A DNA stretch of 61,530 bases from an uncultured virus (IMG/VR IMGVR_UViG_3300025124_000003) (lineage: Duplodnaviria > Heunggongvirae > Uroviricota > Caudoviricetes): IMG/VR virus record IMGVR_UViG_3300025124_000003. One strand, given 5' to 3'. Below, one piece after another: positions 1 through 61,530 of this stretch. The notes beneath the pieces are model-generated. The model had not been told where the DNA came from and did not search any database. It saw only the letters and a program-made list of their open reading frames with translations. The translations under genes and the position numbers were made by a program. Every line of letters begins with the position of its first letter. Within the stretch, counting starts at the first letter, position 1.

Positions 1-2086
1 TTGAATTGTATTCACCCACTTGTGTCTCTTCATAAGCACTATCATTAACATATGTCTCTACGTGTTTTGATAATGCCAGGATTGTATCAGAAATTAACTC
101 CTGCTCATAAGCAGTTTTCCAATCCCCACCAACAACCTTGTCCACAAATGCACCCAACTTAATGAAAACGGAGTCCGTATCAATATATGATACCATGTCT
201 TCTATGATGTTGAAATCTGTATCAACTTCTCCTAATCTGTTCAGAAGTTCAAGGGTTTCCTCGTTCTTCCAGACACCATCATGGAACCAACGGTTGACGT
301 AATTTTGTCCTGTAATGATTGCTCTACGTCCACAAGAACAAATCGCCTCTGCGGTATGAATATTAAAGAACCTTGAATAAGGAACACCTGTAACACCATA
401 TGCTGAATTGATGACAATCTTTAACGCCCATTGTAATGCATGATATTTATTCGCCTGAATATTGTATTCTTTAATTTTGTCTTCATTCCTCGCTCTTGTT
501 GCTTTACCTTTGAACTCTTTTTTGAGTTTATTGATCTCCTGTCTTTTTGCATAAGTCTGTTGGACAACCTGAGCATATGATCCCTTTTTATTTTGTAAAT
601 ACATAGATCCTGACGGCGCAACTGCTAATAGCCCCGCTTTTAATGCTCGGTTGAATTTATCTAATTTGTCACCTTTCATTAAAACAACGTCTTCACCCCT
701 CAATAGTTTGAATGTTGGAAACTCACGATTCTTAACAAAATCACATATTGGGGCTTCTGCCCGCGCAACATCCACAATATCCATGTCACCACGTCCTGTA
801 ACAGTATCAATCCATCTTCCGTGTATGTCTTTATATCCGATACAACGCCCATAATAGGTCTCTGATGACATATTAAGGGTGATGATAGCTGTAGGGTAGG
901 ATGATGCAATATCGAGGTCTATAATCCAGTCATACTGACCTTTTTGAGGTTCTTTGACGAAAGCCGCAGGGAACCATTCTTGGTGTCCACCTTCCATTCT
1001 AGGCGCACAAAGGTTATTACGTCTAAAGTGCGTTAACATCAAACCTTCAACCAAATGGGTCGATGCGGTATAGTGTTCCATTTTACAACGACATAATAGA
1101 GCAAGTGATTGTGCAAGCAAAATATACCCTAATTTATCTTCAAGCTCCATAATTCTCTGGTTATCAATAATGTTGTACTCGACATACAAATTCCAGTTAG
1201 CATTATATAGAGTACGAAGATCGGTGTATTCTGAATAATCCAATTTACCCAATCCTAATTCTTCACGTGCGATTGTATCAAGTTTATAGTTCTCTGGGTT
1301 CTTGGTTGTATACCATTTGTATAACGCAAAATAATCAAGAACAGATACACCTGCAATATCAACATACATAGCACCAGATTTATTATCATCCCAACAACGA
1401 ACGATGCCAATCGGTGACAGTTTTTTATATACATCTGCTTTCGTGCCAAAGAGATTCTTTGATCGATTGACAAGATATGGAAGGTCAAACCCTCCCCTCT
1501 CATTAGTTTTGTTATGCGGTGATATATTCCAGCCCGTAACAACATCAGGAGCGTTACGATACCACCAATCAAAGAACTGTGTTAATAGGTCATGTTCATT
1601 TTTACAATGAACAAAATCAACATCATATTCACCAGTGTATGGTTTCGTTCCCCAAGACTTGTTAATACCACCCTCTCCAAACTCTCTGACATTAATCAAT
1701 GGAATTGGATACGCTGCTTGATCGGGTTTAGGAAACCCCTTTTCGGTATGAACCTCAATATCTAATGAGTATATCTTAAGTTTCGGAGGATCAATAGCAT
1801 CATCAGGGATATTGTGATACCACTCGGATAAGAATTGGATTTCTTTTGGGCTTTCATTTTCATATACATTGGATATGTTATTTTTCTGGTAGTCTACATA
1901 CTCACTGTATGATTTGAATTCGACCTTTCTTACAGGAATTCCCTCAACAGTTTCAATATGTCCGTGATCGTCAGGCTCGAAGACATACGGAACCCAATCT
2001 ATTATACGATAGTCATTGGTTCCTGTTGTTTGTTCCCAAAGATATACACGACTACGTTTTGTGTCATAGTGAATATTACGAAAAAT
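1..2086 (-). CDS. gp43: Family B DNA polymerase (T4 gp43-like); C-terminus runs off the window
   Basis: Manual translation (not in ORF track): ExoI YSLDIEVH, ExoII GWN..FDLPY, DLDIASSYP, KIVINSAYG, YIDTDS. Apparent ATT start at 2086 after GGAAGG. Confidence 0.95.
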   Translation of the reverse strand, partial: MFRNIHYDTKRSRVYLWEQTTGTNDYRIIDWVPYVFEPDDHGHIETVEGIPVRKVEFKSYSEYVDYQKNNISNVYENESPKEIQFLSEWYHNIPDDAIDPPKLKIYSLDIEVHTEKGFPKPDQAAYPIPLINVREFGEGGINKSWGTKPYTGEYDVDFVHCKNEHDLLTQFFDWWYRNAPDVVTGWNISPHNKTNERGGFDLPYLVNRSKNLFGTKADVYKKLSPIGIVRCWDDNKSGAMYVDIAGVSVLDYFALYKWYTTKNPENYKLDTIAREELGLGKLDYSEYTDLRTLYNANWNLYVEYNIIDNQRIMELEDKLGYILLAQSLALLCRCKMEHYTASTHLVEGLMLTHFRRNNLCAPRMEGGHQEWFPAAFVKEPQKGQYDWIIDLDIASSYPTAIITLNMSSETYYGRCIGYKDIHGRWIDTVTGRGDMDIVDVARAEAPICDFVKNREFPTFKLLRGEDVVLMKGDKLDKFNRALKAGLLAVAPSGSMYLQNKKGSYAQVVQQTYAKRQEINKLKKEFKGKATRARNEDKIKEYNIQANKYHALQWALKIVINSAYGVTGVPYSRFFNIHTAEAICSCGRRAIITGQNYVNRWFHDGVWKNEETLELLNRLGEVDTDFNIIEDMVSYIDTDSVFIKLGAFVDKVVGGDWKTAYEQELISDTILALSKHVETYVNDSAYEETQVGEYNS

Positions 2087-2184
2087 AATACACCTTCCCT
2101 ATATCTATAAAATTTTATACCACCCATGTTACCATAGGGGGATATCATGTAAATTTCGATTTATTTACATACACGCACAAACTA

Positions 2185-3147
2185 TTAATTTCCCCTTTTT
2201 TTGGGGTAATCATAGACCTTTGTTTTCTCCATAAAGATAGTCTTAAGCATTTTATCTTCTTTTTTTGTCTTTCCTTTGATATATATGTACTTATGTTTAG
2301 GAGGAAATGTAAAATATTTTGCTTCTGATTGCATTTTCTTGGATTGCTGTCTTAATTGTTGTTCTATTTCTTTAGGCATATTATGCCACAGTATTGATTG
2401 ATCATTGTTCCAGTTTTTCTGCCATTCAATCCCCAATTGTTTAGCATACTGCTTATATGCGCTCCTTGCCCTAAAAAATCGGTCAGATACGAGCCTGCCA
2501 GTGAAAGGATTCACATATCTTTTTGTGGTACCAGATTTTTGTCCTATGTAATAGAAATTACATGCTTGATAAATCGTTCCGAGTTCTTTAGCTGTTGGAT
2601 CGGAGTATGCCGAAAATACACGGTATCTGGTATTAGCAACCATCCAATTAATACACCACATCAACATAGAGGATGCTAAGTTTTTGGGACTCCATGAAAT
2701 ACAGGCACCCCTGCTTATCAGTCTCTCAAGGTTTTTTGTGTTTTCACCAACAACATTAGAAAACGCATTAGGCATATTCATCAATACGACACCTGATAGA
2801 ATGTCGTTATAATATGCACCAAACCAATGCGTGGTGAATTGTGATAGATTCCCTAACCACTCATGTCTTTTTATAAACTCAATTAATTTTTGTCGTTCTT
2901 TTTTATCCTCAACAAAGCGAAATTCAAAATCTGATACTCGTAAGTTATCTGTAATCTCCTTGGTTAATCCGACATCAATTAAGTCTTGTTCCATATTTTT
3001 AAGTCTTATATCATACTGCCAGCAATGATTTTTTTCGTAATCGTCCATTCGCTTGAGAATATTAACATGCTCATCCTTTGGAACAATAGACACTTTCTCG
3101 ATTTCTGGTTCAGGTTGATCGAACACGTCTTCCCATAAACTTGTCAT
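2185..3147 (-). CDS. Mom-like (GNAT-fold) DNA adenine modification enzyme
   Basis: FIKRHEWLG, LISRGAC..PKNLAS and AYSDP...GTIYQACNFYYIG resemble the phage Mu Mom family. Confidence 0.75.
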   Translation of the reverse strand: MTSLWEDVFDQPEPEIEKVSIVPKDEHVNILKRMDDYEKNHCWQYDIRLKNMEQDLIDVGLTKEITDNLRVSDFEFRFVEDKKERQKLIEFIKRHEWLGNLSQFTTHWFGAYYNDILSGVVLMNMPNAFSNVVGENTKNLERLISRGACISWSPKNLASSMLMWCINWMVANTRYRVFSAYSDPTAKELGTIYQACNFYYIGQKSGTTKRYVNPFTGRLVSDRFFRARSAYKQYAKQLGIEWQKNWNNDQSILWHNMPKEIEQQLRQQSKKMQSEAKYFTFPPKHKYIYIKGKTKKEDKMLKTIFMEKTKVYDYPKKRGN

Positions 3148-3680
3148 TAAATAACGTCCAACATTACATTATGATTTTTCCAAAGAGATTCAATCAATTC
3201 TTTCTCACGCTCACCGTTAAGGGAGTTTTTAATACGCTCATCGGCGGAGGTATCCACGTATAAAACACATGTAAAATCATAATTTGTGTTGTATACCACG
3301 GATTGACCAATACATTCACGGACTGATTGACCTGAATGACCTTTTTTGATTTCAACTGCGATACGAATATCATCAAAATCTATAGTGAAGTCTGGGCGAT
3401 GTTGTACCCCCATGAACATAAAGTTTTTGACTGTTGTATTCGGATCTTCCTCACTTGCAAATCTCACACGTGCCTCTGATACAGCACGGTCATGGTTATA
3501 ACCCTTATATTCCTCGAACAGTTTTGCAACAGTTCTATTCAAAGGTACTGCCATACGGTTTTGTAGTTCTGATTCGGTCTTTTGTTTGTATTTTACACGG
3601 TCAAAAACCTCATCATGTTTTAGTGATTCCATAATCCCATCAAGAATTGCTTTACGTCTGGCTGTTTTTTTCGCGTTCAT
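3147..3680 (-). CDS. PD-(D/E)XK restriction-endonuclease-like nuclease
   Basis: RPDF...AVEIK plus GQSVVY (QxxxY) motif; stop overlaps the Mom-like start. Confidence 0.7.
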   Translation of the reverse strand: MNAKKTARRKAILDGIMESLKHDEVFDRVKYKQKTESELQNRMAVPLNRTVAKLFEEYKGYNHDRAVSEARVRFASEEDPNTTVKNFMFMGVQHRPDFTIDFDDIRIAVEIKKGHSGQSVRECIGQSVVYNTNYDFTCVLYVDTSADERIKNSLNGEREKELIESLWKNHNVMLDVI

Positions 3681-3696
3681 TTTATAGTCCTTTTTA

Positions 3697-4581
3697 TTAG
3701 ATTTCTACTACCTTACAAGGGTCAAATTGATCATTTTCAGCACAAAGATAAGTATTATATTCTGATCCCTTTGATAAAAGTTCATCATTTTCGTAATGTT
3801 CCCTGAGTGCGTCCTTCGGTGATATAAACTTCTCTGGGTAACCTTGCGGATTGCATACAATACGAGTATACCCTTTATCATCAGAGGGTTCATCGGGTTT
3901 ACTCCAATTACCCCCAACTTTATAATCAAAAGAATCATGGGTATGACCATGAATCCACAGTTCAGGGCGGTATTCTTGAATAAGGTCTTCCCATGCGTTA
4001 TAAAAACACACATTCAATGCTGAACCTTGAAATTTAGAGCTAATACTACCCCTGTGAGGAAAGTGGTGAGTGACTATAACCCTTTTCATGTCAGGGAAAG
4101 TATCTCTATAGAAGTATAATTTACTGTCAATGAATGTTTTTGATTTCTGACCCCACCACACACCATCACCGTTATCCATAAGATCATATATCATACGGAA
4201 GTCGTTTAATCCATACTTTACGGTCATACCAAGAGTACCACCTGAACCATCCCACCATCCGGTAGTACCAACGAAGATGATGCCACCAATAACAATATCA
4301 CGTTCGATTAAAATGTTTAAATTACCACCGCTTACAGACATTAACTCAGGATCAAGTGTTTTTCTTGAGGTTCCATAAAATTCGTGGTTACCAGCAACAA
4401 ATATGATCTGTTTATGGCTACAATCCTTTTTGATTTTTTTGAGAACCGATATAATTGAATTGGATGATGCAATATCCCCTGCCAATACTAATACATCAGC
4501 AGGGGTATCAACCATCTTGTCATAATTTTTCTGAATTAATCCAAATTCTGCATGGATATCGCTAACTACCTGAATTTTCAT
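3697..4581 (-). CDS. Calcineurin-like metallophosphoesterase
   Basis: SDIH, LAGDI, GNHE, THH, HGHTH motifs. Confidence 0.9.
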   Translation of the reverse strand: MKIQVVSDIHAEFGLIQKNYDKMVDTPADVLVLAGDIASSNSIISVLKKIKKDCSHKQIIFVAGNHEFYGTSRKTLDPELMSVSGGNLNILIERDIVIGGIIFVGTTGWWDGSGGTLGMTVKYGLNDFRMIYDLMDNGDGVWWGQKSKTFIDSKLYFYRDTFPDMKRVIVTHHFPHRGSISSKFQGSALNVCFYNAWEDLIQEYRPELWIHGHTHDSFDYKVGGNWSKPDEPSDDKGYTRIVCNPQGYPEKFISPKDALREHYENDELLSKGSEYNTYLCAENDQFDPCKVVEI

Positions 4582-4867
4582 ACAATTTCCTTATCTGTTT
4601 AATACCCGCTTCCATCTTCTGACGGGCAGAGGGGTTTGCGGAGTGAATCATAATGATAGGCGGCTTGAAGTCGTTCAACACAACATTTTCTTCAATCCAT
4701 AGAATAACATCATAACCCGTACCTATCAATTCATCGTCACCCAAATCATGGTCTAAACTTAAATGTGTAACTAAACCCATTTCAAGGATGCCGATGGTCT
4801 GAGTCGGGTCATAGGTACGAAACCACCCATCTGGGGTAACTCTTTCATCATCAAGAAATACTTTCAT
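4562..4867 (-). CDS. Cyclic-phosphate-processing receiver-like domain protein
   Basis: FLDDER, SLDHDLG, TGYD, IHSANP pattern. Confidence 0.75.
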   Translation of the reverse strand: MKVFLDDERVTPDGWFRTYDPTQTIGILEMGLVTHLSLDHDLGDDELIGTGYDVILWIEENVVLNDFKPPIIMIHSANPSARQKMEAGIKQIRKLYENSGS

Positions 4868-5080
4868 AATATTCCATTTCCTTTAATTGAGAAGGTGAGC
4901 GACCAGACTCTTATGCTGATAAAAGTCAACAAACTTGCCATAGAAAATCTTTGCTGATCTACCGTCTCGTTTTACTACAAGTTTAGAATTAGGATCAAGT
5001 TTTTGCGCTTCAACTAATTTTTCTTTATAAAAATTTAAAAATATTATGAACTCCTATTCGCTAGAGACAAATAGACTATA

Positions 5081-5641
5081 TCACAGATGTTTGAAGACTT
5101 CAAGACTTTTTTTCACCATATAATACCCTTCCCCCCACTCTTTTAAATAACTAGGGCTTACGGATAAAACACATGGCACAATAACACCTTCTATTTTTGG
5201 TTTGATTGTGGTCGCATTCAACTCAACAATACCAGAAAACTGATTCGTTACATGCTCCATTGCCACATTACCCATGATTAACATCTTAGGTTTATCCAAG
5301 GCATGTACAAACTCATTTAGCCAAAGTTTACATTTTTCTCGGTGAATTTTTGCGGGTGGCGACGTATGTATTTTTCCTCCACGTTTTGTTGGTTTTGTCA
5401 TACACTGAGTTGTATATATAACAATAAATTCTTGTTTAGATAATCCAACTTCTTTGAATAATTTCCATAATTTATCCATGTAATCATGTGCATCATGTCG
5501 GATAAAATCCAGTAGGAATATATTTTTTGCATACTCCCCGATATATGGTAACGTTTTATCGTTATCACATAAGGGACATTTTCTACACTGATGTATTTTT
5601 TCTGTTATATGACGCAATTTCTCCGTCATCAATCCCACCAA
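5081..5641 (-). CDS. Uracil-DNA glycosylase family 4-like protein (degenerate)
   Basis: N-terminal CxxCxLC, later Cys and MGNVA; catalytic GEAPG/HP motifs are degenerate. Confidence 0.6.
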   Translation of the reverse strand: MVGLMTEKLRHITEKIHQCRKCPLCDNDKTLPYIGEYAKNIFLLDFIRHDAHDYMDKLWKLFKEVGLSKQEFIVIYTTQCMTKPTKRGGKIHTSPPAKIHREKCKLWLNEFVHALDKPKMLIMGNVAMEHVTNQFSGIVELNATTIKPKIEGVIVPCVLSVSPSYLKEWGEGYYMVKKSLEVFKHL

Positions 5642-6261
5642 CTAAACAAGTACTTATTGATTATCTTTGTTACATATTCAAGGTCTTGTTTTTTCATGTA
5701 ATCACTGTGCATAATCAGTCTACGGCTAGCCTTAATTTCGTATTTCTCGTCGCTTTCGGTTTTGACATTCTCCCTTTCAGACAACATCTGACTACATTCA
5801 GTTCCATCATTTAATTTTTTCCATGAAATATTTAAGTTACCCCACTTTTTATTGTGATCCCTGAAAGCATTCTCATGATATTCGTCAGCCTGAATTCTCT
5901 TGAGGATCAACACGGCAAGGTGGATATTGTCGGCGTCACGAACATTGTATAGATGGTTACCGTGATTACGGATGAGGTTTTCCATTCTCTCAAGTTTTTT
6001 GATGTTCATACTGACCCAATAGTGATAATCCCAATCACGATCATTCCAGATCAAATAGAAATAACTAATGAGATTTCCTACACCATATTTGACCTTATAC
6101 CATGCAGTGCGTGGATTCCACCACCCCCATTTAAATTTGCGATAACAGTAGTAATATACATTTTCGAAGAAAGTTCCTTCAATCAAGTCCTCAAATTTTT
6201 CAACAACATTATCCACAGATTTGCTTAACTTCGTCATCTTCATTTTGTTTTTCCCTTTCAA
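5629..6261 (-). CDS. Hypothetical phage protein
   Basis: 210-aa ORF in operon orientation. Confidence 0.6.
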   Translation of the reverse strand: MKGKNKMKMTKLSKSVDNVVEKFEDLIEGTFFENVYYYCYRKFKWGWWNPRTAWYKVKYGVGNLISYFYLIWNDRDWDYHYWVSMNIKKLERMENLIRNHGNHLYNVRDADNIHLAVLILKRIQADEYHENAFRDHNKKWGNLNISWKKLNDGTECSQMLSERENVKTESDEKYEIKASRRLIMHSDYMKKQDLEYVTKIINKYLFSWWD

Positions 6262-6436
6262 GGCATATTTGATATTGAGAAAATCCTATGACTCTCCAAC
6301 CATCTTCGGCTAATTCGTTTAATATTAACTCACATCCCCCAAAATTAGGGGGGTTTTCCACAACTTTATACTCTATCATTCTTTATATCCACTCCTTTAA
6401 TGAGTTTTTAATCAATGTTTAATTCATGAAATGTCA

Positions 6437-6793
6437 TTATGGTTCTTTTATAGAAAAAGGTACTTTCAGTGTTTTATCGAGTATTTCCTCAAAAATAGCA
6501 GATCTTGTTATTCCTTGGATTTTATAAACCAAAACTCCATACACAAAAAATAACACAGACGGCAAGACCATTACATTAAATGATCGCTTAAAACTTAGAC
6601 TTTTATCATTGTTCATTTGATAATACTTGATTTCAGTGTCATTGTAAACACTTAAATTGTCGGAAACTTTCTGAAAATGAGGTGCGTAAAATTTACATGG
6701 ACCACACCATGAAGCATAACATTTAACCACTGCAATCCTTTCTTTGTCAAGTATTTCTTTCCATTTTTCGGCATTTAATTCAGTTACCATCAA
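6437..6793 (-). CDS. trxA: Thioredoxin
   Basis: WCGPC active site, LP cis-proline motif. Confidence 0.9.
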   Translation of the reverse strand: MMVTELNAEKWKEILDKERIAVVKCYASWCGPCKFYAPHFQKVSDNLSVYNDTEIKYYQMNNDKSLSFKRSFNVMVLPSVLFFVYGVLVYKIQGITRSAIFEEILDKTLKVPFSIKEP

Positions 6794-7408
6794 TCACTCC
6801 TTATATACTTTTTTATATCATTACATGTGATACATGACCCACAGGTCACCCAATCAAATTTATTATTTTGTTTTGGTGTTCTGCACGACCATGTATAATT
6901 TCTTAACTCCTCGGGCAACATATCCCATATATCCTGCTTGGTCATGTCTATAACAGGATAAAGATATTCAGGTTTTTGTTTGGAAGATTCTCCATAAGAA
7001 GCATGGAATATCTCTCTAGCTCTCTTAATACGACCTGTCATATTCGAGTGATTCATATCATCATCTGTTTTTGTTCTACCCATAACAATATAGTTGTAGC
7101 TTCTTGGTGAGCATCTAGTGATCTGTCCTGCCATAAATGCACATATATCAGAATCCCATATAAAACAATTTGACATAAATTTATATTCATGAACACTTCG
7201 TGTAAACTTAAATTTATATCCTTTGTCAATGAACCATTTTTTTGATATTCATCGTTGCCTGAAATTCTGCACCACTCCTGTTTTCTATATTAGATAGACC
7301 CATAGAATGCACGTGAATATTGTAATCTTTATACTCAGATTGGGTTAACAATGAGTATAAAGCTCCTGTGCTATCCAGTCCACCAGAAAACATACATAAA
7401 ATATTCAT
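6790..7408 (-). CDS. QueC-like PP-loop ATP pyrophosphatase, interrupted by a +1 frameshift in an A7 run at 7237-7243
   Basis: SGGLDS N-terminus (7226-7408) and TWSC...CGSCITC C-terminus (6790-7176) join into one ~205-aa frame if one A is removed. Confidence 0.75.
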
Positions 7409-7849
7409 TTAAAACTCCCAAATTATCATTCTACATCCATCTTGTGTCTTGAAATTTAGACTAGAATCTGGAAACACTGTCGGAAAATAAGTGGCATATT
7501 TCATACCGGGTAATCTTTTCGTAAAAACTCTTGTTACAAACCGTTTACAGTGAGGTCTAACCACATCAACTAACTCCATCCCTGCAAGATTTATAACACC
7601 ATCCCCTATAATTGTACTATAAAGCCCCTGTATATCAAACCAGTCGCCATATTCCCCGCGAATCGGATGAAGATCTATTGTTTTTGCGGCAAACCCCATT
7701 AATGACTTGGTTTCTCCCAACAATAAAACATTACCCCCCGCGATTCCATGACTAGTTAATTCACTATACAGGGAAATCTCATAACTATTCGGTGACAGTG
7801 GCGGTTGTAGATTTTGCCAATGTTCTAAATCTTCTTGAATCTTATACAT
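7409..7849 (-). CDS. Small SAM-methyltransferase-like protein
   Basis: VLLLGET, IDL, GDWF, IIGDG Rossmann-like pattern. Confidence 0.5.
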   Translation of the reverse strand: MYKIQEDLEHWQNLQPPLSPNSYEISLYSELTSHGIAGGNVLLLGETKSLMGFAAKTIDLHPIRGEYGDWFDIQGLYSTIIGDGVINLAGMELVDVVRPHCKRFVTRVFTKRLPGMKYATYFPTVFPDSSLNFKTQDGCRMIIWEF

Positions 7850-8163
7850 ATAAAATAACCTGTTCCTCTTGTGACGTTTGCAGAGTGGGGTACTCCTGCT
7901 GGTATCCAAACTGCAGTTCTACTATTAACTCTTTGATAATCAGACCCTACTAATAGTTCAAATTCCACATCACCTAAAATTATATTCAGTTCATCTTCAC
8001 CTTCATGTTCATGCACATCACAATAAACATCAAAATTATCATTAGCATTTATCTCATGTACTGCTAGATGGATAGGTAATTTGTCTGTTGTATATCGTTT
8101 AATACAATCAGGTATTATATGATTATCTATTAAATTTTCACCAAGTTCTAATGTCTCAATCAT
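7825..8163 (-). CDS. Cupin-domain protein
   Basis: HEH...E and IPAGVPHS cupin motifs. Confidence 0.75.
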   Translation of the reverse strand: MIETLELGENLIDNHIIPDCIKRYTTDKLPIHLAVHEINANDNFDVYCDVHEHEGEDELNIILGDVEFELLVGSDYQRVNSRTAVWIPAGVPHSANVTRGTGYFICIRFKKI

Positions 8164-8677
8164 CTCTCTTATTCCTATGTGGAAATGGTGTATTAGGAAT
8201 ATCTTTCCCAATGAATGGGCAAAGTTTATCCCAACCATCACCATGTTCTATAACATTCATATATAATACATCTTGTGGTCTGCCTTTGAAGTATTCCGCT
8301 ATACCTGAGTAATGTTTTTCTTTTACCTTCAACATATGTTCATCTGTAAACTCAAGTTGACCCCATAAACCCATAGTATAAATATCTCTGTAATAAGGAA
8401 ATCTCCTCTTTTCTTGCTGCGCTCTGTTTGAGGAAATCCATTCTTTTTCGTCTTCTCTGGTTGTAACAATAAATTTTGAATTAGGGAACATAGCACCCCA
8501 TTTTCTGTAATCATACATAAATGGACAATCGCACCCAAAATCTATCTTGACTCGCCCCATTCTCAACATACTAACATTGTTTGGATGGGGATATTGCCAG
8601 CCTTCAAGACCCAACTCCCTCATGGCATGAGATAGTGATGTTAACCCTGTTTTATGTATGCCTATAACAAATATCAT
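8156..8677 (-). CDS. Sulfotransferase-family P-loop protein
   Basis: IGIHKTGLTSL, FPNSKFIVTTR...WISS, GWDKLCPF, FPHRN. Confidence 0.85.
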   Translation of the reverse strand: MIFVIGIHKTGLTSLSHAMRELGLEGWQYPHPNNVSMLRMGRVKIDFGCDCPFMYDYRKWGAMFPNSKFIVTTREDEKEWISSNRAQQEKRRFPYYRDIYTMGLWGQLEFTDEHMLKVKEKHYSGIAEYFKGRPQDVLYMNVIEHGDGWDKLCPFIGKDIPNTPFPHRNKRDD

Positions 8678-10071
8678 TCTCTCCTTCTTCTCCCTTGATG
8701 TTGCTGCGATTCTGGTTGAGGGGATATCATCCTATCATCTCCAGAAATATCTACGTCTTGCATCCATTGTTCCATTTCAGACGAACAATACATTTTCATT
8801 GAACGAGCATCATAATAAAATTTGTCCATTTCACCTACTCTACCCCCAAGACGGTTTTTGACTATTTTATAATGAACCTCGTTGTTGTATACCATATGTT
8901 CGTCATTAGAACCCATAATCATCATAAAATCAGCAGTAGCAGGAACACCCATTGACTCAGCAATGCTATTCATATCAACATCATCAAAATTCATAAAAGT
9001 ACCAGCACGATTTAACTGACTTACTGAAATCATTGGGATATCAAACTCAAATCCCATGGCGCGAGTTTCTTCTGCAATACTTTTAACTGAACTGTAGGTA
9101 TTATCTGATTTACCGACTTCGGTAGATGCCATAAGATTAAGATAGTCAAAGAAAAACCCGTCTAATTGAACACCCCTCATCTTCAATTCACGAACCCATT
9201 TCCTGAAATCATTCACTGACGCTTTACCTGTAGGAAACGCTTTAATATGAAGATCGCCTCGACCCGGTAAATCTTTAATTTCACGCAATCTTCCAACCAA
9301 TCTTTGCTTCAATCTACGGTTGAAATAAAATCTATTTATATCTAATAATGAATAAATACCATCGAATCGTTGAGCAAACATATCCTCGGACATTTCAAGT
9401 GAGGCAAGAGCAATGTTTTTGCCATTTAAAACCTGTCGGGCTATCATATTCGCCATAACATTTGATTTAAATCCGTGGATTTTAGCAACAAACACACTTA
9501 GCGTTTTAGGCGGGAAACCCCCATTAATAAACTCATCAAATACCGGAAAATAGGTCTTAAGTCGTTGGTTTTCATCCGTAAACATTCGTGTTAGTCGTGG
9601 ACCTATATCCCTGAAATAGTTTAGTCCGATATCAATATTTATTGATCGACATAATGCTTCTTCGACCATTTTCCTGATATCGTGAGTATCTCCACGACTA
9701 TCAATGACATCAACCGATTTTCTAATCGCATCCTTAATTGCTTTGTCTTTTAGATATAGATCAGTCTGTGTCATTAACCAATCACGGTTTTGTGGAATAT
9801 TTATGTCAGTGTTATTAGTGTGATTCAGGTATGTTTCAAGAGAACTTCTTGAATCCAAGGGAATACTGTTTATGACAATACTACGAGTAGGAATCTCATT
9901 ATATTCCGCGAAATAGCTTTTTGTGAAAGTGAACAAAGACTTCACATCAGGAGAGTCGAAGTAATTTTCTTCAAAAACATTAGTGATGGTTGCAACAAAG
10001 TCTTTGTCTTCCATCAAAGCTTTAGCTATAACCATTTCGAGATATTGGGGATCTGTTGTTAATTCTGACAA
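8674..10071 (-). CDS. gp41: Replicative DnaB-like helicase (gp41-like)
   Basis: SLEMSE, DYLNL, SQLNR, IAES, KNRLGG; variant Walker A AKIHGFKS; probable TTG start behind GGAG (ORF track extends to 10110). Confidence 0.92.
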   Translation of the reverse strand: MSELTTDPQYLEMVIAKALMEDKDFVATITNVFEENYFDSPDVKSLFTFTKSYFAEYNEIPTRSIVINSIPLDSRSSLETYLNHTNNTDINIPQNRDWLMTQTDLYLKDKAIKDAIRKSVDVIDSRGDTHDIRKMVEEALCRSINIDIGLNYFRDIGPRLTRMFTDENQRLKTYFPVFDEFINGGFPPKTLSVFVAKIHGFKSNVMANMIARQVLNGKNIALASLEMSEDMFAQRFDGIYSLLDINRFYFNRRLKQRLVGRLREIKDLPGRGDLHIKAFPTGKASVNDFRKWVRELKMRGVQLDGFFFDYLNLMASTEVGKSDNTYSSVKSIAEETRAMGFEFDIPMISVSQLNRAGTFMNFDDVDMNSIAESMGVPATADFMMIMGSNDEHMVYNNEVHYKIVKNRLGGRVGEMDKFYYDARSMKMYCSSEMEQWMQDVDISGDDRMISPQPESQQHQGRRRRE

Positions 10072-10344
10072 AGCGTTTACTCCACAGTTTTTTAGCATAC
10101 TATCACACAAAAGCAGCTATGTCATCTTACAGGTTCATAACTTTTATAACCTCTATACCCCAAAAATTTTTCATTTTATTTCACTACTTTATATTTACTA
10201 TTTATACTAAATATGGTACATTGTGTCAATGACAATGGAATAGTTCTTATGGAATTTTTGGAAGTAACCCCGGCTACACTGATCAAATGAAATCTTGATG
10301 TTTACGTCCATTTCAAAAAAAAAATAAAAGGATTTGTTTATTAT

Positions 10345-10827
10345 ATGACAGATTACACTCACATGTTAAGTGTTTATAACGAGGAAACTAAAGCAGTCCT
10401 CAATAAAATACGTGAAGAATTGAACGAGGATAGTATATTTAAAAAGTTGGAAGAGGAATATAATGTATATGATCTTCTTACTTTTAATGAATTTAATATT
10501 CAAGAAAGATTACAACGTCTATCGTTCCACATGAAAGACTTTCGCCTCAAATTTTTGCAAGAACAGTCCAAGTTATCTACCGTCGAAGACCGTTTGGCAC
10601 AGATGATCGGTGATAAATATATATCATTGAAAGACGGTGCGGTCACTTTAACAAAAACTGAAATAGAACGATATTATTTACCTAAAGATCCTGATCTGAT
10701 AAAATTAAAAGGTTTGGTCAGAAAGCAGGAAATGAGGGTTAAATATTTCGAGACTATTTGGCAAGCAATGGATAAATTACAATGGAATATGAAATTATTC
10801 TGTGAGAACGGTAAAGGCGGTTATTGA
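10345..10827 (+). CDS. uvsY: UvsY-like recombination mediator
   Basis: Helical 160-aa ORF with LTKTEIERYY..DPDL...WNMK, directly upstream of uvsW as in T4-like phages. Confidence 0.65.
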   Translation: MTDYTHMLSVYNEETKAVLNKIREELNEDSIFKKLEEEYNVYDLLTFNEFNIQERLQRLSFHMKDFRLKFLQEQSKLSTVEDRLAQMIGDKYISLKDGAVTLTKTEIERYYLPKDPDLIKLKGLVRKQEMRVKYFETIWQAMDKLQWNMKLFCENGKGGY

Positions 10828-10830
10828 TTA

Positions 10831-11784
10831 GTGGTTAATTTAGAATTACATGATCCTCTTCATATCAGAATCGATACAGAAAATTGGACATATCTCACCG
10901 AAGTAAAAGAATATTTCCGTCATTACGTTGACGGTTATAAGTTTATGTTACAATATAAGTGCGGAAGCTGGGATGGTAAAGTTGGTCTTATGGACTCCGT
11001 GAAGAGGACTATACCTTATGGTCTACTATTAGAGTTAATTAAGTATCATAAGAAAGAATGGTCAGAATTACCTTATACACTTTCATCCGAAGTAAAGTCT
11101 TTATTTGTCGGAATCAAACCCGAATATCACAAAAACTTAAAATTTCAACCATATAACTATCAAGATGATTGTATCTCTGCGTGTCTTAAGACAGGTAAAG
11201 GCATCATCAGGTCTGCAACGGCCAGTGGTAAAAGTTTAATGATATCATATGTTGTTAAAGCACTACAAGAAAAGAATTTAACAAAAAACGGTATAATTAT
11301 TGTGCCTTCTGTTGGTCTGGTCACTCAGTTCTATGGTGATATGAAAGAATATGGAGTGGATATGTCTACTGTTGGGCGTGTTGGTGATAAGTGGAAGGAA
11401 TGGAACAACCCTTTAATTATCAGTACTTGGCAGTCACTAAACAATGTAAAACACTATATGGAACATATGGATATGGTTATTGTGGATGAGTGTGTTGATG
11501 GCGATACTCTCATAAAAACCGACAATGGCTATAAAAAGATAAAAGATTTGGTTATAGGGGACATCGTTATTTCGTATAACACCGAAACTAATGAATATGA
11601 ACAAGATATAATTGAAGATGTATACGAAAACATGACTATATCATCTAACGAGAGAATGTATGAGTTAGAATTTGATGGTGGTGAAATATTAAGAGTTACA
11701 GGTAATCATAAAATACTTACCGATAAAGGTTATATCAGGGCAGATGAGTTAACTTGTGAACATGATGTTATAGGGTTTGAATAA
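10831..11784 (+). CDS. uvsW: UvsW SF2 helicase, fragment 1, fused to split-intein N-half
   Basis: WDGK, YQ, ATASGKS, ISTWQSL, VIVDE, then intein starting CVDGDTLI. Confidence 0.92.
   Translation: MVNLELHDPLHIRIDTENWTYLTEVKEYFRHYVDGYKFMLQYKCGSWDGKVGLMDSVKRTIPYGLLLELIKYHKKEWSELPYTLSSEVKSLFVGIKPEYHKNLKFQPYNYQDDCISACLKTGKGIIRSATASGKSLMISYVVKALQEKNLTKNGIIIVPSVGLVTQFYGDMKEYGVDMSTVGRVGDKWKEWNNPLIISTWQSLNNVKHYMEHMDMVIVDECVDGDTLIKTDNGYKKIKDLVIGDIVISYNTETNEYEQDIIEDVYENMTISSNERMYELEFDGGEILRVTGNHKILTDKGYIRADELTCEHDVIGFE
11491..11781 (+). mobile_element. Split intein N-half (IntN, 97 aa)
   Basis: Block A CVDGDTLIKT and block B VTGNHKILT; ends at a stop codon. Confidence 0.9.
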
Positions 11785-11789
11785 AAAAA

Positions 11790-11797
11790 TATAAATA
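11790..11797 (+). promoter_or_regulatory. T4-type late promoter TATAAATA
   Basis: Exact gp55 consensus just upstream of the endonuclease gene. Confidence 0.65.
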
Positions 11798-11830
11798 CCT
11801 ATAAGTTCACATCACAAGAGGGTATGTATT

Positions 11831-12763
11831 ATGAGAAACAACGAAATATCAAGACATAACAACCATAGAAACAAACTAAACGATGTATTAGAAAAAAATA
11901 ATCAATTACTCAGAGTAAAGAACTACAGCCCAACGAAATCTGTATTGTCTAATGGTCTTGTTATTGAAAGAAGAAACGATGTAATTACTCTTAACAGAAG
12001 AATATTAAAATCGCCATATGTAACCATGTTTGATTTATTATATAACATAGACTCTAATATAAGGGAAAAATATTATAGACAAATGAAGCATGATATTGCA
12101 AAAAAGGGCGGTCTTGGTTGTCAGGACAAACATGGTGATAAGATACGTAACAACTTAAACACTGGTAACCCTTGGAATAAAGACATACAAACAGGATTAT
12201 CTCCTTGGAATAAAGGACTAACAAAAGAAGATGATGACCGTTTGTTAAAACTTTCTTGTGATAGGATGGGTGAAGGCAACCCTTCATTTGGTGTTATACC
12301 TACAAAAGAGCAAAGATATAAACAATCTGTTTCTGTTAAAAAGTTGATTATGAATGGAGATTTTACACCAAATATTCATAATTCACATACACATTGGCAA
12401 GTATATTATAACAATAAAAAATATAGATCGTCATGGGAAGCATTCTTTCACCACTTCAATCAAGATTATGAATACGAAACCTTGAGAATACCGTATAATA
12501 TTGAAGGCAAAGATAAGATATATATCGTGGATTTTGTTAATCATAACACAAAACACATTGTAGAACTAAAACCAATGTGTAGAGTTAATGGGAAGGTAGA
12601 ACGTACCAAAGAAGAGTGTTTGTCTGAATGGTGTTATCTTAACGGATACACTTATGACATTTTAACAGAAGAATATATAACAGATAACATTCATCGTCTC
12701 GCTGATGGTGTGTTTGATGAAGAAACCACAAGGAAATTAAATGCGACTCGTAAAAAGAACTGA
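11831..12763 (+). CDS. Free-standing homing endonuclease (NUMOD repeats plus TnsA-like PD-(D/E)XK domain)
   Basis: PWNK repeats, GEGNP, YRSSWE, YEYE, YIVDF...VELKP; lies between the intein halves. Confidence 0.8.
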   Translation: MRNNEISRHNNHRNKLNDVLEKNNQLLRVKNYSPTKSVLSNGLVIERRNDVITLNRRILKSPYVTMFDLLYNIDSNIREKYYRQMKHDIAKKGGLGCQDKHGDKIRNNLNTGNPWNKDIQTGLSPWNKGLTKEDDDRLLKLSCDRMGEGNPSFGVIPTKEQRYKQSVSVKKLIMNGDFTPNIHNSHTHWQVYYNNKKYRSSWEAFFHHFNQDYEYETLRIPYNIEGKDKIYIVDFVNHNTKHIVELKPMCRVNGKVERTKEECLSEWCYLNGYTYDILTEEYITDNIHRLADGVFDEETTRKLNATRKKN

Positions 12764-12845
12764 AATTGAAAAACCTGATAAGGTATACAATCTCCATGTA
12801 AAAAATAATAACAATTATATCGCCAATGATATAGTTGTATCCAAT
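12741..12845 (+). mobile_element. Split intein C-half (IntC, 35 aa)
   Basis: Blocks F/G ending SN, followed by Cys+1. Confidence 0.9.
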
Positions 12846-13544
12846 TGTCATGGCTGCAAAGCAATCGTATTAAATGAATTGTTACAAATGTGTCCTAATG
12901 CAAGATGGAGATTTGGTTTTACTGGTACAATGCCCTCTCAACAGTTGGATTGTCTACAAGTTCAATCCTATCTCGGTCCGGTATTACGTGAATATGGTGC
13001 CTCAAGATTAGCCAAGATGGGTTACGTTGCAGAAGCATTCATTAAAATGGTTCATATTGAATATAAAGTACCACCGAGAAGTAGTCATACAGGAAAAAAG
13101 GATATATGCTCTGATAATTCACATCGCCAAGGTCTAGCTAATTATAACGAAATAAAGGATATATGTTTTAATAATTCATATCGTCAGGGTCTAATCAAGG
13201 ACATCATTAAGAATTCGGACGGTAATGTGTTGATTCTTGTAGGTAAGGTGTCGGATGAGGGTGAAACATTAAAGACGGTTTTAGAGGAAGATGAGACCCT
13301 TAAAGATCATGAAATAAAGTTCTTAAGTGGTAAAGATTCTGCTACAAAAAGAGAAAGATGGCGTAAATGTATGGATGATCAGGGTGAAAAGGTGATTAAA
13401 CTTTTTTTCGGTGAAACTGAGATACAAATTAGTCCTGATGAAAATATTCCTCTCACGGATGGCAGTTTCAAGAAAGCATCAGAAATCACCATTGATGATG
13501 ATATTGCTGACGATTGGATTACAAGTAATATTAGTAAAGATTGA
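12741..13544 (+). CDS. uvsW: UvsW fragment 2, preceded by split-intein C-half
   Basis: VYNLHV..NYIANDIVVSN|CH restores DECH; FGFTGT motif III; FLSG. Confidence 0.9.
   Translation: MRLVKRTEIEKPDKVYNLHVKNNNNYIANDIVVSNCHGCKAIVLNELLQMCPNARWRFGFTGTMPSQQLDCLQVQSYLGPVLREYGASRLAKMGYVAEAFIKMVHIEYKVPPRSSHTGKKDICSDNSHRQGLANYNEIKDICFNNSYRQGLIKDIIKNSDGNVLILVGKVSDEGETLKTVLEEDETLKDHEIKFLSGKDSATKRERWRKCMDDQGEKVIKLFFGETEIQISPDENIPLTDGSFKKASEITIDDDIADDWITSNISKD
13098..13193 (+). repeat. Imperfect direct repeat (57-bp period) inside uvsW
   Basis: KDICSDNSHRQGL / KDICFNNSYRQGL. Confidence 0.8.
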
Positions 13545-13573
13545 TTACGAATATAAGGTGTGACACATAATAA

Positions 13574-14398
13574 ATGATGACACAAAAACAGACAAAAGAA
13601 AAACTAGACAAACATTACACAAATGTTGATGTTTCGAAGAAATTGGTGAGCCTTATAAATCAGGATGATTATGACCACATAATAGAACCCTCTGCTGGTG
13701 ATGGTTCTATATGTAATTTTATAGATGCATCAAAGCTAATTGCCTTAGATATCGCACCCGAAAATGATGATGTTATAAAAAAAATGGACTTCTTTGATTT
13801 TGATATGCGCCCCAAAGATGGTCAGAAAATTCTAACCATCGGCAATCCGCCATTTGGATTCAGAGCGCAATTGGCTATCGAATTCTTTAATCATGCAGCA
13901 AAGTATAGTGATACTATAGCATTTATACTACCAAGATCGTTTAAAAAAGCATATATAATTAACCAGCTTGACACAAGATTTCACTTGGATCAGCAATTGA
14001 ATGTTGATATTGGATCATTTGTATCAGGTACAAACGCTAGATGTTGTATTCAGGTCTGGAAAAAAGATTTTTTTCCTAGAAAGAAAATAATATTACCAAA
14101 ACATTCATCTGATTTCCAAGTCATACCACAGGGGAATAAATTTGATATAAACAACACTAACTATGCTATTCGTAGAACAGGATACAGCAATCGTGTAGGT
14201 GAGTTAATTGAATCTAGCTATGCAACCCCAATAACACAATTTATATTCTTAAAAGTTGACAGTGATATTATTGTTTCAAAGTTAAAAAAACTAAATCATT
14301 TATTGTATAAATATTCGTATGATACAACTGCAATAAGCCCCACGTTTACAATAGGGGAATTTATACAATTATACGAGGATAATAAAGATAACTTATGA
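13574..14398 (+). CDS. Amino (probably N6-adenine) DNA methyltransferase
   Basis: IEPSAGDG SAM motif, IGNPPFG catalytic motif, AFILP. Confidence 0.88.
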   Translation: MMTQKQTKEKLDKHYTNVDVSKKLVSLINQDDYDHIIEPSAGDGSICNFIDASKLIALDIAPENDDVIKKMDFFDFDMRPKDGQKILTIGNPPFGFRAQLAIEFFNHAAKYSDTIAFILPRSFKKAYIINQLDTRFHLDQQLNVDIGSFVSGTNARCCIQVWKKDFFPRKKIILPKHSSDFQVIPQGNKFDINNTNYAIRRTGYSNRVGELIESSYATPITQFIFLKVDSDIIVSKLKKLNHLLYKYSYDTTAISPTFTIGEFIQLYEDNKDNL

Positions 14399-15552
14399 AA
14401 TTCGAACAATATTTACTTGAGGGTGGGAAGTCTGGTGCCGAACGGTACAATACCGAATTAGCATGTCTTCTAGCATATACTACAAAGACTCAGAATTTAA
14501 AAGGATTTGATCCTACCAGTCTTGAGTTTGACCCTAGTTTATGGTGGGATTCCAATAAATTGGAAAATCCTGATCACGTTTATTCAGAAATACTTAAATT
14601 TCTTCCTATAAACTATAACGCTAACGTATTCAATACATATTATGAAATATCAAAGTCCAGAAAAAAATTAGTCACAGGTAAAGTCGGATCAATACCAAAA
14701 TTATTTTGGGTGGGCGGTACAAATGCCAAGGGTGATGATAGTAATCCAGCTGACGTTGAATTTGTTGGTTCTTCTGCGTTCGGCATTTCGATTAAAGGGA
14801 AGCAAGGTATCACATTATCTAATTTGTCACCCTCACATCTTGGTATAGAAAACCCCAAAGGAGTTGATAGTATAAAATTTTATTGTGATAAAGTTAGTAC
14901 GGGATTATATGATAAATGGAAGACTGTGGTTATGAAGTCAACTCTAGCAAAAGCCAAGAGTATGAAGGGAGAAATTTATGTTCCCGATAAAAGGTCACCA
15001 CACTATAATATCAGATATAATACGGATAATTCATATACTGTTGTTGCTAAAAACAAAAGTAAAGATTACACAGAAAGTGGATTGCTAGCCGAAGTTGGGC
15101 ATAATATTGAATTACATTCTGTGTTTGGGGCACATTTAACAGCAAATACCCAAGAATTCAGCACATTATCAAAGCAGGTATTTGAAGCGGCTGCTAATGG
15201 TGTTTTGCCTCTAATATCTAATGCATTAACAAACACACATGTTATAGAAAAATTGCTAAACTTTTCCGTTAAACCATATTTTTATCAGTCACAGAAGAGT
15301 CTATATTATGTTCCTTCAAGATCAGAACTGACAAACAACCCCTTAGAAATTAAAGATATTTCATATAATATTACTGATAAAAAAGCTACTGGTTTTGTAT
15401 TGAAAGTGAAGATCGGAAGAAAAGGATCTAAGGAAACCTCAACTATGGATTTGTGGTTGAGATACGCAAATAGAGTATTTGGTGCAAATGCCACGGTTCG
15501 TTTACAAGAACTAAAAAGTCCACAAAATATAGCTTGGGAAAAGCTAGCATAA
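14395..15552 (+). CDS. Putative restriction-type endonuclease with capsid-targeting-like N-terminus
   Basis: PADV...GISIK variant PD-(D/E)XK motif; overlaps the MTase stop; begins MKFEQYLLE. Confidence 0.55.
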   Translation: MKFEQYLLEGGKSGAERYNTELACLLAYTTKTQNLKGFDPTSLEFDPSLWWDSNKLENPDHVYSEILKFLPINYNANVFNTYYEISKSRKKLVTGKVGSIPKLFWVGGTNAKGDDSNPADVEFVGSSAFGISIKGKQGITLSNLSPSHLGIENPKGVDSIKFYCDKVSTGLYDKWKTVVMKSTLAKAKSMKGEIYVPDKRSPHYNIRYNTDNSYTVVAKNKSKDYTESGLLAEVGHNIELHSVFGAHLTANTQEFSTLSKQVFEAAANGVLPLISNALTNTHVIEKLLNFSVKPYFYQSQKSLYYVPSRSELTNNPLEIKDISYNITDKKATGFVLKVKIGRKGSKETSTMDLWLRYANRVFGANATVRLQELKSPQNIAWEKLA

Positions 15553-15569
15553 CAGGAGATACGTGACGC

Positions 15570-15911
15570 ATGAAACCAACAGAAGTAAAGGAGGATTTCG
15601 TGGCAAAGAAAATAGTTCTTATCGCCACTTACGGGATTTTCCAGCAGGGAATAAACATTAAATCACTGAGACACTTAATACTTGCATCACCATTTAAAAG
15701 TAAGATAAGAATCTTACAGAGTATAGGACGAACCTTGAGACTTCATGCAGATAAAGATAATGGTGCAATTGTTTGGGATATTTGCGATACAGAGAAGAAT
15801 CTAACCAAAAACTCAGAGACTAGACTCAAATATTACAACATTGAAGGTTTTGATGTGACAGAATACAATATCATAGAAGGTCAGAGGTATAAAGAAACCC
15901 TGTTCGATTGA
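15570..15911 (+). CDS. uvsW: UvsW fragment 3 (helicase motifs V-VI)
   Basis: LIATYGIFQQGINI, LQSIGRTLR; alternative GTG start at 15600 after AAGGAGG. Confidence 0.9.
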   Translation: MKPTEVKEDFVAKKIVLIATYGIFQQGINIKSLRHLILASPFKSKIRILQSIGRTLRLHADKDNGAIVWDICDTEKNLTKNSETRLKYYNIEGFDVTEYNIIEGQRYKETLFD

Positions 15912-15925
15912 TAACAGGGTTTTAT
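15895..15925. terminator. Likely bidirectional intrinsic terminator
   Basis: AAACCCTGTT...AACAGGGTTT hairpin between convergent genes. Confidence 0.65.
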
Positions 15926-16758
15926 TTTATTAAACGGAAAGCTTGTTTTCCACCATCTTTGGTTAATTTAAATTCCATGCCCAAAGTATCAGCAATATCC
16001 ACTAAAATTAGAGTAAAATCTTCATTTTTTTGGTATGTTACAATAGTTTCAGCCTCAGAATTGGTCACAATCGCCTGAACACCTAAACTCTTAATACTTA
16101 TCTTTGTGTTCTTGCCTTTTATGATAGCTTGTGCTAATAATTTCCTGTCATTCGCATCAGCAACCACCTCATTAACCATCTCTTCGGGTTCCCCTAAGTA
16201 ATTGTTAATTTTCTCCATTATGTCTAAATCGCCAATATGTTTCATAGGCACTTCTCTCCAATGATCATTTGTTTCGGGTTTTTCATTCTTAATTTCACTT
16301 TCAGTTCCACCCTTAGATAATTCTATTTTTGAAGGATCATCATCACTGATCTTTGCTGTTTGATTAGTACCGCTATCATCTTGATCCCCTGAACGCTTAT
16401 CCCATTTATCAGTCTGCATCTTAAGTTTCTCTTTTTGGGCATGTTTAAACAACCTTTTCCCTAATAATTCTCTTAAACCTAAGAGTGTCGTTGAATACCC
16501 TTTTATTGATCCCATACCAGATGAATTTTCAAATTCATCATAATTCCACCCTTGACCTAGATCCTCGGCTGGTACATACTTTATGGTTTTACCTGTTAAT
16601 CGATTATTTACAACAACAGGCACCATTTTATCACCAAACACAGTCGTACCAGTAGGAAGATCATCATCACCTGTAATACCAGATCCATCACCGGGATTAG
16701 TATATCCACCGGAAGATAGAGTTGTCGCCTCATTTAATTTATCGTAGAACTTTTTCAT
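15922..16758 (-). CDS. Hypothetical protein, possible internal virion protein
   Basis: MKKFYDKLNE N-terminus; Gly/Asp-rich. Confidence 0.55.
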   Translation of the reverse strand: MKKFYDKLNEATTLSSGGYTNPGDGSGITGDDDLPTGTTVFGDKMVPVVVNNRLTGKTIKYVPAEDLGQGWNYDEFENSSGMGSIKGYSTTLLGLRELLGKRLFKHAQKEKLKMQTDKWDKRSGDQDDSGTNQTAKISDDDPSKIELSKGGTESEIKNEKPETNDHWREVPMKHIGDLDIMEKINNYLGEPEEMVNEVVADANDRKLLAQAIIKGKNTKISIKSLGVQAIVTNSEAETIVTYQKNEDFTLILVDIADTLGMEFKLTKDGGKQAFRLIK

Positions 16759-17456
16759 CACGTAAACCACGCTTTTGTTCTATTTTGAATAAACTTCATA
16801 TCATATTCTTCCATATCCGTAAGGTATTTTCCACCCATCTCTTTTAAAGTATTTATAATTTCTTGCCCATGTGGGTTTTTCACTGGTCCCCCAAAAAATG
16901 GAAGTGTTTTTGAGTATAGATTTTGTACCACTTCATCAGTTAATTGTCCAGTATTATTGTCAACCTCTAAGAACCATTGAAAACGAGTCATATAGAATGA
17001 TTTCATCTTCTGAATTTTTTCGTAAGTTTCTTTTAACCAAGGGATATCAACATGTCTACCGCCATGGGCTTCGCGCTCCTGTGCCCTCTTAACTGCTTCG
17101 TCAAGGTCAGTATTGACCCATATCATACCAGTATCGTATCCCATCCCTGACAAAAGACCTTCTCTTGTCATGAGATTGTTTCTATTACCAGAAGTTCCGT
17201 CAATCCAAAGAGGTAACATAGAATTTAAATATAACAATAATTGATTATTATTAAGAAGTTTTATCTTCTCACTAAAACCATTCCACCCCCCGAAGAATTC
17301 TGTGAATTTATCGGTATTTACGACTCTGGGTTCATACCCACCTGACAATTTTTTTCTTACAAACGACTTTCCTGATCCCGGCGAACCTGCCATGAATATG
17401 GCCTTGAAAATACCCTTATCGTTAATGCTTTCGGTTATATACTGCTCAAGCCTCAT
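16758..17456 (-). CDS. Zeta-toxin-like P-loop kinase
   Basis: AIFMAGSPGSGKS, VNTD, IDGT, R..GGRHV; MRLEQYITE N-terminus. Confidence 0.8.
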   Translation of the reverse strand: MRLEQYITESINDKGIFKAIFMAGSPGSGKSFVRKKLSGGYEPRVVNTDKFTEFFGGWNGFSEKIKLLNNNQLLLYLNSMLPLWIDGTSGNRNNLMTREGLLSGMGYDTGMIWVNTDLDEAVKRAQEREAHGGRHVDIPWLKETYEKIQKMKSFYMTRFQWFLEVDNNTGQLTDEVVQNLYSKTLPFFGGPVKNPHGQEIINTLKEMGGKYLTDMEEYDMKFIQNRTKAWFT

Positions 17457-17461
17457 TAATT

Positions 17462-17848
17462 TCATATCTCCACTATTCTTAAATGTTCGCCTTCTATAAC
17501 AACTTCTCGTTGATATGGATCATTTACTCCACTCGGTTTCTTGTGTCTCGGAAAGAACGTAAGTAATATCAAATCCTTAACATCATCTATCTTTGCTATA
17601 AAAGCTTGTCCTAATGTTTTAGACCAAAAAACAATTTTTTCCCCTATCTTTACGGATTTACTTTCAATCTTCTTAATAGCATTTTTGAACATTGTCAACA
17701 TTTGAAAGTCCGTAATATCACTACGTTGTTTGATGCGTTGCTTACCATGCTCGGTATTAACTACCTTATGACCTTTCCATGAAAAAACGATACGTTTATT
17801 TAAGTCAAAATCACCATCACCTTCGTTTATGTATCGTTCAAATCTCAT
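17462..17848 (-). CDS. Hypothetical protein (possible BECR/RelE-like fold)
   Basis: TEHGKQRIKQR ... LLTFF pattern; MRFERYINE N-terminus. Confidence 0.45.
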   Translation of the reverse strand: MRFERYINEGDGDFDLNKRIVFSWKGHKVVNTEHGKQRIKQRSDITDFQMLTMFKNAIKKIESKSVKIGEKIVFWSKTLGQAFIAKIDDVKDLILLTFFPRHKKPSGVNDPYQREVVIEGEHLRIVEI

Positions 17849-18075
17849 TATTCTTCATAACCCAGCTTTATAGCTAAAAGACCTTGTTTTGATTTGGGAA
17901 CTTTTAACTGTTTGATAGCAAGCTGTTTTGCTCCATATAAATCTGTTGCTTGATCTTTGGTAATTTCAATGCGCTTACCACCATACATAGCAACCCATCC
18001 AGCAAAATCTCCTTTTGCCATCTCATCCAGTTTATCATTAATTCGATCTAATATGTTATTCATCACCATCTCCAT
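17848..18075 (-). CDS. Small hypothetical protein
   Basis: ORF abutting the downstream gene. Confidence 0.5.
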   Translation of the reverse strand: MEMVMNNILDRINDKLDEMAKGDFAGWVAMYGGKRIEITKDQATDLYGAKQLAIKQLKVPKSKQGLLAIKLGYEE

Positions 18076-18307
18076 CGCTTTTCTTTGTTGATATCTGCTG
18101 TATAGAAATTATATTTTCTACCATTAAGAGCATCTTCTAGTTCATGTCGAGTCGCACCGGCAAAACTAGCAACTCTGACAAGAAACCCCATTTCATCTTT
18201 GTCTTTTGATTTTTCCAATCTACTCACTCAAAGCTTCTACTCTGGACATCGGAGTTTTATTCCCCGAATAAATATTAGCATCTATTATATATCTTTCAAC
18301 TAATAAA

Positions 18308-18619
18308 TCAATGTCTATCATTATTTATCTCCTTGGTTTGTTTGTCATAACACTCCAATGACCCCAACAAACTTTTATTATAGGATTTCATTTTTTCTAC
18401 ATTTCCTACAAGAATATTTATATTAAAAGCACTTCCTATATGACTAGAATTATCAAGCTTTGTATATTCTGGTACTTTTGGTATAGGACATTTATTATAT
18501 ACGTAAATATATGATATTTTTGTAACAATTTCAGGTTCAGGTTTGGAAAACCAACCACATCCATTAATCCCCAAAAATAATGTTAATACGATGAACAGCT
18601 TCGGAACTTTTAACATCAT
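18308..18619 (-). CDS. o-spanin (Rz1-like lipoprotein)
   Basis: Hydrophobic signal plus lipobox INGC, CPIP; overlaps the i-spanin. Confidence 0.7.
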   Translation of the reverse strand: MMLKVPKLFIVLTLFLGINGCGWFSKPEPEIVTKISYIYVYNKCPIPKVPEYTKLDNSSHIGSAFNINILVGNVEKMKSYNKSLLGSLECYDKQTKEINNDRH

Positions 18620-18989
18620 TGACCACCTTACCCTGAGAGGGGACAACAGGGGTTTCGTCTTCATTAGTGAAACAGATTTTGTTATCATATAAATTTTGCC
18701 AATAAGCAACTTCATCGTAACATTTGGTTATCTGTTCTCTTAGAGCATCATTACTTGCAACCCAAGCATCAGACTGACCATTACAAACGTTGATAGCTTC
18801 TTGTAGTGTAGATTTACTGGTTTTACAAGTAGAATAATTTAATTCTATTTTTGCGATTTTAGTGCCCAATTCCGCAATTTTAACATCCTGTCTAGCGTTA
18901 TTAATGTATAATGTTCCGCATAACAAAAGCAACACAATTATGGCGACCACTGTTGGTCTTTTAATTATAGTCAGTATTGTTGTCCACAT
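18564..18989 (-). CDS. i-spanin (Rz-like)
   Basis: Single N-terminal TM followed by coiled coil. Confidence 0.7.
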   Translation of the reverse strand: MWTTILTIIKRPTVVAIIVLLLLCGTLYINNARQDVKIAELGTKIAKIELNYSTCKTSKSTLQEAINVCNGQSDAWVASNDALREQITKCYDEVAYWQNLYDNKICFTNEDETPVVPSQGKVVNDVKSSEAVHRINIIFGD

Positions 18990-18998
18990 ATTAACTCC

Positions 18999-19313
18999 TT
19001 AGATTCTTGGAGATCTATCATTATAAGGATCACTATAATTTTTTGCATCTGGTCCCGCAGAAAGATCTGACCTATTAAACCATGATGCTTTTTTCATGAG
19101 ATTATAGGTAGCTGTAATGTAAAGCATTTGTAAATGTGATGCTTGAATATCACCCGTTCCTGCTATCCAGATCCAAATTGCTATACCAAACACGATCCAG
19201 AACGAGATTCTACCTAAAGATGCTCGTTTATATTCACCTTTATCATTTCTCTCGGATAGTAAAGGAATGAAGAACTCCCATATTTTTTTAATGACACTCA
19301 TAGTAACCTCCAT
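18999..19313 (-). CDS. Putative holin
   Basis: Small membrane protein upstream of the spanins, under a late promoter. Confidence 0.55.
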   Translation of the reverse strand: MEVTMSVIKKIWEFFIPLLSERNDKGEYKRASLGRISFWIVFGIAIWIWIAGTGDIQASHLQMLYITATYNLMKKASWFNRSDLSAGPDAKNYSDPYNDRSPRI

Positions 19314-19325
19314 TAAGCATATATA

Positions 19326-19333
19326 TATTTATA
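19326..19333 (-). promoter_or_regulatory. Late promoter TATAAATA
   Basis: Exact consensus upstream of the lysis cassette. Confidence 0.7.
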
Positions 19334-19340
19334 TAAAAAA

Positions 19341-19368
19341 GGAGTACTAACCTTTAAGTTAATACTCC
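19341..19368 (-). terminator. Intrinsic terminator after the Ubl operon
   Basis: GGAGTA...TACTCC hairpin followed by a U-run on the - strand. Confidence 0.6.
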
Positions 19369-19417
19369 AATTACATCGGAGGATTTTTATATTCTTGAGT
19401 CTTATCTATGAAATCAT

Positions 19418-20515
19418 CTACAACAACTTAAAATAATCAAATTTATCATCAAATTCGTAATCTTCGTCCTCATCCTCGTCTTCTTCAAATTCTTCTTCAA
19501 AGTCTACCGAAGACCAGCCATCCTCTTGATCCAAAAAGCCTTTATCCGAATTCTCTTTTACTTTTTTACGAATAATTTTAAGTTCATTGACAGCTGATCC
19601 ATCTCTAATCATCTCATCAACATCTTCTTCTTCATAATAGAAAAGAAGTTCATCACGAATATCTAGTTTGGTCATTTTTTCGGGATATTCATATTCAAGT
19701 TCTTCAAGATCAAGAAAATCATTGTTTTCGGTATCATAACCAGTGAAATTATTCAAAAAGCTTCGACCTATAATACCTCTACAGCTACTAATTGAAGAAT
19801 GAGAAATTATTTTCTCTGAAAGTTCGGACTCAAATTCACTTTCATCAAAAAGTTGGGGGTATTTTACTGAAAACTCAATGTTTTCGGCAAGAATGTAAGA
19901 ATTACAAAGAGTTTTAACCCTGACTTGCGCTTTGATTTCACGACCTGCAGCAGTAGAGACCACAATTGATACGTCATGATTTTGGTTGATATAAGCATCA
20001 TCTGTCCCTGAGAAGAATGCTCCCATGGTATTATGACTATGGATAACACCAATTATAACTTTATTATCAGCCAAGGATTCCCAATTATATTCAACGTTAT
20101 AAACGCTAGTGCCGGTAACCTTTTGAGAATCAGGAATAACCAAGTCAGTAACAGATACTTTATGATTATCGTGGTCAACAGATCCAACCAAGTACGCCAA
20201 CCATTCCAAATTAGGATAAACTTTCTTTAATTTTTCAATTTTTTTATGTGCAAGAAGGTGAAATTCGATGTGATACTTAGACACATTTATATGACCGCAA
20301 GTTTTGATGATCTTAATACCCGAATCCCAACAATTGAATTTAGATTCTTTTACGTTAAATGCCCCGCCCTTATCATGGAGTTTGATCAGATCATCAAAGT
20401 CTTTATCTGAAATAAGTTCAAGTGCTTTATTTTCTTTAATACCAAACATATAAAATCCCTTCTTATGCTTTTTTAGTTTTTTTTTAATTTTCTTTTCTTC
20501 CCCATAATACCTCAC
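19418..20515 (-). CDS. JAB/MPN+ metallo-isopeptidase with acidic tail
   Basis: EWLAYL ... IHSHNTMGAFFSGTDD (E...HxHx7SxxD); start uncertain. Confidence 0.88.
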   Translation of the reverse strand: MRYYGEEKKIKKKLKKHKKGFYMFGIKENKALELISDKDFDDLIKLHDKGGAFNVKESKFNCWDSGIKIIKTCGHINVSKYHIEFHLLAHKKIEKLKKVYPNLEWLAYLVGSVDHDNHKVSVTDLVIPDSQKVTGTSVYNVEYNWESLADNKVIIGVIHSHNTMGAFFSGTDDAYINQNHDVSIVVSTAAGREIKAQVRVKTLCNSYILAENIEFSVKYPQLFDESEFESELSEKIISHSSISSCRGIIGRSFLNNFTGYDTENNDFLDLEELEYEYPEKMTKLDIRDELLFYYEEEDVDEMIRDGSAVNELKIIRKKVKENSDKGFLDQEDGWSSVDFEEEFEEDEDEDEDYEFDDKFDYFKLL

Positions 20516-20521
20516 AATTTA

Positions 20522-21112
20522 TTATCGATATATTTCTGATAAATCGCAACCCATTTCGCCATTGTGATATTTGAGGATTTTGGCCACACCCAGATACGCA
20601 ACGATGATAGCTGGTGGTGCCCAACTCGGGGTTATACGATACCCATCTTGGGTTTCTCCTGAATCCCATGTTGCGACTCGATCATTGATCGACATCCTGG
20701 TCCCGTCATACCCCACTTTAAGATACCGTGCTTCATTTTCTTGAGCCATACGTTGGTTTTCTAACTGACTTTTATGATTATCAGTACAGTCAACAATCCA
20801 GTCAACACCTTTAGGATAGGTATGATCTTTCAGTGGAAACGGAAACGATTTGACCATACAGTTCGGACGAAGAGATTTTACCACCTGCTTGACCACATCA
20901 GCTTTATTTTTCCCAATAACATCAACTGTTACATCAAGACGGTTAAGGTTTGATTCTTCGATGGTATCAGGATCAAAAACATAAATTGTTTCGACACCTG
21001 ACATTGCAAGACCTTTAGCGACATGAAAACCGATACCGCCAGCCCCGATTACACAAACTTTAATTTTGTTATTAATACCATCAATCAAATCCTGCCGATC
21101 ATAAAAACTCAT
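20522..21112 (-). CDS. E1-like ThiF/MoeB adenylyltransferase
   Basis: YDRQ, IGAGGIG, DPDTIEESNLNR, KA, DCTDN. Confidence 0.92.
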   Translation of the reverse strand: MSFYDRQDLIDGINNKIKVCVIGAGGIGFHVAKGLAMSGVETIYVFDPDTIEESNLNRLDVTVDVIGKNKADVVKQVVKSLRPNCMVKSFPFPLKDHTYPKGVDWIVDCTDNHKSQLENQRMAQENEARYLKVGYDGTRMSINDRVATWDSGETQDGYRITPSWAPPAIIVAYLGVAKILKYHNGEMGCDLSEIYR

Positions 21113-21250
21113 AATAAATTCCTTTCTTTTATGCCCAAAGATAATGCTAAACTACCACACAAATTTTTATATGTCAATCACTTTTTGACCATCCATCGGA
21201 GAGGTTCTGAAATTAAAAGAGGGTCTTTTCAAACCCTCTTTTTTTTGAAA

Positions 21251-22156
21251 TTATGTTGACCAGACTTGACCTACCGAACCGCGAGTTCCTTGATCACCCC
21301 TGTCAGTGTTACGATCAATACCAGCCCTATCATCGGATTGTGAAGTCACATATTCAACGTTAACAGCTGCTTCACCCCTAAGAACGTGTTGTGACAAAGT
21401 ATTCAGTCGGGGAAGACCATCCGGGTTACGATTACCCGGAGACTGAGTATTAACGTTTTCCAGAACCCCCATAGCATGGCGGGCAATAGATAGAATATCT
21501 TTAGGTTCAGACCAATTTGACGGGATTTTCCATTGACCCCAACAATCCGAACTATTACCCATTGAATGATAATGTTTAAATTTGGAAAGACCGATTGTTT
21601 TACAAACCGTTACAGAACGAACTTTATCTTTAACAGTAACAATTACCAGTGTTACCGGAGAAACGAGACGTTTTGCATATTTCGGATCAATCGGCTCACC
21701 ATCAACAAATTTTGGCCAATAAACACCTTGATATAACCAAGTTAAAACATCATTTTCTCTGTAACTTGGGTGACCCTTGACCACGGACAGTCCGGCTTTT
21801 GCTTGTTCATACGTGATATCCGGCATCAAGTTTGCACTAGACAAGCGTACTTGAAGATTTCGCTCTTTTTCCTCAAAATCAATACGATTCTGTTCAACCA
21901 TATAAGACATTTCAGAGATCTTTTTATTAACAACATTTTTTATGGCTTGAAGTTTTTCAGTAAGTTTTGCTGAATATTCAGCCCTAATTTCATCTTCCGG
22001 GAGAGAAGTTTCTTCGGTGAATTCTAATTTAACAAGTCTACCACCGATACGAACGGTCATACCCTCGGATTTAATATTATCAATATTGATATCATCCAAT
22101 ACTGAATCTATGTCACTTTTAATCGATTCAGCGATATTCACATCCCACACTGCCAT
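21251..22156 (-). CDS. Putative prokaryotic E2-like conjugating enzyme with N-terminal coiled coil
   Basis: HYH...DCWG Cys motif; position between Ubl and E1. Confidence 0.55.
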   Translation of the reverse strand: MAVWDVNIAESIKSDIDSVLDDINIDNIKSEGMTVRIGGRLVKLEFTEETSLPEDEIRAEYSAKLTEKLQAIKNVVNKKISEMSYMVEQNRIDFEEKERNLQVRLSSANLMPDITYEQAKAGLSVVKGHPSYRENDVLTWLYQGVYWPKFVDGEPIDPKYAKRLVSPVTLVIVTVKDKVRSVTVCKTIGLSKFKHYHSMGNSSDCWGQWKIPSNWSEPKDILSIARHAMGVLENVNTQSPGNRNPDGLPRLNTLSQHVLRGEAAVNVEYVTSQSDDRAGIDRNTDRGDQGTRGSVGQVWST

Positions 22157-22291
22157 TTTAATTCCTTTCTGTAAATCAAACCGATATGAACATCTTATAT
22201 TTAATGATTGGGATTGTCAACAGTAAAGTTTAAAATTATAAAGAAGAGTTGGGTCTTGATTGACCCAACTCGATTAAATGGTTATACTCGG

Positions 22292-22510
22292 TTAAGCACC
22301 AGCCACTTCATAAGGGCGAATTTCCAGAGACATGCTGGGGTTAAGGGATTCTGGTGCATCTGCAGGATCAATTTCAGAACCGTTCAGAATAACCCGGAAC
22401 TTGCCAAGACCTGCGTTACGTGCAGCGTTAACAACAGTATCGCGAAAAGAAGAACCGGCTTCGATAGTGTTGGTGGAACCATTAATGGTAAGAGTAGTAC
22501 TTTCAGTCAT
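22292..22510 (-). CDS. Ubiquitin-like beta-grasp protein (72 aa)
   Basis: LTING...FRVILNG.EI...LEIRPYEVAGA; SD AAAGGAGA; first gene of the E2-E1-JAB unit. Confidence 0.75.
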   Translation of the reverse strand: MTESTTLTINGSTNTIEAGSSFRDTVVNAARNAGLGKFRVILNGSEIDPADAPESLNPSMSLEIRPYEVAGA

Positions 22511-22624
22511 ATTAAATCTCCTTTCAAGAGAAGTGTGAATTTCCTCACCATGAGGATAAAAATTATTGTTTCGCTTAAGACAGGAACATATTATCAACTC
22601 GTCCTCGGTATGTCAACACTTTTT

Positions 22625-23137
22625 TCACATTCCACGTTTATGGTAAGTTGATTTATTGCTAGACTCTGTTGTCCATTTTTGTTCGGTATCATCAACCGTC
22701 CAAACGTTTTCTTTTTTCGATGCATTCCATAAGCCATGACCCAACGGATTCGTTAACGGAAGACCACACGATTTACGAAGGTATTCCCATCCTTCTGTGA
22801 CCGATTTTTTGTAATAATCATCAAATTCAACTATATCCAATGGGATTTCGGTTGGAATATTTATATTAAAATATTTTTCGAGTTTCTTGATGTTTGTTAC
22901 AAAATTTACATGATATGCGTAGTAACGATCAATATCACCCTTGGTTGGAATCACACTGTGATCTTCTTTTGAAATCAATTCAATTTCAGCTTTAAGGGCA
23001 TCTTGAAATTCTTTCTCTTGTTTACTTTGTAGATCAAGATTTGAATCCTGAATTTTTTTGACACCAAAAATGATTTCACTTTCCTCTTTATGGAGCCAAT
23101 TATCAATCCTTTCATGTACCCATTTGAATATGTTCAT
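22625..23137 (-). CDS. Hypothetical protein
   Basis: ORF with SD-like AAGGA. Confidence 0.5.
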   Translation of the reverse strand: MNIFKWVHERIDNWLHKEESEIIFGVKKIQDSNLDLQSKQEKEFQDALKAEIELISKEDHSVIPTKGDIDRYYAYHVNFVTNIKKLEKYFNINIPTEIPLDIVEFDDYYKKSVTEGWEYLRKSCGLPLTNPLGHGLWNASKKENVWTVDDTEQKWTTESSNKSTYHKRGM

Positions 23138-23159
23138 ACTTTTCCTTTCAATCTCGATA

Positions 23160-23897
23160 TCAATCTTCTGATTTCTGTAAAAGATAGTAATTTTCTCTGC
23201 CATCGTTTCTTTCAAATGATACCATACCAGATTCTTGTGAATCCATCCATACAAATTTTACCTTAAAATTCGTAAAATTATCATCAATAACCTGCAAAAG
23301 AGCATTAAAATTCTTATAATCCAAACAAATATCACAATTAGAAACATTAATGGTTGCAAGTTCAAAACTAATCCCATTCATAAATCTGTTAGATCTGTCA
23401 GTTGTTTCAATTATAAACTTATTATCACAAACTGTAAAGTAGACAACTTCAAATTTACCAGCAATTTTACGAATTTTATCAAAATTACTTTTGAGTTCAT
23501 TGGTCAATTCTAATTCATAGAATGGCTGAATGTTTGGAGTATTTCCGGTGAACGTTGTAACAGTGCTTGGCATACAAAAAAACAGGTCTGTTTTATGTCT
23601 ACCAGCTTTTAGTACAATCCCTGCAGTATTAACACTTAGATCAACAACATCATTATCAATCAGGTTCAAGTATGGTTTAACATTTACATTTGGCTCATCA
23701 AAATATAAATCCACTTCATCTGGCAATTCCGTAACTACATCATTAGGAAGATCCAATGAAATAACAACAGAGTTCCCCTGACTTCTCATTTTTGATATCA
23801 CTCTATCTCTTTGAATGTTCAAGTGAACAGAGGGAATCACATAGTTCAATGTCGCTTTTTTGATCAATTCTTGTAAATTATTTACATTAATATTCAT
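23160..23897 (-). CDS. gp45: Sliding clamp (gp45-like)
   Basis: ~245-aa beta-rich ORF ending YYLL, next to clamp-loader genes. Confidence 0.7.
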   Translation of the reverse strand: MNINVNNLQELIKKATLNYVIPSVHLNIQRDRVISKMRSQGNSVVISLDLPNDVVTELPDEVDLYFDEPNVNVKPYLNLIDNDVVDLSVNTAGIVLKAGRHKTDLFFCMPSTVTTFTGNTPNIQPFYELELTNELKSNFDKIRKIAGKFEVVYFTVCDNKFIIETTDRSNRFMNGISFELATINVSNCDICLDYKNFNALLQVIDDNFTNFKVKFVWMDSQESGMVSFERNDGRENYYLLQKSED

Positions 23898-23915
23898 ATA
23901 TATATCCCTTTATTT

Positions 23916-24245
23916 TTAATCGCACTCAATCCAAACTTTATTCTCCTTAAAATTTTCAAGAAGTTTCAGATGTAAGTGGTATTTTTCTTGTCGTAAAACT
24001 GTTGTTTTGAAATGAGACAAGAACCATATTGCCAACAGTATATTAATAATACTTAACCCTATGGGATTGAACATAAAACATGCTACATTAAGACCAAATG
24101 CACACGCCAAAAAAGCACTCATAAACTCTTCTAAATACAAAACTTTCTTAAGCTTACTCGATGTTCGATTAATCTTCGACATAAGTTCTTCTTCTGATAC
24201 ATCAACCCCTTGACTCATAACAACATCACTCTTTTTTTCTGACAT
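23916..24245 (-). CDS. Small membrane protein
   Basis: Two hydrophobic segments. Confidence 0.5.
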   Translation of the reverse strand: MSEKKSDVVMSQGVDVSEEELMSKINRTSSKLKKVLYLEEFMSAFLACAFGLNVACFMFNPIGLSIINILLAIWFLSHFKTTVLRQEKYHLHLKLLENFKENKVWIECD

Positions 24246-24249
24246 AGTT

Positions 24250-24609
24250 CTACCCTTTCCCTATTGAAAGAAGTGCTTCTCTTTTTGAGACTCCGTAAGT
24301 TTCCATGAGAGATTTAACTTTCTCATTATCTTTTGATTCCTTGGATTTTTTTGTAAATTTAATAAATCTCTTCTTTTTTGGAATCTTTGATACATAATAC
24401 CGGAATATTAGTTTATCGTCAAGGGAAAAATGATATTGATTTATTTTATTAACAATTTCAATAAGTTCTGGATCTTCTGACAGAAACAATGAGATAACCC
24501 ATGCACTAACCTCTTTCGGATTATAATTACAAGGGGTTTTAGTGTTTATTGCGTTCAACACCTCTGTTAGATGGTTTCCTTTTTTTGTTGGGGACTTTCT
24601 TTTTATCAT
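24250..24609 (-). CDS. gp62: Clamp-loader small subunit (gp62-like)
   Basis: IN..H..L..K...Y...IPKKKRF.K...YGVS.REA pattern. Confidence 0.75.
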   Translation of the reverse strand: MIKRKSPTKKGNHLTEVLNAINTKTPCNYNPKEVSAWVISLFLSEDPELIEIVNKINQYHFSLDDKLIFRYYVSKIPKKKRFIKFTKKSKESKDNEKVKSLMETYGVSKREALLSIGKG

Positions 24610-24729
24610 CAGTTTTCTCCTTGAAATCTGGTTTTATGTTATCATTCAAAGAATCTTGTAGCTTTTTTAAGATATCAGGAGTCACTTCAAAGTTCTTTTT
24701 CTTTTGATTGTCATACCTCTTTTTTGATT

Positions 24730-25701
24730 TCATACCGCACCACCTCTCATCATTTTCACACACATACTTATAAAGTTTATCTCCCTGTTAGCTACCATAT
24801 TATCGCGATAGTCATGTTCACCAACCAATTCTATCGCCACACCTGCGTTTTTAAACTTCTCATCATCATTAAATAATATATCACATATAAACATATAAAG
24901 ACTTGTATAGTCAATAGGATTGGATTTTAGAATAGCCCTTATCTTATCCAATTCGCCTTTATATAATCCGTCCAAGATTTCCTTATACGTCTCTTCTGAT
25001 GCAGATAATACAAAGTTGTCTCGTAACACACCATCAATAACATTCATTCTTAATGTTACCAATGTATTACGGACATCGGGCTTTTTCTGCCATATAGACT
25101 TGACCATTTCAACTACAGTTTTTTTGTTATACTTAACCCCTTCTTGGTCAAGAATAGACCAACAACGTTTAACAACATCGACTGCTGGCGGATTGTTTAA
25201 TTCCACGTGCTGACACCTAGAAAACATTTCATCCATAATTTTATGGGGATAGTTACATGCCAAAATGAATCTGGTGTATTTTTGTGTCTGTTCAATTAAA
25301 TCACGCAACATAGCCTGTCCGTTGTGCGAAAGATAATCAACCTCATTAAGAAAAACTATCTTAAGGGCACCAAAACCGATGGATGTTGCAAATGGTTTAA
25401 CTTTATCACGAACATCATCAATGCTCGTATAATCCGAACAATTAATCTTAAGGATATCTATATCAGGATGTGTTGACCTGAGAACATCGACGAATGTTCC
25501 TTTTCCTGTACCGGGAGGTCCGCTAAGTATCATGTTAGGTAATTCATCAAGTGCTTTCTTTAAAACCGGTTTGAGTTCTTCCGACACAATCATTTCTTCA
25601 AATGATTTTGGCATGTATTTAAATTCATAGGGAGTAGTATTCACAGATAATCCTTTTTTGTTTTTATTGACATTAAAGCGAAAGGGTGGAATGTAAACCA
25701 T
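24730..25701 (-). CDS. gp44: Clamp-loader AAA+ ATPase (gp44/RFC-like)
   Basis: KYMP, GPPGTGKG, INCSD, NEVD, FILACN, SRC. Confidence 0.93.
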   Translation of the reverse strand: MVYIPPFRFNVNKNKKGLSVNTTPYEFKYMPKSFEEMIVSEELKPVLKKALDELPNMILSGPPGTGKGTFVDVLRSTHPDIDILKINCSDYTSIDDVRDKVKPFATSIGFGALKIVFLNEVDYLSHNGQAMLRDLIEQTQKYTRFILACNYPHKIMDEMFSRCQHVELNNPPAVDVVKRCWSILDQEGVKYNKKTVVEMVKSIWQKKPDVRNTLVTLRMNVIDGVLRDNFVLSASEETYKEILDGLYKGELDKIRAILKSNPIDYTSLYMFICDILFNDDEKFKNAGVAIELVGEHDYRDNMVANREINFISMCVKMMRGGAV

Positions 25702-25726
25702 CCTTTTATGACATTAATATAATAGA

Positions 25727-26011
25727 TTATTTGATAATTATTCGATTGTATCCTTTAGCTGTTGAGATGGTTTGAACGTTGGGAATTCTTTTAGGTGGAA
25801 CACGAACCGGAGTACCAGTTTGCGGATTACGTGCCAATCTAGGTTTTCTTTGTCTTACAATAAAGTTCCCAAAACCAACCAAAGTCACCTTACCGTCTTT
25901 TTTCATACCAAATTCAATACCTTCCAAAATAGCATCCACAAAAATTTTTACATCTTTTTTGTATGTTCCTGTTTGGTTTGCAACATATTCTACTAGCTTT
26001 GCTTTATTCAT
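25727..26011 (-). CDS. hup: HU/IHF-family DNA-binding protein (apparent +1 frameshift near the C-terminus)
   Basis: MNKAKL, GFGNF, RNPQTG; removing one C at 25781-25783 restores PTFKPSQQLKD. Confidence 0.9.
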   Translation of the reverse strand: MNKAKLVEYVANQTGTYKKDVKIFVDAILEGIEFGMKKDGKVTLVGFGNFIVRQRKPRLARNPQTGTPVRVPPKRIPNVQTISTAKGYNRIIIK

Positions 26012-26207
26012 AAATTTAAACTCTCCTCAACTTCAACAAATTATTTACTATCAATAATATTGAATTTTACTGTAAATGTAAACCTTTATGTTTCTCTTTA
26101 CGTGAATATTTCTTATCACCATGTCTTTGAGTAGGAGGTGCGATAGGTTTCCTAATTTTATCAAAAACTGATTTATTTTTATTCTTTTTCATGGCAACGA
26201 ACCTTTA

Positions 26208-26465
26208 TTATTTTGTTTGATAAACAGGGATATACGATGTGTTTACAGATTTTTTCTTAAGTTCTTTTTGTTTCTTCTCTCTATCCGAATCCGTTTCAGG
26301 GTCATATGGATCGTCACCCTCTTCATCGGTATCAGACTCTGAATCTGATGCCTGTTCATCAGAATCTTTATCATCATTCTTCTTCTTTGCCGGGAAATTT
26401 TTACCGTCACTCCCCCCTTCACCAAGGAAGAGGTCAATCTTTTCTAGTAAATCCATATTATACAC
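26208..26465 (-). CDS. Small acidic late protein
   Basis: MDLLEKIDLFLGE; TATAAATA at 26489-26496. Confidence 0.55.
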   Translation of the reverse strand: MYNMDLLEKIDLFLGEGGSDGKNFPAKKKNDDKDSDEQASDSESDTDEEGDDPYDPETDSDREKKQKELKKKSVNTSYIPVYQTK

Positions 26466-26516
26466 TCCTGTTGTGTTTATTACAAGAGTATTTATAAAAT
26501 TTTACACAAAAAAATT

Positions 26517-26890
26517 GAAGGGATGCCACAATGTGAGTGTAGTATCCCTTCGTCTTCTCTAGTTATATAGTCTCTAGTATAATGTATAATCTTTATATAA
26601 GTCTAGATCATACGGGAGGGCAAGAATTTTTTTAGATTTGTGTCCTTGTAATCTCCTAACCCTTGAATTACGAACAAGGATATACTACCATCGTTAAGTT
26701 ATCTTCTTTAAGTTTCTTTAATTAGTGTTTCTACTACGGCGAACCTCGGATTTTTACTAGTCTAGTTCCAATCATACGTTCTCCTGTCAGTTATACACTT
26801 TTCAGTAACGTTTTTCAACCTGTGGCCGCAAGCTAGGAGGATTCCTTCATCATCATCGCTAATGTGTCGGTCATCACCCTTTAAGAGTCT
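26517..26890 (-). other. ORF-poor transcription unit (ncRNA or origin candidate) containing a 13-codon sORF
   Basis: TTTACA-17-TATTCT promoter near 26895-26923; GAAGGGAT/ATCCCTTC+U terminator at 26517-26552; AGGAG-ATG sORF 26734-26775. Confidence 0.4.
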
Positions 26891-26932
26891 ATAGAATATC
26901 AAATAGGAATGGGTATGTAAACCCCTTTGGAC

Positions 26933-27120
26933 AAAAAAGAAGGGCTTTTATTCATTGCTGAGGAAAAAGCCCTAAGAAAAACCTTATATATCAACAGCGA
27001 ATCCGCTGTTAAAGAGGGGATGGGCGAAGTAACCTCTCACCCTATAGGTTGGTCTGAGCATGTTACCTTTACAGACCGTGTATAAGGGGGATTTTTAAGG
27101 AAAACCCCCGAACCATCCGA
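26933..27120 (-). ncRNA. Candidate late-expressed structured RNA with complementary loops
   Basis: TATAAATA 27124-27131; hairpins 27086-27109, 27051-27077, 27022-27042; terminator 26933-26973. Confidence 0.55.
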
Positions 27121-27294
27121 AAGTATTTATAAAATCTTGACTTCTAATAAAATTTTTATAAAACTTCCTCAACCTTATCAATTTTGGTACGTTTAACTTC
27201 GTCTTCACACATATAGAAGACCATCTTCTCTGTAGTTTTCAATAAGGGGTATCGTTCACCCTCAATAACAACGATTTTACTATCACTGGCATAA

Positions 27295-27546
27295 TTAGTA
27301 TTTTTCTCTATCATCTTCATCAATCCAGACAACAAAACCATCAGAACTCTTTTGTAGGATGTAATCCTGCCCATTATATCTTACAAAATGTTTGTTCAGG
27401 GTCTTGTTATGCTTTGGTTTCCTTGTGATTTTTTTCACAACATCGTGATAATAAGGTCTTACACAAAATTTAATCTCAACTTTTTCCATTAGTAGCCCCT
27501 TTCTCGTATAAAACACACTACCATGTTTCATATAAGATGTAAACAT
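27295..27546 (-). CDS. Hypothetical protein
   Basis: ORF in operon orientation. Confidence 0.45.
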   Translation of the reverse strand: MFTSYMKHGSVFYTRKGLLMEKVEIKFCVRPYYHDVVKKITRKPKHNKTLNKHFVRYNGQDYILQKSSDGFVVWIDEDDREKY

Positions 27547-27815
27547 TAATCCTCGTTAACAGGTTTAACATTTTCACCACGACCTTTTGCCTCTTTAAAT
27601 GCTCTCCAATACTGTGACGTTTCACCTGTCCAATCACACATATCAGTCTTGTTATTATACTTCAACTCAAATGAACCGAAATCAGGTTTTTTTGTCATTT
27701 GTTTCCCACACACAGGACAGACATCTTTTGGATCTTCTCCATATGAAAGCCATAAATCTTCTTTAATAATCCCACAATTCACACAAACTATATCTATCAA
27801 CACTTTTTTAGACAT
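27546..27815 (-). CDS. FmdB-like zinc-ribbon protein
   Basis: CVNCG...CPVCG. Confidence 0.7.
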   Translation of the reverse strand: MSKKVLIDIVCVNCGIIKEDLWLSYGEDPKDVCPVCGKQMTKKPDFGSFELKYNNKTDMCDWTGETSQYWRAFKEAKGRGENVKPVNED

Positions 27816-27839
27816 ATCACTCCTCTCTTTTTATTAATA

Positions 27840-28046
27840 TCATTTTGAATAACCACTATCATACCAACCCCCGCCTTTCAATTCAAATGATGACACACTA
27901 GGTATTTTTATAGCATCACCACCACAATCCGAACATTTCATTTTATTAATATAAGAGTGACTCATTGGTATGAGATTTTCTTTAACACATCCACATACCT
28001 TGCATTTAAATTCATATATAGGAATGACACACCTCCTCCATCTCAC
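27840..28046 (-). CDS. FmdB-family zinc-ribbon protein
   Basis: PIYEFKCKVCG...CSDCG...FELKGGGWY. Confidence 0.85.
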   Translation of the reverse strand: MRWRRCVIPIYEFKCKVCGCVKENLIPMSHSYINKMKCSDCGGDAIKIPSVSSFELKGGGWYDSGYSK

Positions 28047-28114
28047 ACAAATATTTAAGTTTGTAAGATGTTGCTTTTATTGTATATAAAAAATTTATGA
28101 CACTTAAACTCGTA

Positions 28115-28990
28115 TCAAGTAGTGGCATCTATTCTCTCCAAAAAGTTTCTTATATTATTGATTAAATTTTTTACATTACCATCACTGTCGAAATAAACGG
28201 ATGATGATTTTTTATTACCGAAATTGTAGATACCACCCTCTTTGAATTGTCCTACATTCTCACCCCATGATATACAAGGAGCGCCTTGTAGGTTAGATAT
28301 AACTGCCCAATGAGAACATGGACACACGACAGCGGTGGCGTTTGTGATTGCTGTTACAATTTTTTTATAACCATTCCGTAAATAATCAACATTTTTTAAA
28401 ATTTCATTATCATCTGGTAAGTGACACTTCATATCACCTATCAACGATACTCTGTAGTTTTTTTGTAAAAAGTCCCATATATGAATGGCATCAGCGGGTG
28501 ACATACATTCATCTGGAATAAAAACAATGTTCCCTCTCTTCTTTGAAATGGAAACTTTAATTGGTTCAAAAACCTTATGATACATTGATATAGGTGATAT
28601 GTATTTGACATATGGTAGTGATTGGTGATTAATGTCTTTTTTAATACAACCTATCTGCTCAACAATATCATCCTTATATTCTTTAACAATTGACATAAAA
28701 TCACGTTGATCTACATCTTTATGAGAATATCCATTATGATGAATTTCTTGCCGCGTAATCTGTTTGTATACAGGTATAAACTTCTTATTGGAAATCTGCG
28801 GATAAAGAAATTTTCTATTAAAATGAGATGAATAGAATACCGTTTTGCTTTCAGTATTTAACTCAATCCATCTCATATGAGGTCTAAATGTCAATATTTC
28901 CTGTTCAAACGATCCAATAAATGGACCTAAAGCGAGAATTCTTCTATCCATATTATACCCTTTTACACTAATATAAGATTTCCTGACCAA
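28115..28990 (-). CDS. Hypothetical protein, GT-B/GT9-like C-terminus
   Basis: ITNATAVVCP.S.W..ISNLQGAP.ISWG resembles heptosyltransferase C-terminal motif. Confidence 0.4.
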   Translation of the reverse strand: MVRKSYISVKGYNMDRRILALGPFIGSFEQEILTFRPHMRWIELNTESKTVFYSSHFNRKFLYPQISNKKFIPVYKQITRQEIHHNGYSHKDVDQRDFMSIVKEYKDDIVEQIGCIKKDINHQSLPYVKYISPISMYHKVFEPIKVSISKKRGNIVFIPDECMSPADAIHIWDFLQKNYRVSLIGDMKCHLPDDNEILKNVDYLRNGYKKIVTAITNATAVVCPCSHWAVISNLQGAPCISWGENVGQFKEGGIYNFGNKKSSSVYFDSDGNVKNLINNIRNFLERIDATT

Positions 28991-29433
28991 TTGTTATAAG
29001 GAGCCGGGTTCTCTTTGTAAAACTTATGACCGACAATCATAACTTCGGTGTTTAGTAGAATATCTTCTAGTGACACAGAAAACACAAATGCCTTTTCTAA
29101 TATACTCAATTTTGTTGTATCCAATAAAACTTTATTATTTCTTTTAAAAAATGTAATCAGTTTATCACCTTCAACATTGGATATATAATATTTTTTGTTT
29201 GTGTTCCGTAAAATGTCGTTATAAAATTTTACATTACTATCAATTACGAATCTATTTGTTAATTTGAATGTCTTTAATACATACTCTACTTTTTCAAGGG
29301 AAGGATTTTTAAATTCCAATTTTATTAAATGAATACGTGGTATTGACTGAATTTTTTGATCTGTCATATTTAATTCATTTATACGAACATAATCACTCCC
29401 CATAGTTGTTATTTTCATTACACTTTCCTCCAT
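28963..29433 (-). CDS. Hypothetical protein
   Basis: 156-aa ORF. Confidence 0.55.
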   Translation of the reverse strand: MEESVMKITTMGSDYVRINELNMTDQKIQSIPRIHLIKLEFKNPSLEKVEYVLKTFKLTNRFVIDSNVKFYNDILRNTNKKYYISNVEGDKLITFFKRNNKVLLDTTKLSILEKAFVFSVSLEDILLNTEVMIVGHKFYKENPAPYNNWSGNLILV

Positions 29434-29455
29434 TAAATATACAATTTAATTATAT

Positions 29456-30490
29456 TTATACAACCTTTTTCATAATCATGGAGGTTTTAAAGGAATTAAA
29501 TGAATTTTCTATAATAAAATTATATATGTTGAACTGATTTCCCATCCTAATCCTTATATCATTAAGATCTTTGTCAGTATCAGTGGGCATATAGAAATAC
29601 TTCAATTGTTGTCTATACTTTGAATTTTCTAATAGCTTTTTATAGTTCTCATACCCCGATGTATCAATTCTGGGATTATCTAATGCACATATGACACCTT
29701 TTCTAGATAAATGTATTACTTTTTCTAGAAAATCATCATCAATTGATGCGCCTAAACATGAGGTGCCTTGGTTGCCTTCAATCATCCAAGCATCAATTAG
29801 ACCCTCACATACGATAATATACTTATCAGGGTCAAACAAATGACTATTTAACACAATATCTTTCTTAATGAATTTAGGATTCTTATATTTCGGTAATATG
29901 TCTTTGGACATAGCACGACCTTGAAAGTATGTCATACGCCCTAATTCATCATATACAGGTAAAATAAATCTATTTTTATACTTACCCCTAAACGCTACTG
30001 TAACTTCCCTTCTAATGGGGATTTTTCGATCTACAATGAACTTTTTGAGTTCATCATGGTAACGTTTTTCTATTCTTCCATCTGGTTCATCTTTAAGCGA
30101 TATACAATCATTAAAATCAAGGTCTAGAACACCCTGCTCATCATTAGAATCCTCATATTTCTTCTTGCCATCCAATTTATCGAGTAATTCCTGTGAATGG
30201 TATGTCTTGCTTTCGCTAAGAGCATCATTCGCTTCCTTCCAAGTACAACCAACAACGCGAGAATATAACGACTGTATATTCCCTGAGTTCTCAGGACATC
30301 CACCATTGTAACACTTATAAATCCATTCATCATACCTTGGATAAAAGTCAATATTCAATCTACGCATATTGGGATTTTTTTGAGAATCACCACAAATGGG
30401 ACAACGGGCTATATACCCACTCCCCCTTTTTTTAGACTTTTGTAGTCTTGAATAAACAAAATCTTCGACTTTATATTGCTCAACACTCAT
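29456..30490 (-). CDS. gp61: DNA primase (gp61-like)
   Basis: RCPICGDS Zn finger, CYNGGC, YFQGR, KY, CEGLIDA, LDN, KDLND. Confidence 0.93.
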   Translation of the reverse strand: MSVEQYKVEDFVYSRLQKSKKRGSGYIARCPICGDSQKNPNMRRLNIDFYPRYDEWIYKCYNGGCPENSGNIQSLYSRVVGCTWKEANDALSESKTYHSQELLDKLDGKKKYEDSNDEQGVLDLDFNDCISLKDEPDGRIEKRYHDELKKFIVDRKIPIRREVTVAFRGKYKNRFILPVYDELGRMTYFQGRAMSKDILPKYKNPKFIKKDIVLNSHLFDPDKYIIVCEGLIDAWMIEGNQGTSCLGASIDDDFLEKVIHLSRKGVICALDNPRIDTSGYENYKKLLENSKYRQQLKYFYMPTDTDKDLNDIRIRMGNQFNIYNFIIENSFNSFKTSMIMKKVV

Positions 30491-30792
30491 TAAATTCTCT
30501 CAATATATTCGATCAGGATATCACCGTGACAAGGTTTCGGTTTACAGAAGCACACCAAAGTCTTACCTTTGAGGTCTTTAACCCTTCGATAAAACTCAGT
30601 GTCAGTCATAAGTCTGTGTTCAAGATATTTGCGATACTTTTCAAGCGTAGAACCACGTTTCCGTCCTGTCTGTATGGGAAATGGGTTACCGAAGTAACCA
30701 CTCATCCCTTTACCGGAACGACCAATGTAAACATATTCGGGATTCTCTTCCCAACCTTTCGGTGCCCAATTGATATGTATTACTGTTGTCAT
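30490..30792 (-). CDS. DUF4326-family protein
   Basis: VYIGR...GNPF...LKGKTLVCFCKPKPCHGD. Confidence 0.85.
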   Translation of the reverse strand: MTTVIHINWAPKGWEENPEYVYIGRSGKGMSGYFGNPFPIQTGRKRGSTLEKYRKYLEHRLMTDTEFYRRVKDLKGKTLVCFCKPKPCHGDILIEYIERI

Positions 30793-31028
30793 GGGTGAAT
30801 AGTAACATAATTATTATTGATATTTACCCAACTTTTAACTACAAATTCATTGATATTCATGATTAGAATAAACCATTTCTTGACAGTTATCTTTGTATGA
30901 AATTTATACAATCAAACTCAATTGGTGTATAAAGTTCGGATTTTATTTTGCAAACAGGTTCAAAAAGATCCCATTCACATTCTCTAATGCCATCTAAAAT
31001 GATACAATATACACACTCCCTGCACAAT

Positions 31029-31325
31029 TTAGTGTAAAGAGTCTCTATATTCTCCAATAGTATAAGTTCTTGCATGCATCTTAACTTCATCCTTTATTTT
31101 TTTGGGGAACATATCATAAAATTGCTGAATGTCTTCGTCATCAGTCAAACCAAACCACTCCATCATATACATCAATGTTTGTGTTGGATTATCTGTAATA
31201 CCTCTCTCAAGCAAACCATCATAAATCTTTTTGATTGATCGTTTGAGTGTTTGGCTAACCGCCTGTCGTGAAATACCCATTTCACGTGCAATTTCAGATC
31301 CCGTCTTCGATCTAACACGTTCCAT
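31029..31325 (-). CDS. HTH (sigma70 region 4-like) DNA-binding protein
   Basis: TGSEIAREMGISRQAVSQ. Confidence 0.8.
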   Translation of the reverse strand: MERVRSKTGSEIAREMGISRQAVSQTLKRSIKKIYDGLLERGITDNPTQTLMYMMEWFGLTDDEDIQQFYDMFPKKIKDEVKMHARTYTIGEYRDSLH

Positions 31326-31326
31326 A

Positions 31327-31578
31327 TTATTTATCCTCTTTGGGCAATGAATTTACCATTTCTTCTGCCTTTTCACAAACAACCTTTACCATATACCATT
31401 CAATCATAAGATTTTCGAGTTCTTCAAAAGTGATCTTATCTTTTGCTGACTTTACCAGTAAAGCTCTAGCTTCTTCATCCAGTGTTACCGGGAAATTATA
31501 TACAACATCTTTAACTTCTTCGCCTACTTCAATTTTCATTGGATACTCCTTCTCATATGGGTTTATGTAATGGTTCAT
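31327..31578 (-). CDS. Hypothetical protein
   Basis: ORF. Confidence 0.45.
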   Translation of the reverse strand: MNHYINPYEKEYPMKIEVGEEVKDVVYNFPVTLDEEARALLVKSAKDKITFEELENLMIEWYMVKVVCEKAEEMVNSLPKEDK

Positions 31579-31612
31579 CCTAACTTAAATGAAAAATGAA
31601 GTCAAGTGATTT

Positions 31613-33538
31613 TTAAACTCCCACAAATTCACACGAATTACCAGTACATGCATACTCCTTCATACCTTCTGTTGTATCAACCTTTTCATAGTTTGAAAGT
31701 TCTGTCCAGTCAATATTGGCGGGCATTTTACTTAAAAACATGTCATACTTTTCTTTATCTATCTCTTGATATGGTGATTGTGGTATAGAGTGACTTTCTT
31801 TTGGTAAAAACGCAACCCCACTAAGAATATCAAAGTGACTATACACCCATGCACCTACTTCCATCCACTCATGATCCTCAACGTATACTGTAATAGATGG
31901 TTTATGTTCACAATACTCTTCTTGGTAAATCTTCCATAATTCAAGTTGTTGTATGGCATTCATATCATTACGAAATACCGAACTTTCTGGTGCTTTTATT
32001 GGAAATGAGAATACATAACCAGTGTCAGGCTTCATTACATCATCTTCTACAGGAAACCCCTTATCAACCATTAATTGGGCTAAAGGGTCTTTTTTATCAG
32101 CCCTGATTGTACGTATGTAATACTGGCTGTATCTAGGATGTATACCACTTGAGGAATCAACCAATTGTGATACTGTACCTTCTGGTTTGATGCATGTTAT
32201 CGCGGTAGATGGATTAATGCCTAATTTTTTCGCCCAAACTGCATTTACCGATTTAGCACACTCCCTTAACTCATTCAACCATTTTTTCAAAACATCGTAC
32301 CCTTGACTGCCATTCATTACAGGATGATCCATAATACCTGTCATGGATACCCCTAATAATCTCTCTTCTTCGCAGTTCTTTGTCCAAGCAGATGATAGAT
32401 ATCGGAATCTGGTTAATGTGCTTTGGAAAGTTCCTAAAATTGTTGCTAATCTGACCTTCTCCAACAAATCATCTAGTGTATCATCACATCTTATCACACA
32501 AGACGTTAGATTACAAAATTGCTTTGATCTTAGAACTATTTCGGAACATGGATTGGTTAGATAGTCAACATATCCCAGATCAGCACGTCTTTTTGGTTGT
32601 TGTTTTATAGCGGCAACGCGATTAAAAATACCTCTTTCGCCACATTTTGACATATATAAAGCCTTCCATTCATCCATAAAAATAGCCATATCAGGCTTCT
32701 CTGTATATGCGACAGAATTATTTGCCAACGCTCTTTGTGGGTCGGATATCCACCATTGTCCTTGTTTTGCATTCCTCATCCTCTGATCTGTTAGGTTAGA
32801 TAAAGAGATAAGGGCAGAACGTCTAACACCACCTACTACCACGATATCGGCAATTTTACACATAAGATCGTGACATTCTATAGAATTAAGTTTGCGCCCA
32901 CGAGCATCTATAAACAGTTTAACGGTAAACTCGAACAAATCAACCAATGGATCTGGTCCTGACGCACGACCACCAAAAGTTTTCAGCTTCTCACCTGCTT
33001 TACGAACCTTTGACACATCCCATCTAGGGATCATGCCTTGATATAACAAGGAGATTAACTGGCGAAATGAAGATGCCCAACCAATTTTAGAGTCTGCGAC
33101 CACGATGGTTGTATCAGTTTTATGCATTTCCTCCGCGATTTCAGGTAACTGATTAATATATTGACGCTCTACAGAGAACCCGAGACCAACTCCGCACATC
33201 AAAATAAACATAGTCTCATCAAAAACTCTCGGATGATCTACTGCCACCGCTGAACAGTTGTAACCAGCAACATTGTCACGATTTAGTGCTTTGCCTGCGG
33301 TCATCATGCTTCGCATAGATGGCATAACTTTAGTGTTTATAATCGCTTCTCGAATTTCATCTGCGACTTCATTGAATTCTGGCTTTTCTTCTTTCCAAAA
33401 ATTTATAAGACGGTCAATAGTTTCATCCCATTCTTCACGTCTTTTTATTTTATCATCCCAACGAGCATATCTACTCTTATGGATAAATTTAGAATATTCT
33501 GCTGTATTTAAGTTTTCTAATGACATTTTTCCTCCCAA
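31613..33538 (-). CDS. nrdJ: Class II (B12-dependent) ribonucleotide reductase
   Basis: PSMR, YNC, GVGLG, GGVRRSA, TNPCSEI, CNLT, KPEGT, C-terminal ACTGNSC; no beta-subunit gene adjacent. Confidence 0.9.
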   Translation of the reverse strand: MGGKMSLENLNTAEYSKFIHKSRYARWDDKIKRREEWDETIDRLINFWKEEKPEFNEVADEIREAIINTKVMPSMRSMMTAGKALNRDNVAGYNCSAVAVDHPRVFDETMFILMCGVGLGFSVERQYINQLPEIAEEMHKTDTTIVVADSKIGWASSFRQLISLLYQGMIPRWDVSKVRKAGEKLKTFGGRASGPDPLVDLFEFTVKLFIDARGRKLNSIECHDLMCKIADIVVVGGVRRSALISLSNLTDQRMRNAKQGQWWISDPQRALANNSVAYTEKPDMAIFMDEWKALYMSKCGERGIFNRVAAIKQQPKRRADLGYVDYLTNPCSEIVLRSKQFCNLTSCVIRCDDTLDDLLEKVRLATILGTFQSTLTRFRYLSSAWTKNCEEERLLGVSMTGIMDHPVMNGSQGYDVLKKWLNELRECAKSVNAVWAKKLGINPSTAITCIKPEGTVSQLVDSSSGIHPRYSQYYIRTIRADKKDPLAQLMVDKGFPVEDDVMKPDTGYVFSFPIKAPESSVFRNDMNAIQQLELWKIYQEEYCEHKPSITVYVEDHEWMEVGAWVYSHFDILSGVAFLPKESHSIPQSPYQEIDKEKYDMFLSKMPANIDWTELSNYEKVDTTEGMKEYACTGNSCEFVGV

Positions 33539-33592
33539 AAAACACCACTACTCTAATAAGGTCGCCAGAGCAGCGGTGTTTATTACAATATC

Positions 33593-33931
33593 TTATTTTT
33601 TATTCTGTGATCGTCTTGCTTTACGTGACAGCTTATTTTTGGCACGATTCTTTTCTTTTCGGGCTTCAATGGTAGGTTTTGTGTACCCAGATCTCCACCC
33701 ACTAAGGTCATGAGCATATCCCAATTTGAACAATTTTTCTGGACCTAATTTTTTAAGTTCTGTAATTTTAGAATTTGCTTTAAACTGATATTTACTCTCA
33801 ATCGCCTGAATATCATCTTCTTTTAATTCTTTAGTTTCAGGGTCATTTCTCGCTCCATCAATCTCTTTTTTTGCCATTTCTTGATAATGTTCTTTAATCT
33901 CTTGAATTTTTCTTCCGTCTATAGTTACCAT
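33593..33931 (-). CDS. Hypothetical basic protein
   Basis: ORF with SD GAGGT. Confidence 0.5.
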   Translation of the reverse strand: MVTIDGRKIQEIKEHYQEMAKKEIDGARNDPETKELKEDDIQAIESKYQFKANSKITELKKLGPEKLFKLGYAHDLSGWRSGYTKPTIEARKEKNRAKNKLSRKARRSQNKK

Positions 33932-33991
33932 AATTACCTCACATTTTTTGTGTTAGATTAAACGTAATATTCCCAACAATTCCTTCGTCCG

Positions 33992-34531
33992 TTATTTAAC
34001 TCCTGTACTGTTGTATGCACCTTCACCACGTTCTGTCTGGTCAAGTTCATCAACTTCAACGAAGTTGGCTTTATAAACAGGACAAATAACACCTTGGGCA
34101 ATTCTTTCGCCACACTCAATTTCAATGACTTTATCGGAAAGGTTATGACACAACACCCCAACTTCACCAGTGTAGCCAGAATCCACTGTGCCCGGAGAGT
34201 TAGCGACATTAAATCCTCTTTTAAGGGGTGAACCTGAACGGGTTCTTACCTGTAATTCTGTACCTTTTGGTGTAGCCACCTTGATGCCTGTCGGTACAAC
34301 AATCGTACCACCGGGGGCAATCTGATATCCACCTTGTTCATTTGTGGATGCTCTCAGGTCAAATCCACTATCACCTTCTTTAGCGTACAAAAGTTTTTGA
34401 TTGTCCTCACCACCATTATAAGTATCAAGATAAACGATCTTTACCGGGATCTCGACATCTGACTTAAATAATGTATCGTAAATGTGTCCGGCAATGTTAG
34501 AGAACATATTAACATACTCTTCTTTTTTCAT
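33992..34531 (-). CDS. dut: Trimeric dUTPase
   Basis: SGFDL, RSG, GTVDSGYTGE, RIAQ, RGEGAYNSTG. Confidence 0.95.
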   Translation of the reverse strand: MKKEEYVNMFSNIAGHIYDTLFKSDVEIPVKIVYLDTYNGGEDNQKLLYAKEGDSGFDLRASTNEQGGYQIAPGGTIVVPTGIKVATPKGTELQVRTRSGSPLKRGFNVANSPGTVDSGYTGEVGVLCHNLSDKVIEIECGERIAQGVICPVYKANFVEVDELDQTERGEGAYNSTGVK

Positions 34532-34625
34532 AACAAATTTCTCCTTTTTACAACAACATAACTGTAAATAAAAAAATTAAGGGTCAATTAAGACCCTTAA
34601 TAATTTTTACATATATTGTTATTAT

Positions 34626-34829
34626 TTAAAAATCGACATTACTTATGAATAACACATATTTCGGTTCCCAGACTACATCAACGGAATCCCCAACAATCTG
34701 TTCGATACAAGCACCTTTATCCCATTTGTTAAGAGCCAAAAGTGCTTCTTCAAACGTATCAAAAAATTGAGGAAGTGATTGATGCCATTCTTTGTTGACT
34801 ACCTTGTAAGCCCCGTCATAGTTGTTCAT
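34626..34829 (-). CDS. Small hypothetical protein
   Basis: ORF with SD AAAGGA. Confidence 0.45.
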   Translation of the reverse strand: MNNYDGAYKVVNKEWHQSLPQFFDTFEEALLALNKWDKGACIEQIVGDSVDVVWEPKYVLFISNVDF

Positions 34830-34905
34830 TGATTAATCCTTTTTGTTAGTGGTTATAGGTTAGGAAACTCAGTATGATTAATATTACCAAGTTCATCGTA
34901 TTGTG

Positions 34906-35802
34906 TCAATACACGTTCAATATTTTATTCTCTACTTGGGTGAAATTTTCCAAATAATCCGGCCATTTATATTTCTTAAAAAAACTTAATATATTATCAG
35001 GATTCGGTTTAATATATTCGTCATAGTCACGAAGAACACGTCTTCTTATTTCTGAGGGAATACGAGAAAAATCCATTAAATTACGATTAAATTCATAACG
35101 TTCACGTAAATTGTTATCTTCTAACCATTTTTCCCATCCACCAGCATATGATAACACCTTTTCGAATGCTTTGTCACCAAACCCCGGCTTTCTTTTGTCA
35201 TCTGGATGCTCCAAAGGCGTTTTAATATTAAAAATGTTATCCTTTGCCTGACCCTTCATGCATTCCTCTACCAAGAAAAGTTCGGGGTTTGGATGTGCTA
35301 CATGAGTCTTTTTTAAAGGGTTATATATAGTAACATTCTTTTTACATAATTGCAAAAAATCTTTATCGTTAGAAATAATATACCATTCCTGTTGCTTTTC
35401 AAGGCATAACACACCTATAACATCATCAGCCTCGGTGTCTTTACATCTAATGACTTTAAATGGAAAATGATTTTTGATTTCCAAAAGGAAACTTTCATAC
35501 ATATCATAATATCCATCCCAATCAAACTCTAATTTATCTCTGGATTCTTTGCGATGTGATTTATATTTAGACCAATAAAGTTTTCTCCACGAATGTCTAT
35601 CATCCATAGCCAAAACTATTTCATTGACCCCGTGAACGTTTAACAAAGACTTGTAGATAGAATCAAAGACACGAAATTTGAATGTTTCCGTATCCATATC
35701 AACCACTTTCTTACTATTATCAGGATCGTACTTTAAAACATCTTGACCGAATAAATTCCTCATAGCAAGGTTATTCACGTCGAAACAAATTGTTTTTTTC
35801 AA
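34906..35802 (-). CDS. rnh: T4 RNase H / 5'-3' flap exonuclease
   Basis: FD, SWRK..W..YK..R, EADDVIG, ISNDKDFLQL, G..KDNI. Confidence 0.92.
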   Translation of the reverse strand: MKKTICFDVNNLAMRNLFGQDVLKYDPDNSKKVVDMDTETFKFRVFDSIYKSLLNVHGVNEIVLAMDDRHSWRKLYWSKYKSHRKESRDKLEFDWDGYYDMYESFLLEIKNHFPFKVIRCKDTEADDVIGVLCLEKQQEWYIISNDKDFLQLCKKNVTIYNPLKKTHVAHPNPELFLVEECMKGQAKDNIFNIKTPLEHPDDKRKPGFGDKAFEKVLSYAGGWEKWLEDNNLRERYEFNRNLMDFSRIPSEIRRRVLRDYDEYIKPNPDNILSFFKKYKWPDYLENFTQVENKILNVY

Positions 35803-35855
35803 ATTATTACTCCAATTTTTCTTTTATATTATGTTATGTAATATGAAATGTAAAC

Positions 35856-36251
35856 TTATTTAATCTTTCTGACATACTTTTTACCAGAATCATCAGTTGT
35901 TCTAACATAAAAAGGTCGATTATATTTTGTTCCTGACATATATTTCTGTGCAGGAGATTCCGACTTCCAACGCAAACGTCTACGACCGTCTTGCATGTTC
36001 TGATTAAATTCTTCGGGAGATACATCAAAACAAGGAAACTCATCCTTACCTTGTTTTATGATATCATTAGCCATAACACCATCAACATCAGTCTCATATC
36101 CTGAAGGTTGTGATTCCGTTCCCGATGCATTGGTGTTTTGATTTTCTCCACCCATAGTTACAACGTTTCTATTATCATTGGCGTGATTAGCACCACTATC
36201 ACCCATAAATTCACCCATTCTGTGCCTCCATTTTCTTTTTTTGTTCCACAC
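35856..36251 (-). CDS. Hypothetical protein
   Basis: ORF; true start probably the downstream Met. Confidence 0.5.
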   Translation of the reverse strand: MWNKKRKWRHRMGEFMGDSGANHANDNRNVVTMGGENQNTNASGTESQPSGYETDVDGVMANDIIKQGKDEFPCFDVSPEEFNQNMQDGRRRLRWKSESPAQKYMSGTKYNRPFYVRTTDDSGKKYVRKIK

Positions 36252-36648
36252 AATAATCTATTATTTTATCTATCCTATCCTCTCGTAATATCTTGGAAGG
36301 ATGCTTCATACGCACATCTTTTATCGTCCTGAATATTTGTTTGCATAGTTCGCGATCAAATGGGACATCTTCGTTTATATATTCCGTTTCACCTTTATTT
36401 ATCTCAATTCTGGCGACACCTGTCCCCTGTAGAGCATCTTTGATCATCTTGTACTTTATTCTGGTATTGGTATTCATATCCAAATACTTTCCATAAAGTA
36501 TTGCTTTTGCTCCTCTCCCTTCCATTTTTTTAATAAAATCGACAAATCTTATATTTTCAGGCAAAAGACCTTCGTCACGTAACATATCAAATAGATATAT
36601 CATGACAATATCACAAAATTCATCTGAATGTACACCTATACTACTCAT
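36211..36648 (-). CDS. Hypothetical protein
   Basis: ORF overlapping neighbours. Confidence 0.5.
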   Translation of the reverse strand: MSSIGVHSDEFCDIVMIYLFDMLRDEGLLPENIRFVDFIKKMEGRGAKAILYGKYLDMNTNTRIKYKMIKDALQGTGVARIEINKGETEYINEDVPFDRELCKQIFRTIKDVRMKHPSKILREDRIDKIIDYCVEQKKKMEAQNG

Positions 36649-36914
36649 ATCACCGTCAATCTTATATTATTTGCATTTTTAATGGACTTCTTTAATCGAT
36701 TATATCTTAATTTTGTAGCCGCACTTTCTCTCATGTAAACTGTTTTTATTTTGCCCAAACTTTTTGATTGAATATATCTCAACAGATCATCAAATTCTGG
36801 AGTAAATACTGTATTATTAGGATCACTTAACATTCCTCTGGTTTCACGAGATAACTGAACAATATATACTGTTAATAGCTCATGAAACTCATCTACCGTC
36901 ATCTCTGTATTCAT
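36645..36914 (-). CDS. Hypothetical protein
   Basis: ATGA overlaps with neighbours. Confidence 0.5.
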   Translation of the reverse strand: MNTEMTVDEFHELLTVYIVQLSRETRGMLSDPNNTVFTPEFDDLLRYIQSKSLGKIKTVYMRESAATKLRYNRLKKSIKNANNIRLTVI

Positions 36915-37432
36915 AAAATCTTAATATCCTCTGGAGTTACTGTATTTAAAAACTCTGTCATGTCAAAAAAATGACATATAGATAAATTATTACATTCGCC
37001 CCATGTCATTGTAATAGAAGGGATTTTTCGTAAATCGTCGTTTATTATAGATATGCCAATCAAAGCGTTAAATTGTTTTTTCTTATATATCAACATAGGT
37101 AATTTATCTGCTCTACAGGCGTCGTTACAACATTGCTCCCAGAATAGACGGATTTCGTCATTCTTAACGCCTTTCAGATGCTTATGAAAATTACTATTAG
37201 GGTAACCTACCTTACATTCAATACTAAACTTTGAGGTAAGAAATGTTCCCTCTGGTCTTAATGATATTATATCACCAGAAAGTTCTTTGTTTTCTATGGA
37301 CACGGTTGCCACGGAACCACTACCCGGCGCTCTCCACCAGACATAGGGTTTCTCTACTCCTGTCAACCATTTAGTTAATGTTTTAGCAACATCACGTTCC
37401 CATGTCCCACCCTTACCTTTTCCTTTCGCCAC
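36911..37432 (-). CDS. Hjc-like Holliday-junction resolvase
   Basis: KGGTWER, RAPGSG, GDI, IECK. Confidence 0.85.
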   Translation of the reverse strand: MAKGKGKGGTWERDVAKTLTKWLTGVEKPYVWWRAPGSGSVATVSIENKELSGDIISLRPEGTFLTSKFSIECKVGYPNSNFHKHLKGVKNDEIRLFWEQCCNDACRADKLPMLIYKKKQFNALIGISIINDDLRKIPSITMTWGECNNLSICHFFDMTEFLNTVTPEDIKIL

Positions 37433-37647
37433 AGATTATTTCTCCAATTAAACTTCGGTTTCTACTTTTCTATTTTCTCATTAATATCTATAATTATACT
37501 TCAAATAAATCGGATTCTTTATCGAAATGATCTAACGTGCCTTGTCCCATAGACACTATCTTTAAAACTTTTGTTAATGTGTGATCAAAGTCTACATCAA
37601 CTGCATAAGTATCTATCAATTTTCGTTGAAATTTTCTACTATCATCA

Positions 37648-38202
37648 TCATAGATTGTCCAATAATTTCTGTTCATACATAAAATCCTCCGAAGACTCGA
37701 CTATGACTACTGCATTGCTTATGTCAAATGACTCGTCCCCTTCATATAACTTATCATTAGCCACATCCTGAATAGTCAAGGTTTTTTGAAAATTATCACC
37801 AAATCCAAGTATTTTAATGGGCATATATTTATCTCGTTCCCTCATTCCATTAATACCAGTATTTAAAAGTTTATCCGCCCAATCAAATAGAATATCTTTA
37901 ATCTTTTTTGTCATTTTGCCAATGTTTAATGAGTATTGATTCTTGTATCTTCGAATACGAATAAATCCTTTATTTAATAAATTAATGATTATCTCTTCTC
38001 TAGCTTTACCTTCTTGTCCCATACGTTCATTGTATTTTTCATACGTCTTCTCAATCACATCAGTGGTTAATCCAAACTTTTTGGGGTTTTTAATAACAAC
38101 ATCGATGTGATTAGTTGATACAGGAAGAACTTCACCTCTCGGTGATATCCAATAAGCAACAGTTCCTGTGATTTCATTCAAATAAACTTTAAATTGTGTC
38201 AT
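37648..38202 (-). CDS. Late hypothetical protein, possible internal virion protein
   Basis: MTQFKVYLNE, WISPRG..H, GFIRIR; TATAAATA at 38265-38272. Confidence 0.55.
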   Translation of the reverse strand: MTQFKVYLNEITGTVAYWISPRGEVLPVSTNHIDVVIKNPKKFGLTTDVIEKTYEKYNERMGQEGKAREEIIINLLNKGFIRIRRYKNQYSLNIGKMTKKIKDILFDWADKLLNTGINGMRERDKYMPIKILGFGDNFQKTLTIQDVANDKLYEGDESFDISNAVVIVESSEDFMYEQKLLDNL

Positions 38203-38310
38203 GACTCTAATATACAGTCCTTGTAGTAATATAAATTTTAAATCTAATAAAAAGGGTTCAATAGTATTTATACTAAAGAACCCTTTCACATTTAAATGAT
38301 TTTATAATGA

Positions 38311-39285
38311 TTACATTTTTTGTAATTCTGCCAACAATGCATCAGTATCATCTTGATCATTATCATTTGATTCGGCAACGTTTGATGATGCTTGAGATTC
38401 CTGAGTTGTATTCGCGTTAACGGGGCTTTCTGATGACATTTTAGTATCAGAAGAACTCATAACGGTATCCGAAGTCCCACGTTTATAATACTTCTCGAAG
38501 TTATGACCCACATCATCCCACAGCATCTCAGATTTCAAAAGTGTTTCCATCTCATCCACAGAAAGAACCAAAGATTTGATGTACTCTTCAAGAGAAATAC
38601 ATTGCGCCATAATCTCAGATATTTTTTCCTCTGTTTCAGCAATTGGAGTTGCTCTACGGGCAAAAATTGTATCACCGTAATCGGGCCATTCTTTACCATT
38701 TTTGTCCTTGGGCTTCGCTTTGACCTTCAAGATGAAGTCAAATCCATCTTCTGGATCGAAAATTTTCATTCCGTATCCCTGATCTTTATCATTGATTTCA
38801 TTGGAAATTTTTGATTCCACTGTAGAGGGGAACTCATACAAACGAACAGTGTTGTTCACTTTGTATGCCTCATCCTTGACATCTACATCTCGAGGATCCT
38901 CAATGACATACACGTTAGACACATAACGTGTGTTACGTTTGTACTGACTTGCCTTACGTTTGTCTGTGTCGTTGCCTTGATAAAGAATCTTGGTAGCTTC
39001 GCAAAATGGACAATATTCCTCAAGACCGTAGGTTTTATTACAAAGGAAATACTTGAATTTTTCCCCAACACGAAAACCGTGATACATATATTCCTTATAA
39101 AATCCCTTTACTGGATCAGGTAAAAGTCGAATTTTATATTCCTTGGCTCGATCCACTGTACCCATTTGAGGGTTTTTCCATTTTCGAAAAAAGTGATTAG
39201 ATGAATCATCCTTATTGTTTTCTGCCTCTTTCGCTTTTTGGTTAGCAAAATCATCATAATCGTCTTTTCTTAGCCATTTACTCAT
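38311..39285 (-). CDS. gp32: Single-stranded DNA-binding protein (gp32-like)
   Basis: IRLLP, H..C..CPFCE Zn site, Y.SNVYVIEDP, FDP..G.DF, acidic tail. Confidence 0.9.
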   Translation of the reverse strand: MSKWLRKDDYDDFANQKAKEAENNKDDSSNHFFRKWKNPQMGTVDRAKEYKIRLLPDPVKGFYKEYMYHGFRVGEKFKYFLCNKTYGLEEYCPFCEATKILYQGNDTDKRKASQYKRNTRYVSNVYVIEDPRDVDVKDEAYKVNNTVRLYEFPSTVESKISNEINDKDQGYGMKIFDPEDGFDFILKVKAKPKDKNGKEWPDYGDTIFARRATPIAETEEKISEIMAQCISLEEYIKSLVLSVDEMETLLKSEMLWDDVGHNFEKYYKRGTSDTVMSSSDTKMSSESPVNANTTQESQASSNVAESNDNDQDDTDALLAELQKM

Positions 39286-39526
39286 GTTTGTCTCCTATAC
39301 TGTAGATTAAATTAATGTCTGTTCCGTTCTTTTAACGGTTACTGAATTATAAAATTTTTGTGTTGCTATGTAAACCCTATCTGATATTTTTAGCACAAAT
39401 AATACATTTATTTTTTAACTTGTTTATTCGGTAATCAAAATCTTTTTTTGATTCTCAGATCTTTCCTCTTTTTCCTTTAAAGTTTCCCCTGTACCATAAA
39501 TAAGCTGTTCTTTGGTTGTCTCTTTT

Positions 39527-40300
39527 TTAAGAGGTTTCTCGAGATAAGGTTTGTCCTCTGACTTTTTCATTCAATTCATTCTCCTTTTGTATGATAAATG
39601 GTTTTATGTCTTCAAGTTGCGCTAATATTTCCCTGTATCGCTTCACAAGGTAGGGAGAAAGTGCGCGTTCATCATCAGTGAGATTTATATACCCTTTATT
39701 AACACAGTAAGCTAATGTTATTGAGTCAATATTTCCCTGTACATACATATTCACACAGACTCTTATCTCACCGTCGCGGAATTTGCAAAAATTCTGTAAT
39801 TCACTATATCCGGGTCTGATAGGTTTATCCAACATGTAATCAAAAATATTGTCAAATGAATCTTTGATTTCTTGGTGAGTAACTTCAATCTTTCTTTTAC
39901 AAACTTTATCTTTATGGATATATAAATTAATAACCTTTTCATTAAGAAGGTGTTTATATGTAAACCCTTTCCATAACTCAAAACCACATGACATATATAC
40001 ATCAAGATCGATATTAGAATATGTTGTGTTAAAGTACATAGTAGCATCATTCAACCATTTAAGGTTATTAGGATTCATCTTTTCAAGGAACTGATCCCAA
40101 TCCTTCGGAATACGAAATCCTCTACCACTTGAGTTTCCTTGTGCCCTTCTAAAGGAAATATACACATCTTTATTTGTAATCACTAAATATACTCCATCAT
40201 TTATATTATTAATTTTATACGAGTGACAATATAATGTAAAATTTGAGATATGTAAATGACAAAAGAGGTGATTTAAAAGAAAACCACCCCTTGTTATCAA
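39527..40300 (-). CDS. Hypothetical protein (position of gp59 in T4-like genomes)
   Basis: ORF upstream of gp32; no motif recognised. Confidence 0.45.
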   Translation of the reverse strand: MITRGGFLLNHLFCHLHISNFTLYCHSYKINNINDGVYLVITNKDVYISFRRAQGNSSGRGFRIPKDWDQFLEKMNPNNLKWLNDATMYFNTTYSNIDLDVYMSCGFELWKGFTYKHLLNEKVINLYIHKDKVCKRKIEVTHQEIKDSFDNIFDYMLDKPIRPGYSELQNFCKFRDGEIRVCVNMYVQGNIDSITLAYCVNKGYINLTDDERALSPYLVKRYREILAQLEDIKPFIIQKENELNEKVRGQTLSRETS

Positions 40301-40815
40301 TCTTTCATTGACATTTCAATCCTTTCATGAATTCTATACTTTTTAGTCCAATATTGAACATATTCCCCAATCGTAGGTCTAAATGGCTTTCGTCTCAAAA
40401 ACATTTTGGATTCAGAGCATAAGCGGTCAGCTTTCCTATGATTACAAGGTTTACATGCAGTAACGCAATTCTCAAAAGTTGACTTTCCTCCTCTTGATTT
40501 AGGTATCACATGATCGATAGTACAATCTGATTCATATTCAATATATGTCCCACAGAATTGACAGGTTTGGTCATCTCTCATAAAAACATTTCTTTTTGAG
40601 TACGGCACACTTTGACCAAATCTTTTACGAATATACGTAATCACACGAATCATCATAGGAACAATCATTTTAACTGTTCCGTCAAAATTACGTACAACTC
40701 GGTCTGATTCTTCAACGGGATGAGCCTTTCCTTCATACAAAAGACAAATAGCATTTTGCCATGAAGTAACACTTAGGAATGAATAATCTGCATTAAGCAC
40801 AATCACTGGTTCCAT
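40297..40815 (-). CDS. HNH endonuclease
   Basis: VLNADY, RD..CQFCG, TIDHVIPKSRGG, N.VTACKPCN..K. Confidence 0.92.
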   Translation of the reverse strand: MEPVIVLNADYSFLSVTSWQNAICLLYEGKAHPVEESDRVVRNFDGTVKMIVPMMIRVITYIRKRFGQSVPYSKRNVFMRDDQTCQFCGTYIEYESDCTIDHVIPKSRGGKSTFENCVTACKPCNHRKADRLCSESKMFLRRKPFRPTIGEYVQYWTKKYRIHERIEMSMKD

Positions 40816-40835
40816 TTTTCACACCACCTATCCTT

Positions 40836-41108
40836 CTATATAGAAAATTTATTTGATTCATTTCCGGTTAACACTTTTGCAACTTTCGGATCATCTTTTA
40901 ATTTTGCAATATAAACTCTGTAATTTTCAATTGCTTGTTGTTTGGTTACTACATAGTCTGGTTTACCTGTTTCTTCACTGGCAACAGTTACTTCATTTTT
41001 TTCTGTATAACAAAATACACATTTGCATGCCTTGCTTCCGGTGTTCGGTTCCATTAAAACACTGAAATCTGGATGAAAATATTTATCACATTTTACGCAA
41101 CGGGGCAT
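40836..41108 (-). CDS. Small Cys-rich protein
   Basis: CVKC...CKCVFC. Confidence 0.5.
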   Translation of the reverse strand: MPRCVKCDKYFHPDFSVLMEPNTGSKACKCVFCYTEKNEVTVASEETGKPDYVVTKQQAIENYRVYIAKLKDDPKVAKVLTGNESNKFSI

Positions 41109-41144
41109 AAACGTTCTCCTGTTTTAACATATTTCTTTTATTTA

Positions 41145-41444
41145 TTAAAATTTGCTCAGTTCATGAAGAGATTTCTCAATGTTTGTACCAATTTCTGCCA
41201 TATTATTGTTAACGTCACGACAATATCGATCAATTCCTTCGCTTAATTTCTTCCCATCACTATAACAATTCAAGATTTCCATCTTAATTAAACCGCTGAT
41301 TGCCTCTTCTACTGCTAAATAGGCATCACTCACATTATCAGGGTCAACATCAACAACAGTTAATGTTACCGATGGTTTAATACTTTCGTAATTTCCCGTG
41401 TTTATAGTAAGCGTCCTTGTGACACTTAAGTTTACCTTTGCCAT
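41145..41444 (-). CDS. Hypothetical phage protein
   Basis: TINTGNYES motif; SD GAGGT. Confidence 0.55.
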   Translation of the reverse strand: MAKVNLSVTRTLTINTGNYESIKPSVTLTVVDVDPDNVSDAYLAVEEAISGLIKMEILNCYSDGKKLSEGIDRYCRDVNNNMAEIGTNIEKSLHELSKF

Positions 41445-41452
41445 ATACTACC

Positions 41453-42130
41453 TCACAATTTCATTTTTTCTATCTTTACTATACCTTTAAAGGGTTTTCT
41501 GTCACCAAAAAAGGAACGGAACGTTACCGCTGAACCAAGTCCAATTTCTTTACAAATATCCCTCTGGTCGGCATTTATGTATTCTCTCACACTTCCATCA
41601 TCAAAGTAAACAGAATACGAATATTTCATACCATCACTTATCAATGCTCTGTGTTCATTGGTTAATGGTTTACCCTTATGGGATTCACTCATCTTCCTTC
41701 TATGTTCTTCTGATAGAGATTTTCCATGATAGGCACCTATACATCCATACATGGAATTGTCTTCACCAGTAAACCTACCCTTCAACGAATCACTTATCCT
41801 CTTTTTAACCTCATCGGTATGTTCTGCATTAAGACCACCACCAACGGTTCTATTGTATAAGGTATATCCATCAGACACATATCGTCTTATTATAAAATCC
41901 TCACAATAATTCAGGTCATCAATATTAGAACACTCACAAACTATTTCCCACAACAACTCTTCGTCTGAATACTTCTGTATGACAGGATACAACGTGCCAT
42001 TCTTAAACCTTCTATGTTGACTATACCTCTGGCGTAGTGGTCTGGTGGTCTGACCCACATATAGTTTACCATTGGTCAAGTTAGTGACCCTGTAAATTAT
42101 ACCTGTATGTTCATAGTCAAAGATATCCAT
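41453..42130 (-). CDS. GIY-YIG homing endonuclease (Seg-like) with NUMOD3 repeats
   Basis: GIIYRVTN..NGKLYVGQT, YN..GG, HTDEVKKRIS, SEEHRRKMSESHKGK. Confidence 0.9.
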   Translation of the reverse strand: MDIFDYEHTGIIYRVTNLTNGKLYVGQTTRPLRQRYSQHRRFKNGTLYPVIQKYSDEELLWEIVCECSNIDDLNYCEDFIIRRYVSDGYTLYNRTVGGGLNAEHTDEVKKRISDSLKGRFTGEDNSMYGCIGAYHGKSLSEEHRRKMSESHKGKPLTNEHRALISDGMKYSYSVYFDDGSVREYINADQRDICKEIGLGSAVTFRSFFGDRKPFKGIVKIEKMKL

Positions 42131-42138
42131 ACCTGTAT

Positions 42139-42711
42139 TTATACATAGTTCCTTTTCTTACCGTGTTTATAGTCAATCAACTCATCAGGGGCGGTTATAC
42201 CTTCGCCATTTAATAAATCATCCTTTTCTAAATTTAATTTCACTTTCTTTGGTCTCCAACCCACTACATCAACCCCGAAATTGTAATATGGGTCACCGTA
42301 ATCATGTTTATGGGAATGACCATGTAGATTATATCGTACTCCAAGGGCAGTCAAATACTCGGCTTCTTGGGGTCTGTGACTGAAACAGTACATACCCATT
42401 GACCACCTGTGTTTGAATACACGTGTAAATCCTACATCCAAGAACCATTGTTTTCCTTTACGGTCATGGTTACCCATAATGAGAATCTTCGTTCCATTCA
42501 ATTGTTGGGTAATTTCGGTAATTTGTTCTTTCGTACCACCACAGATATAGTCACCCAAATGGATAACAATATCATTAGGTGTTACTACACTATTCCACTC
42601 TTCAATACCAAACTGGTGCATTTCATCCAAATTAGCAAAGGTTCGGTTGCAATACTTGATAATATTCGTGTGGAATAGATGATGATCAGAACTAAAAAAA
42701 CACTCAACCAT
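42139..42711 (-). CDS. Metallophosphoesterase
   Basis: SDHH..H, HLGD, GNHD, SH, HGHSH. Confidence 0.9.
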   Translation of the reverse strand: MVECFFSSDHHLFHTNIIKYCNRTFANLDEMHQFGIEEWNSVVTPNDIVIHLGDYICGGTKEQITEITQQLNGTKILIMGNHDRKGKQWFLDVGFTRVFKHRWSMGMYCFSHRPQEAEYLTALGVRYNLHGHSHKHDYGDPYYNFGVDVVGWRPKKVKLNLEKDDLLNGEGITAPDELIDYKHGKKRNYV

Positions 42712-42769
42712 GATTTTTATATACCCTATCTTTAGAGTAATGACCCAAAGAACACTCCATTCTCTTTAG

Positions 42770-42985
42770 TTATTTTTTTCCAATCTTACCAACAACTTGT
42801 GCTTTGGAACACAGAAGAATGTCCAGAAGGTTACGATAGGAACGGGCGAATGCTTCTTGATCGTTTGCCTCGGATTCGGAAATCTTGTCACGCAGTTCTT
42901 GCTCAGTCTCACGGTGACGTTTAATGTCAGCCTTGAGTCCTTTCGTTTCTTCGAAAAAATATCTCCGTTTCATAACTTCCTCCAA
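42770..42985 (-). CDS. Small hypothetical protein
   Basis: ORF with SD GGAGG. Confidence 0.5.
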   Translation of the reverse strand: MEEVMKRRYFFEETKGLKADIKRHRETEQELRDKISESEANDQEAFARSYRNLLDILLCSKAQVVGKIGKK

Positions 42986-43057
42986 TAAAAAAGCCGTGAT
43001 AGAACCTCATTACAAGGAATTGTACCACGGCATTTATGTCAACGTCAAGGGTAAAAT

Positions 43058-43588
43058 TTAGTATTCGATAAAAGGTCCAACCACCATCAATTTTTTTAAG
43101 ATGTTCCCACTATGAACTTCAACGTCATGATATTCATCAGCGGGTTTCATTTTAGGTATAAAGGTTTCCATAAAATAAGGAAATTCTTTGGCATACATAC
43201 CAAATTTTTCTTGGCTATCATGCATTGTCATAGTGACGTTAACAATACGATCAGCAAGTTTTACCAACCTTGCATAATGATCTTCTGCCAATAAGGGATA
43301 TGTTAGTCCTTGCCGTTCCTTACGATTCTTTCCCTGTTTATCGGTCAACAGATAAGTTAGATTTGCTATTTGAGTACCAAACTCACCTTCTATGTCCTCA
43401 AAAACAACCATTGTATCCTCAATGGTGTCATGTAACCATGCTACCATGAGAACCTTTTCATCAAAGACTCCAAATGTCACCAAAACGTTGTAAACATCAT
43501 TCAAATGTTTAGAGTAGGGATAGTTTTTCCCGTATGTATCGCCCTCATGAGCCTTTAATGCGAATTTTTTTGCCCTAAGTACCATCAT
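43058..43588 (-). CDS. Mesh1/SpoT-type HD hydrolase
   Basis: AH....PY..HL, WLHDTIEDT, LTD, VKLADR. Confidence 0.85.
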   Translation of the reverse strand: MMVLRAKKFALKAHEGDTYGKNYPYSKHLNDVYNVLVTFGVFDEKVLMVAWLHDTIEDTMVVFEDIEGEFGTQIANLTYLLTDKQGKNRKERQGLTYPLLAEDHYARLVKLADRIVNVTMTMHDSQEKFGMYAKEFPYFMETFIPKMKPADEYHDVEVHSGNILKKLMVVGPFIEY

Positions 43589-43632
43589 AGACTCCTCTAT
43601 CCCGACCTCAACTAAATAGTATCACAAAAACC

Positions 43633-43848
43633 TTAAACAATCAAGGTCGATTCTTTATCGGATAACGATTTTACTGCATCGGATTCTTCAATACTGGTAC
43701 CACAATTCATACAAATATAAGTACTTCCTACAGGAGCAATCCCCGCTTTACCTGTCTGACTAACCACAGCTGACACCTTAGCAAACATGATAATCTCGTT
43801 CCATGCCTCACTCTCACAGTTACCACATTTTACCATTTCTGGTTCCAT
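43633..43848 (-). CDS. Small Zn-ribbon protein
   Basis: CGNC...CMNCG. Confidence 0.6.
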   Translation of the reverse strand: MEPEMVKCGNCESEAWNEIIMFAKVSAVVSQTGKAGIAPVGSTYICMNCGTSIEESDAVKSLSDKESTLIV

Positions 43849-43994
43849 ACAAATTCTCCTTATTTTTATTTAAAATTTCCAAAACTCATGACTTGTCCAT
43901 TTTATTGGTATCAAACCATGCATACAATGAAAAATCATCAACATGAAGCAACGAAAAGATACTTTAAAATTGGCCCTCATGTGTTCAAAATAAT

Positions 43995-44720
43995 TCATTT
44001 TTCTTCCATTTTTAATTCTTCATCATAATCCAAACGAGTATGATATATCCCGTCCAGTTCTCGCGTCAATCTCTGCTGCACCTGTCTTAAAGTTCCAACC
44101 TTCATTTCATCTAATTGTTGATCATCCCTTAATCTATCAATTGTATCCTTGACAACTTTTTTCTTTGCTTCGGGTGTGATTAATTTATCAGCAACAGAAC
44201 GAGCGGTTGCCTCTACTGCATCAACAATCATTAGGATGGATGAATATTCGTTTGATGGTTTCTTACATCTATACCTGAAAGAATCTTCACTTTTACTTGA
44301 TGATTTTTTGAATATCGATTTCAACAAACAATCCCCGTGATGTTCTGATATAATTTCAAGAACATTTTTAGGCATATCAGTCTCATTGATTAATATTAAC
44401 AAACTATCTGATACATGTCGTGTTATTAACTGATATGAAATATGCGGTTCAAGATTATCATGAGGGTTTCCTTCACCATTTTGATTTTCGGTGAAATATT
44501 TAGGATTCATCATCTTACCAATATCATGATAGTATGCACACACTCTCATAAGGGTGGCATCTAGACCAAGATCAGATACAACTGATTCCGATAAATCAGC
44601 AATGTTCATTGAGTGCCTAAACGTCCCCGGTGCAGCACTTTTAAATTTATTTAACAATGGATGATCAGAGTCAAGATATTGTTTTAAATTTGATATATCT
44701 ATTTCTTGCTCATCAGACAT
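43995..44720 (-). CDS. Stand-alone PgpH-type HD (HDIG) phosphodiesterase domain
   Basis: HPLL...APGTFRHS, YYHDIGK..NPKYFTENQ, NPHD, HV, EHHG, FRY, DAVEA..RS; no TM segments. Confidence 0.85.
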   Translation of the reverse strand: MSDEQEIDISNLKQYLDSDHPLLNKFKSAAPGTFRHSMNIADLSESVVSDLGLDATLMRVCAYYHDIGKMMNPKYFTENQNGEGNPHDNLEPHISYQLITRHVSDSLLILINETDMPKNVLEIISEHHGDCLLKSIFKKSSSKSEDSFRYRCKKPSNEYSSILMIVDAVEATARSVADKLITPEAKKKVVKDTIDRLRDDQQLDEMKVGTLRQVQQRLTRELDGIYHTRLDYDEELKMEEK

Positions 44721-44877
44721 AAGTTCTCCTTTATATTAACACCACTAAAATTGAATAAATTTATCCTTTATTATAATAATAAAAGTATATTATAAGTAAA
44801 GGTGTTAACTTAATATAGACAAAAAATAGCTACACCCCCCACATCTGGTACAATGGGGGGTATGTGCTTTTTTGCAT

Positions 44878-45069
44878 TTAGTCGGATTTACGATAAAATA
44901 CGTGATAAAAGTCCTGCTCCACTTGAATTGTTATAACATCTTGAGATGAAACTCCTAATTGTCTAAGTTTATCATTAATTTCCCCGACAATAATGGGTGG
45001 TTTTCTTGAATTTCCTTGAGAATTAAAAACTGGAACACCAAATGCTGCAATTGACATACTACACCTCAC
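44878..45069 (-). CDS. Small late hypothetical protein
   Basis: ORF; TATAAATA at 45100-45107. Confidence 0.45.
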   Translation of the reverse strand: MRCSMSIAAFGVPVFNSQGNSRKPPIIVGEINDKLRQLGVSSQDVITIQVEQDFYHVFYRKSD

Positions 45070-45122
45070 ACTTTATTTTATTTTTGCTGCTTGTTCTTTT
45101 ATTTATATCTTTGAATAATGCA

Positions 45123-45314
45123 CTACACATCAATAAAAGGCTTACCACATTCAGGGCAAAAGTAAACAGTCTCACGTCTTAAATATCCACTCTCGTAAGT
45201 TCTTTCTGCTTTAATATCATTGGACAGAGTAAATAACTCACCGGAATCACCTTCAACCACTTTTAGGTTTTTACTATCCCAGCCATCTTTGTAGTCACAA
45301 TAAGGATATTTCAT
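45123..45314 (-). CDS. Small Zn-ribbon-like protein
   Basis: CPECG. Confidence 0.5.
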   Translation of the reverse strand: MKYPYCDYKDGWDSKNLKVVEGDSGELFTLSNDIKAERTYESGYLRRETVYFCPECGKPFIDV

Positions 45315-45491
45315 ATTATAAATCCCTTTCAGTTTGCCATTATATTGATTTAACCATAAAATATCATATCAACACTGTCTTGTCAAGTTTGCCATTTGCC
45401 AAGAGATTGACCTTTTCACACATATTACATCTGATTTAGTGTTTAGTGTCCCGAAGAATACCCCGGAAATAGGTGTTATAAATATTAATTG

Positions 45492-46010
45492 TAGGGAAGA
45501 CCTCTGGAACTCCTTAGATTTCTAGTCTCTTGACTTTAGTTTCTGGTTGTTCCAGAACCTTCTTAGCGAAGGTCACTGTAAGAACACCATCTTCAAACTT
45601 TGCTTGTGCAGTATCTGGATCATGAAAATCACCTAAATTATACTGCTTTGTGAAAGAACGTCTCGCAAACTTTCTGATGATGTACTTGTTGTCTGTCTCA
45701 TCGGTCAACTTCTCTGCCTTTACAGTCAGAACATTGTCCTCAACTTCTGCGACAACTTCTTCTTTTTTGAACCCAGCTAAAGCGAACTCAAAGTTCAATA
45801 CCTCATCCTTATCAACAAAAACGTTGCATACAGGATAACTATTTTGCTGAGTGAGGGGAGCCACGTTGCCAAATACGTGATCAAAAATCCTCTCAAAATC
45901 GTTAAACATGGACAATTGGTTAATTCGTCCTACTGGCATAAGGTCTTTTCTCATAATAAGCACCTCCATCTCCTTTAGATTTAAGCGAGATTCGGCAGAG
46001 GTCTTCCCTA
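45492..46010. repeat. 15-bp inverted repeat bracketing hsp20
   Basis: TAGGGAAGACCTCTG at 45492-45506 and CAGAGGTCTTCCCTA at 45996-46010. Confidence 0.85.
45514..45954 (-). CDS. Small heat-shock protein Hsp20
   Basis: YP.CN, EFALAGF, RSF...Y.L, AKFEDGVLTV, terminal LEI; TATAAATA at 46015-46022. Confidence 0.92.
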   Translation of the reverse strand: MRKDLMPVGRINQLSMFNDFERIFDHVFGNVAPLTQQNSYPVCNVFVDKDEVLNFEFALAGFKKEEVVAEVEDNVLTVKAEKLTDETDNKYIIRKFARRSFTKQYNLGDFHDPDTAQAKFEDGVLTVTFAKKVLEQPETKVKRLEI

Positions 46011-46048
46011 ACACTATTTATATCACAAAAACAAATTATTAATAAAAA

Positions 46049-46693
46049 TTAATCATTTTTTTTTTTCATATTTTCCGCATATCTTCCAGCCATCATTGCA
46101 TTAGAACCCGAACTAAACCCCAATCCTTCATATAATTCAATTCCTTCGAATATCAAAGGTCTACCGTTAACACGTGATGTGTAAAATGGTGAATCATATC
46201 CAACTTTACCTCTATTAAATATCATCTTTTGTCCTATTTTTGTGTCATTATTAGGACAATTATTAGTACCAACCAAATAAGCTTTATCTTTGTTCTGGAT
46301 TGACCCTTTTGGTACAAACAGAATAGTATCTTGTTCATACTTTTTACCAAGACGAATCAAGTCATTCTCAAGAGTACCTTTATTGTCAAAATCGACCACA
46401 AAGAATGATATCTCCTTTGTAGAAACACCACCCTCAAGATAAGACCCGACAAGTTTTGTGGCACCTTTATACCCCATTTTTATGAGGTCTGCCATGAGTG
46501 CCTTATTTCTCTTGTCATTTTCTTTTCTTGTTATCCTCACAGGCGGTTTATCGGGGTAACATGGTTGTTTGTTATCCATATATCCACAATTAGTGTATAA
46601 CCTAAACGCAGTAATTCCACCACAATCGTGTTCTTCATTATGTTTCCATAATCTACTCAATGAACTCTCTATCAGATATTCTCTAATTCCCAT
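46049..46693 (-). CDS. Hypothetical protein, paralog A
   Basis: MGIREYLIESSLSRLW, ITAFR, YEQD. Confidence 0.65.
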   Translation of the reverse strand: MGIREYLIESSLSRLWKHNEEHDCGGITAFRLYTNCGYMDNKQPCYPDKPPVRITRKENDKRNKALMADLIKMGYKGATKLVGSYLEGGVSTKEISFFVVDFDNKGTLENDLIRLGKKYEQDTILFVPKGSIQNKDKAYLVGTNNCPNNDTKIGQKMIFNRGKVGYDSPFYTSRVNGRPLIFEGIELYEGLGFSSGSNAMMAGRYAENMKKKND

Positions 46694-46712
46694 TGATTTG
46701 CCTATTGGTTTA

Positions 46713-47357
46713 TTATTCAACTTTTTGTTCAGAAAAATGTCTAACTGATCGCATTTCTGTCGGAGTGTGGTCAAGTATCGTTCTAATCCTATTCTGGATT
46801 GACTCAAACACGAAAGGTCTACCGTTAACTTTTGAATAAAACTCACCTTTCTTGCCGAACATTGACTTTCCTAGTTTATTCTCAACACCAATTCTACCGT
46901 TACCGGGATACCCATTAGGACATTCATTAGTAGAAATGATGTAGTATTCGCCAGATGACTTACTATAAGTAATGGAGTCTTGGTCGAACTCTGTACCTAA
47001 AGATATCAAATCATTTTTTAATGTTCCTTTGTCCTTCAAATCAATAACAAGAAATGATTCCTCTTTAACAGGTACTTCATTATCTGAACCATAATTCTCT
47101 ATATAAGTACCTTTAATCTTAGTGATACCATATCCCATTCTTTCTAGTCTGGATGCCAGAATATTGTTTCTCTTCTGTTTCTCGGATTTCGTATACTTCA
47201 CACCATCCCCACAATCTCTTGCGTCACGATATGCAGATATAGTACCAGAATCGTGTTCTTGGGTCTGTCTCCAAACCCTTGACAACGAAGATTCATTAAG
47301 TGCGTTAATATCACATCTTGCAAACTCTTCGCCTATTAAATGTTCTCTGATTCCCAT
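46713..47357 (-). CDS. Hypothetical protein, paralog B
   Basis: MGIREHL...ESSLSRVW, ISAYR, FDQD; clearly homologous to paralog A. Confidence 0.65.
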   Translation of the reverse strand: MGIREHLIGEEFARCDINALNESSLSRVWRQTQEHDSGTISAYRDARDCGDGVKYTKSEKQKRNNILASRLERMGYGITKIKGTYIENYGSDNEVPVKEESFLVIDLKDKGTLKNDLISLGTEFDQDSITYSKSSGEYYIISTNECPNGYPGNGRIGVENKLGKSMFGKKGEFYSKVNGRPFVFESIQNRIRTILDHTPTEMRSVRHFSEQKVE

Positions 47358-47379
47358 TATTCCCTATTTTCTCCCACCT

Positions 47380-47958
47380 TCATCGTTTTCTAATATCCAC
47401 TCTATTGAACCAACCACGAGCATACTTCTCCTGTTTGGGAGATTTTGTCATATATTCAATATAGTGATTACCTTGTAAAATATTTATTATCTTACATAGT
47501 AATTCTTCACTATCAGTTTGTAAATATGTATAAAGATATTTATGTGTTGTTGATCCATATCCACCATCAACAACCATATCTGGATACAGTTCGCCGTTTC
47601 TATTAAGAACGTTTAACCCGATTTGCATAAACTTTACCGCACGACCTACCCCCATGTTAACACTGGTATCAAACATCTCCAAAGCCAACATTTTAGGCAT
47701 ATCATCGCCACAATATGGGTCAAAGTACCTCTCTTTATAATACCGTTTAACATCTTCTTGTAAAGTTTCAGAAAATTCAAGACACTTTGGAAAATCGAAA
47801 TTGGATCTCACATAATCAATGTGATCCCAACCTATCCAAGATGGGTTGTATACCCTAGAAATTCCCTTATATGTCTCACCACCAACATCATCTTCATCAA
47901 ATGAGTATCCACCCTCATGTGACATTGTTATTGCATACGCATCCCAAAAGTAACTCAT
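47380..47958 (-). CDS. Endolysin, glycoside hydrolase family 108 with peptidoglycan-binding domain
   Basis: HEGGY..D..D.GGETYKGI, FDTSVNMG, GWFNRV; TATAAATA at 47986-47993. Confidence 0.9.
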   Translation of the reverse strand: MSYFWDAYAITMSHEGGYSFDEDDVGGETYKGISRVYNPSWIGWDHIDYVRSNFDFPKCLEFSETLQEDVKRYYKERYFDPYCGDDMPKMLALEMFDTSVNMGVGRAVKFMQIGLNVLNRNGELYPDMVVDGGYGSTTHKYLYTYLQTDSEELLCKIINILQGNHYIEYMTKSPKQEKYARGWFNRVDIRKR

Positions 47959-47993
47959 ATTCTACCTCCAATTACACATCGAAGGTATTTATA

Positions 47994-48257
47994 TTACTTT
48001 TTTGGTTTATGACAAAATTTACACTTATCTGGTAATAAGTTCGGGTCATGACACGACTGACAAAACGCATGAGTTCTTTCTGCGGCACCAAACCCACCCA
48101 TCATACCACCATGAGGGTTATGACAAGTCATACACCCCATTATTGACGTGTGAGGTTGATGTGGAAAATCCACAGGACCCCTTTTTGTCGATATTGTTGA
48201 GGAAAAACAAAACTCTGATATCAATACCAACAACAGAGTCATAATTATTTTTTTCAT
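47994..48257 (-). CDS. Triheme cytochrome c7 (PpcA-like)
   Basis: Signal peptide, GPVDFPHQPH, three CxxCH. Confidence 0.85.
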   Translation of the reverse strand: MKKIIMTLLLVLISEFCFSSTISTKRGPVDFPHQPHTSIMGCMTCHNPHGGMMGGFGAAERTHAFCQSCHDPNLLPDKCKFCHKPKK

Positions 48258-48553
48258 TTTTTATGGCATCCAGTACAAATAGTCGGGGCGGTCTTGGTTT
48301 TATCTGCCTTATGACAAACTTTACAAACCTTGTGACCAACATCCTTATTCATTCCAACTTCGGTGAACTGATTGACCCACTCATGACAGGCGTCACAACT
48401 GTCACCTTTCACTGAATGAGACAAGTGATTGAATGTAACTTCACCCTTGCTGGTCGGATAGACCTTGGTGAAATTTGGTGAACCTAATTCCGCATAAGCG
48501 AAGCTTGCACAGAACAACATTAAAACGATTAACAATACTTTTTTCATAAACAA
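48254..48553 (-). CDS. Triheme cytochrome c7 (PpcA-like)
   Basis: Signal peptide ending AYA, KGEVTFNH..H, CDACH, GHKVCKVCH, PTICTGCHKK. Confidence 0.9.
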   Translation of the reverse strand: MFMKKVLLIVLMLFCASFAYAELGSPNFTKVYPTSKGEVTFNHLSHSVKGDSCDACHEWVNQFTEVGMNKDVGHKVCKVCHKADKTKTAPTICTGCHKK

Positions 48554-48645
48554 ATCTCCTTTGTGTTAGTGTTACCTTTATTTAACACTGTTTGATACCC
48601 GATATCACTATACATCTACCTACATTTAGATAGTTATTTTATTTA

Positions 48646-48721
48646 TGGTGGGCCCTGCAGGATTCGAACCTACGACAACCCGGTTATGAGCCGGGGGTTC
48701 TACCAACTGAACTAAAGGCCC
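48646..48721 (-). tRNA. tRNA-Ile2/Met (CAT)
   Basis: Canonical cloverleaf GGGCCTT...CCA; GGGCC acceptor suggests Ile2. Confidence 0.9.
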
Positions 48722-48738
48722 GTAAATAATATTATGAA

Positions 48739-48945
48739 TTATTTTAATGCAACTCCAACCACCTTTTTAATAATTGATTTAAATCCGTCCCAATCGTTTT
48801 CTTTAATAAATAATTCCATTTTAATTATCTCTGCTTTGGTAGCTTTACCGTAAAACTTGACCATTTCCTCAAAACCGATATTACCGTGATAAGCAGCTTC
48901 ATTCATCTGATCTGGTGCTAAAATAAAATTTTGCAATTTTGACAT
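48739..48945 (-). CDS. Small hypothetical protein
   Basis: ORF with SD AGGAG; GNIGFEEM motif. Confidence 0.55.
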   Translation of the reverse strand: MSKLQNFILAPDQMNEAAYHGNIGFEEMVKFYGKATKAEIIKMELFIKENDWDGFKSIIKKVVGVALK

Positions 48946-49064
48946 ATATTTCTCCTGTTCTACGGATAAAGATTTACGTCAACACATCACGCTCGATATG
49001 TTTTAATAATTCCCTTGTACCATTCAGTGGTTGTGCGTTATAAACATTCATCACAATATTCACA

Positions 49065-49158
49065 TGGAGGAAGGTTACGGACTTGAACCGTATCCGTGGT
49101 ATCAGCACGAACTCATTGATTTCCAATCAAGACTAGTATCCTATCTAGTTAAACTTCC
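49065..49158 (-). tRNA. tRNA-Ser (GGA)
   Basis: Long variable arm, GGTTCAAGTCC T-arm, CCA. Confidence 0.85.
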
Positions 49159-49842
49159 TTAGATTGATTCTATACAATATGTACTGTAACATTTTTCACA
49201 GACGTAATGTTCTGTGATATACGGTTCCACTCCTGCGGTATACACCAAGAACCCATTCTTAAAAAACTCTTTCGTGTTCTCTTTATGAGGATTACAGTGA
49301 GGACAAGGACGTTCATACTTGCTAATGTATTTCGGGTGACCACTCTCTACCTCTTCGGTAGGATAGGTCTTCAAGCAACACCCACAACGATAACCATCGT
49401 GTTCTTCCTGCCAGTAAATATGACAAGGACAATCATCATCAGGACATACAAGACCTGTCTTGTGACCATCTTCAAGGTATTTGATTTGTGCTTTCATACC
49501 CTCATAACGGTCTTTCCTGACAATGAGGACATTATCTTTGTGTGCCCAACCATCAAAATGACCATCATGAATCTTGACATAATCCTCTGGACCATCAGGT
49601 AACACTTTATCCCATTCTCCATCAGTAGGCGCAGGCATCCAATGAGTTACGTCATCAGTCAGAAACCCCTTCTTACCGTAGAAACAGTCACCATATACAG
49701 GTTCAGTACCCTCTTCAAACATTTCCCTTGGATACTCTTTTCTTAAATATCTGCCTTTATAAACACCCAAAACATCGAAAAAATAGAACACATCTTGTCC
49801 ATCTTCGGGTTTCTGATCTTTAATGCGAATCCAATTATTCAT
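49159..49842 (-). CDS. DUF551-like protein with C-terminal Cys clusters
   Basis: WIRIKDQKPE...VTHWMP. Confidence 0.65.
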   Translation of the reverse strand: MNNWIRIKDQKPEDGQDVFYFFDVLGVYKGRYLRKEYPREMFEEGTEPVYGDCFYGKKGFLTDDVTHWMPAPTDGEWDKVLPDGPEDYVKIHDGHFDGWAHKDNVLIVRKDRYEGMKAQIKYLEDGHKTGLVCPDDDCPCHIYWQEEHDGYRCGCCLKTYPTEEVESGHPKYISKYERPCPHCNPHKENTKEFFKNGFLVYTAGVEPYITEHYVCEKCYSTYCIESI

Positions 49843-50239
49843 TAGCCTTTGCTTTCAGATCTGCAATAGTGTCTTCCAGACGTTTAAGTTCTGCGTCAAT
49901 CATTCGCTTCAATGCTTGCGCTTCACCTAAAGACAGTGCCGCATAATCATTGTAGGTCATTTCCTTCAATTTTTTACTTATCACGTGTTTGTCTCCCTAT
50001 ATCCCACGAATAGTGTTTCTCGTATTCATCAAAGAAATTGTATGGGTTTTTGTTACAATTTGACCTTTTTCTCCGAAACTTAAACATCATCATATCCTTC
50101 TTGACCTAAATCCTGTATCTGTTTTACGAGTTTATCAATCCGTTTCTGTTGATAATCCCATGCTTCACGACTTTCAGAATCCTTAAAGATTCCTACTTCG
50201 TCTGCCCATTCATCGTATGTCATAAGTTTCCTTTAATTT

Positions 50240-50312
50240 TGGTAGCGGTGAAGGGAATCAAACCCTTACTGAACACCTTATGAGAGTGTCATCAGTATCA
50301 ACTGTCACCGCT
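50240..50312 (-). tRNA. tRNA-Met (CAT), atypical D-arm
   Basis: Acceptor AGCGGTG/CACCGCT, loop CTCATAA, CCA. Confidence 0.7.
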
Positions 50313-50338
50313 TCAATTTCTATAACTATAATCTTATC

Positions 50339-50992
50339 CTATTCAAACAATTCTGTCAATGACGGAAATTGTTCCAACAAGATAACCTTGATTTCCTGTG
50401 CTATCACCCTATGTTCCTTCTGTGTTGCGTCATCACAACGTAGGATACAATAGTGGATAAAGGAGCGTATATCCCCTGTGAGGTACAATGTCGTTTTGGT
50501 CAACCCTTCAGGAAGAACCTTCCTTGCGACCTCTTTAGCGATACCTTTTGCCAAGGCTGCTTGATATAGCTCGACCGCACTGTCACGAAGACGTGCTTGA
50601 TTCAGTGTCCACCAATCCTGTAGCCCTTTGTCATGAACTTCGATAGAACTCTGTCGGTTCTTCTTGTCCTGTAGACGTGCCTCGGATAGTTCAAACGAAT
50701 CCTCTGTGACCTCTGCATACCTTTGTGAGAATTCCTGAAACTTGCATGACTTGTGACGGATGATCTGCCTACCAATTTCTCTGGTACATTTAATTTCCAT
50801 GGTCATACTGGCAGTTTCAAAGATCGACCAATGTGCGTGATCAGCACAATATTTCAACAGTTTCCCCGCAGTTTTGTGGTTTGCTTGATTGTTAGGGTTT
50901 GATACCCTTGCAACATAAGCAATCAATTCCTCTGCCGTTTCACACTCTTCAATAACAGGTTTCGTTATCGCAACAAGTTTAACACTACTCAT
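50339..50992 (-). CDS. thyX: Flavin-dependent thymidylate synthase
   Basis: HWSIFE, RQIIRHKS..FQEFSQRY, EVARKVLP, TQKEHR. Confidence 0.95.
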   Translation of the reverse strand: MSSVKLVAITKPVIEECETAEELIAYVARVSNPNNQANHKTAGKLLKYCADHAHWSIFETASMTMEIKCTREIGRQIIRHKSCKFQEFSQRYAEVTEDSFELSEARLQDKKNRQSSIEVHDKGLQDWWTLNQARLRDSAVELYQAALAKGIAKEVARKVLPEGLTKTTLYLTGDIRSFIHYCILRCDDATQKEHRVIAQEIKVILLEQFPSLTELFE

Positions 50993-51573
50993 GTATATCT
51001 CCCAATTAGACCTTCCAATAATCTATCCCTTTTCTTGTACAAAAAAGAAACGTCATCACCTGATTGCTCTCGGCTTACAAACGACCAATCACTTAGATAC
51101 TTTTCCACGGCAACATCAAGTATTTTTTTATAGAGTTTATCTCTTCCGGTATCGGTTCTAATTCTTATTTTATCATAACCAGATGTTTTCAAAAAGTCCA
51201 ACGTTGTCTTAACTACCGTAGCAAAAACAACCTGTGAAGTTTTACCGTGAGTATGGGTTTTAACATTAAATCTATTCTGTGTAACGTTTATAAAATGTAC
51301 TTCTATCTCGTTTTTGACATTCTTTACAAAGAAAACCAAGAACATTTCGCCATTATCAACGAAAGTATACCCCCTAATATAGTCTATAGACTTCTTTAAA
51401 TCATCCCTAGCGTCATTATAATCTTGTTCAGACCAATCAGAATTATCCATCAAATCAGTCATCATCGTATAAAACTGGGAAGGAGTAACTTTTTTTGATA
51501 GTGTCGATGTTTTATTCAAGTCAAAACTTTCTAATATAGACAAAGATCCGTTAAATTCTTCAAAATTATTCAT
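50989..51573 (-). CDS. Hypothetical protein
   Basis: 194-aa ORF overlapping neighbours. Confidence 0.55.
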   Translation of the reverse strand: MNNFEEFNGSLSILESFDLNKTSTLSKKVTPSQFYTMMTDLMDNSDWSEQDYNDARDDLKKSIDYIRGYTFVDNGEMFLVFFVKNVKNEIEVHFINVTQNRFNVKTHTHGKTSQVVFATVVKTTLDFLKTSGYDKIRIRTDTGRDKLYKKILDVAVEKYLSDWSFVSREQSGDDVSFLYKKRDRLLEGLIGRYT

Positions 51574-52481
51574 GTAAACCTCTTATTATAGTCTGTTAAA
51601 TACTCAACCACCTCATCAGGTACGAACTGTTTCCAATCATCATCACCCTCTAAAATCATCTTTCTACATTCTGTTCCTGAGATACCTGCAATATATTTAT
51701 CAACTTTAATCTCATTGACTTCATACCCAACGCCACGACCGTACTCCACAGATTCTAAATCTGGAATTATAATCGTTTTTACGTCTGGATAGTCCTTGAA
51801 TCTATAATCAATCATTTCCTTGACTTGTTTAGCAGACCAAGGGTTGTTTTTATCCGGTGCCACGTCACGTATGGCAAGGGTTACGGATTTACCTTCATCT
51901 AATTTCTTACGAATAATATAATCATGACCATTATGGAAAATCCCATTCCAACGACCTATAAACATACATGCTGGTTTGTGATAAGGTTTTAATAGATCAA
52001 TAATATCATCTACACATTCTTTGATTGTGGATAACTCTGTGAATGCTGTATACTCAGGATTAATCGGTTCTTCATAAGGCGCATCAAAACCTGTGAAATG
52101 GGTAATATCCCCATTCATGGCGCGTTTCCACATACCCTTTACATCACGTTCAGCACATGTATCCTTAGACGCTGATACATGAATCTCAATAAAATCACCA
52201 TCATTAAACAATTCACGTACCATATCTCTTGCTTTAGCTTCTGGTGATATGAATGAACAAATGGCATATGTACCAGTCTTAACAAAAAGCTTTGCAATCT
52301 CACCCATTCTTAAAATATGATCATGTCTATCTTGTGGAGAAAATCCAACATTTTTGCCTAAATAGGTTGATCTTAGATCATCCCCATCCAATACAACCGA
52401 ATTTGTTAATACTTTATTCAATTCATTTGCAATTGTGGTCTTTCCTGAACAGGGTAGACCGGTTAACCATACACATTTCAT
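51570..52481 (-). CDS. cysC: Adenylyl-sulfate kinase fused to a cytidylyltransferase-like domain
   Basis: WLTGLPCSGKTT, LDGD, FISP, RDVKG, FTG...YEEP; C-terminal FIGRW...HNGH...ISGT. Confidence 0.9.
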   Translation of the reverse strand: MKCVWLTGLPCSGKTTIANELNKVLTNSVVLDGDDLRSTYLGKNVGFSPQDRHDHILRMGEIAKLFVKTGTYAICSFISPEAKARDMVRELFNDGDFIEIHVSASKDTCAERDVKGMWKRAMNGDITHFTGFDAPYEEPINPEYTAFTELSTIKECVDDIIDLLKPYHKPACMFIGRWNGIFHNGHDYIIRKKLDEGKSVTLAIRDVAPDKNNPWSAKQVKEMIDYRFKDYPDVKTIIIPDLESVEYGRGVGYEVNEIKVDKYIAGISGTECRKMILEGDDDWKQFVPDEVVEYLTDYNKRFT

Positions 52482-52654
52482 CTGACCTTCTCCCACACCT
52501 TCTCATGGATATAATACAACAACATTTTCACGACAAACTCTAGAGTGGTTATTTGGGATGCAATATCAACTGATCCTGTTAACGCAAAAGATATAATAAA
52601 AGTGAAAAATGTTGCAAAAAATCTCCACGAAATAGTTTTATATAATGTCTTCAC
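52478..52654 (-). CDS. DUF2061-like small membrane protein
   Basis: Manual translation KTISWR...K.LLYYIHEKVW; overlaps cysC start. Confidence 0.65.
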   Translation of the reverse strand: MKTLYKTISWRFFATFFTFIISFALTGSVDIASQITTLEFVVKMLLYYIHEKVWEKVR

Positions 52655-52995
52655 AGCTTTTCGGAATACAACTCCATCATTAAATTGTCCATATACTCCT
52701 TTACATTATAATTAAGCAATAACCAATTGTCAAGGTCGATTTCTTTTAACGTTGGGACATAGTGACTTCCACAATACCCTTTCCAATCTTCTTTTATATG
52801 AAGTTCGACCACTGATCTTGTTTCTTCACCAAAACGTCTTACAACCTCGTTTACACCCATTGTATGGTGAAGGATACGTCTGTGTTCTGGTCCACGAAAC
52901 TGTGGTTGAAATTGGTCAAGGAATTGATGAACCTCTGTGTATGATTTGCCAAAATGTTCAATGGATTGTTGTTCATGTTCATTTAGATGGGGCAT
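52651..52995 (-). CDS. His-rich hypothetical protein
   Basis: VHQFLD...HRRILHH...HIKED. Confidence 0.6.
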   Translation of the reverse strand: MPHLNEHEQQSIEHFGKSYTEVHQFLDQFQPQFRGPEHRRILHHTMGVNEVVRRFGEETRSVVELHIKEDWKGYCGSHYVPTLKEIDLDNWLLLNYNVKEYMDNLMMELYSEKL

Positions 52996-53013
52996 AAGAG
53001 TCCTTATGTTTAA

Positions 53014-53103
53014 TGGAGGAAAGCTGGATATTCGAAATCCATCCGTGTTACCACGAACCAGCCACTTAGCAGGTGGTGTCAGTACCTTACTGATTAGCTT
53101 TCC
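53014..53103 (-). tRNA. tRNA-Ser (GCT)
   Basis: Long variable arm, CCA. Confidence 0.85.
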
Positions 53104-53108
53104 GTGAA

Positions 53109-53192
53109 TGGAGGCGGGTAAAAGAATCGAACTCTCACGTTTTACCGTGGCAGTGGGTTCAAGCCACTTTTGTCACCTTGACGCTACCCGCC
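53109..53192 (-). tRNA. tRNA-Ser (TGA)
   Basis: GGCGGGT/ACCCGCC acceptor, long variable arm, CCA. Confidence 0.8.
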
Positions 53193-53289
53193 AAATATAC
53201 ACTTTTCCTCATACCTCTTAGAGATATCAGGAAAAGTGTATCTTATTATTTACTTTGTAAATCATTGTATACTTTTTTTTAAAAAGTAT

Positions 53290-54108
53290 GAAGGTTTGAG
53301 ACTAAGACCTTCGTTGTCAAGACTTTTGTGAGATTATCCGTAGGGGACTTATTCCCTTTGGTTCCTCACGTGTCCACATGAAACTCATTCATGTATCCCA
53401 ACGTGACTGCATTATTAAAGTGTCTGCTTTAACACTGTCCTGTATGACTATTCAATACTTTGTCTACCCTAGTGTGTAGCGAACACCCTAAGTGCGACTC
53501 CCTATCAATACTCTCCACCTTGCGGGTTTTGAGTACCCCAATTCACATAACATGTTGGGGATTAAGCCACTTTCATCATACAGCGGGGTCAACTTTGCGT
53601 TTGAGTATTAATATTGGATTTGAACCAATAATCAACAGCTTTCAAGGGCTGTCAATTAACTATCGAAGATGTGTGACCCCTGTGGATTCATAATCTTGCG
53701 ACTACGAAATACCACACACCTAGTATCTTTCCCGTTTGTATTGGTACTCAATGGTTTGTCAAGATTCCGTCCACCTACTACCGTAGGTATCCGTTCCCTA
53801 TCGAACTACCAACCGCCCTTGACACTACTCTCGGACTGAGTTGATTACCCCTTATCTTTTGTAATTAAGTAGATTTGGTATGCAGTAATTCGGTACCACC
53901 CGAAAGATAAACCAACCAGAGTTACCCATTGGTTTATTTGTCCTACTCTACCGTCCTTACTCAAGTCCATCCCTTGGTAAGATGAACTCACCCATTACGG
54001 GTGAAGACGAGGCTTGCTTGATTATCCCTTTTATAGGGCGGGAGACTGATAGAAGTACATCCCTTTCCCCACGTTACCGTGGTTTATTTCTATGACCTCA
54101 AGCGACCA
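53290..54108 (-). ncRNA. Large (~820 nt) structured RNA, GOLLD-like
   Basis: No credible ORF, raised GC, many hairpins, within tRNA cluster; family assignment from recalled similarity only; boundaries approximate. Confidence 0.55.
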
Positions 54109-54142
54109 TATTCTGATTTTGAAAGAACTTATTGCTCTTTAG

Positions 54143-54537
54143 CAATTGAAAGTAAAAACGGTGAATGACAACATCAATCATCCAAGATTTCTCGACAACC
54201 CAAACATTCTGACACATCCCAATAGGGTAGCAAGTCCTATTGTTTACCTCCCCCGAAGGGTTCATTGGATGAGGGGAATTTCCTTACCCCCAACTCCCAC
54301 TGGCATTGATTCTATAATAGGCTATCGTGTGGATTTCAGCAGGAGAACCAGAACCTTGACCTTATTGCGACCACACTAGGTTACGTTACCTCGGTCTGTT
54401 CTGTTCATTGTTCAGGATGACGTTACTAACCACTCCCTTTAGATATACCGCATCGGGCTTTTGGGTATTTCAACCCCTATCAGGGTACGTTATGGTCATG
54501 CAACCATTATTCCGTCAACCGTTTTTACTTTCAATTG
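54143..54537 (-). ncRNA. ~395-nt structured RNA closed by a perfect 20-bp terminal stem
   Basis: CAATTGAAAGTAAAAACGGT (54143-54162) and its reverse complement (54518-54537). Confidence 0.6.
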
Positions 54538-54636
54538 TCAAAGAACTTGACACAATCCCTTACCCCGTTGATATTATCTCTGGACACCAAGTATCTCTCT
54601 TGGTTATCTGTGATGGGTGATTGTGACTACTTAACC

Positions 54637-54665
54637 ACTATACCAGTTTGTTTACCGTATGTAAA
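54637..54665 (-). promoter_or_regulatory. Sigma70-type promoter TTTACA-17-TATAGT
   Basis: Consensus-like boxes and spacing, upstream of the two large RNAs. Confidence 0.6.
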
Positions 54666-55096
54666 CATAAAACTTAAACATTTTTTTGCTTCTTTTTTAA
54701 TGGTTGGTTCACCTACGACAACCCGGTTATCTGGCTCTGTAGTCCGAAATGGCTCTGCTCACCTCGCCGGGCGAGATCCCACGCTCTCTGTAGGCTCGAT
54801 CTTGTAAATTTTTTCGCACTTCTATGGCGTTTAGGTTGATTTGGCGTACCTCAAAACCATTCGCGGGGAGAATCCCATCTCGCTCTACCGGGTCTGTACA
54901 TACCGTCCTGTCGTATTCCTCGCAGCGGGTGTGGTACTCTTTAACCAAACTGTGCAGATATTTTTCTTTATCCGTAAGCTCAAAGGTTCCGAGTGGCTCT
55001 TGATAAAAAACCAGATAATTTATCTCTGAATTCTATCGTTTCACCGCCAGTTATTTCTAAGGTATGTAGTTTATCATCCATAGATTACCTCGCTAA

Positions 55097-55172
55097 TGGT
55101 GAGGGCGGGGGGATTCGAACCCACCGATATACAGATTAAAAGTCTGTTGCCATTCCACTTGGCTACGCCCCC
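55097..55172 (-). tRNA. tRNA-Lys (TTT)
   Basis: Cloverleaf, CCA. Confidence 0.9.
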
Positions 55173-55185
55173 ATAACTATAAAAT

Positions 55186-55261
55186 TGGTAGGGGTGAGGA
55201 GATTCGAACTCCCACTAATCAGGGCTTAAACCTGATGCCTCTGCCTTTGCGCTACACCCCT
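55186..55261 (-). tRNA. tRNA-Leu (TAA), short variable loop
   Basis: Cloverleaf, CCA. Confidence 0.85.
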
Positions 55262-55401
55262 ATACATATAAACATGATACACTATATTCAGCGATTTGTA
55301 AACTTGAGAAGTTCGTCCTCCCATACCTTCTTAGGGAACGGACACCCACGACTTTTTTAAAGAGGTTTGGGATGACGCCTATCAGACTTCCTCTATAAAA
55401 C

Positions 55402-55476
55402 TGGTACTCCTGAGAGGATTCGAACCTACTATAGAGCGATTATAAGTCGCCTATTCTACCATTGAATTACAGGAGC
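55402..55476 (-). tRNA. tRNA-Ile (TAT)
   Basis: Cloverleaf, loop CTTATAA, CCA. Confidence 0.85.
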
Positions 55477-55489
55477 ATATTTAATATTC

Positions 55490-55574
55490 TGGAACCCCTT
55501 GGAGGAATCGAACCTCGTACCTTCCATCCAACTTTTAAGGAACAGATTAGAAGTCTGTTGTCGGGGCAAGGGGC
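55490..55574 (-). tRNA. Atypical tRNA-Arg (TCT): no D-arm, long variable region
   Basis: Acceptor, ACAGA-CTTCTAA-TCTGT, T-arm, CCA. Confidence 0.65.
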
Positions 55575-55666
55575 TTAAATTCTCAAACAAACTAATCAGT
55601 ATTCTACAGTCTTTATGTAACTATGTCAACACTATATTCAATTTAAAATATTGACAACTTATGTAT

Positions 55667-55740
55667 TGGAGCGGGTAGACGGAATCGAACCGACAATTAC
55701 AACTTGGAAGGCTGTAGTTATACCTTTTAACTATACCCGC
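55667..55740 (-). tRNA. tRNA-Gly (TCC)
   Basis: GCGGG...TCCA cloverleaf. Confidence 0.9.
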
Positions 55741-55753
55741 AAAACTTTAAACT

Positions 55754-55827
55754 TGGAGCCGGATGCAGGAATCGAACCCGCAAATTCTGATTACAAAACA
55801 GAAGTTATACCATTTAACTAATCCGGC
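55754..55827 (-). tRNA. tRNA-Thr (TGT)
   Basis: Cloverleaf, CCA. Confidence 0.9.
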
Positions 55828-55830
55828 TTA

Positions 55831-55906
55831 TGGTCAGGAGTAAGGAATTCGAACCCTTGTTTGCTGGGTCACAGCCAACACGATTTACCTCTATCTTAAC
55901 TCCTGA
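55831..55906 (-). tRNA. tRNA-His (GTG)
   Basis: Cloverleaf, loop CTGTGAC, CCA; lacks the usual G-1/C73. Confidence 0.8.
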
Positions 55907-55912
55907 TTTAAC

Positions 55913-55984
55913 TGGTACTCGCCATGGAATCAAACCATCCAGTCTCTTTGTAAGAGATACTAGGTCATCAGACCTTCGACGAGC
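55913..55984 (-). tRNA. tRNA-Val (TAC)
   Basis: Somewhat degenerate cloverleaf, CCA. Confidence 0.7.
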
Positions 55985-55992
55985 TTAAACTT

Positions 55993-56070
55993 TGGTAGCC
56001 CATGCGAGTGTCGAACTCTCCCTGTACACGGTCTAAACGTGTTCTCTCTGCCATCGTGGAGTAATGGGTC
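55993..56070 (-). tRNA. tRNA-Leu (TAG), short variable loop
   Basis: Cloverleaf, CCA. Confidence 0.75.
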
Positions 56071-56084
56071 AAAATTCATAAATT

Positions 56085-56160
56085 TGGTGGAGGTAGGGGG
56101 AATCGAACCCCTCAGTCACTTTCCTTGCAAGGAAAAGCCGCAACCCCATTGCCTACCCCC
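56085..56160 (-). tRNA. tRNA-Ala (TGC)
   Basis: G3-U70, CCA. Confidence 0.85.
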
Positions 56161-56169
56161 TTAAATTTT

Positions 56170-56335
56170 GGTGATGTGCGTCAGCTTCACAGAAATTAAT
56201 CTCCACCGTAACACTAACCCTGTCACCACAGGGACATACTCATACGAGTGTAAAGTGCGCTTTTTGGGATAGTCAGCCCCTTCAATCATCAGGGTATCGC
56301 CACCTGACTAGACACTAACTAAGTGTCGCGTCTAT
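56170..56335 (-). ncRNA. Candidate ~165-nt stable RNA ending in CCA
   Basis: Several hairpins between tRNAs; 3' ...CACCA; no cloverleaf. Confidence 0.4.
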
Positions 56336-56340
56336 ATAAA

Positions 56341-56417
56341 TGGTCTGCCGGGTAGGATTTGAACCCACGATTTCCTGCGTCCAAGGCAGGTCGCATACCA
56401 GACTTGCGTACCGACAG
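56341..56417 (-). tRNA. tRNA-Pro (TGG)
   Basis: Cloverleaf, CCA. Confidence 0.9.
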
Positions 56418-56438
56418 ATATAAATCATAAAAGACTAA

Positions 56439-56572
56439 CTGAGAGTGTCAGTGTTCCCTTTTGACGTGTTTAAAGGAACTTTCGGTTCATGTATCCGAGC
56501 CTGTGACAACTCAATATGCTATTTACACGTATTGCATATGATCTTGTATGACACATACTCTGACACTCTCAG
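56439..56572 (-). ncRNA. Candidate kissing-loop RNA
   Basis: 13-bp closing stem CTGAGAGTGTCAG/CTGACACTCTCAG; loops ACGTGT and ACACGT. Confidence 0.55.
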
Positions 56573-56576
56573 AACT

Positions 56577-56650
56577 TGGTAGCGGAAACGGGATTCGAAC
56601 CCGTAACTCAAGGATATGAACCTTACGAGATGCCATTTCTCTATTCCGCG
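56577..56650 (-). tRNA. tRNA-Met (CAT), initiator-like
   Basis: CGCGG start with C1 mismatch, CCA. Confidence 0.85.
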
Positions 56651-56660
56651 ATAATACTTG

Positions 56661-57053
56661 TTAGGCGCTTATACACTCGTCGTCGTGTCCGCACTCGCCA
56701 CACTGCCCACACTCAAGGCAAACTGCCCATTGCCTGTTTTCTCCGTCCGAAAAGTCGGTCAATCCACAACTGGCACACGACGAGCAATCTTCACTCCTCC
56801 ACCCAGCCTCACGAAACATCGCGTTATCGTGGCAAACAAATGGTTCTGTTTTGCCGTCGGTCAAATGGTCAACTTCTTTTACTCGATTAACTCGTAGGTC
56901 GATCCAGTCGCAGCAGAAACTACCGTGCGGGCGTTTCCACGCCAATGACCGCGCTTCTTTTGATGATCTGTGGAATACCAGTTCAGCATGTTCCTGCCGA
57001 CATCCCTCAGCAAAGACAGAATATGCTTTTAACATTATTTCTCCAATCCGCAA
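56661..57053 (-). CDS. Cys-rich hypothetical protein
   Basis: CASCG...CLECGQCGEC; GC-richer than flanks. Confidence 0.55.
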   Translation of the reverse strand: MRIGEIMLKAYSVFAEGCRQEHAELVFHRSSKEARSLAWKRPHGSFCCDWIDLRVNRVKEVDHLTDGKTEPFVCHDNAMFREAGWRSEDCSSCASCGLTDFSDGENRQWAVCLECGQCGECGHDDECISA

Positions 57054-57160
57054 GAAGGTTAACTAAATCGTTGTCACTCATACATTCAGGTTACTGGACT
57101 ATCGGATACCTGTTCCGATGTAGTATGATTCACCGAGCCATTGACAACTTGTAAATTAAA

Positions 57161-57277
57161 AAGGGGAAAGCTACGAAGACAAGGTTTCATGATACTATTG
57201 GAAAGCGCCGTATCATATTCTTATTCCCACTTGGCCGTTGGGGGTCTTCTATGGAAAGATACCTCATCTTTCCCCTT
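57161..57277 (-). ncRNA. Candidate small structured RNA
   Basis: AAGGGGAAAG/CTTTCCCCTT closing stem with internal hairpins. Confidence 0.4.
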
Positions 57278-57290
57278 AACTGTGTAAACT

Positions 57291-57366
57291 TGGTACTCCC
57301 TCAAGGATTCTAACCCTGAACTTTCGCTAATCAGGCGAATGTGATAAACAATTTCACCAAGGGAGC
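57291..57366 (-). tRNA. tRNA-Ile (GAT)
   Basis: Cloverleaf, variant T-loop TTAGAAT, CCA. Confidence 0.75.
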
Positions 57367-57509
57367 AAACTTCCGGTAGAGTGTACAAGGAGGTAAATCA
57401 TCAACTTATACCCATCTACCTTAAAATTTGAATGGAATTTGTTCGTTTGTTCCATTCTGAAACGAAAACCCTCACCTGCACACGGGGTCGTTTGGGTTCA
57501 TCCGTCTTT

Positions 57510-57775
57510 TGTTAGAGTAAAGGGTGAGTCTCAAATGAAATCTAAGGTGTCTCTTATTTCGTCAGACCTTACTATTGAAGTCTCAGTGAATTCTGAGAAT
57601 ACTTCTTTCAGGACACTACTTCGGACTTTCCTACGTTTCAAGATATTCGGATCACTACTTGTCATCACCGCCGGAATTGAACCGTTCTTTCCCCGTACTA
57701 AAGGGGACGTGCATTCATACACCATTGATGTTCTTCGTCAGACCCTACTTTTCACTACCCTTTTTCCCTCAACCG
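57510..57775 (-). ncRNA. Candidate ~265-nt RNA containing a tRNA-like domain
   Basis: TTGACA-17-TAAGAT promoter; AAAGGGT/ACCCTTT closing helix; cloverleaf-like 57663-57730. Confidence 0.45.
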
Positions 57776-57888
57776 TGAAAACATCTTATCAGGTTCGTTT
57801 TGAATTGTCAAGATGTTTTTTTTTTGATTTTTCTTGGGTGAGGGTTTTGATAACCCCCCGAAGCCGATATACACGGTCAACCCAAACT

Positions 57889-57964
57889 TGGTGTCTCTTT
57901 CAGGTTTCGAACCCGACTCTTCTGTTCTTCAAACAGACGCTTTCACCAGATTAGCTTAAGAGAC
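57889..57964 (-). tRNA. tRNA-Phe (GAA)
   Basis: Cloverleaf, CCA. Confidence 0.85.
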
Positions 57965-57968
57965 AAAT

Positions 57969-58052
57969 TGGCATAGACGTGAGGAATCGAACCCCTTAGT
58001 GCTGGTTTTGGAGGCCAGTGTGTTCACCAGATACACGTTAACTTACGCCTAT
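57969..58052 (-). tRNA. tRNA-Trp (CCA) with extra bases before the D-arm
   Basis: CTGG-CCTCCAAAA-CCAG anticodon arm, T-arm, CCA. Confidence 0.75.
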
Positions 58053-58059
58053 ATAAAAT

Positions 58060-58135
58060 TGGCACCCTGTACGGGAATCAAACCCGCCAAATCCTGAGTG
58101 ACAGTCAGGTATCACCATCAGATGATCTACAGGGT
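58060..58135 (-). tRNA. tRNA-Asp (GTC)
   Basis: Cloverleaf, GCCA. Confidence 0.85.
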
Positions 58136-58150
58136 ATAACCATTTAATTT

Positions 58151-58225
58151 TGGCTCCAAGTGCAGGGATCGAACCTGCGACATTCTGGTTAACAGCCAGA
58201 CGTTCTACCTCTGAACTAACTTGGA
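58151..58225 (-). tRNA. tRNA-Asn (GTT)
   Basis: Canonical cloverleaf, GCCA. Confidence 0.92.
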
Positions 58226-58233
58226 ACATAAAT

Positions 58234-58308
58234 TGGTACTCCGTAGGGGAATCGAACCCCTTTCAGTGGACTGAAAACCCACTGTCCTAACCAGTAGACG
58301 AACGGAGC
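58234..58308 (-). tRNA. tRNA-Glu (TTC)
   Basis: Cloverleaf, CCA. Confidence 0.9.
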
Positions 58309-58383
58309 AAAATATCGAGTCCTCGCACCGTATCCCTTAGACTTGTCGAGGTAGTCGCCGAGTTTGAGGACTCTTTAAAATTT

Positions 58384-58457
58384 TGGTGGGGTAGCACGGA
58401 ATCGAACCGATATTGCCTGACTCAAAATCAGGTGTGCTACCATTACACCAATCCCCT
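58384..58457 (-). tRNA. tRNA-Gln (TTG)
   Basis: D, anticodon and T arms present; acceptor imperfect. Confidence 0.75.
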
Positions 58458-58466
58458 ACAAAAATA

Positions 58467-58781
58467 TCACGATAACCCATATGAATCCCATGTTGCTTTG
58501 TTCATAAACATGCATCGAGTTTGTATAACTTCCGTTAAAGATTTCCATTCTTTAAAATCTTCAAGAATTCTGTTTTCTTTAACAACGACCCATTTTCCCG
58601 TAGGATAGATGTTATCTTTTATTGCAGGATTTTCATTCCTTACAATATCAACCTGAATGATCGTTATACCTTCATCCATTTTAGATTGACATCGATCACA
58701 CGCATCATAATCAAAAAATTCAGGAACACCTGTCGTATCTGTTTCGTCTTTAGCCTGTCTACACCAAAAGCATACATCCAT
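58467..58781 (-). CDS. Cys-containing hypothetical protein
   Basis: CFWC...CDRC, YPTGKW. Confidence 0.55.
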   Translation of the reverse strand: MDVCFWCRQAKDETDTTGVPEFFDYDACDRCQSKMDEGITIIQVDIVRNENPAIKDNIYPTGKWVVVKENRILEDFKEWKSLTEVIQTRCMFMNKATWDSYGLS

Positions 58782-58792
58782 GGGTTTAAAAT

Positions 58793-58863
58793 TGGCACCC
58801 CTGCAAGGAGTCGAACCTTGCCATCTCAGTTCGTAGCCGAGAGTTTAATCCACTAACAGGGGC
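58793..58863 (-). tRNA. tRNA-Arg (ACG)
   Basis: Compact cloverleaf, GCCA. Confidence 0.8.
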
Positions 58864-58886
58864 ATAATCTCCTTAAGTTTTATAAA

Positions 58887-58915
58887 ATCTTACACCAAGG
58901 ACATTAACTTGTCAA
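58887..58915 (-). promoter_or_regulatory. Sigma70-type promoter TTGACA-17-TAAGAT for the tRNA cluster
   Basis: Near-consensus boxes and spacing. Confidence 0.65.
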
Positions 58916-58949
58916 TACTAAATATTTAATTGTCAAGGATCATAAAACT

Positions 58950-58986
58950 AAAAAACCACCTACAAAATTTTCTGTAGGTGGTTTTT
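58950..58986 (-). terminator. Intrinsic terminator (putative attenuator)
   Basis: AAAAACCACCTACA-loop-TGTAGGTGGTTTTTT. Confidence 0.8.
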
Positions 58987-59017
58987 ATTAATATATGTAT
59001 ACCAATAATTAAACCAC

Positions 59018-59119
59018 CTACACTACCCCCTGATACTCATCACGTGTAACAAAACACGCCATGGGGTTCATGTCGCTAATATTAAACGACCAACTAATAT
59101 GTATCCGTGATTTTTTCAT
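59018..59119 (-). CDS. Putative leader peptide MKKSRIHISWSFNISDMNPMACFVTRDEYQGVV
   Basis: GGAG upstream, in-frame alternative ATG at 59137; TATAAATA at 59153-59160; stop lies inside the antiterminator segment. Confidence 0.7.
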   Translation of the reverse strand: MKKSRIHISWSFNISDMNPMACFVTRDEYQGVV

Positions 59120-59202
59120 TGAAATTGACATCTCCATAATCTTCTTATAAGTTATTTATAAAAAATTTCATTTTTTTTGCAAAAAAAAAATATTAATTTG
59201 TG

Positions 59203-59499
59203 TTAATTATAACCACTAATCAATTCAAGTTGCTGTTTTAACTGACGATTTTCCTCTTCAAGTTCCTTCATACTTTCTACCCATTTCGGGTTTGGTGCAA
59301 GACGATTGTGACCGCATTCAGGGTTCTTACAGAAGTATGACGCTCTTTCCCAATTCGCACCCCATACTTCACACTCTTTTGAATACAGAACTTTCTTGGT
59401 CAGTTGACTTTGGTATTTAGCAGGTAAAACAATGGTGATATCAACCATCATATCAATCTTATCACTACCACATTTTACACATCTTGGTATATACGACAT
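59203..59499 (-). CDS. Zn-ribbon/coiled-coil hypothetical protein
   Basis: CVKCG...CKNPEC. Confidence 0.55.
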   Translation of the reverse strand: MSYIPRCVKCGSDKIDMMVDITIVLPAKYQSQLTKKVLYSKECEVWGANWERASYFCKNPECGHNRLAPNPKWVESMKELEEENRQLKQQLELISGYN

Positions 59500-59548
59500 T
59501 ATAAACCCCTATAGAAAGGGGTGACATAAGCCACCCCCTTTATTTGAT

Positions 59549-60403
59549 TTAGATGATGAACAAATCTCCGGCATCAGAAAAGAAATCATCGACAACTTTT
59601 TCGATACGTTTGTGAGCGGCCGTGAAAATAGGAGAACTGTTACCGCGTCCCGGTCGTTCGGATGCGATTGCCGAAAGAACCGTATATGCACCGAAGCGCG
59701 TTTGTCGAACTCCGAGACGAGTAAATAGTTGATTATAAGAGTTGATAATTAACCGCGCCTGATTTTCGGACAAATAGCCATTGCGACCACCACTTTCATC
59801 GACCAGGCCATTAACAAAAGACTCAAATTGCTCACCCGTAAACACCTCTTGATCAAAACGGCGAAACATTTCAGCGGTTTGACGGAAAAGTTCAAGTTTT
59901 GCTGCAAAGTCTTCACGGATACGGGCAACCAGACCGCGTTGAACGTGCGAATAGGTCTGAGTGAACATATTGTTCAAGAAAGTAACATTTCCGTTATCAC
60001 GGTATGCGGCAACAGTGAAACCTACACTGGATTTACCATCGTACCCGTTGAAAATTGAAACCTTGGTTTTAATAATTTCATCGCCAATTGACATATTGAA
60101 CTGATCACCATCGAGGATAAAATCACGTTGCCAACGGTTCTGTTTCCAGTTCAGGTGGTCACAAACTGATTCAATCGGAAGATCGGCAAAGGCTTCTGAG
60201 AAAATATCAAAAACCTCTTCGTTCAACATAAGTTTGTAGTGAGGACCAACAGTACCAAGAACTTTACCGTTTTCACCATTCAACAGTGCATCACGGTCAA
60301 CATACAAATCTGTAGGAGTTTCGTCACCTTCATAGGTGAAAGGGGTGAAAAGTTTATTTCGGATTACAGGGTAAAAAGGATTCAATTGATTAAGAAACTG
60401 CAT
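59549..60403 (-). CDS. DUF932/DUF945-like protein
   Basis: LGTVG..Y.L..N.E.F, NGYDGKSS, H. Confidence 0.7.
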   Translation of the reverse strand: MQFLNQLNPFYPVIRNKLFTPFTYEGDETPTDLYVDRDALLNGENGKVLGTVGPHYKLMLNEEVFDIFSEAFADLPIESVCDHLNWKQNRWQRDFILDGDQFNMSIGDEIIKTKVSIFNGYDGKSSVGFTVAAYRDNGNVTFLNNMFTQTYSHVQRGLVARIREDFAAKLELFRQTAEMFRRFDQEVFTGEQFESFVNGLVDESGGRNGYLSENQARLIINSYNQLFTRLGVRQTRFGAYTVLSAIASERPGRGNSSPIFTAAHKRIEKVVDDFFSDAGDLFII

Positions 60404-60421
60404 TTTTATATCTCCTATTAA

Positions 60422-60694
60422 TTAAAGTTCATAACCTTTGTCGATTGCCCATTTTTTAACATCATCTTTTAACGCATTACTTGCGATAGAGAATGAATTG
60501 GCGACAACTGGTTTGGAATTAGCCCTTACTGATCCAGAAGACCCCAAAAGAATGTACTTTTTATCGCCTTTTGACGTAACCCATTCTAACACAGAATATT
60601 TGTTTTTGGAAGGAATTTCTTTAGCACCACGGACAGACTCAAAATACATTTTGTATTGTTCTTTGAGGGTGAGGTTTTTAAATAGTTTCGCCAT
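60422..60694 (-). CDS. Hypothetical early protein
   Basis: ORF with TTGACA-17-TAGTAT promoter upstream. Confidence 0.55.
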   Translation of the reverse strand: MAKLFKNLTLKEQYKMYFESVRGAKEIPSKNKYSVLEWVTSKGDKKYILLGSSGSVRANSKPVVANSFSIASNALKDDVKKWAIDKGYEL

Positions 60695-60763
60695 AACATT
60701 TTCCTTTTGTAGAACGAGATAACCCCATACTATCCAAATATGGGGTGAGTGTCAAGGATTTTA

Positions 60764-61246
60764 TTATACACTCCAACCATTTTTATAGCCTCTTGGTAGT
60801 TCAGTGAAACTTCCAGTTGCATTATCAGTATGTTGAGAAATTGCGGATAAAAAGTCCGAAACACGTCTCTGTTGACTTGGATGAAGTGATACTTCTGGTT
60901 CTCTAATGAAAATTGGCAACCCCTGACCAGCCTTCTGCATCAACTTAATCGGAAGGTCACATAAACCAATAACATGTGCCATAGAGTCTGGACGGTCTTG
61001 TGGCTGTAGATCACGCTCAATCTGATACCCAAGTATATATTCAATCCATGCATTCGCCACAGGATCAATTTTTACAACACGATTACCATGATAACGAGTG
61101 TAATCAAAATTGATTTCAATTGCATCAGTTACGTCAACTTGAAGATTCCCTTCATGACAAATAATTGTCAAAGGTTTCGATAGATCCAAATCTTCATGGT
61201 CAGTCCATTGACCCCCGCCCATTCCACGACTTCTAATTCCTACCAT
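60764..61246 (-). CDS. ABC/AAA-ATPase Walker-B-like fragment protein
   Basis: FIREPEVSLHPSQQ; no Walker A. Confidence 0.5.
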   Translation of the reverse strand: MVGIRSRGMGGGQWTDHEDLDLSKPLTIICHEGNLQVDVTDAIEINFDYTRYHGNRVVKIDPVANAWIEYILGYQIERDLQPQDRPDSMAHVIGLCDLPIKLMQKAGQGLPIFIREPEVSLHPSQQRRVSDFLSAISQHTDNATGSFTELPRGYKNGWSV

Positions 61247-61262
61247 TTTTAATACCCCTTTA

Positions 61263-61511
61263 TCAATAAATTGTCAAAGCAACGTTCATATTTTCTGGTA
61301 GATCCGTTTCGGGTACGCCATAAAACTCTAAAACCTTTTTAATAAGGAGTTCGGCTCTTTCCTGATTGTATATAAGAATTTCTTCCAAGTCACCCTCGTA
61401 ATCACAAGTTTCGTCGATATATCCATCCTTATAGAACGCTCGGTTACCACAACCAAAAGTAATCTTAAAATATGGTGACGGTGTAACTACTTCGAATGAT
61501 TTGGGTTCCAT
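61263..61511 (-). CDS. Hypothetical protein
   Basis: ORF with SD AAGGAG. Confidence 0.5.
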   Translation of the reverse strand: MEPKSFEVVTPSPYFKITFGCGNRAFYKDGYIDETCDYEGDLEEILIYNQERAELLIKKVLEFYGVPETDLPENMNVALTIY

Positions 61512-61530
61512 GTTTTTCTCCTTGTAAAAG

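Follow-up and report, generated by a model that had tools for sequence, protein, structure and literature searches.

Organization of the locus

The window analysed here, a stretch of 61,530 nucleotides from an uncultured virus of the Caudoviricetes (IMG/VR record IMGVR_UViG_3300025124_000003), carries on its minus strand a short ORF, hereafter the leader, enclosed between a promoter-like motif and a predicted intrinsic terminator at the head of a cluster of tRNA genes (Table 1). Five related loci (L009, L011, L016, L018 and L019), described below, bring the number of loci compared to six.

Table 1. Features of the leader region and of the tRNA gene cluster, positions in the window.
Feature	Position	Strand	Remarks
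A/T block	59161..59190	-	T10-GC-A8 inverted repeat, then TGAAATTTTT
TATAAATA promoter-like motif	59153..59160	-	read from sequence
TTATAAGAAG block	59141..59150	-	just 3' of the motif; probably near the 5' end of the leader mRNA
SD-like GGAG	59132..59135	-	12 nt 5' of the leader ATG
Leader ORF	59018..59119	-	33 codons + TAG; 19 of 20 amino acids
Segment 1	59011..59022	-	exact 12-nt copy of the terminator 3' arm; stop (59020-59018) within
Spacer hairpin	58985..59008	-	predicted fold: 10 bp, 4-nt loop; stacks on the 1:2 helix, closing its loop
Segment 2 (terminator 5' arm)	58973..58984	-	pairs with segment 1 or segment 3
Predicted intrinsic terminator	58986-58951	-	16 pairs, 4-nt loop, then T run
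Segment 3 (terminator 3' arm) + T run	58950..58964	-	2:3 pairing
Sigma70-type promoter block	58887..58936	-	TTGACA..TTGACA-17-TAAGAT, directly 3' of the terminator
Atypical tRNA-Arg(ACG), first gene past the switch	58793..58863	-	ARAGORN; Rfam tRNA 31 bits
104-aa CFWC..C..C protein (zinc-ribbon-like N-terminus)	58467..58781	-	always next past the switch
Remaining tRNA array	48646..58456	-	20 called tRNA genes, interspersed ORFs, GOLLD RNA, internal sigma70-like promoters

The promoter-like motif TATAAATA reads at 59160-59153 as first described. It resembles the consensus of T4-type late promoters, which lies roughly 10 nt ahead of the transcription start and is recognized with the help of a phage late sigma factor; the putative promoter may thus be of the late class, an assignment that is conjectural. 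The motif is kept in five of the six loci, L011 having GCTAAATA instead, and occurs 19 times in the window against 8.3 ± 2.9 times in shuffles. Several copies stand 12-35 nt before ORF starts, and replication genes are also preceded by it. In one relative, TATAAATA precedes a block with a weak head-protein match, too little to assign a late class. In alignment A8, the arrangement of T run and A run with the GAAAA..TTTT block recurs in all six loci, and the TAAGAA core just past the motif is common to five (TAACAA in L018).

The leader starts at the ATG at 59119 and its putative product, MKKSRIHISWSFNISDMNPMACFVTRDEYQGVV, counts 33 residues. Codon reading bore out the composition given in the earlier note: 19 kinds of amino acids, Leu being the one missing, are spelled with 28 distinct codons, among them four for Ser (TCA, AGT, TCG, AGC), three for Val and both for Asn and Asp. 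The GC-ending codons CGG, TCG, CCC, GCG and GGG listed in that note are also present, but rare-codon enrichment is mild at most: by CAI the leader of the window ranks at the 6th percentile, and those of the relatives rank at 7-37% on the window's codon table. A test for regulatory-codon clusters found no run of any single codon, with 28-34 distinct codons per leader in the six loci. An in-frame ATG farther 5', at 59137, would lengthen the product to 39 aa if used; the alignment with the relatives places the homologous start at 59119. An SD-like GGAG precedes the ATG by 10-12 nt in the window, L009, L011 and L019, with GAGG in L016 and a weaker GAGA in L018; this spacing is rather far. One CGY Arg codon is invariant across all leaders, and besides this invariant Arg the conserved positions are W-S and K-P. 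The pN/pS ratio between L009 and L011 is 0.49, a mild constraint.

Taken by themselves, promoter motif, SD-like site, ORF and strong terminator make up a monocistronic layout. The conserved residues, the separate promoter of the tRNA genes and the fact that gene callers predict the ORFs as proteins (P0031-P0035) would also suit an ordinary gene for a small protein, transcribed as a unit of its own, in which the 33-44-aa product is functional and the copy of the terminator arm serves mRNA 3'-end stability or processing, or is the remnant of a duplication.

The proposed three-segment RNA switch

The exact-copy search and folding both upheld the geometry proposed in the earlier note: the stop codon lies within the 12-nt copy of the terminator arm, TGTAGGTGGTTT, and the predicted 1:2 and 2:3 pairings are mutually exclusive. 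Exactly three sites of TGTAGGTGGTTT exist in the 61.5-kb window (both strands, at most one mismatch), namely 59022-59011 and 58964-58953 on the minus strand and the complement at 58984-58973; shuffles hold 0.40 copies on average and reached three in 1 of 100. No other terminator in the window is preceded by an exact copy (at least 8 nt) of its own 3' arm. The 1:2 duplex of the window amounts to -19.3 kcal/mol, a value equalled in none of 1000 shuffles. Small spacer hairpins are predicted in L009, L011, L018 and L019 as well.

When the ORF plus 22 nt was searched for partners of the terminator 5' arm, the best one fell at -10 to +10, counted from the first stop-codon base, in all six loci, and an equally good 1:2 duplex arose in 0, 0, 45, 2, 10 and 13 of 1000 shuffles, respectively. 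Every locus has a predicted terminator hairpin (-16 to -25 kcal/mol) with a T run behind it; the 1:2 pairing is weaker than 2:3 and reaches only -11 to -13 kcal/mol in L011, L018 and L019. In alignment A4, in which L016 is misaligned, 83% of the 1:2 cells are paired versus 36-48% after sliding, and 91% of the 2:3 cells versus 37-51%. The column-shuffle control for 1:2 on the six sequences of A4 was non-significant, 247 of 500 shuffles attaining the paired share. The stop codon lies inside segment 1 or abuts it in each of the six loci, about 65-83 nt from the terminator, and it stays there even where the stem has been replaced, which argues against an ordinary small-protein gene. A ribosome in the act of termination shields about 12-13 nt to its 3' side. 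A search of Rfam over 58944-59048 gave only sub-threshold matches (trpB motif, 31.8 versus 59 bits; PyrG leader, 31 versus 65 bits); there was no T-box match at the locus, and the other Rfam cis-regulators likewise remained below their gathering scores.

Conservation in related phages

The earlier note had held that an arrangement peculiar to this phage would count against a switch. We found the opposite: L009, L011, L016, L018 and L019 keep the whole module, from the promoter-like motif, the SD-like site and the short ORF (36-44 codons in these relatives) with its stop at segment 1, through segments 2 and 3 and the T run, to the sigma70-type promoter and the tRNA genes. The genes upstream of the leader differ from locus to locus. 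The neighbouring DUF932-like protein is 80% identical in L009, 75% in L011 and 54% in L016, and the CFWC protein is 34-45% identical in L011, L016, L018 and L019. Two further DUF932 relatives, L015 and L006 (54% identity), have no tRNAs, and in L015 head-like genes follow in place of the module. L010, L013 and L014 end too soon downstream and were left out of the comparison.

The stem differs among these loci in an informative way. In L009, segments 1 and 3 both carry G>A and segment 2 carries C>T, the stop passing from TAG to TAA; the remnant of a duplication would not co-vary at three places. The stem of L016 (GTGACCTTT / AAAGGGTCAC / GTGACCCTTT) is unrelated in sequence. Sequence comparison and predicted pairing establish that the stem changes while the three-segment logic persists, and they likewise establish the parts of the module, their conservation, the mutually exclusive pairings and the position of the stop in segment 1.

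Searches for additional relatives gave little. In the GenBank phage collection, neither the leader region nor the DUF932-like neighbour had a DNA or protein match; the phage is one without a cultured relative in that collection. Two scans of genome contigs with the CFWC protein alignment returned no match. Of 99 stretches retrieved from viral contigs with a DNA pattern of the promoter block, 97 were dropped as chance matches, and the other two, which carry the CFWC gene, come from the L018 and L019 contigs. Contigs of the metatranscriptome run X24 cover part of the window, the leader lying outside that cover.

Amino-acid completeness of the leaders

Pan-tRNA sensing, as suggested in the earlier note, had been turned into a prior prediction that the leaders of the relatives would be complete as well, and all five have 19-20 kinds of amino acids, four of them the full set of 20. 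In the six loci, window first, the kinds over the length are 19/33, 20/39, 19/37, 20/44, 20/37 and 20/36. A profile search with the six leaders as query against 1.84 billion proteins added P0034 (20/40), P0035 (20/36) and P0033 (19/41), which are known from the peptide alone, so that one amino acid is missing in three of nine leaders. Five of the nine profile matches (P0036-P0040; proteins of 274-1549 aa, matched over 13-29 positions) were dropped as spurious.

Completeness is retained by peptides that are barely alignable: pairs of leaders have 7-18 identical residues, and the positions of Cys and Trp vary from one leader to the next. Measured on windows of real proteins, the chance of such a composition is 0.015, 0.0073, 0.037, 0.019, 0.0048 and 0.0036 per peptide (window first); with the shared residues fixed and the remainder redrawn, P = 0.0017-0.19 per branch, the near-identical pair L016/P0033 excepted. 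The alternative frames of the leader DNA encode 15-18 kinds and contain stops in 11 of 12 cases. Nucleotide shuffles attain the observed kinds with P of 0.003-0.04, or 0.003-0.06 among shuffles staying open, and shuffled leader DNA remains open in 3-11% of cases, against an open ORF in six of six loci. The base rate that the earlier note had proposed to compute makes the leader of the window unusual, though not extraordinary within the window alone: 179 of 11,764 (1.5%) 33-residue windows from its ORFs of at least 120 aa contain at least 19 kinds, as do 2 of its 163 ATG-started ORFs of 30-45 aa. Taken across the predicted leaders, these comparisons demonstrate that amino-acid completeness is under selection. 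A folded or binding micro-protein would hardly behave in this way, drifting until so few residues are common while 19-20 kinds are kept.

Downstream promoter, tRNA genes and the CFWC protein

A caution raised from the start, that a sigma70 promoter follows the terminator, holds: a sigma70-type promoter is kept there in all six loci. In the window it reads TTGACA-17-TAAGAT at 58915-58887 on the minus strand; TTGACA is invariant, and a -10-like hexamer stands at 17 nt in at least five of the six loci, judged by eye. Since this promoter is located between the terminator and the tRNA genes, the array does not depend on read-through.

The tRNA-Arg(ACG) gene is followed by 20 further tRNA genes on the same strand, making 21 called in the window, and a homologous stretch with the anticodon loop TACGAA exists in L009, L011, L016 and L018 and is absent in L019. 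The leader contains codons for Val, Asp, Cys, Trp and Tyr, for which there is no matching tRNA among the 21 called, and read-through could therefore not cure every stall. The CFWC protein belongs to no Pfam or PHROG family, its AlphaFold model (pLDDT 76.5) has no PDB match at E <= 0.001, and its Atlas matches are viral hypothetical clusters only. A distant homologue is encoded by the Rhodobacter phage RcZahn, with neither tRNA nor leader beside it.

Proposed mechanism and alternatives

We consider it likely that the locus is a ribosome-dependent three-segment transcription attenuator whose leader audits the decoding of nearly all amino acids and gates read-through into the tRNA-Arg gene, the gene of the zinc-ribbon-like protein and the tRNA array. 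From the geometry we infer translation of the ORF, termination, read-through, their timing and their biological purpose as follows. Transcripts starting at or 5' of TATAAATA would carry the 33-codon leader ORF. An undelayed leading ribosome would reach the stop and, because the stop is inside segment 1, would cover this segment; the 2:3 terminator would then form and RNA polymerase would halt short of the tRNA genes. A ribosome held up at an earlier point of the ORF would leave segment 1 exposed by the time segment 2 is transcribed; these two would pair first, as the long 1:2 antiterminator hairpin, and in place of termination there would be read-through into tRNA-Arg(ACG), the gene of the CFWC protein and then the tRNA array. 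As no upstream segment needs to be covered, a stall at almost any codon should have an equal effect, and since the ORF is kept with nearly every amino acid, the device would report the whole aminoacyl-tRNA pool and not one amino acid. Its purpose may be an extra or late supply of tRNAs when decoding falters, for example under starvation or under the action of tRNA-cleaving defences.

A stronger version of this idea, which we regard as a tentative possibility, is a universal decoding audit: if almost any tRNA became scarce or were cleaved, for instance by anticodon nucleases, this would stall the test ribosome and thereby allow transcription from the phage promoter of replacement tRNAs and of the zinc-ribbon-like protein, and the CGY Arg codon of the leader, read by tRNA-Arg(ACG), would form a direct feedback loop. 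A role in counter-defence and any link to anticodon nucleases are purely conjectural.

The switch might instead follow the classical four-segment design, in which a segment 0 (codons 3-7) pairs with segment 1 if the leader is untranslated and so causes termination, as in trp. In three loci, the window, L009 and L019, a partner for segment 1 does exist shortly downstream of the ATG, at 5-11 nt (shuffles as good in 53, 12 and 76 of 500), and in the latter two it duplicates 8 nt of segment 2, whereas L011, L016 and L018 do no better than shuffles (273, 218 and 320 of 500). We judge this design somewhat doubtful; it would refine the main model and not compete with it.

We find it unlikely that the switch senses overall ribosome coupling or availability and not individual tRNAs, or that it mainly insulates the downstream sigma70-type promoter, read-through being incidental. 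A three-segment design would read through whenever segment 1 is uncovered, for any cause, codon rarity is mild in all six loci, and the conservation of the downstream promoter throughout suits both variants; but neither needs amino-acid completeness, which is kept despite drift, and an insulator requires neither segment 1 nor the ORF. An ordinary small-protein gene, given the drift of the peptide and the fixed position of its stop, appears very unlikely.

Relation to known systems

An attenuator sensing decoding as a whole would have several relatives among known regulators. The trpL, hisL, pheL, leuL, thrL and ilv leaders, in the parts of the sources available to us (PMC1183508, PMC3082878), are built like the phage locus: a short leader ORF precedes an intrinsic terminator that competes with an antiterminator, and the position of the ribosome decides between the two. 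In either case, a ribosome sitting on the stop codon of the leader would mask one strand of the antiterminator, segment 2 in trp and segment 1 here. Amino-acid operon leaders repeat the codons of one amino acid, and known multivalent leaders sense two or three, whereas the phage leaders keep nearly all 20; the former control biosynthetic enzymes, and here, in a phage, the genes concerned are those of tRNAs and of the CFWC protein. Because there are three segments here, with a segment 0 in three of six loci only, read-through would be expected when the leader goes untranslated. The T-box is another terminator/antiterminator control that reports tRNA charging; it binds one uncharged tRNA directly and needs no ribosome.

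Closer in logic are B. subtilis vmlR and streptococcal msrD (PMC9226507, 10.1101/2021.11.29.470318), where, according to the portions of these articles accessible to us, a leader without single-residue bias opens the antiterminator upon stalling and the signal is the state of translation. As far as the same portions go, ribosomes stalled by drugs are what these leaders answer to, and the genes they govern encode ABC-F factors; our literature searches found no description of selection for a complete amino-acid set in leaders of this type. Phage tRNA arrays have been presented as a counter to tRNA-targeting defences (PMC10264068, PMC11555353), which provides a rationale for tying tRNA supply to tRNA damage; in the sections of these papers available to us, the subject is the tRNAs themselves and not a transcription sensor. 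The same literature searches yielded no description of an all-amino-acid leader attenuator before phage tRNA genes.

Implications

Leader-peptide attenuation is a textbook mechanism, known for sensing one, two or three amino acids on behalf of biosynthetic genes. Here the same mechanism has apparently become a gauge of total decoding capacity, coupled to the tRNA genes of a virus. The retention of completeness despite drift represents an uncommon form of selection, one for composition and not for sequence. If the proposed mechanism is true, the leader and its switch would be a compact natural part reporting the state of all aminoacyl-tRNAs, and phages would regulate their tRNA arrays through translation feedback, which bears on the role of phage tRNAs, be it codon supply, late-gene translation or the replacement of tRNAs destroyed by host defences.

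Anatomy and conservation of the leader module

All the parts of the pan-tRNA-sensing attenuator that an earlier note had proposed at the head of the phage tRNA cluster were found where it had placed them, on the minus strand of the window. The 12-mer TGTAGGTGGTTT or its complement occurs at only three sites in 61.5 kb, against a mean of 0.40 in shuffled sequences, and among the terminators of the window only that of the leader has an upstream copy of its arm. This repeat is clearly not due to chance. The end of the core stem lies 69 nt past the leader stop by direct count on the sequence.

Features of the element and of the homologous tRNA stretches
Feature	Coordinates	Strand	Source
Promoter-like motif TATAAATA	59160-59153	-	Window sequence
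SD-like GGAG	59135-59132	-	Window sequence
Leader ORF, ATG to TAG	59119 to 59020-59018	-	Window sequence
Segment 1, TGTAGGTGGTTT, stop codon inside	59022-59011	-	
Spacer hairpin	59008-58985	-	
Segment 2, AAACCACCTACA, complement of TGTAGGTGGTTT	58984-58973	-	
Segment 3, second TGTAGGTGGTTT, then T run	58964-58953	-	
Terminator, 16-pair stem and 4-nt loop	58986-58951	-	Terminator scan
Sigma70-type promoter, TTGACA-17-TAAGAT	58915-58887	-	
tRNA-Arg(ACG)	58863-58793	-	ARAGORN
20 further tRNA genes, all on the strand of tRNA-Arg(ACG)	down to 48646	-	ARAGORN
tRNA-Arg(ACG) homologous stretch, L011	~1374-1445		
tRNA-Arg(ACG) homologous stretch, L016	~6246-6323		
tRNA-Arg(ACG) homologous stretch, L018	~2474-2546		

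The earlier note had proposed looking for this arrangement in related phages. We reached related loci through the upstream DUF932-like protein and through the 104-aa zinc-ribbon-like CFWC protein, and besides near-identical copies the module is kept, with its parts in the same order, in five diverged loci: L009, L011 and L016 (DUF932-like protein 80%, 75% and 54% identical to that of the window) and L018 and L019 (CFWC protein 38-39% identical). In each, an A/T-rich block and TATAAATA, replaced in L011 by GCTAAATA, are followed by an SD-like site and an ORF of 36-44 codons whose stop codon lies in or at segment 1, then by a spacer, segment 2, segment 3 with its T run and a conserved TTGACA promoter block. 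Next come the odd tRNA-Arg(ACG), missing from L019, the CFWC gene, and tRNA-Gln with more tRNAs. Upstream of the leader the loci have different genes: the window has a 98-aa ORF, L009 a 237-aa ORF, L011 and L016 the DUF932 gene itself, L018 the apparent end of a Clp-type ATPase gene (by eye) and L019 a small ORF. The module thus accompanies the tRNA array rather than the upstream operon. In two further DUF932 relatives, L015 and L006, no tRNAs were found downstream of this gene, and L015, read through, has other genes in place of the module.

Alternative pairings of the RNA

Compared with the window, the stem of L009 has G>A in segments 1 and 3 and C>T in segment 2, its stop being TAA instead of TAG, and the stem of L016 (GTGACCTTT / AAAGGGTCAC / GTGACCCTTT) is unrelated in sequence. 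When the best pairing site for the terminator 5' arm was sought in each locus within the ORF and 22 nt beyond, it fell at positions -10 to +10 relative to the first stop-codon base in all six. The antiterminator (1:2) duplexes have energies of -19.3, -19.6, -11.2, -13.0, -12.8 and -12.3 kcal/mol, equalled, for the six loci in turn, by 0, 0, 45, 2, 10 and 13 dinucleotide shuffles per 1000 trials. In A4, a MAFFT alignment of the loci in which L016 is out of register, 83% of the cells are paired for 1:2 (36-48% with the partner slid) and 91% for the terminator pairing 2:3 (37-51% slid); three pairs of 1:2 and four of 2:3 have changed on both sides, and the column-shuffle control is significant for 2:3 but not for 1:2. 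Folding indicated that the spacer hairpin lengthens the 1:2 helix and that the leader stop lies 65-83 nt ahead of the end of the folded terminator. Of the two folds, the terminator has the greater stability in most loci; the same holds for classical attenuators, in which the order of synthesis settles the outcome.

Composition of the leader peptide

The leader peptide of the window does contain 19 of the 20 amino acids, Leu being absent, and uses 28 distinct codons, the codon statements of the earlier note being correct. Taken alone, this richness proved unusual but not extraordinary: at least 19 kinds occur in 1.5% of the 33-residue windows of long ORFs and 19 or more in 2 of 163 ATG-started small ORFs of the window. 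Completeness was then fixed as a hypothesis before the relatives were tested; it held in five of five, with the full set of 20 in four. Kinds per length, with the chance per leader in brackets, are 19/33 in the window (0.015), 20/39 in L009 (0.0073), 19/37 in L011 (0.037), 20/44 in L016 (0.019), 20/37 in L018 (0.0048) and 20/36 in L019 (0.0036), the baseline being every length-matched stretch of the 59 long ORFs of the window, with which multinomial draws agree. A profile of the six leaders run against 1.84 billion representatives added P0034 (40 aa) and P0035 (36 aa), each with all 20, and a word-based search gave P0033 (41 aa, 19 kinds, 90% identical to L016); these three are known as peptides alone, without DNA context.

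Common descent could produce shared richness, and it was controlled for by holding constant whatever residues a pair of members shares and redrawing the remainder from the background. P ranged from 0.0017 to 0.19 for L009>P0034, P0034>P0035, L009>L011, L009>window, L009>L018, L009>L019 and L019>L016, and was 1.0 for the near-identical pair L016>P0033. Among the leader peptides of the six loci, optimal global alignments leave only 7-18 identical residues, L009/L011 being the only clearly alike pair (18 of 37); the position of Cys varies among the window, L009, L016/L019, L018, P0034 and P0035, and Trp shifts from position 10-11 to 29-31 in L019 and L016. Reading the leader DNA in its other two frames yields 15-18 kinds, and 11 of these 12 frames contain stops; nucleotide shuffles, of which just 3-11% stay open, match the observed kinds with P of 0.003-0.04 (0.003-0.06 among those still open). 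The richness is thus a property of the reading frame of the leader. Our reading is that selection maintains the complete set of amino acids while the sequence drifts freely, a pattern expected of a decoding test strip and not of a folded micro-protein.

Proposed mechanism

Comparison of the loci supports the attenuator interpretation: it shows that the parts are present and conserved, that the two pairings exclude each other, that the stop codon falls in segment 1 and that the leaders hold a complete or nearly complete set of amino acids. The ribosome steps we infer from what is established for leader-peptide attenuators. A ribosome at the leader stop would cover segment 1, leaving segment 2 free until segment 3 emerges, and the terminator would form; a ribosome delayed earlier would leave segment 1 free, 1:2 would form first and the polymerase would read through into tRNA-Arg, the CFWC gene and then the following tRNAs. 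A candidate segment 0, in codons 3-7, is present in only three of the six loci, and, as the design has no obligatory upstream segment, a ribosome held at almost any codon should have an effect, in keeping with what the ORF encodes.

The earlier note had called TATAAATA a late promoter. The motif is enriched in the window (19 copies versus 8.3 +/- 2.9) and often stands 12-35 nt ahead of ORF starts. It is plausibly a phage promoter, but its late class is not established because it precedes replication genes too. The sigma70-type promoter against which the same note had cautioned lies between the terminator and the tRNA-Arg site in all six loci, with TTGACA invariant, so the most that the switch can do is supplement transcription from this promoter or, at some stage, take its place.

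The first tRNA and the tRNA array

The single invariant leader position is an Arg, and every leader has one CGY codon there (CGT or CGC in all six loci); the commonest Arg codon of the window is AGA. By the wobble rule, a tRNA-Arg(ACG) with inosine-34 reads CGU, CGC and CGA. That the invariant codon is read by tRNA-Arg(ACG), the first gene behind the switch, is a lead and not a result. This tRNA is atypical: ARAGORN calls only the copy of the window, its Rfam score is 31 bits for a threshold of 29, and the anticodon loop TACGAA is kept, by eye, in the homologous stretches of L009, L011, L016 and L018. A hairpin across the sigma70-type -10 element (58887-58863), ending ~8 nt before tRNA-Arg, was also seen by eye at homologous places in these four loci, with arms CTCCTT../..AAGGAG, up to 10 bp in L011 and GTTAT/ATAAC in L018. 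Both arms would be present only in read-through transcripts, and the hairpin may be a processing signal.

The CFWC protein (58467-58781, -) falls in viral 'hypothetical protein' clusters of 91-191 members; a distant homologue is gp139 of Rhodobacter phage RcZahn (29-31% identity), in whose context no tRNA was found. Three more Rfam tRNA-like stretches are uncalled by ARAGORN (58063-58135, 57972-58047 and 55493-55575, -; 37.9 bits for tRNA, 25.8 and 30.2 bits for tRNA-Sec, both below threshold), which leaves the amino-acid coverage of the array uncertain. The array also holds a GOLLD RNA (53293-53722, -; Rfam RF02032, 177 bits, gathering score 150). In one RNA-library run, contigs over 53327-54096 and 54199-54514, with no difference, have depths of 271 and 359, the deepest of the 13.5 kb covered there, and contigs cannot prove transcription. 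Another contig of this kind joins 56330 to 57427, skipping 1096 nt with tRNA-Pro, tRNA-Met, a 130-aa ORF and tRNA-Ile; with just 29 nt on its shorter side, this junction may reflect a variant genome or be artefactual.

The phage and its surroundings

The window encodes T4-like replication genes (DNA polymerase, clamp loader, gp32-like SSB, primase and DnaB-like helicase), ribonucleotide reductase and thymidylate synthase. Contigs near-identical to it reach 221 kb (L007), the GenBank phage collection gave zero matches to this phage, and the public runs containing the stretch carry aquifer and spring metagenome labels. Auxiliary genes inside or beside the tRNA array (51570-52496 and 47994-48553, -) include an adenylylsulfate (APS) kinase (PF01583, E 2.5e-47) and two small multihaem cytochrome-c7-like ORFs (PF14522, PF09699), which hint at a sulfur- or metal-respiring host. 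Homing endonuclease ORFs of HNH and GIY-YIG type (40297-40815 and 41453-42130) are present, and a DNA helicase in the 10831-15911 region is seemingly split into several ORFs with genes inserted (phrog_16 and phrog_9690 pieces at 10831-11784, 12741-13544 and 15570-15911).

Relation to known regulators

As read from its sequence, the element has the structure that defines a leader-peptide attenuator. Such attenuators carry a run of cognate codons, a feature absent from the phage leader, and control biosynthetic genes, whereas the targets here are not biosynthetic. The signal logic of the phage element is closer to that of the vmlR and msrD leaders, which are reported to sense stalled translation in general. 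An Rfam scan of the element matched two other attenuator RNAs, both below threshold, and gave no T-box hit, and no description of such control of phage tRNA genes was found in the literature outside subscription journals. Two articles report no more than that phage tRNAs can counter tRNA-cleaving host defences (PMC10264068, PMC11555353); the switch might supply tRNAs late, or upon tRNA cleavage by such defences.
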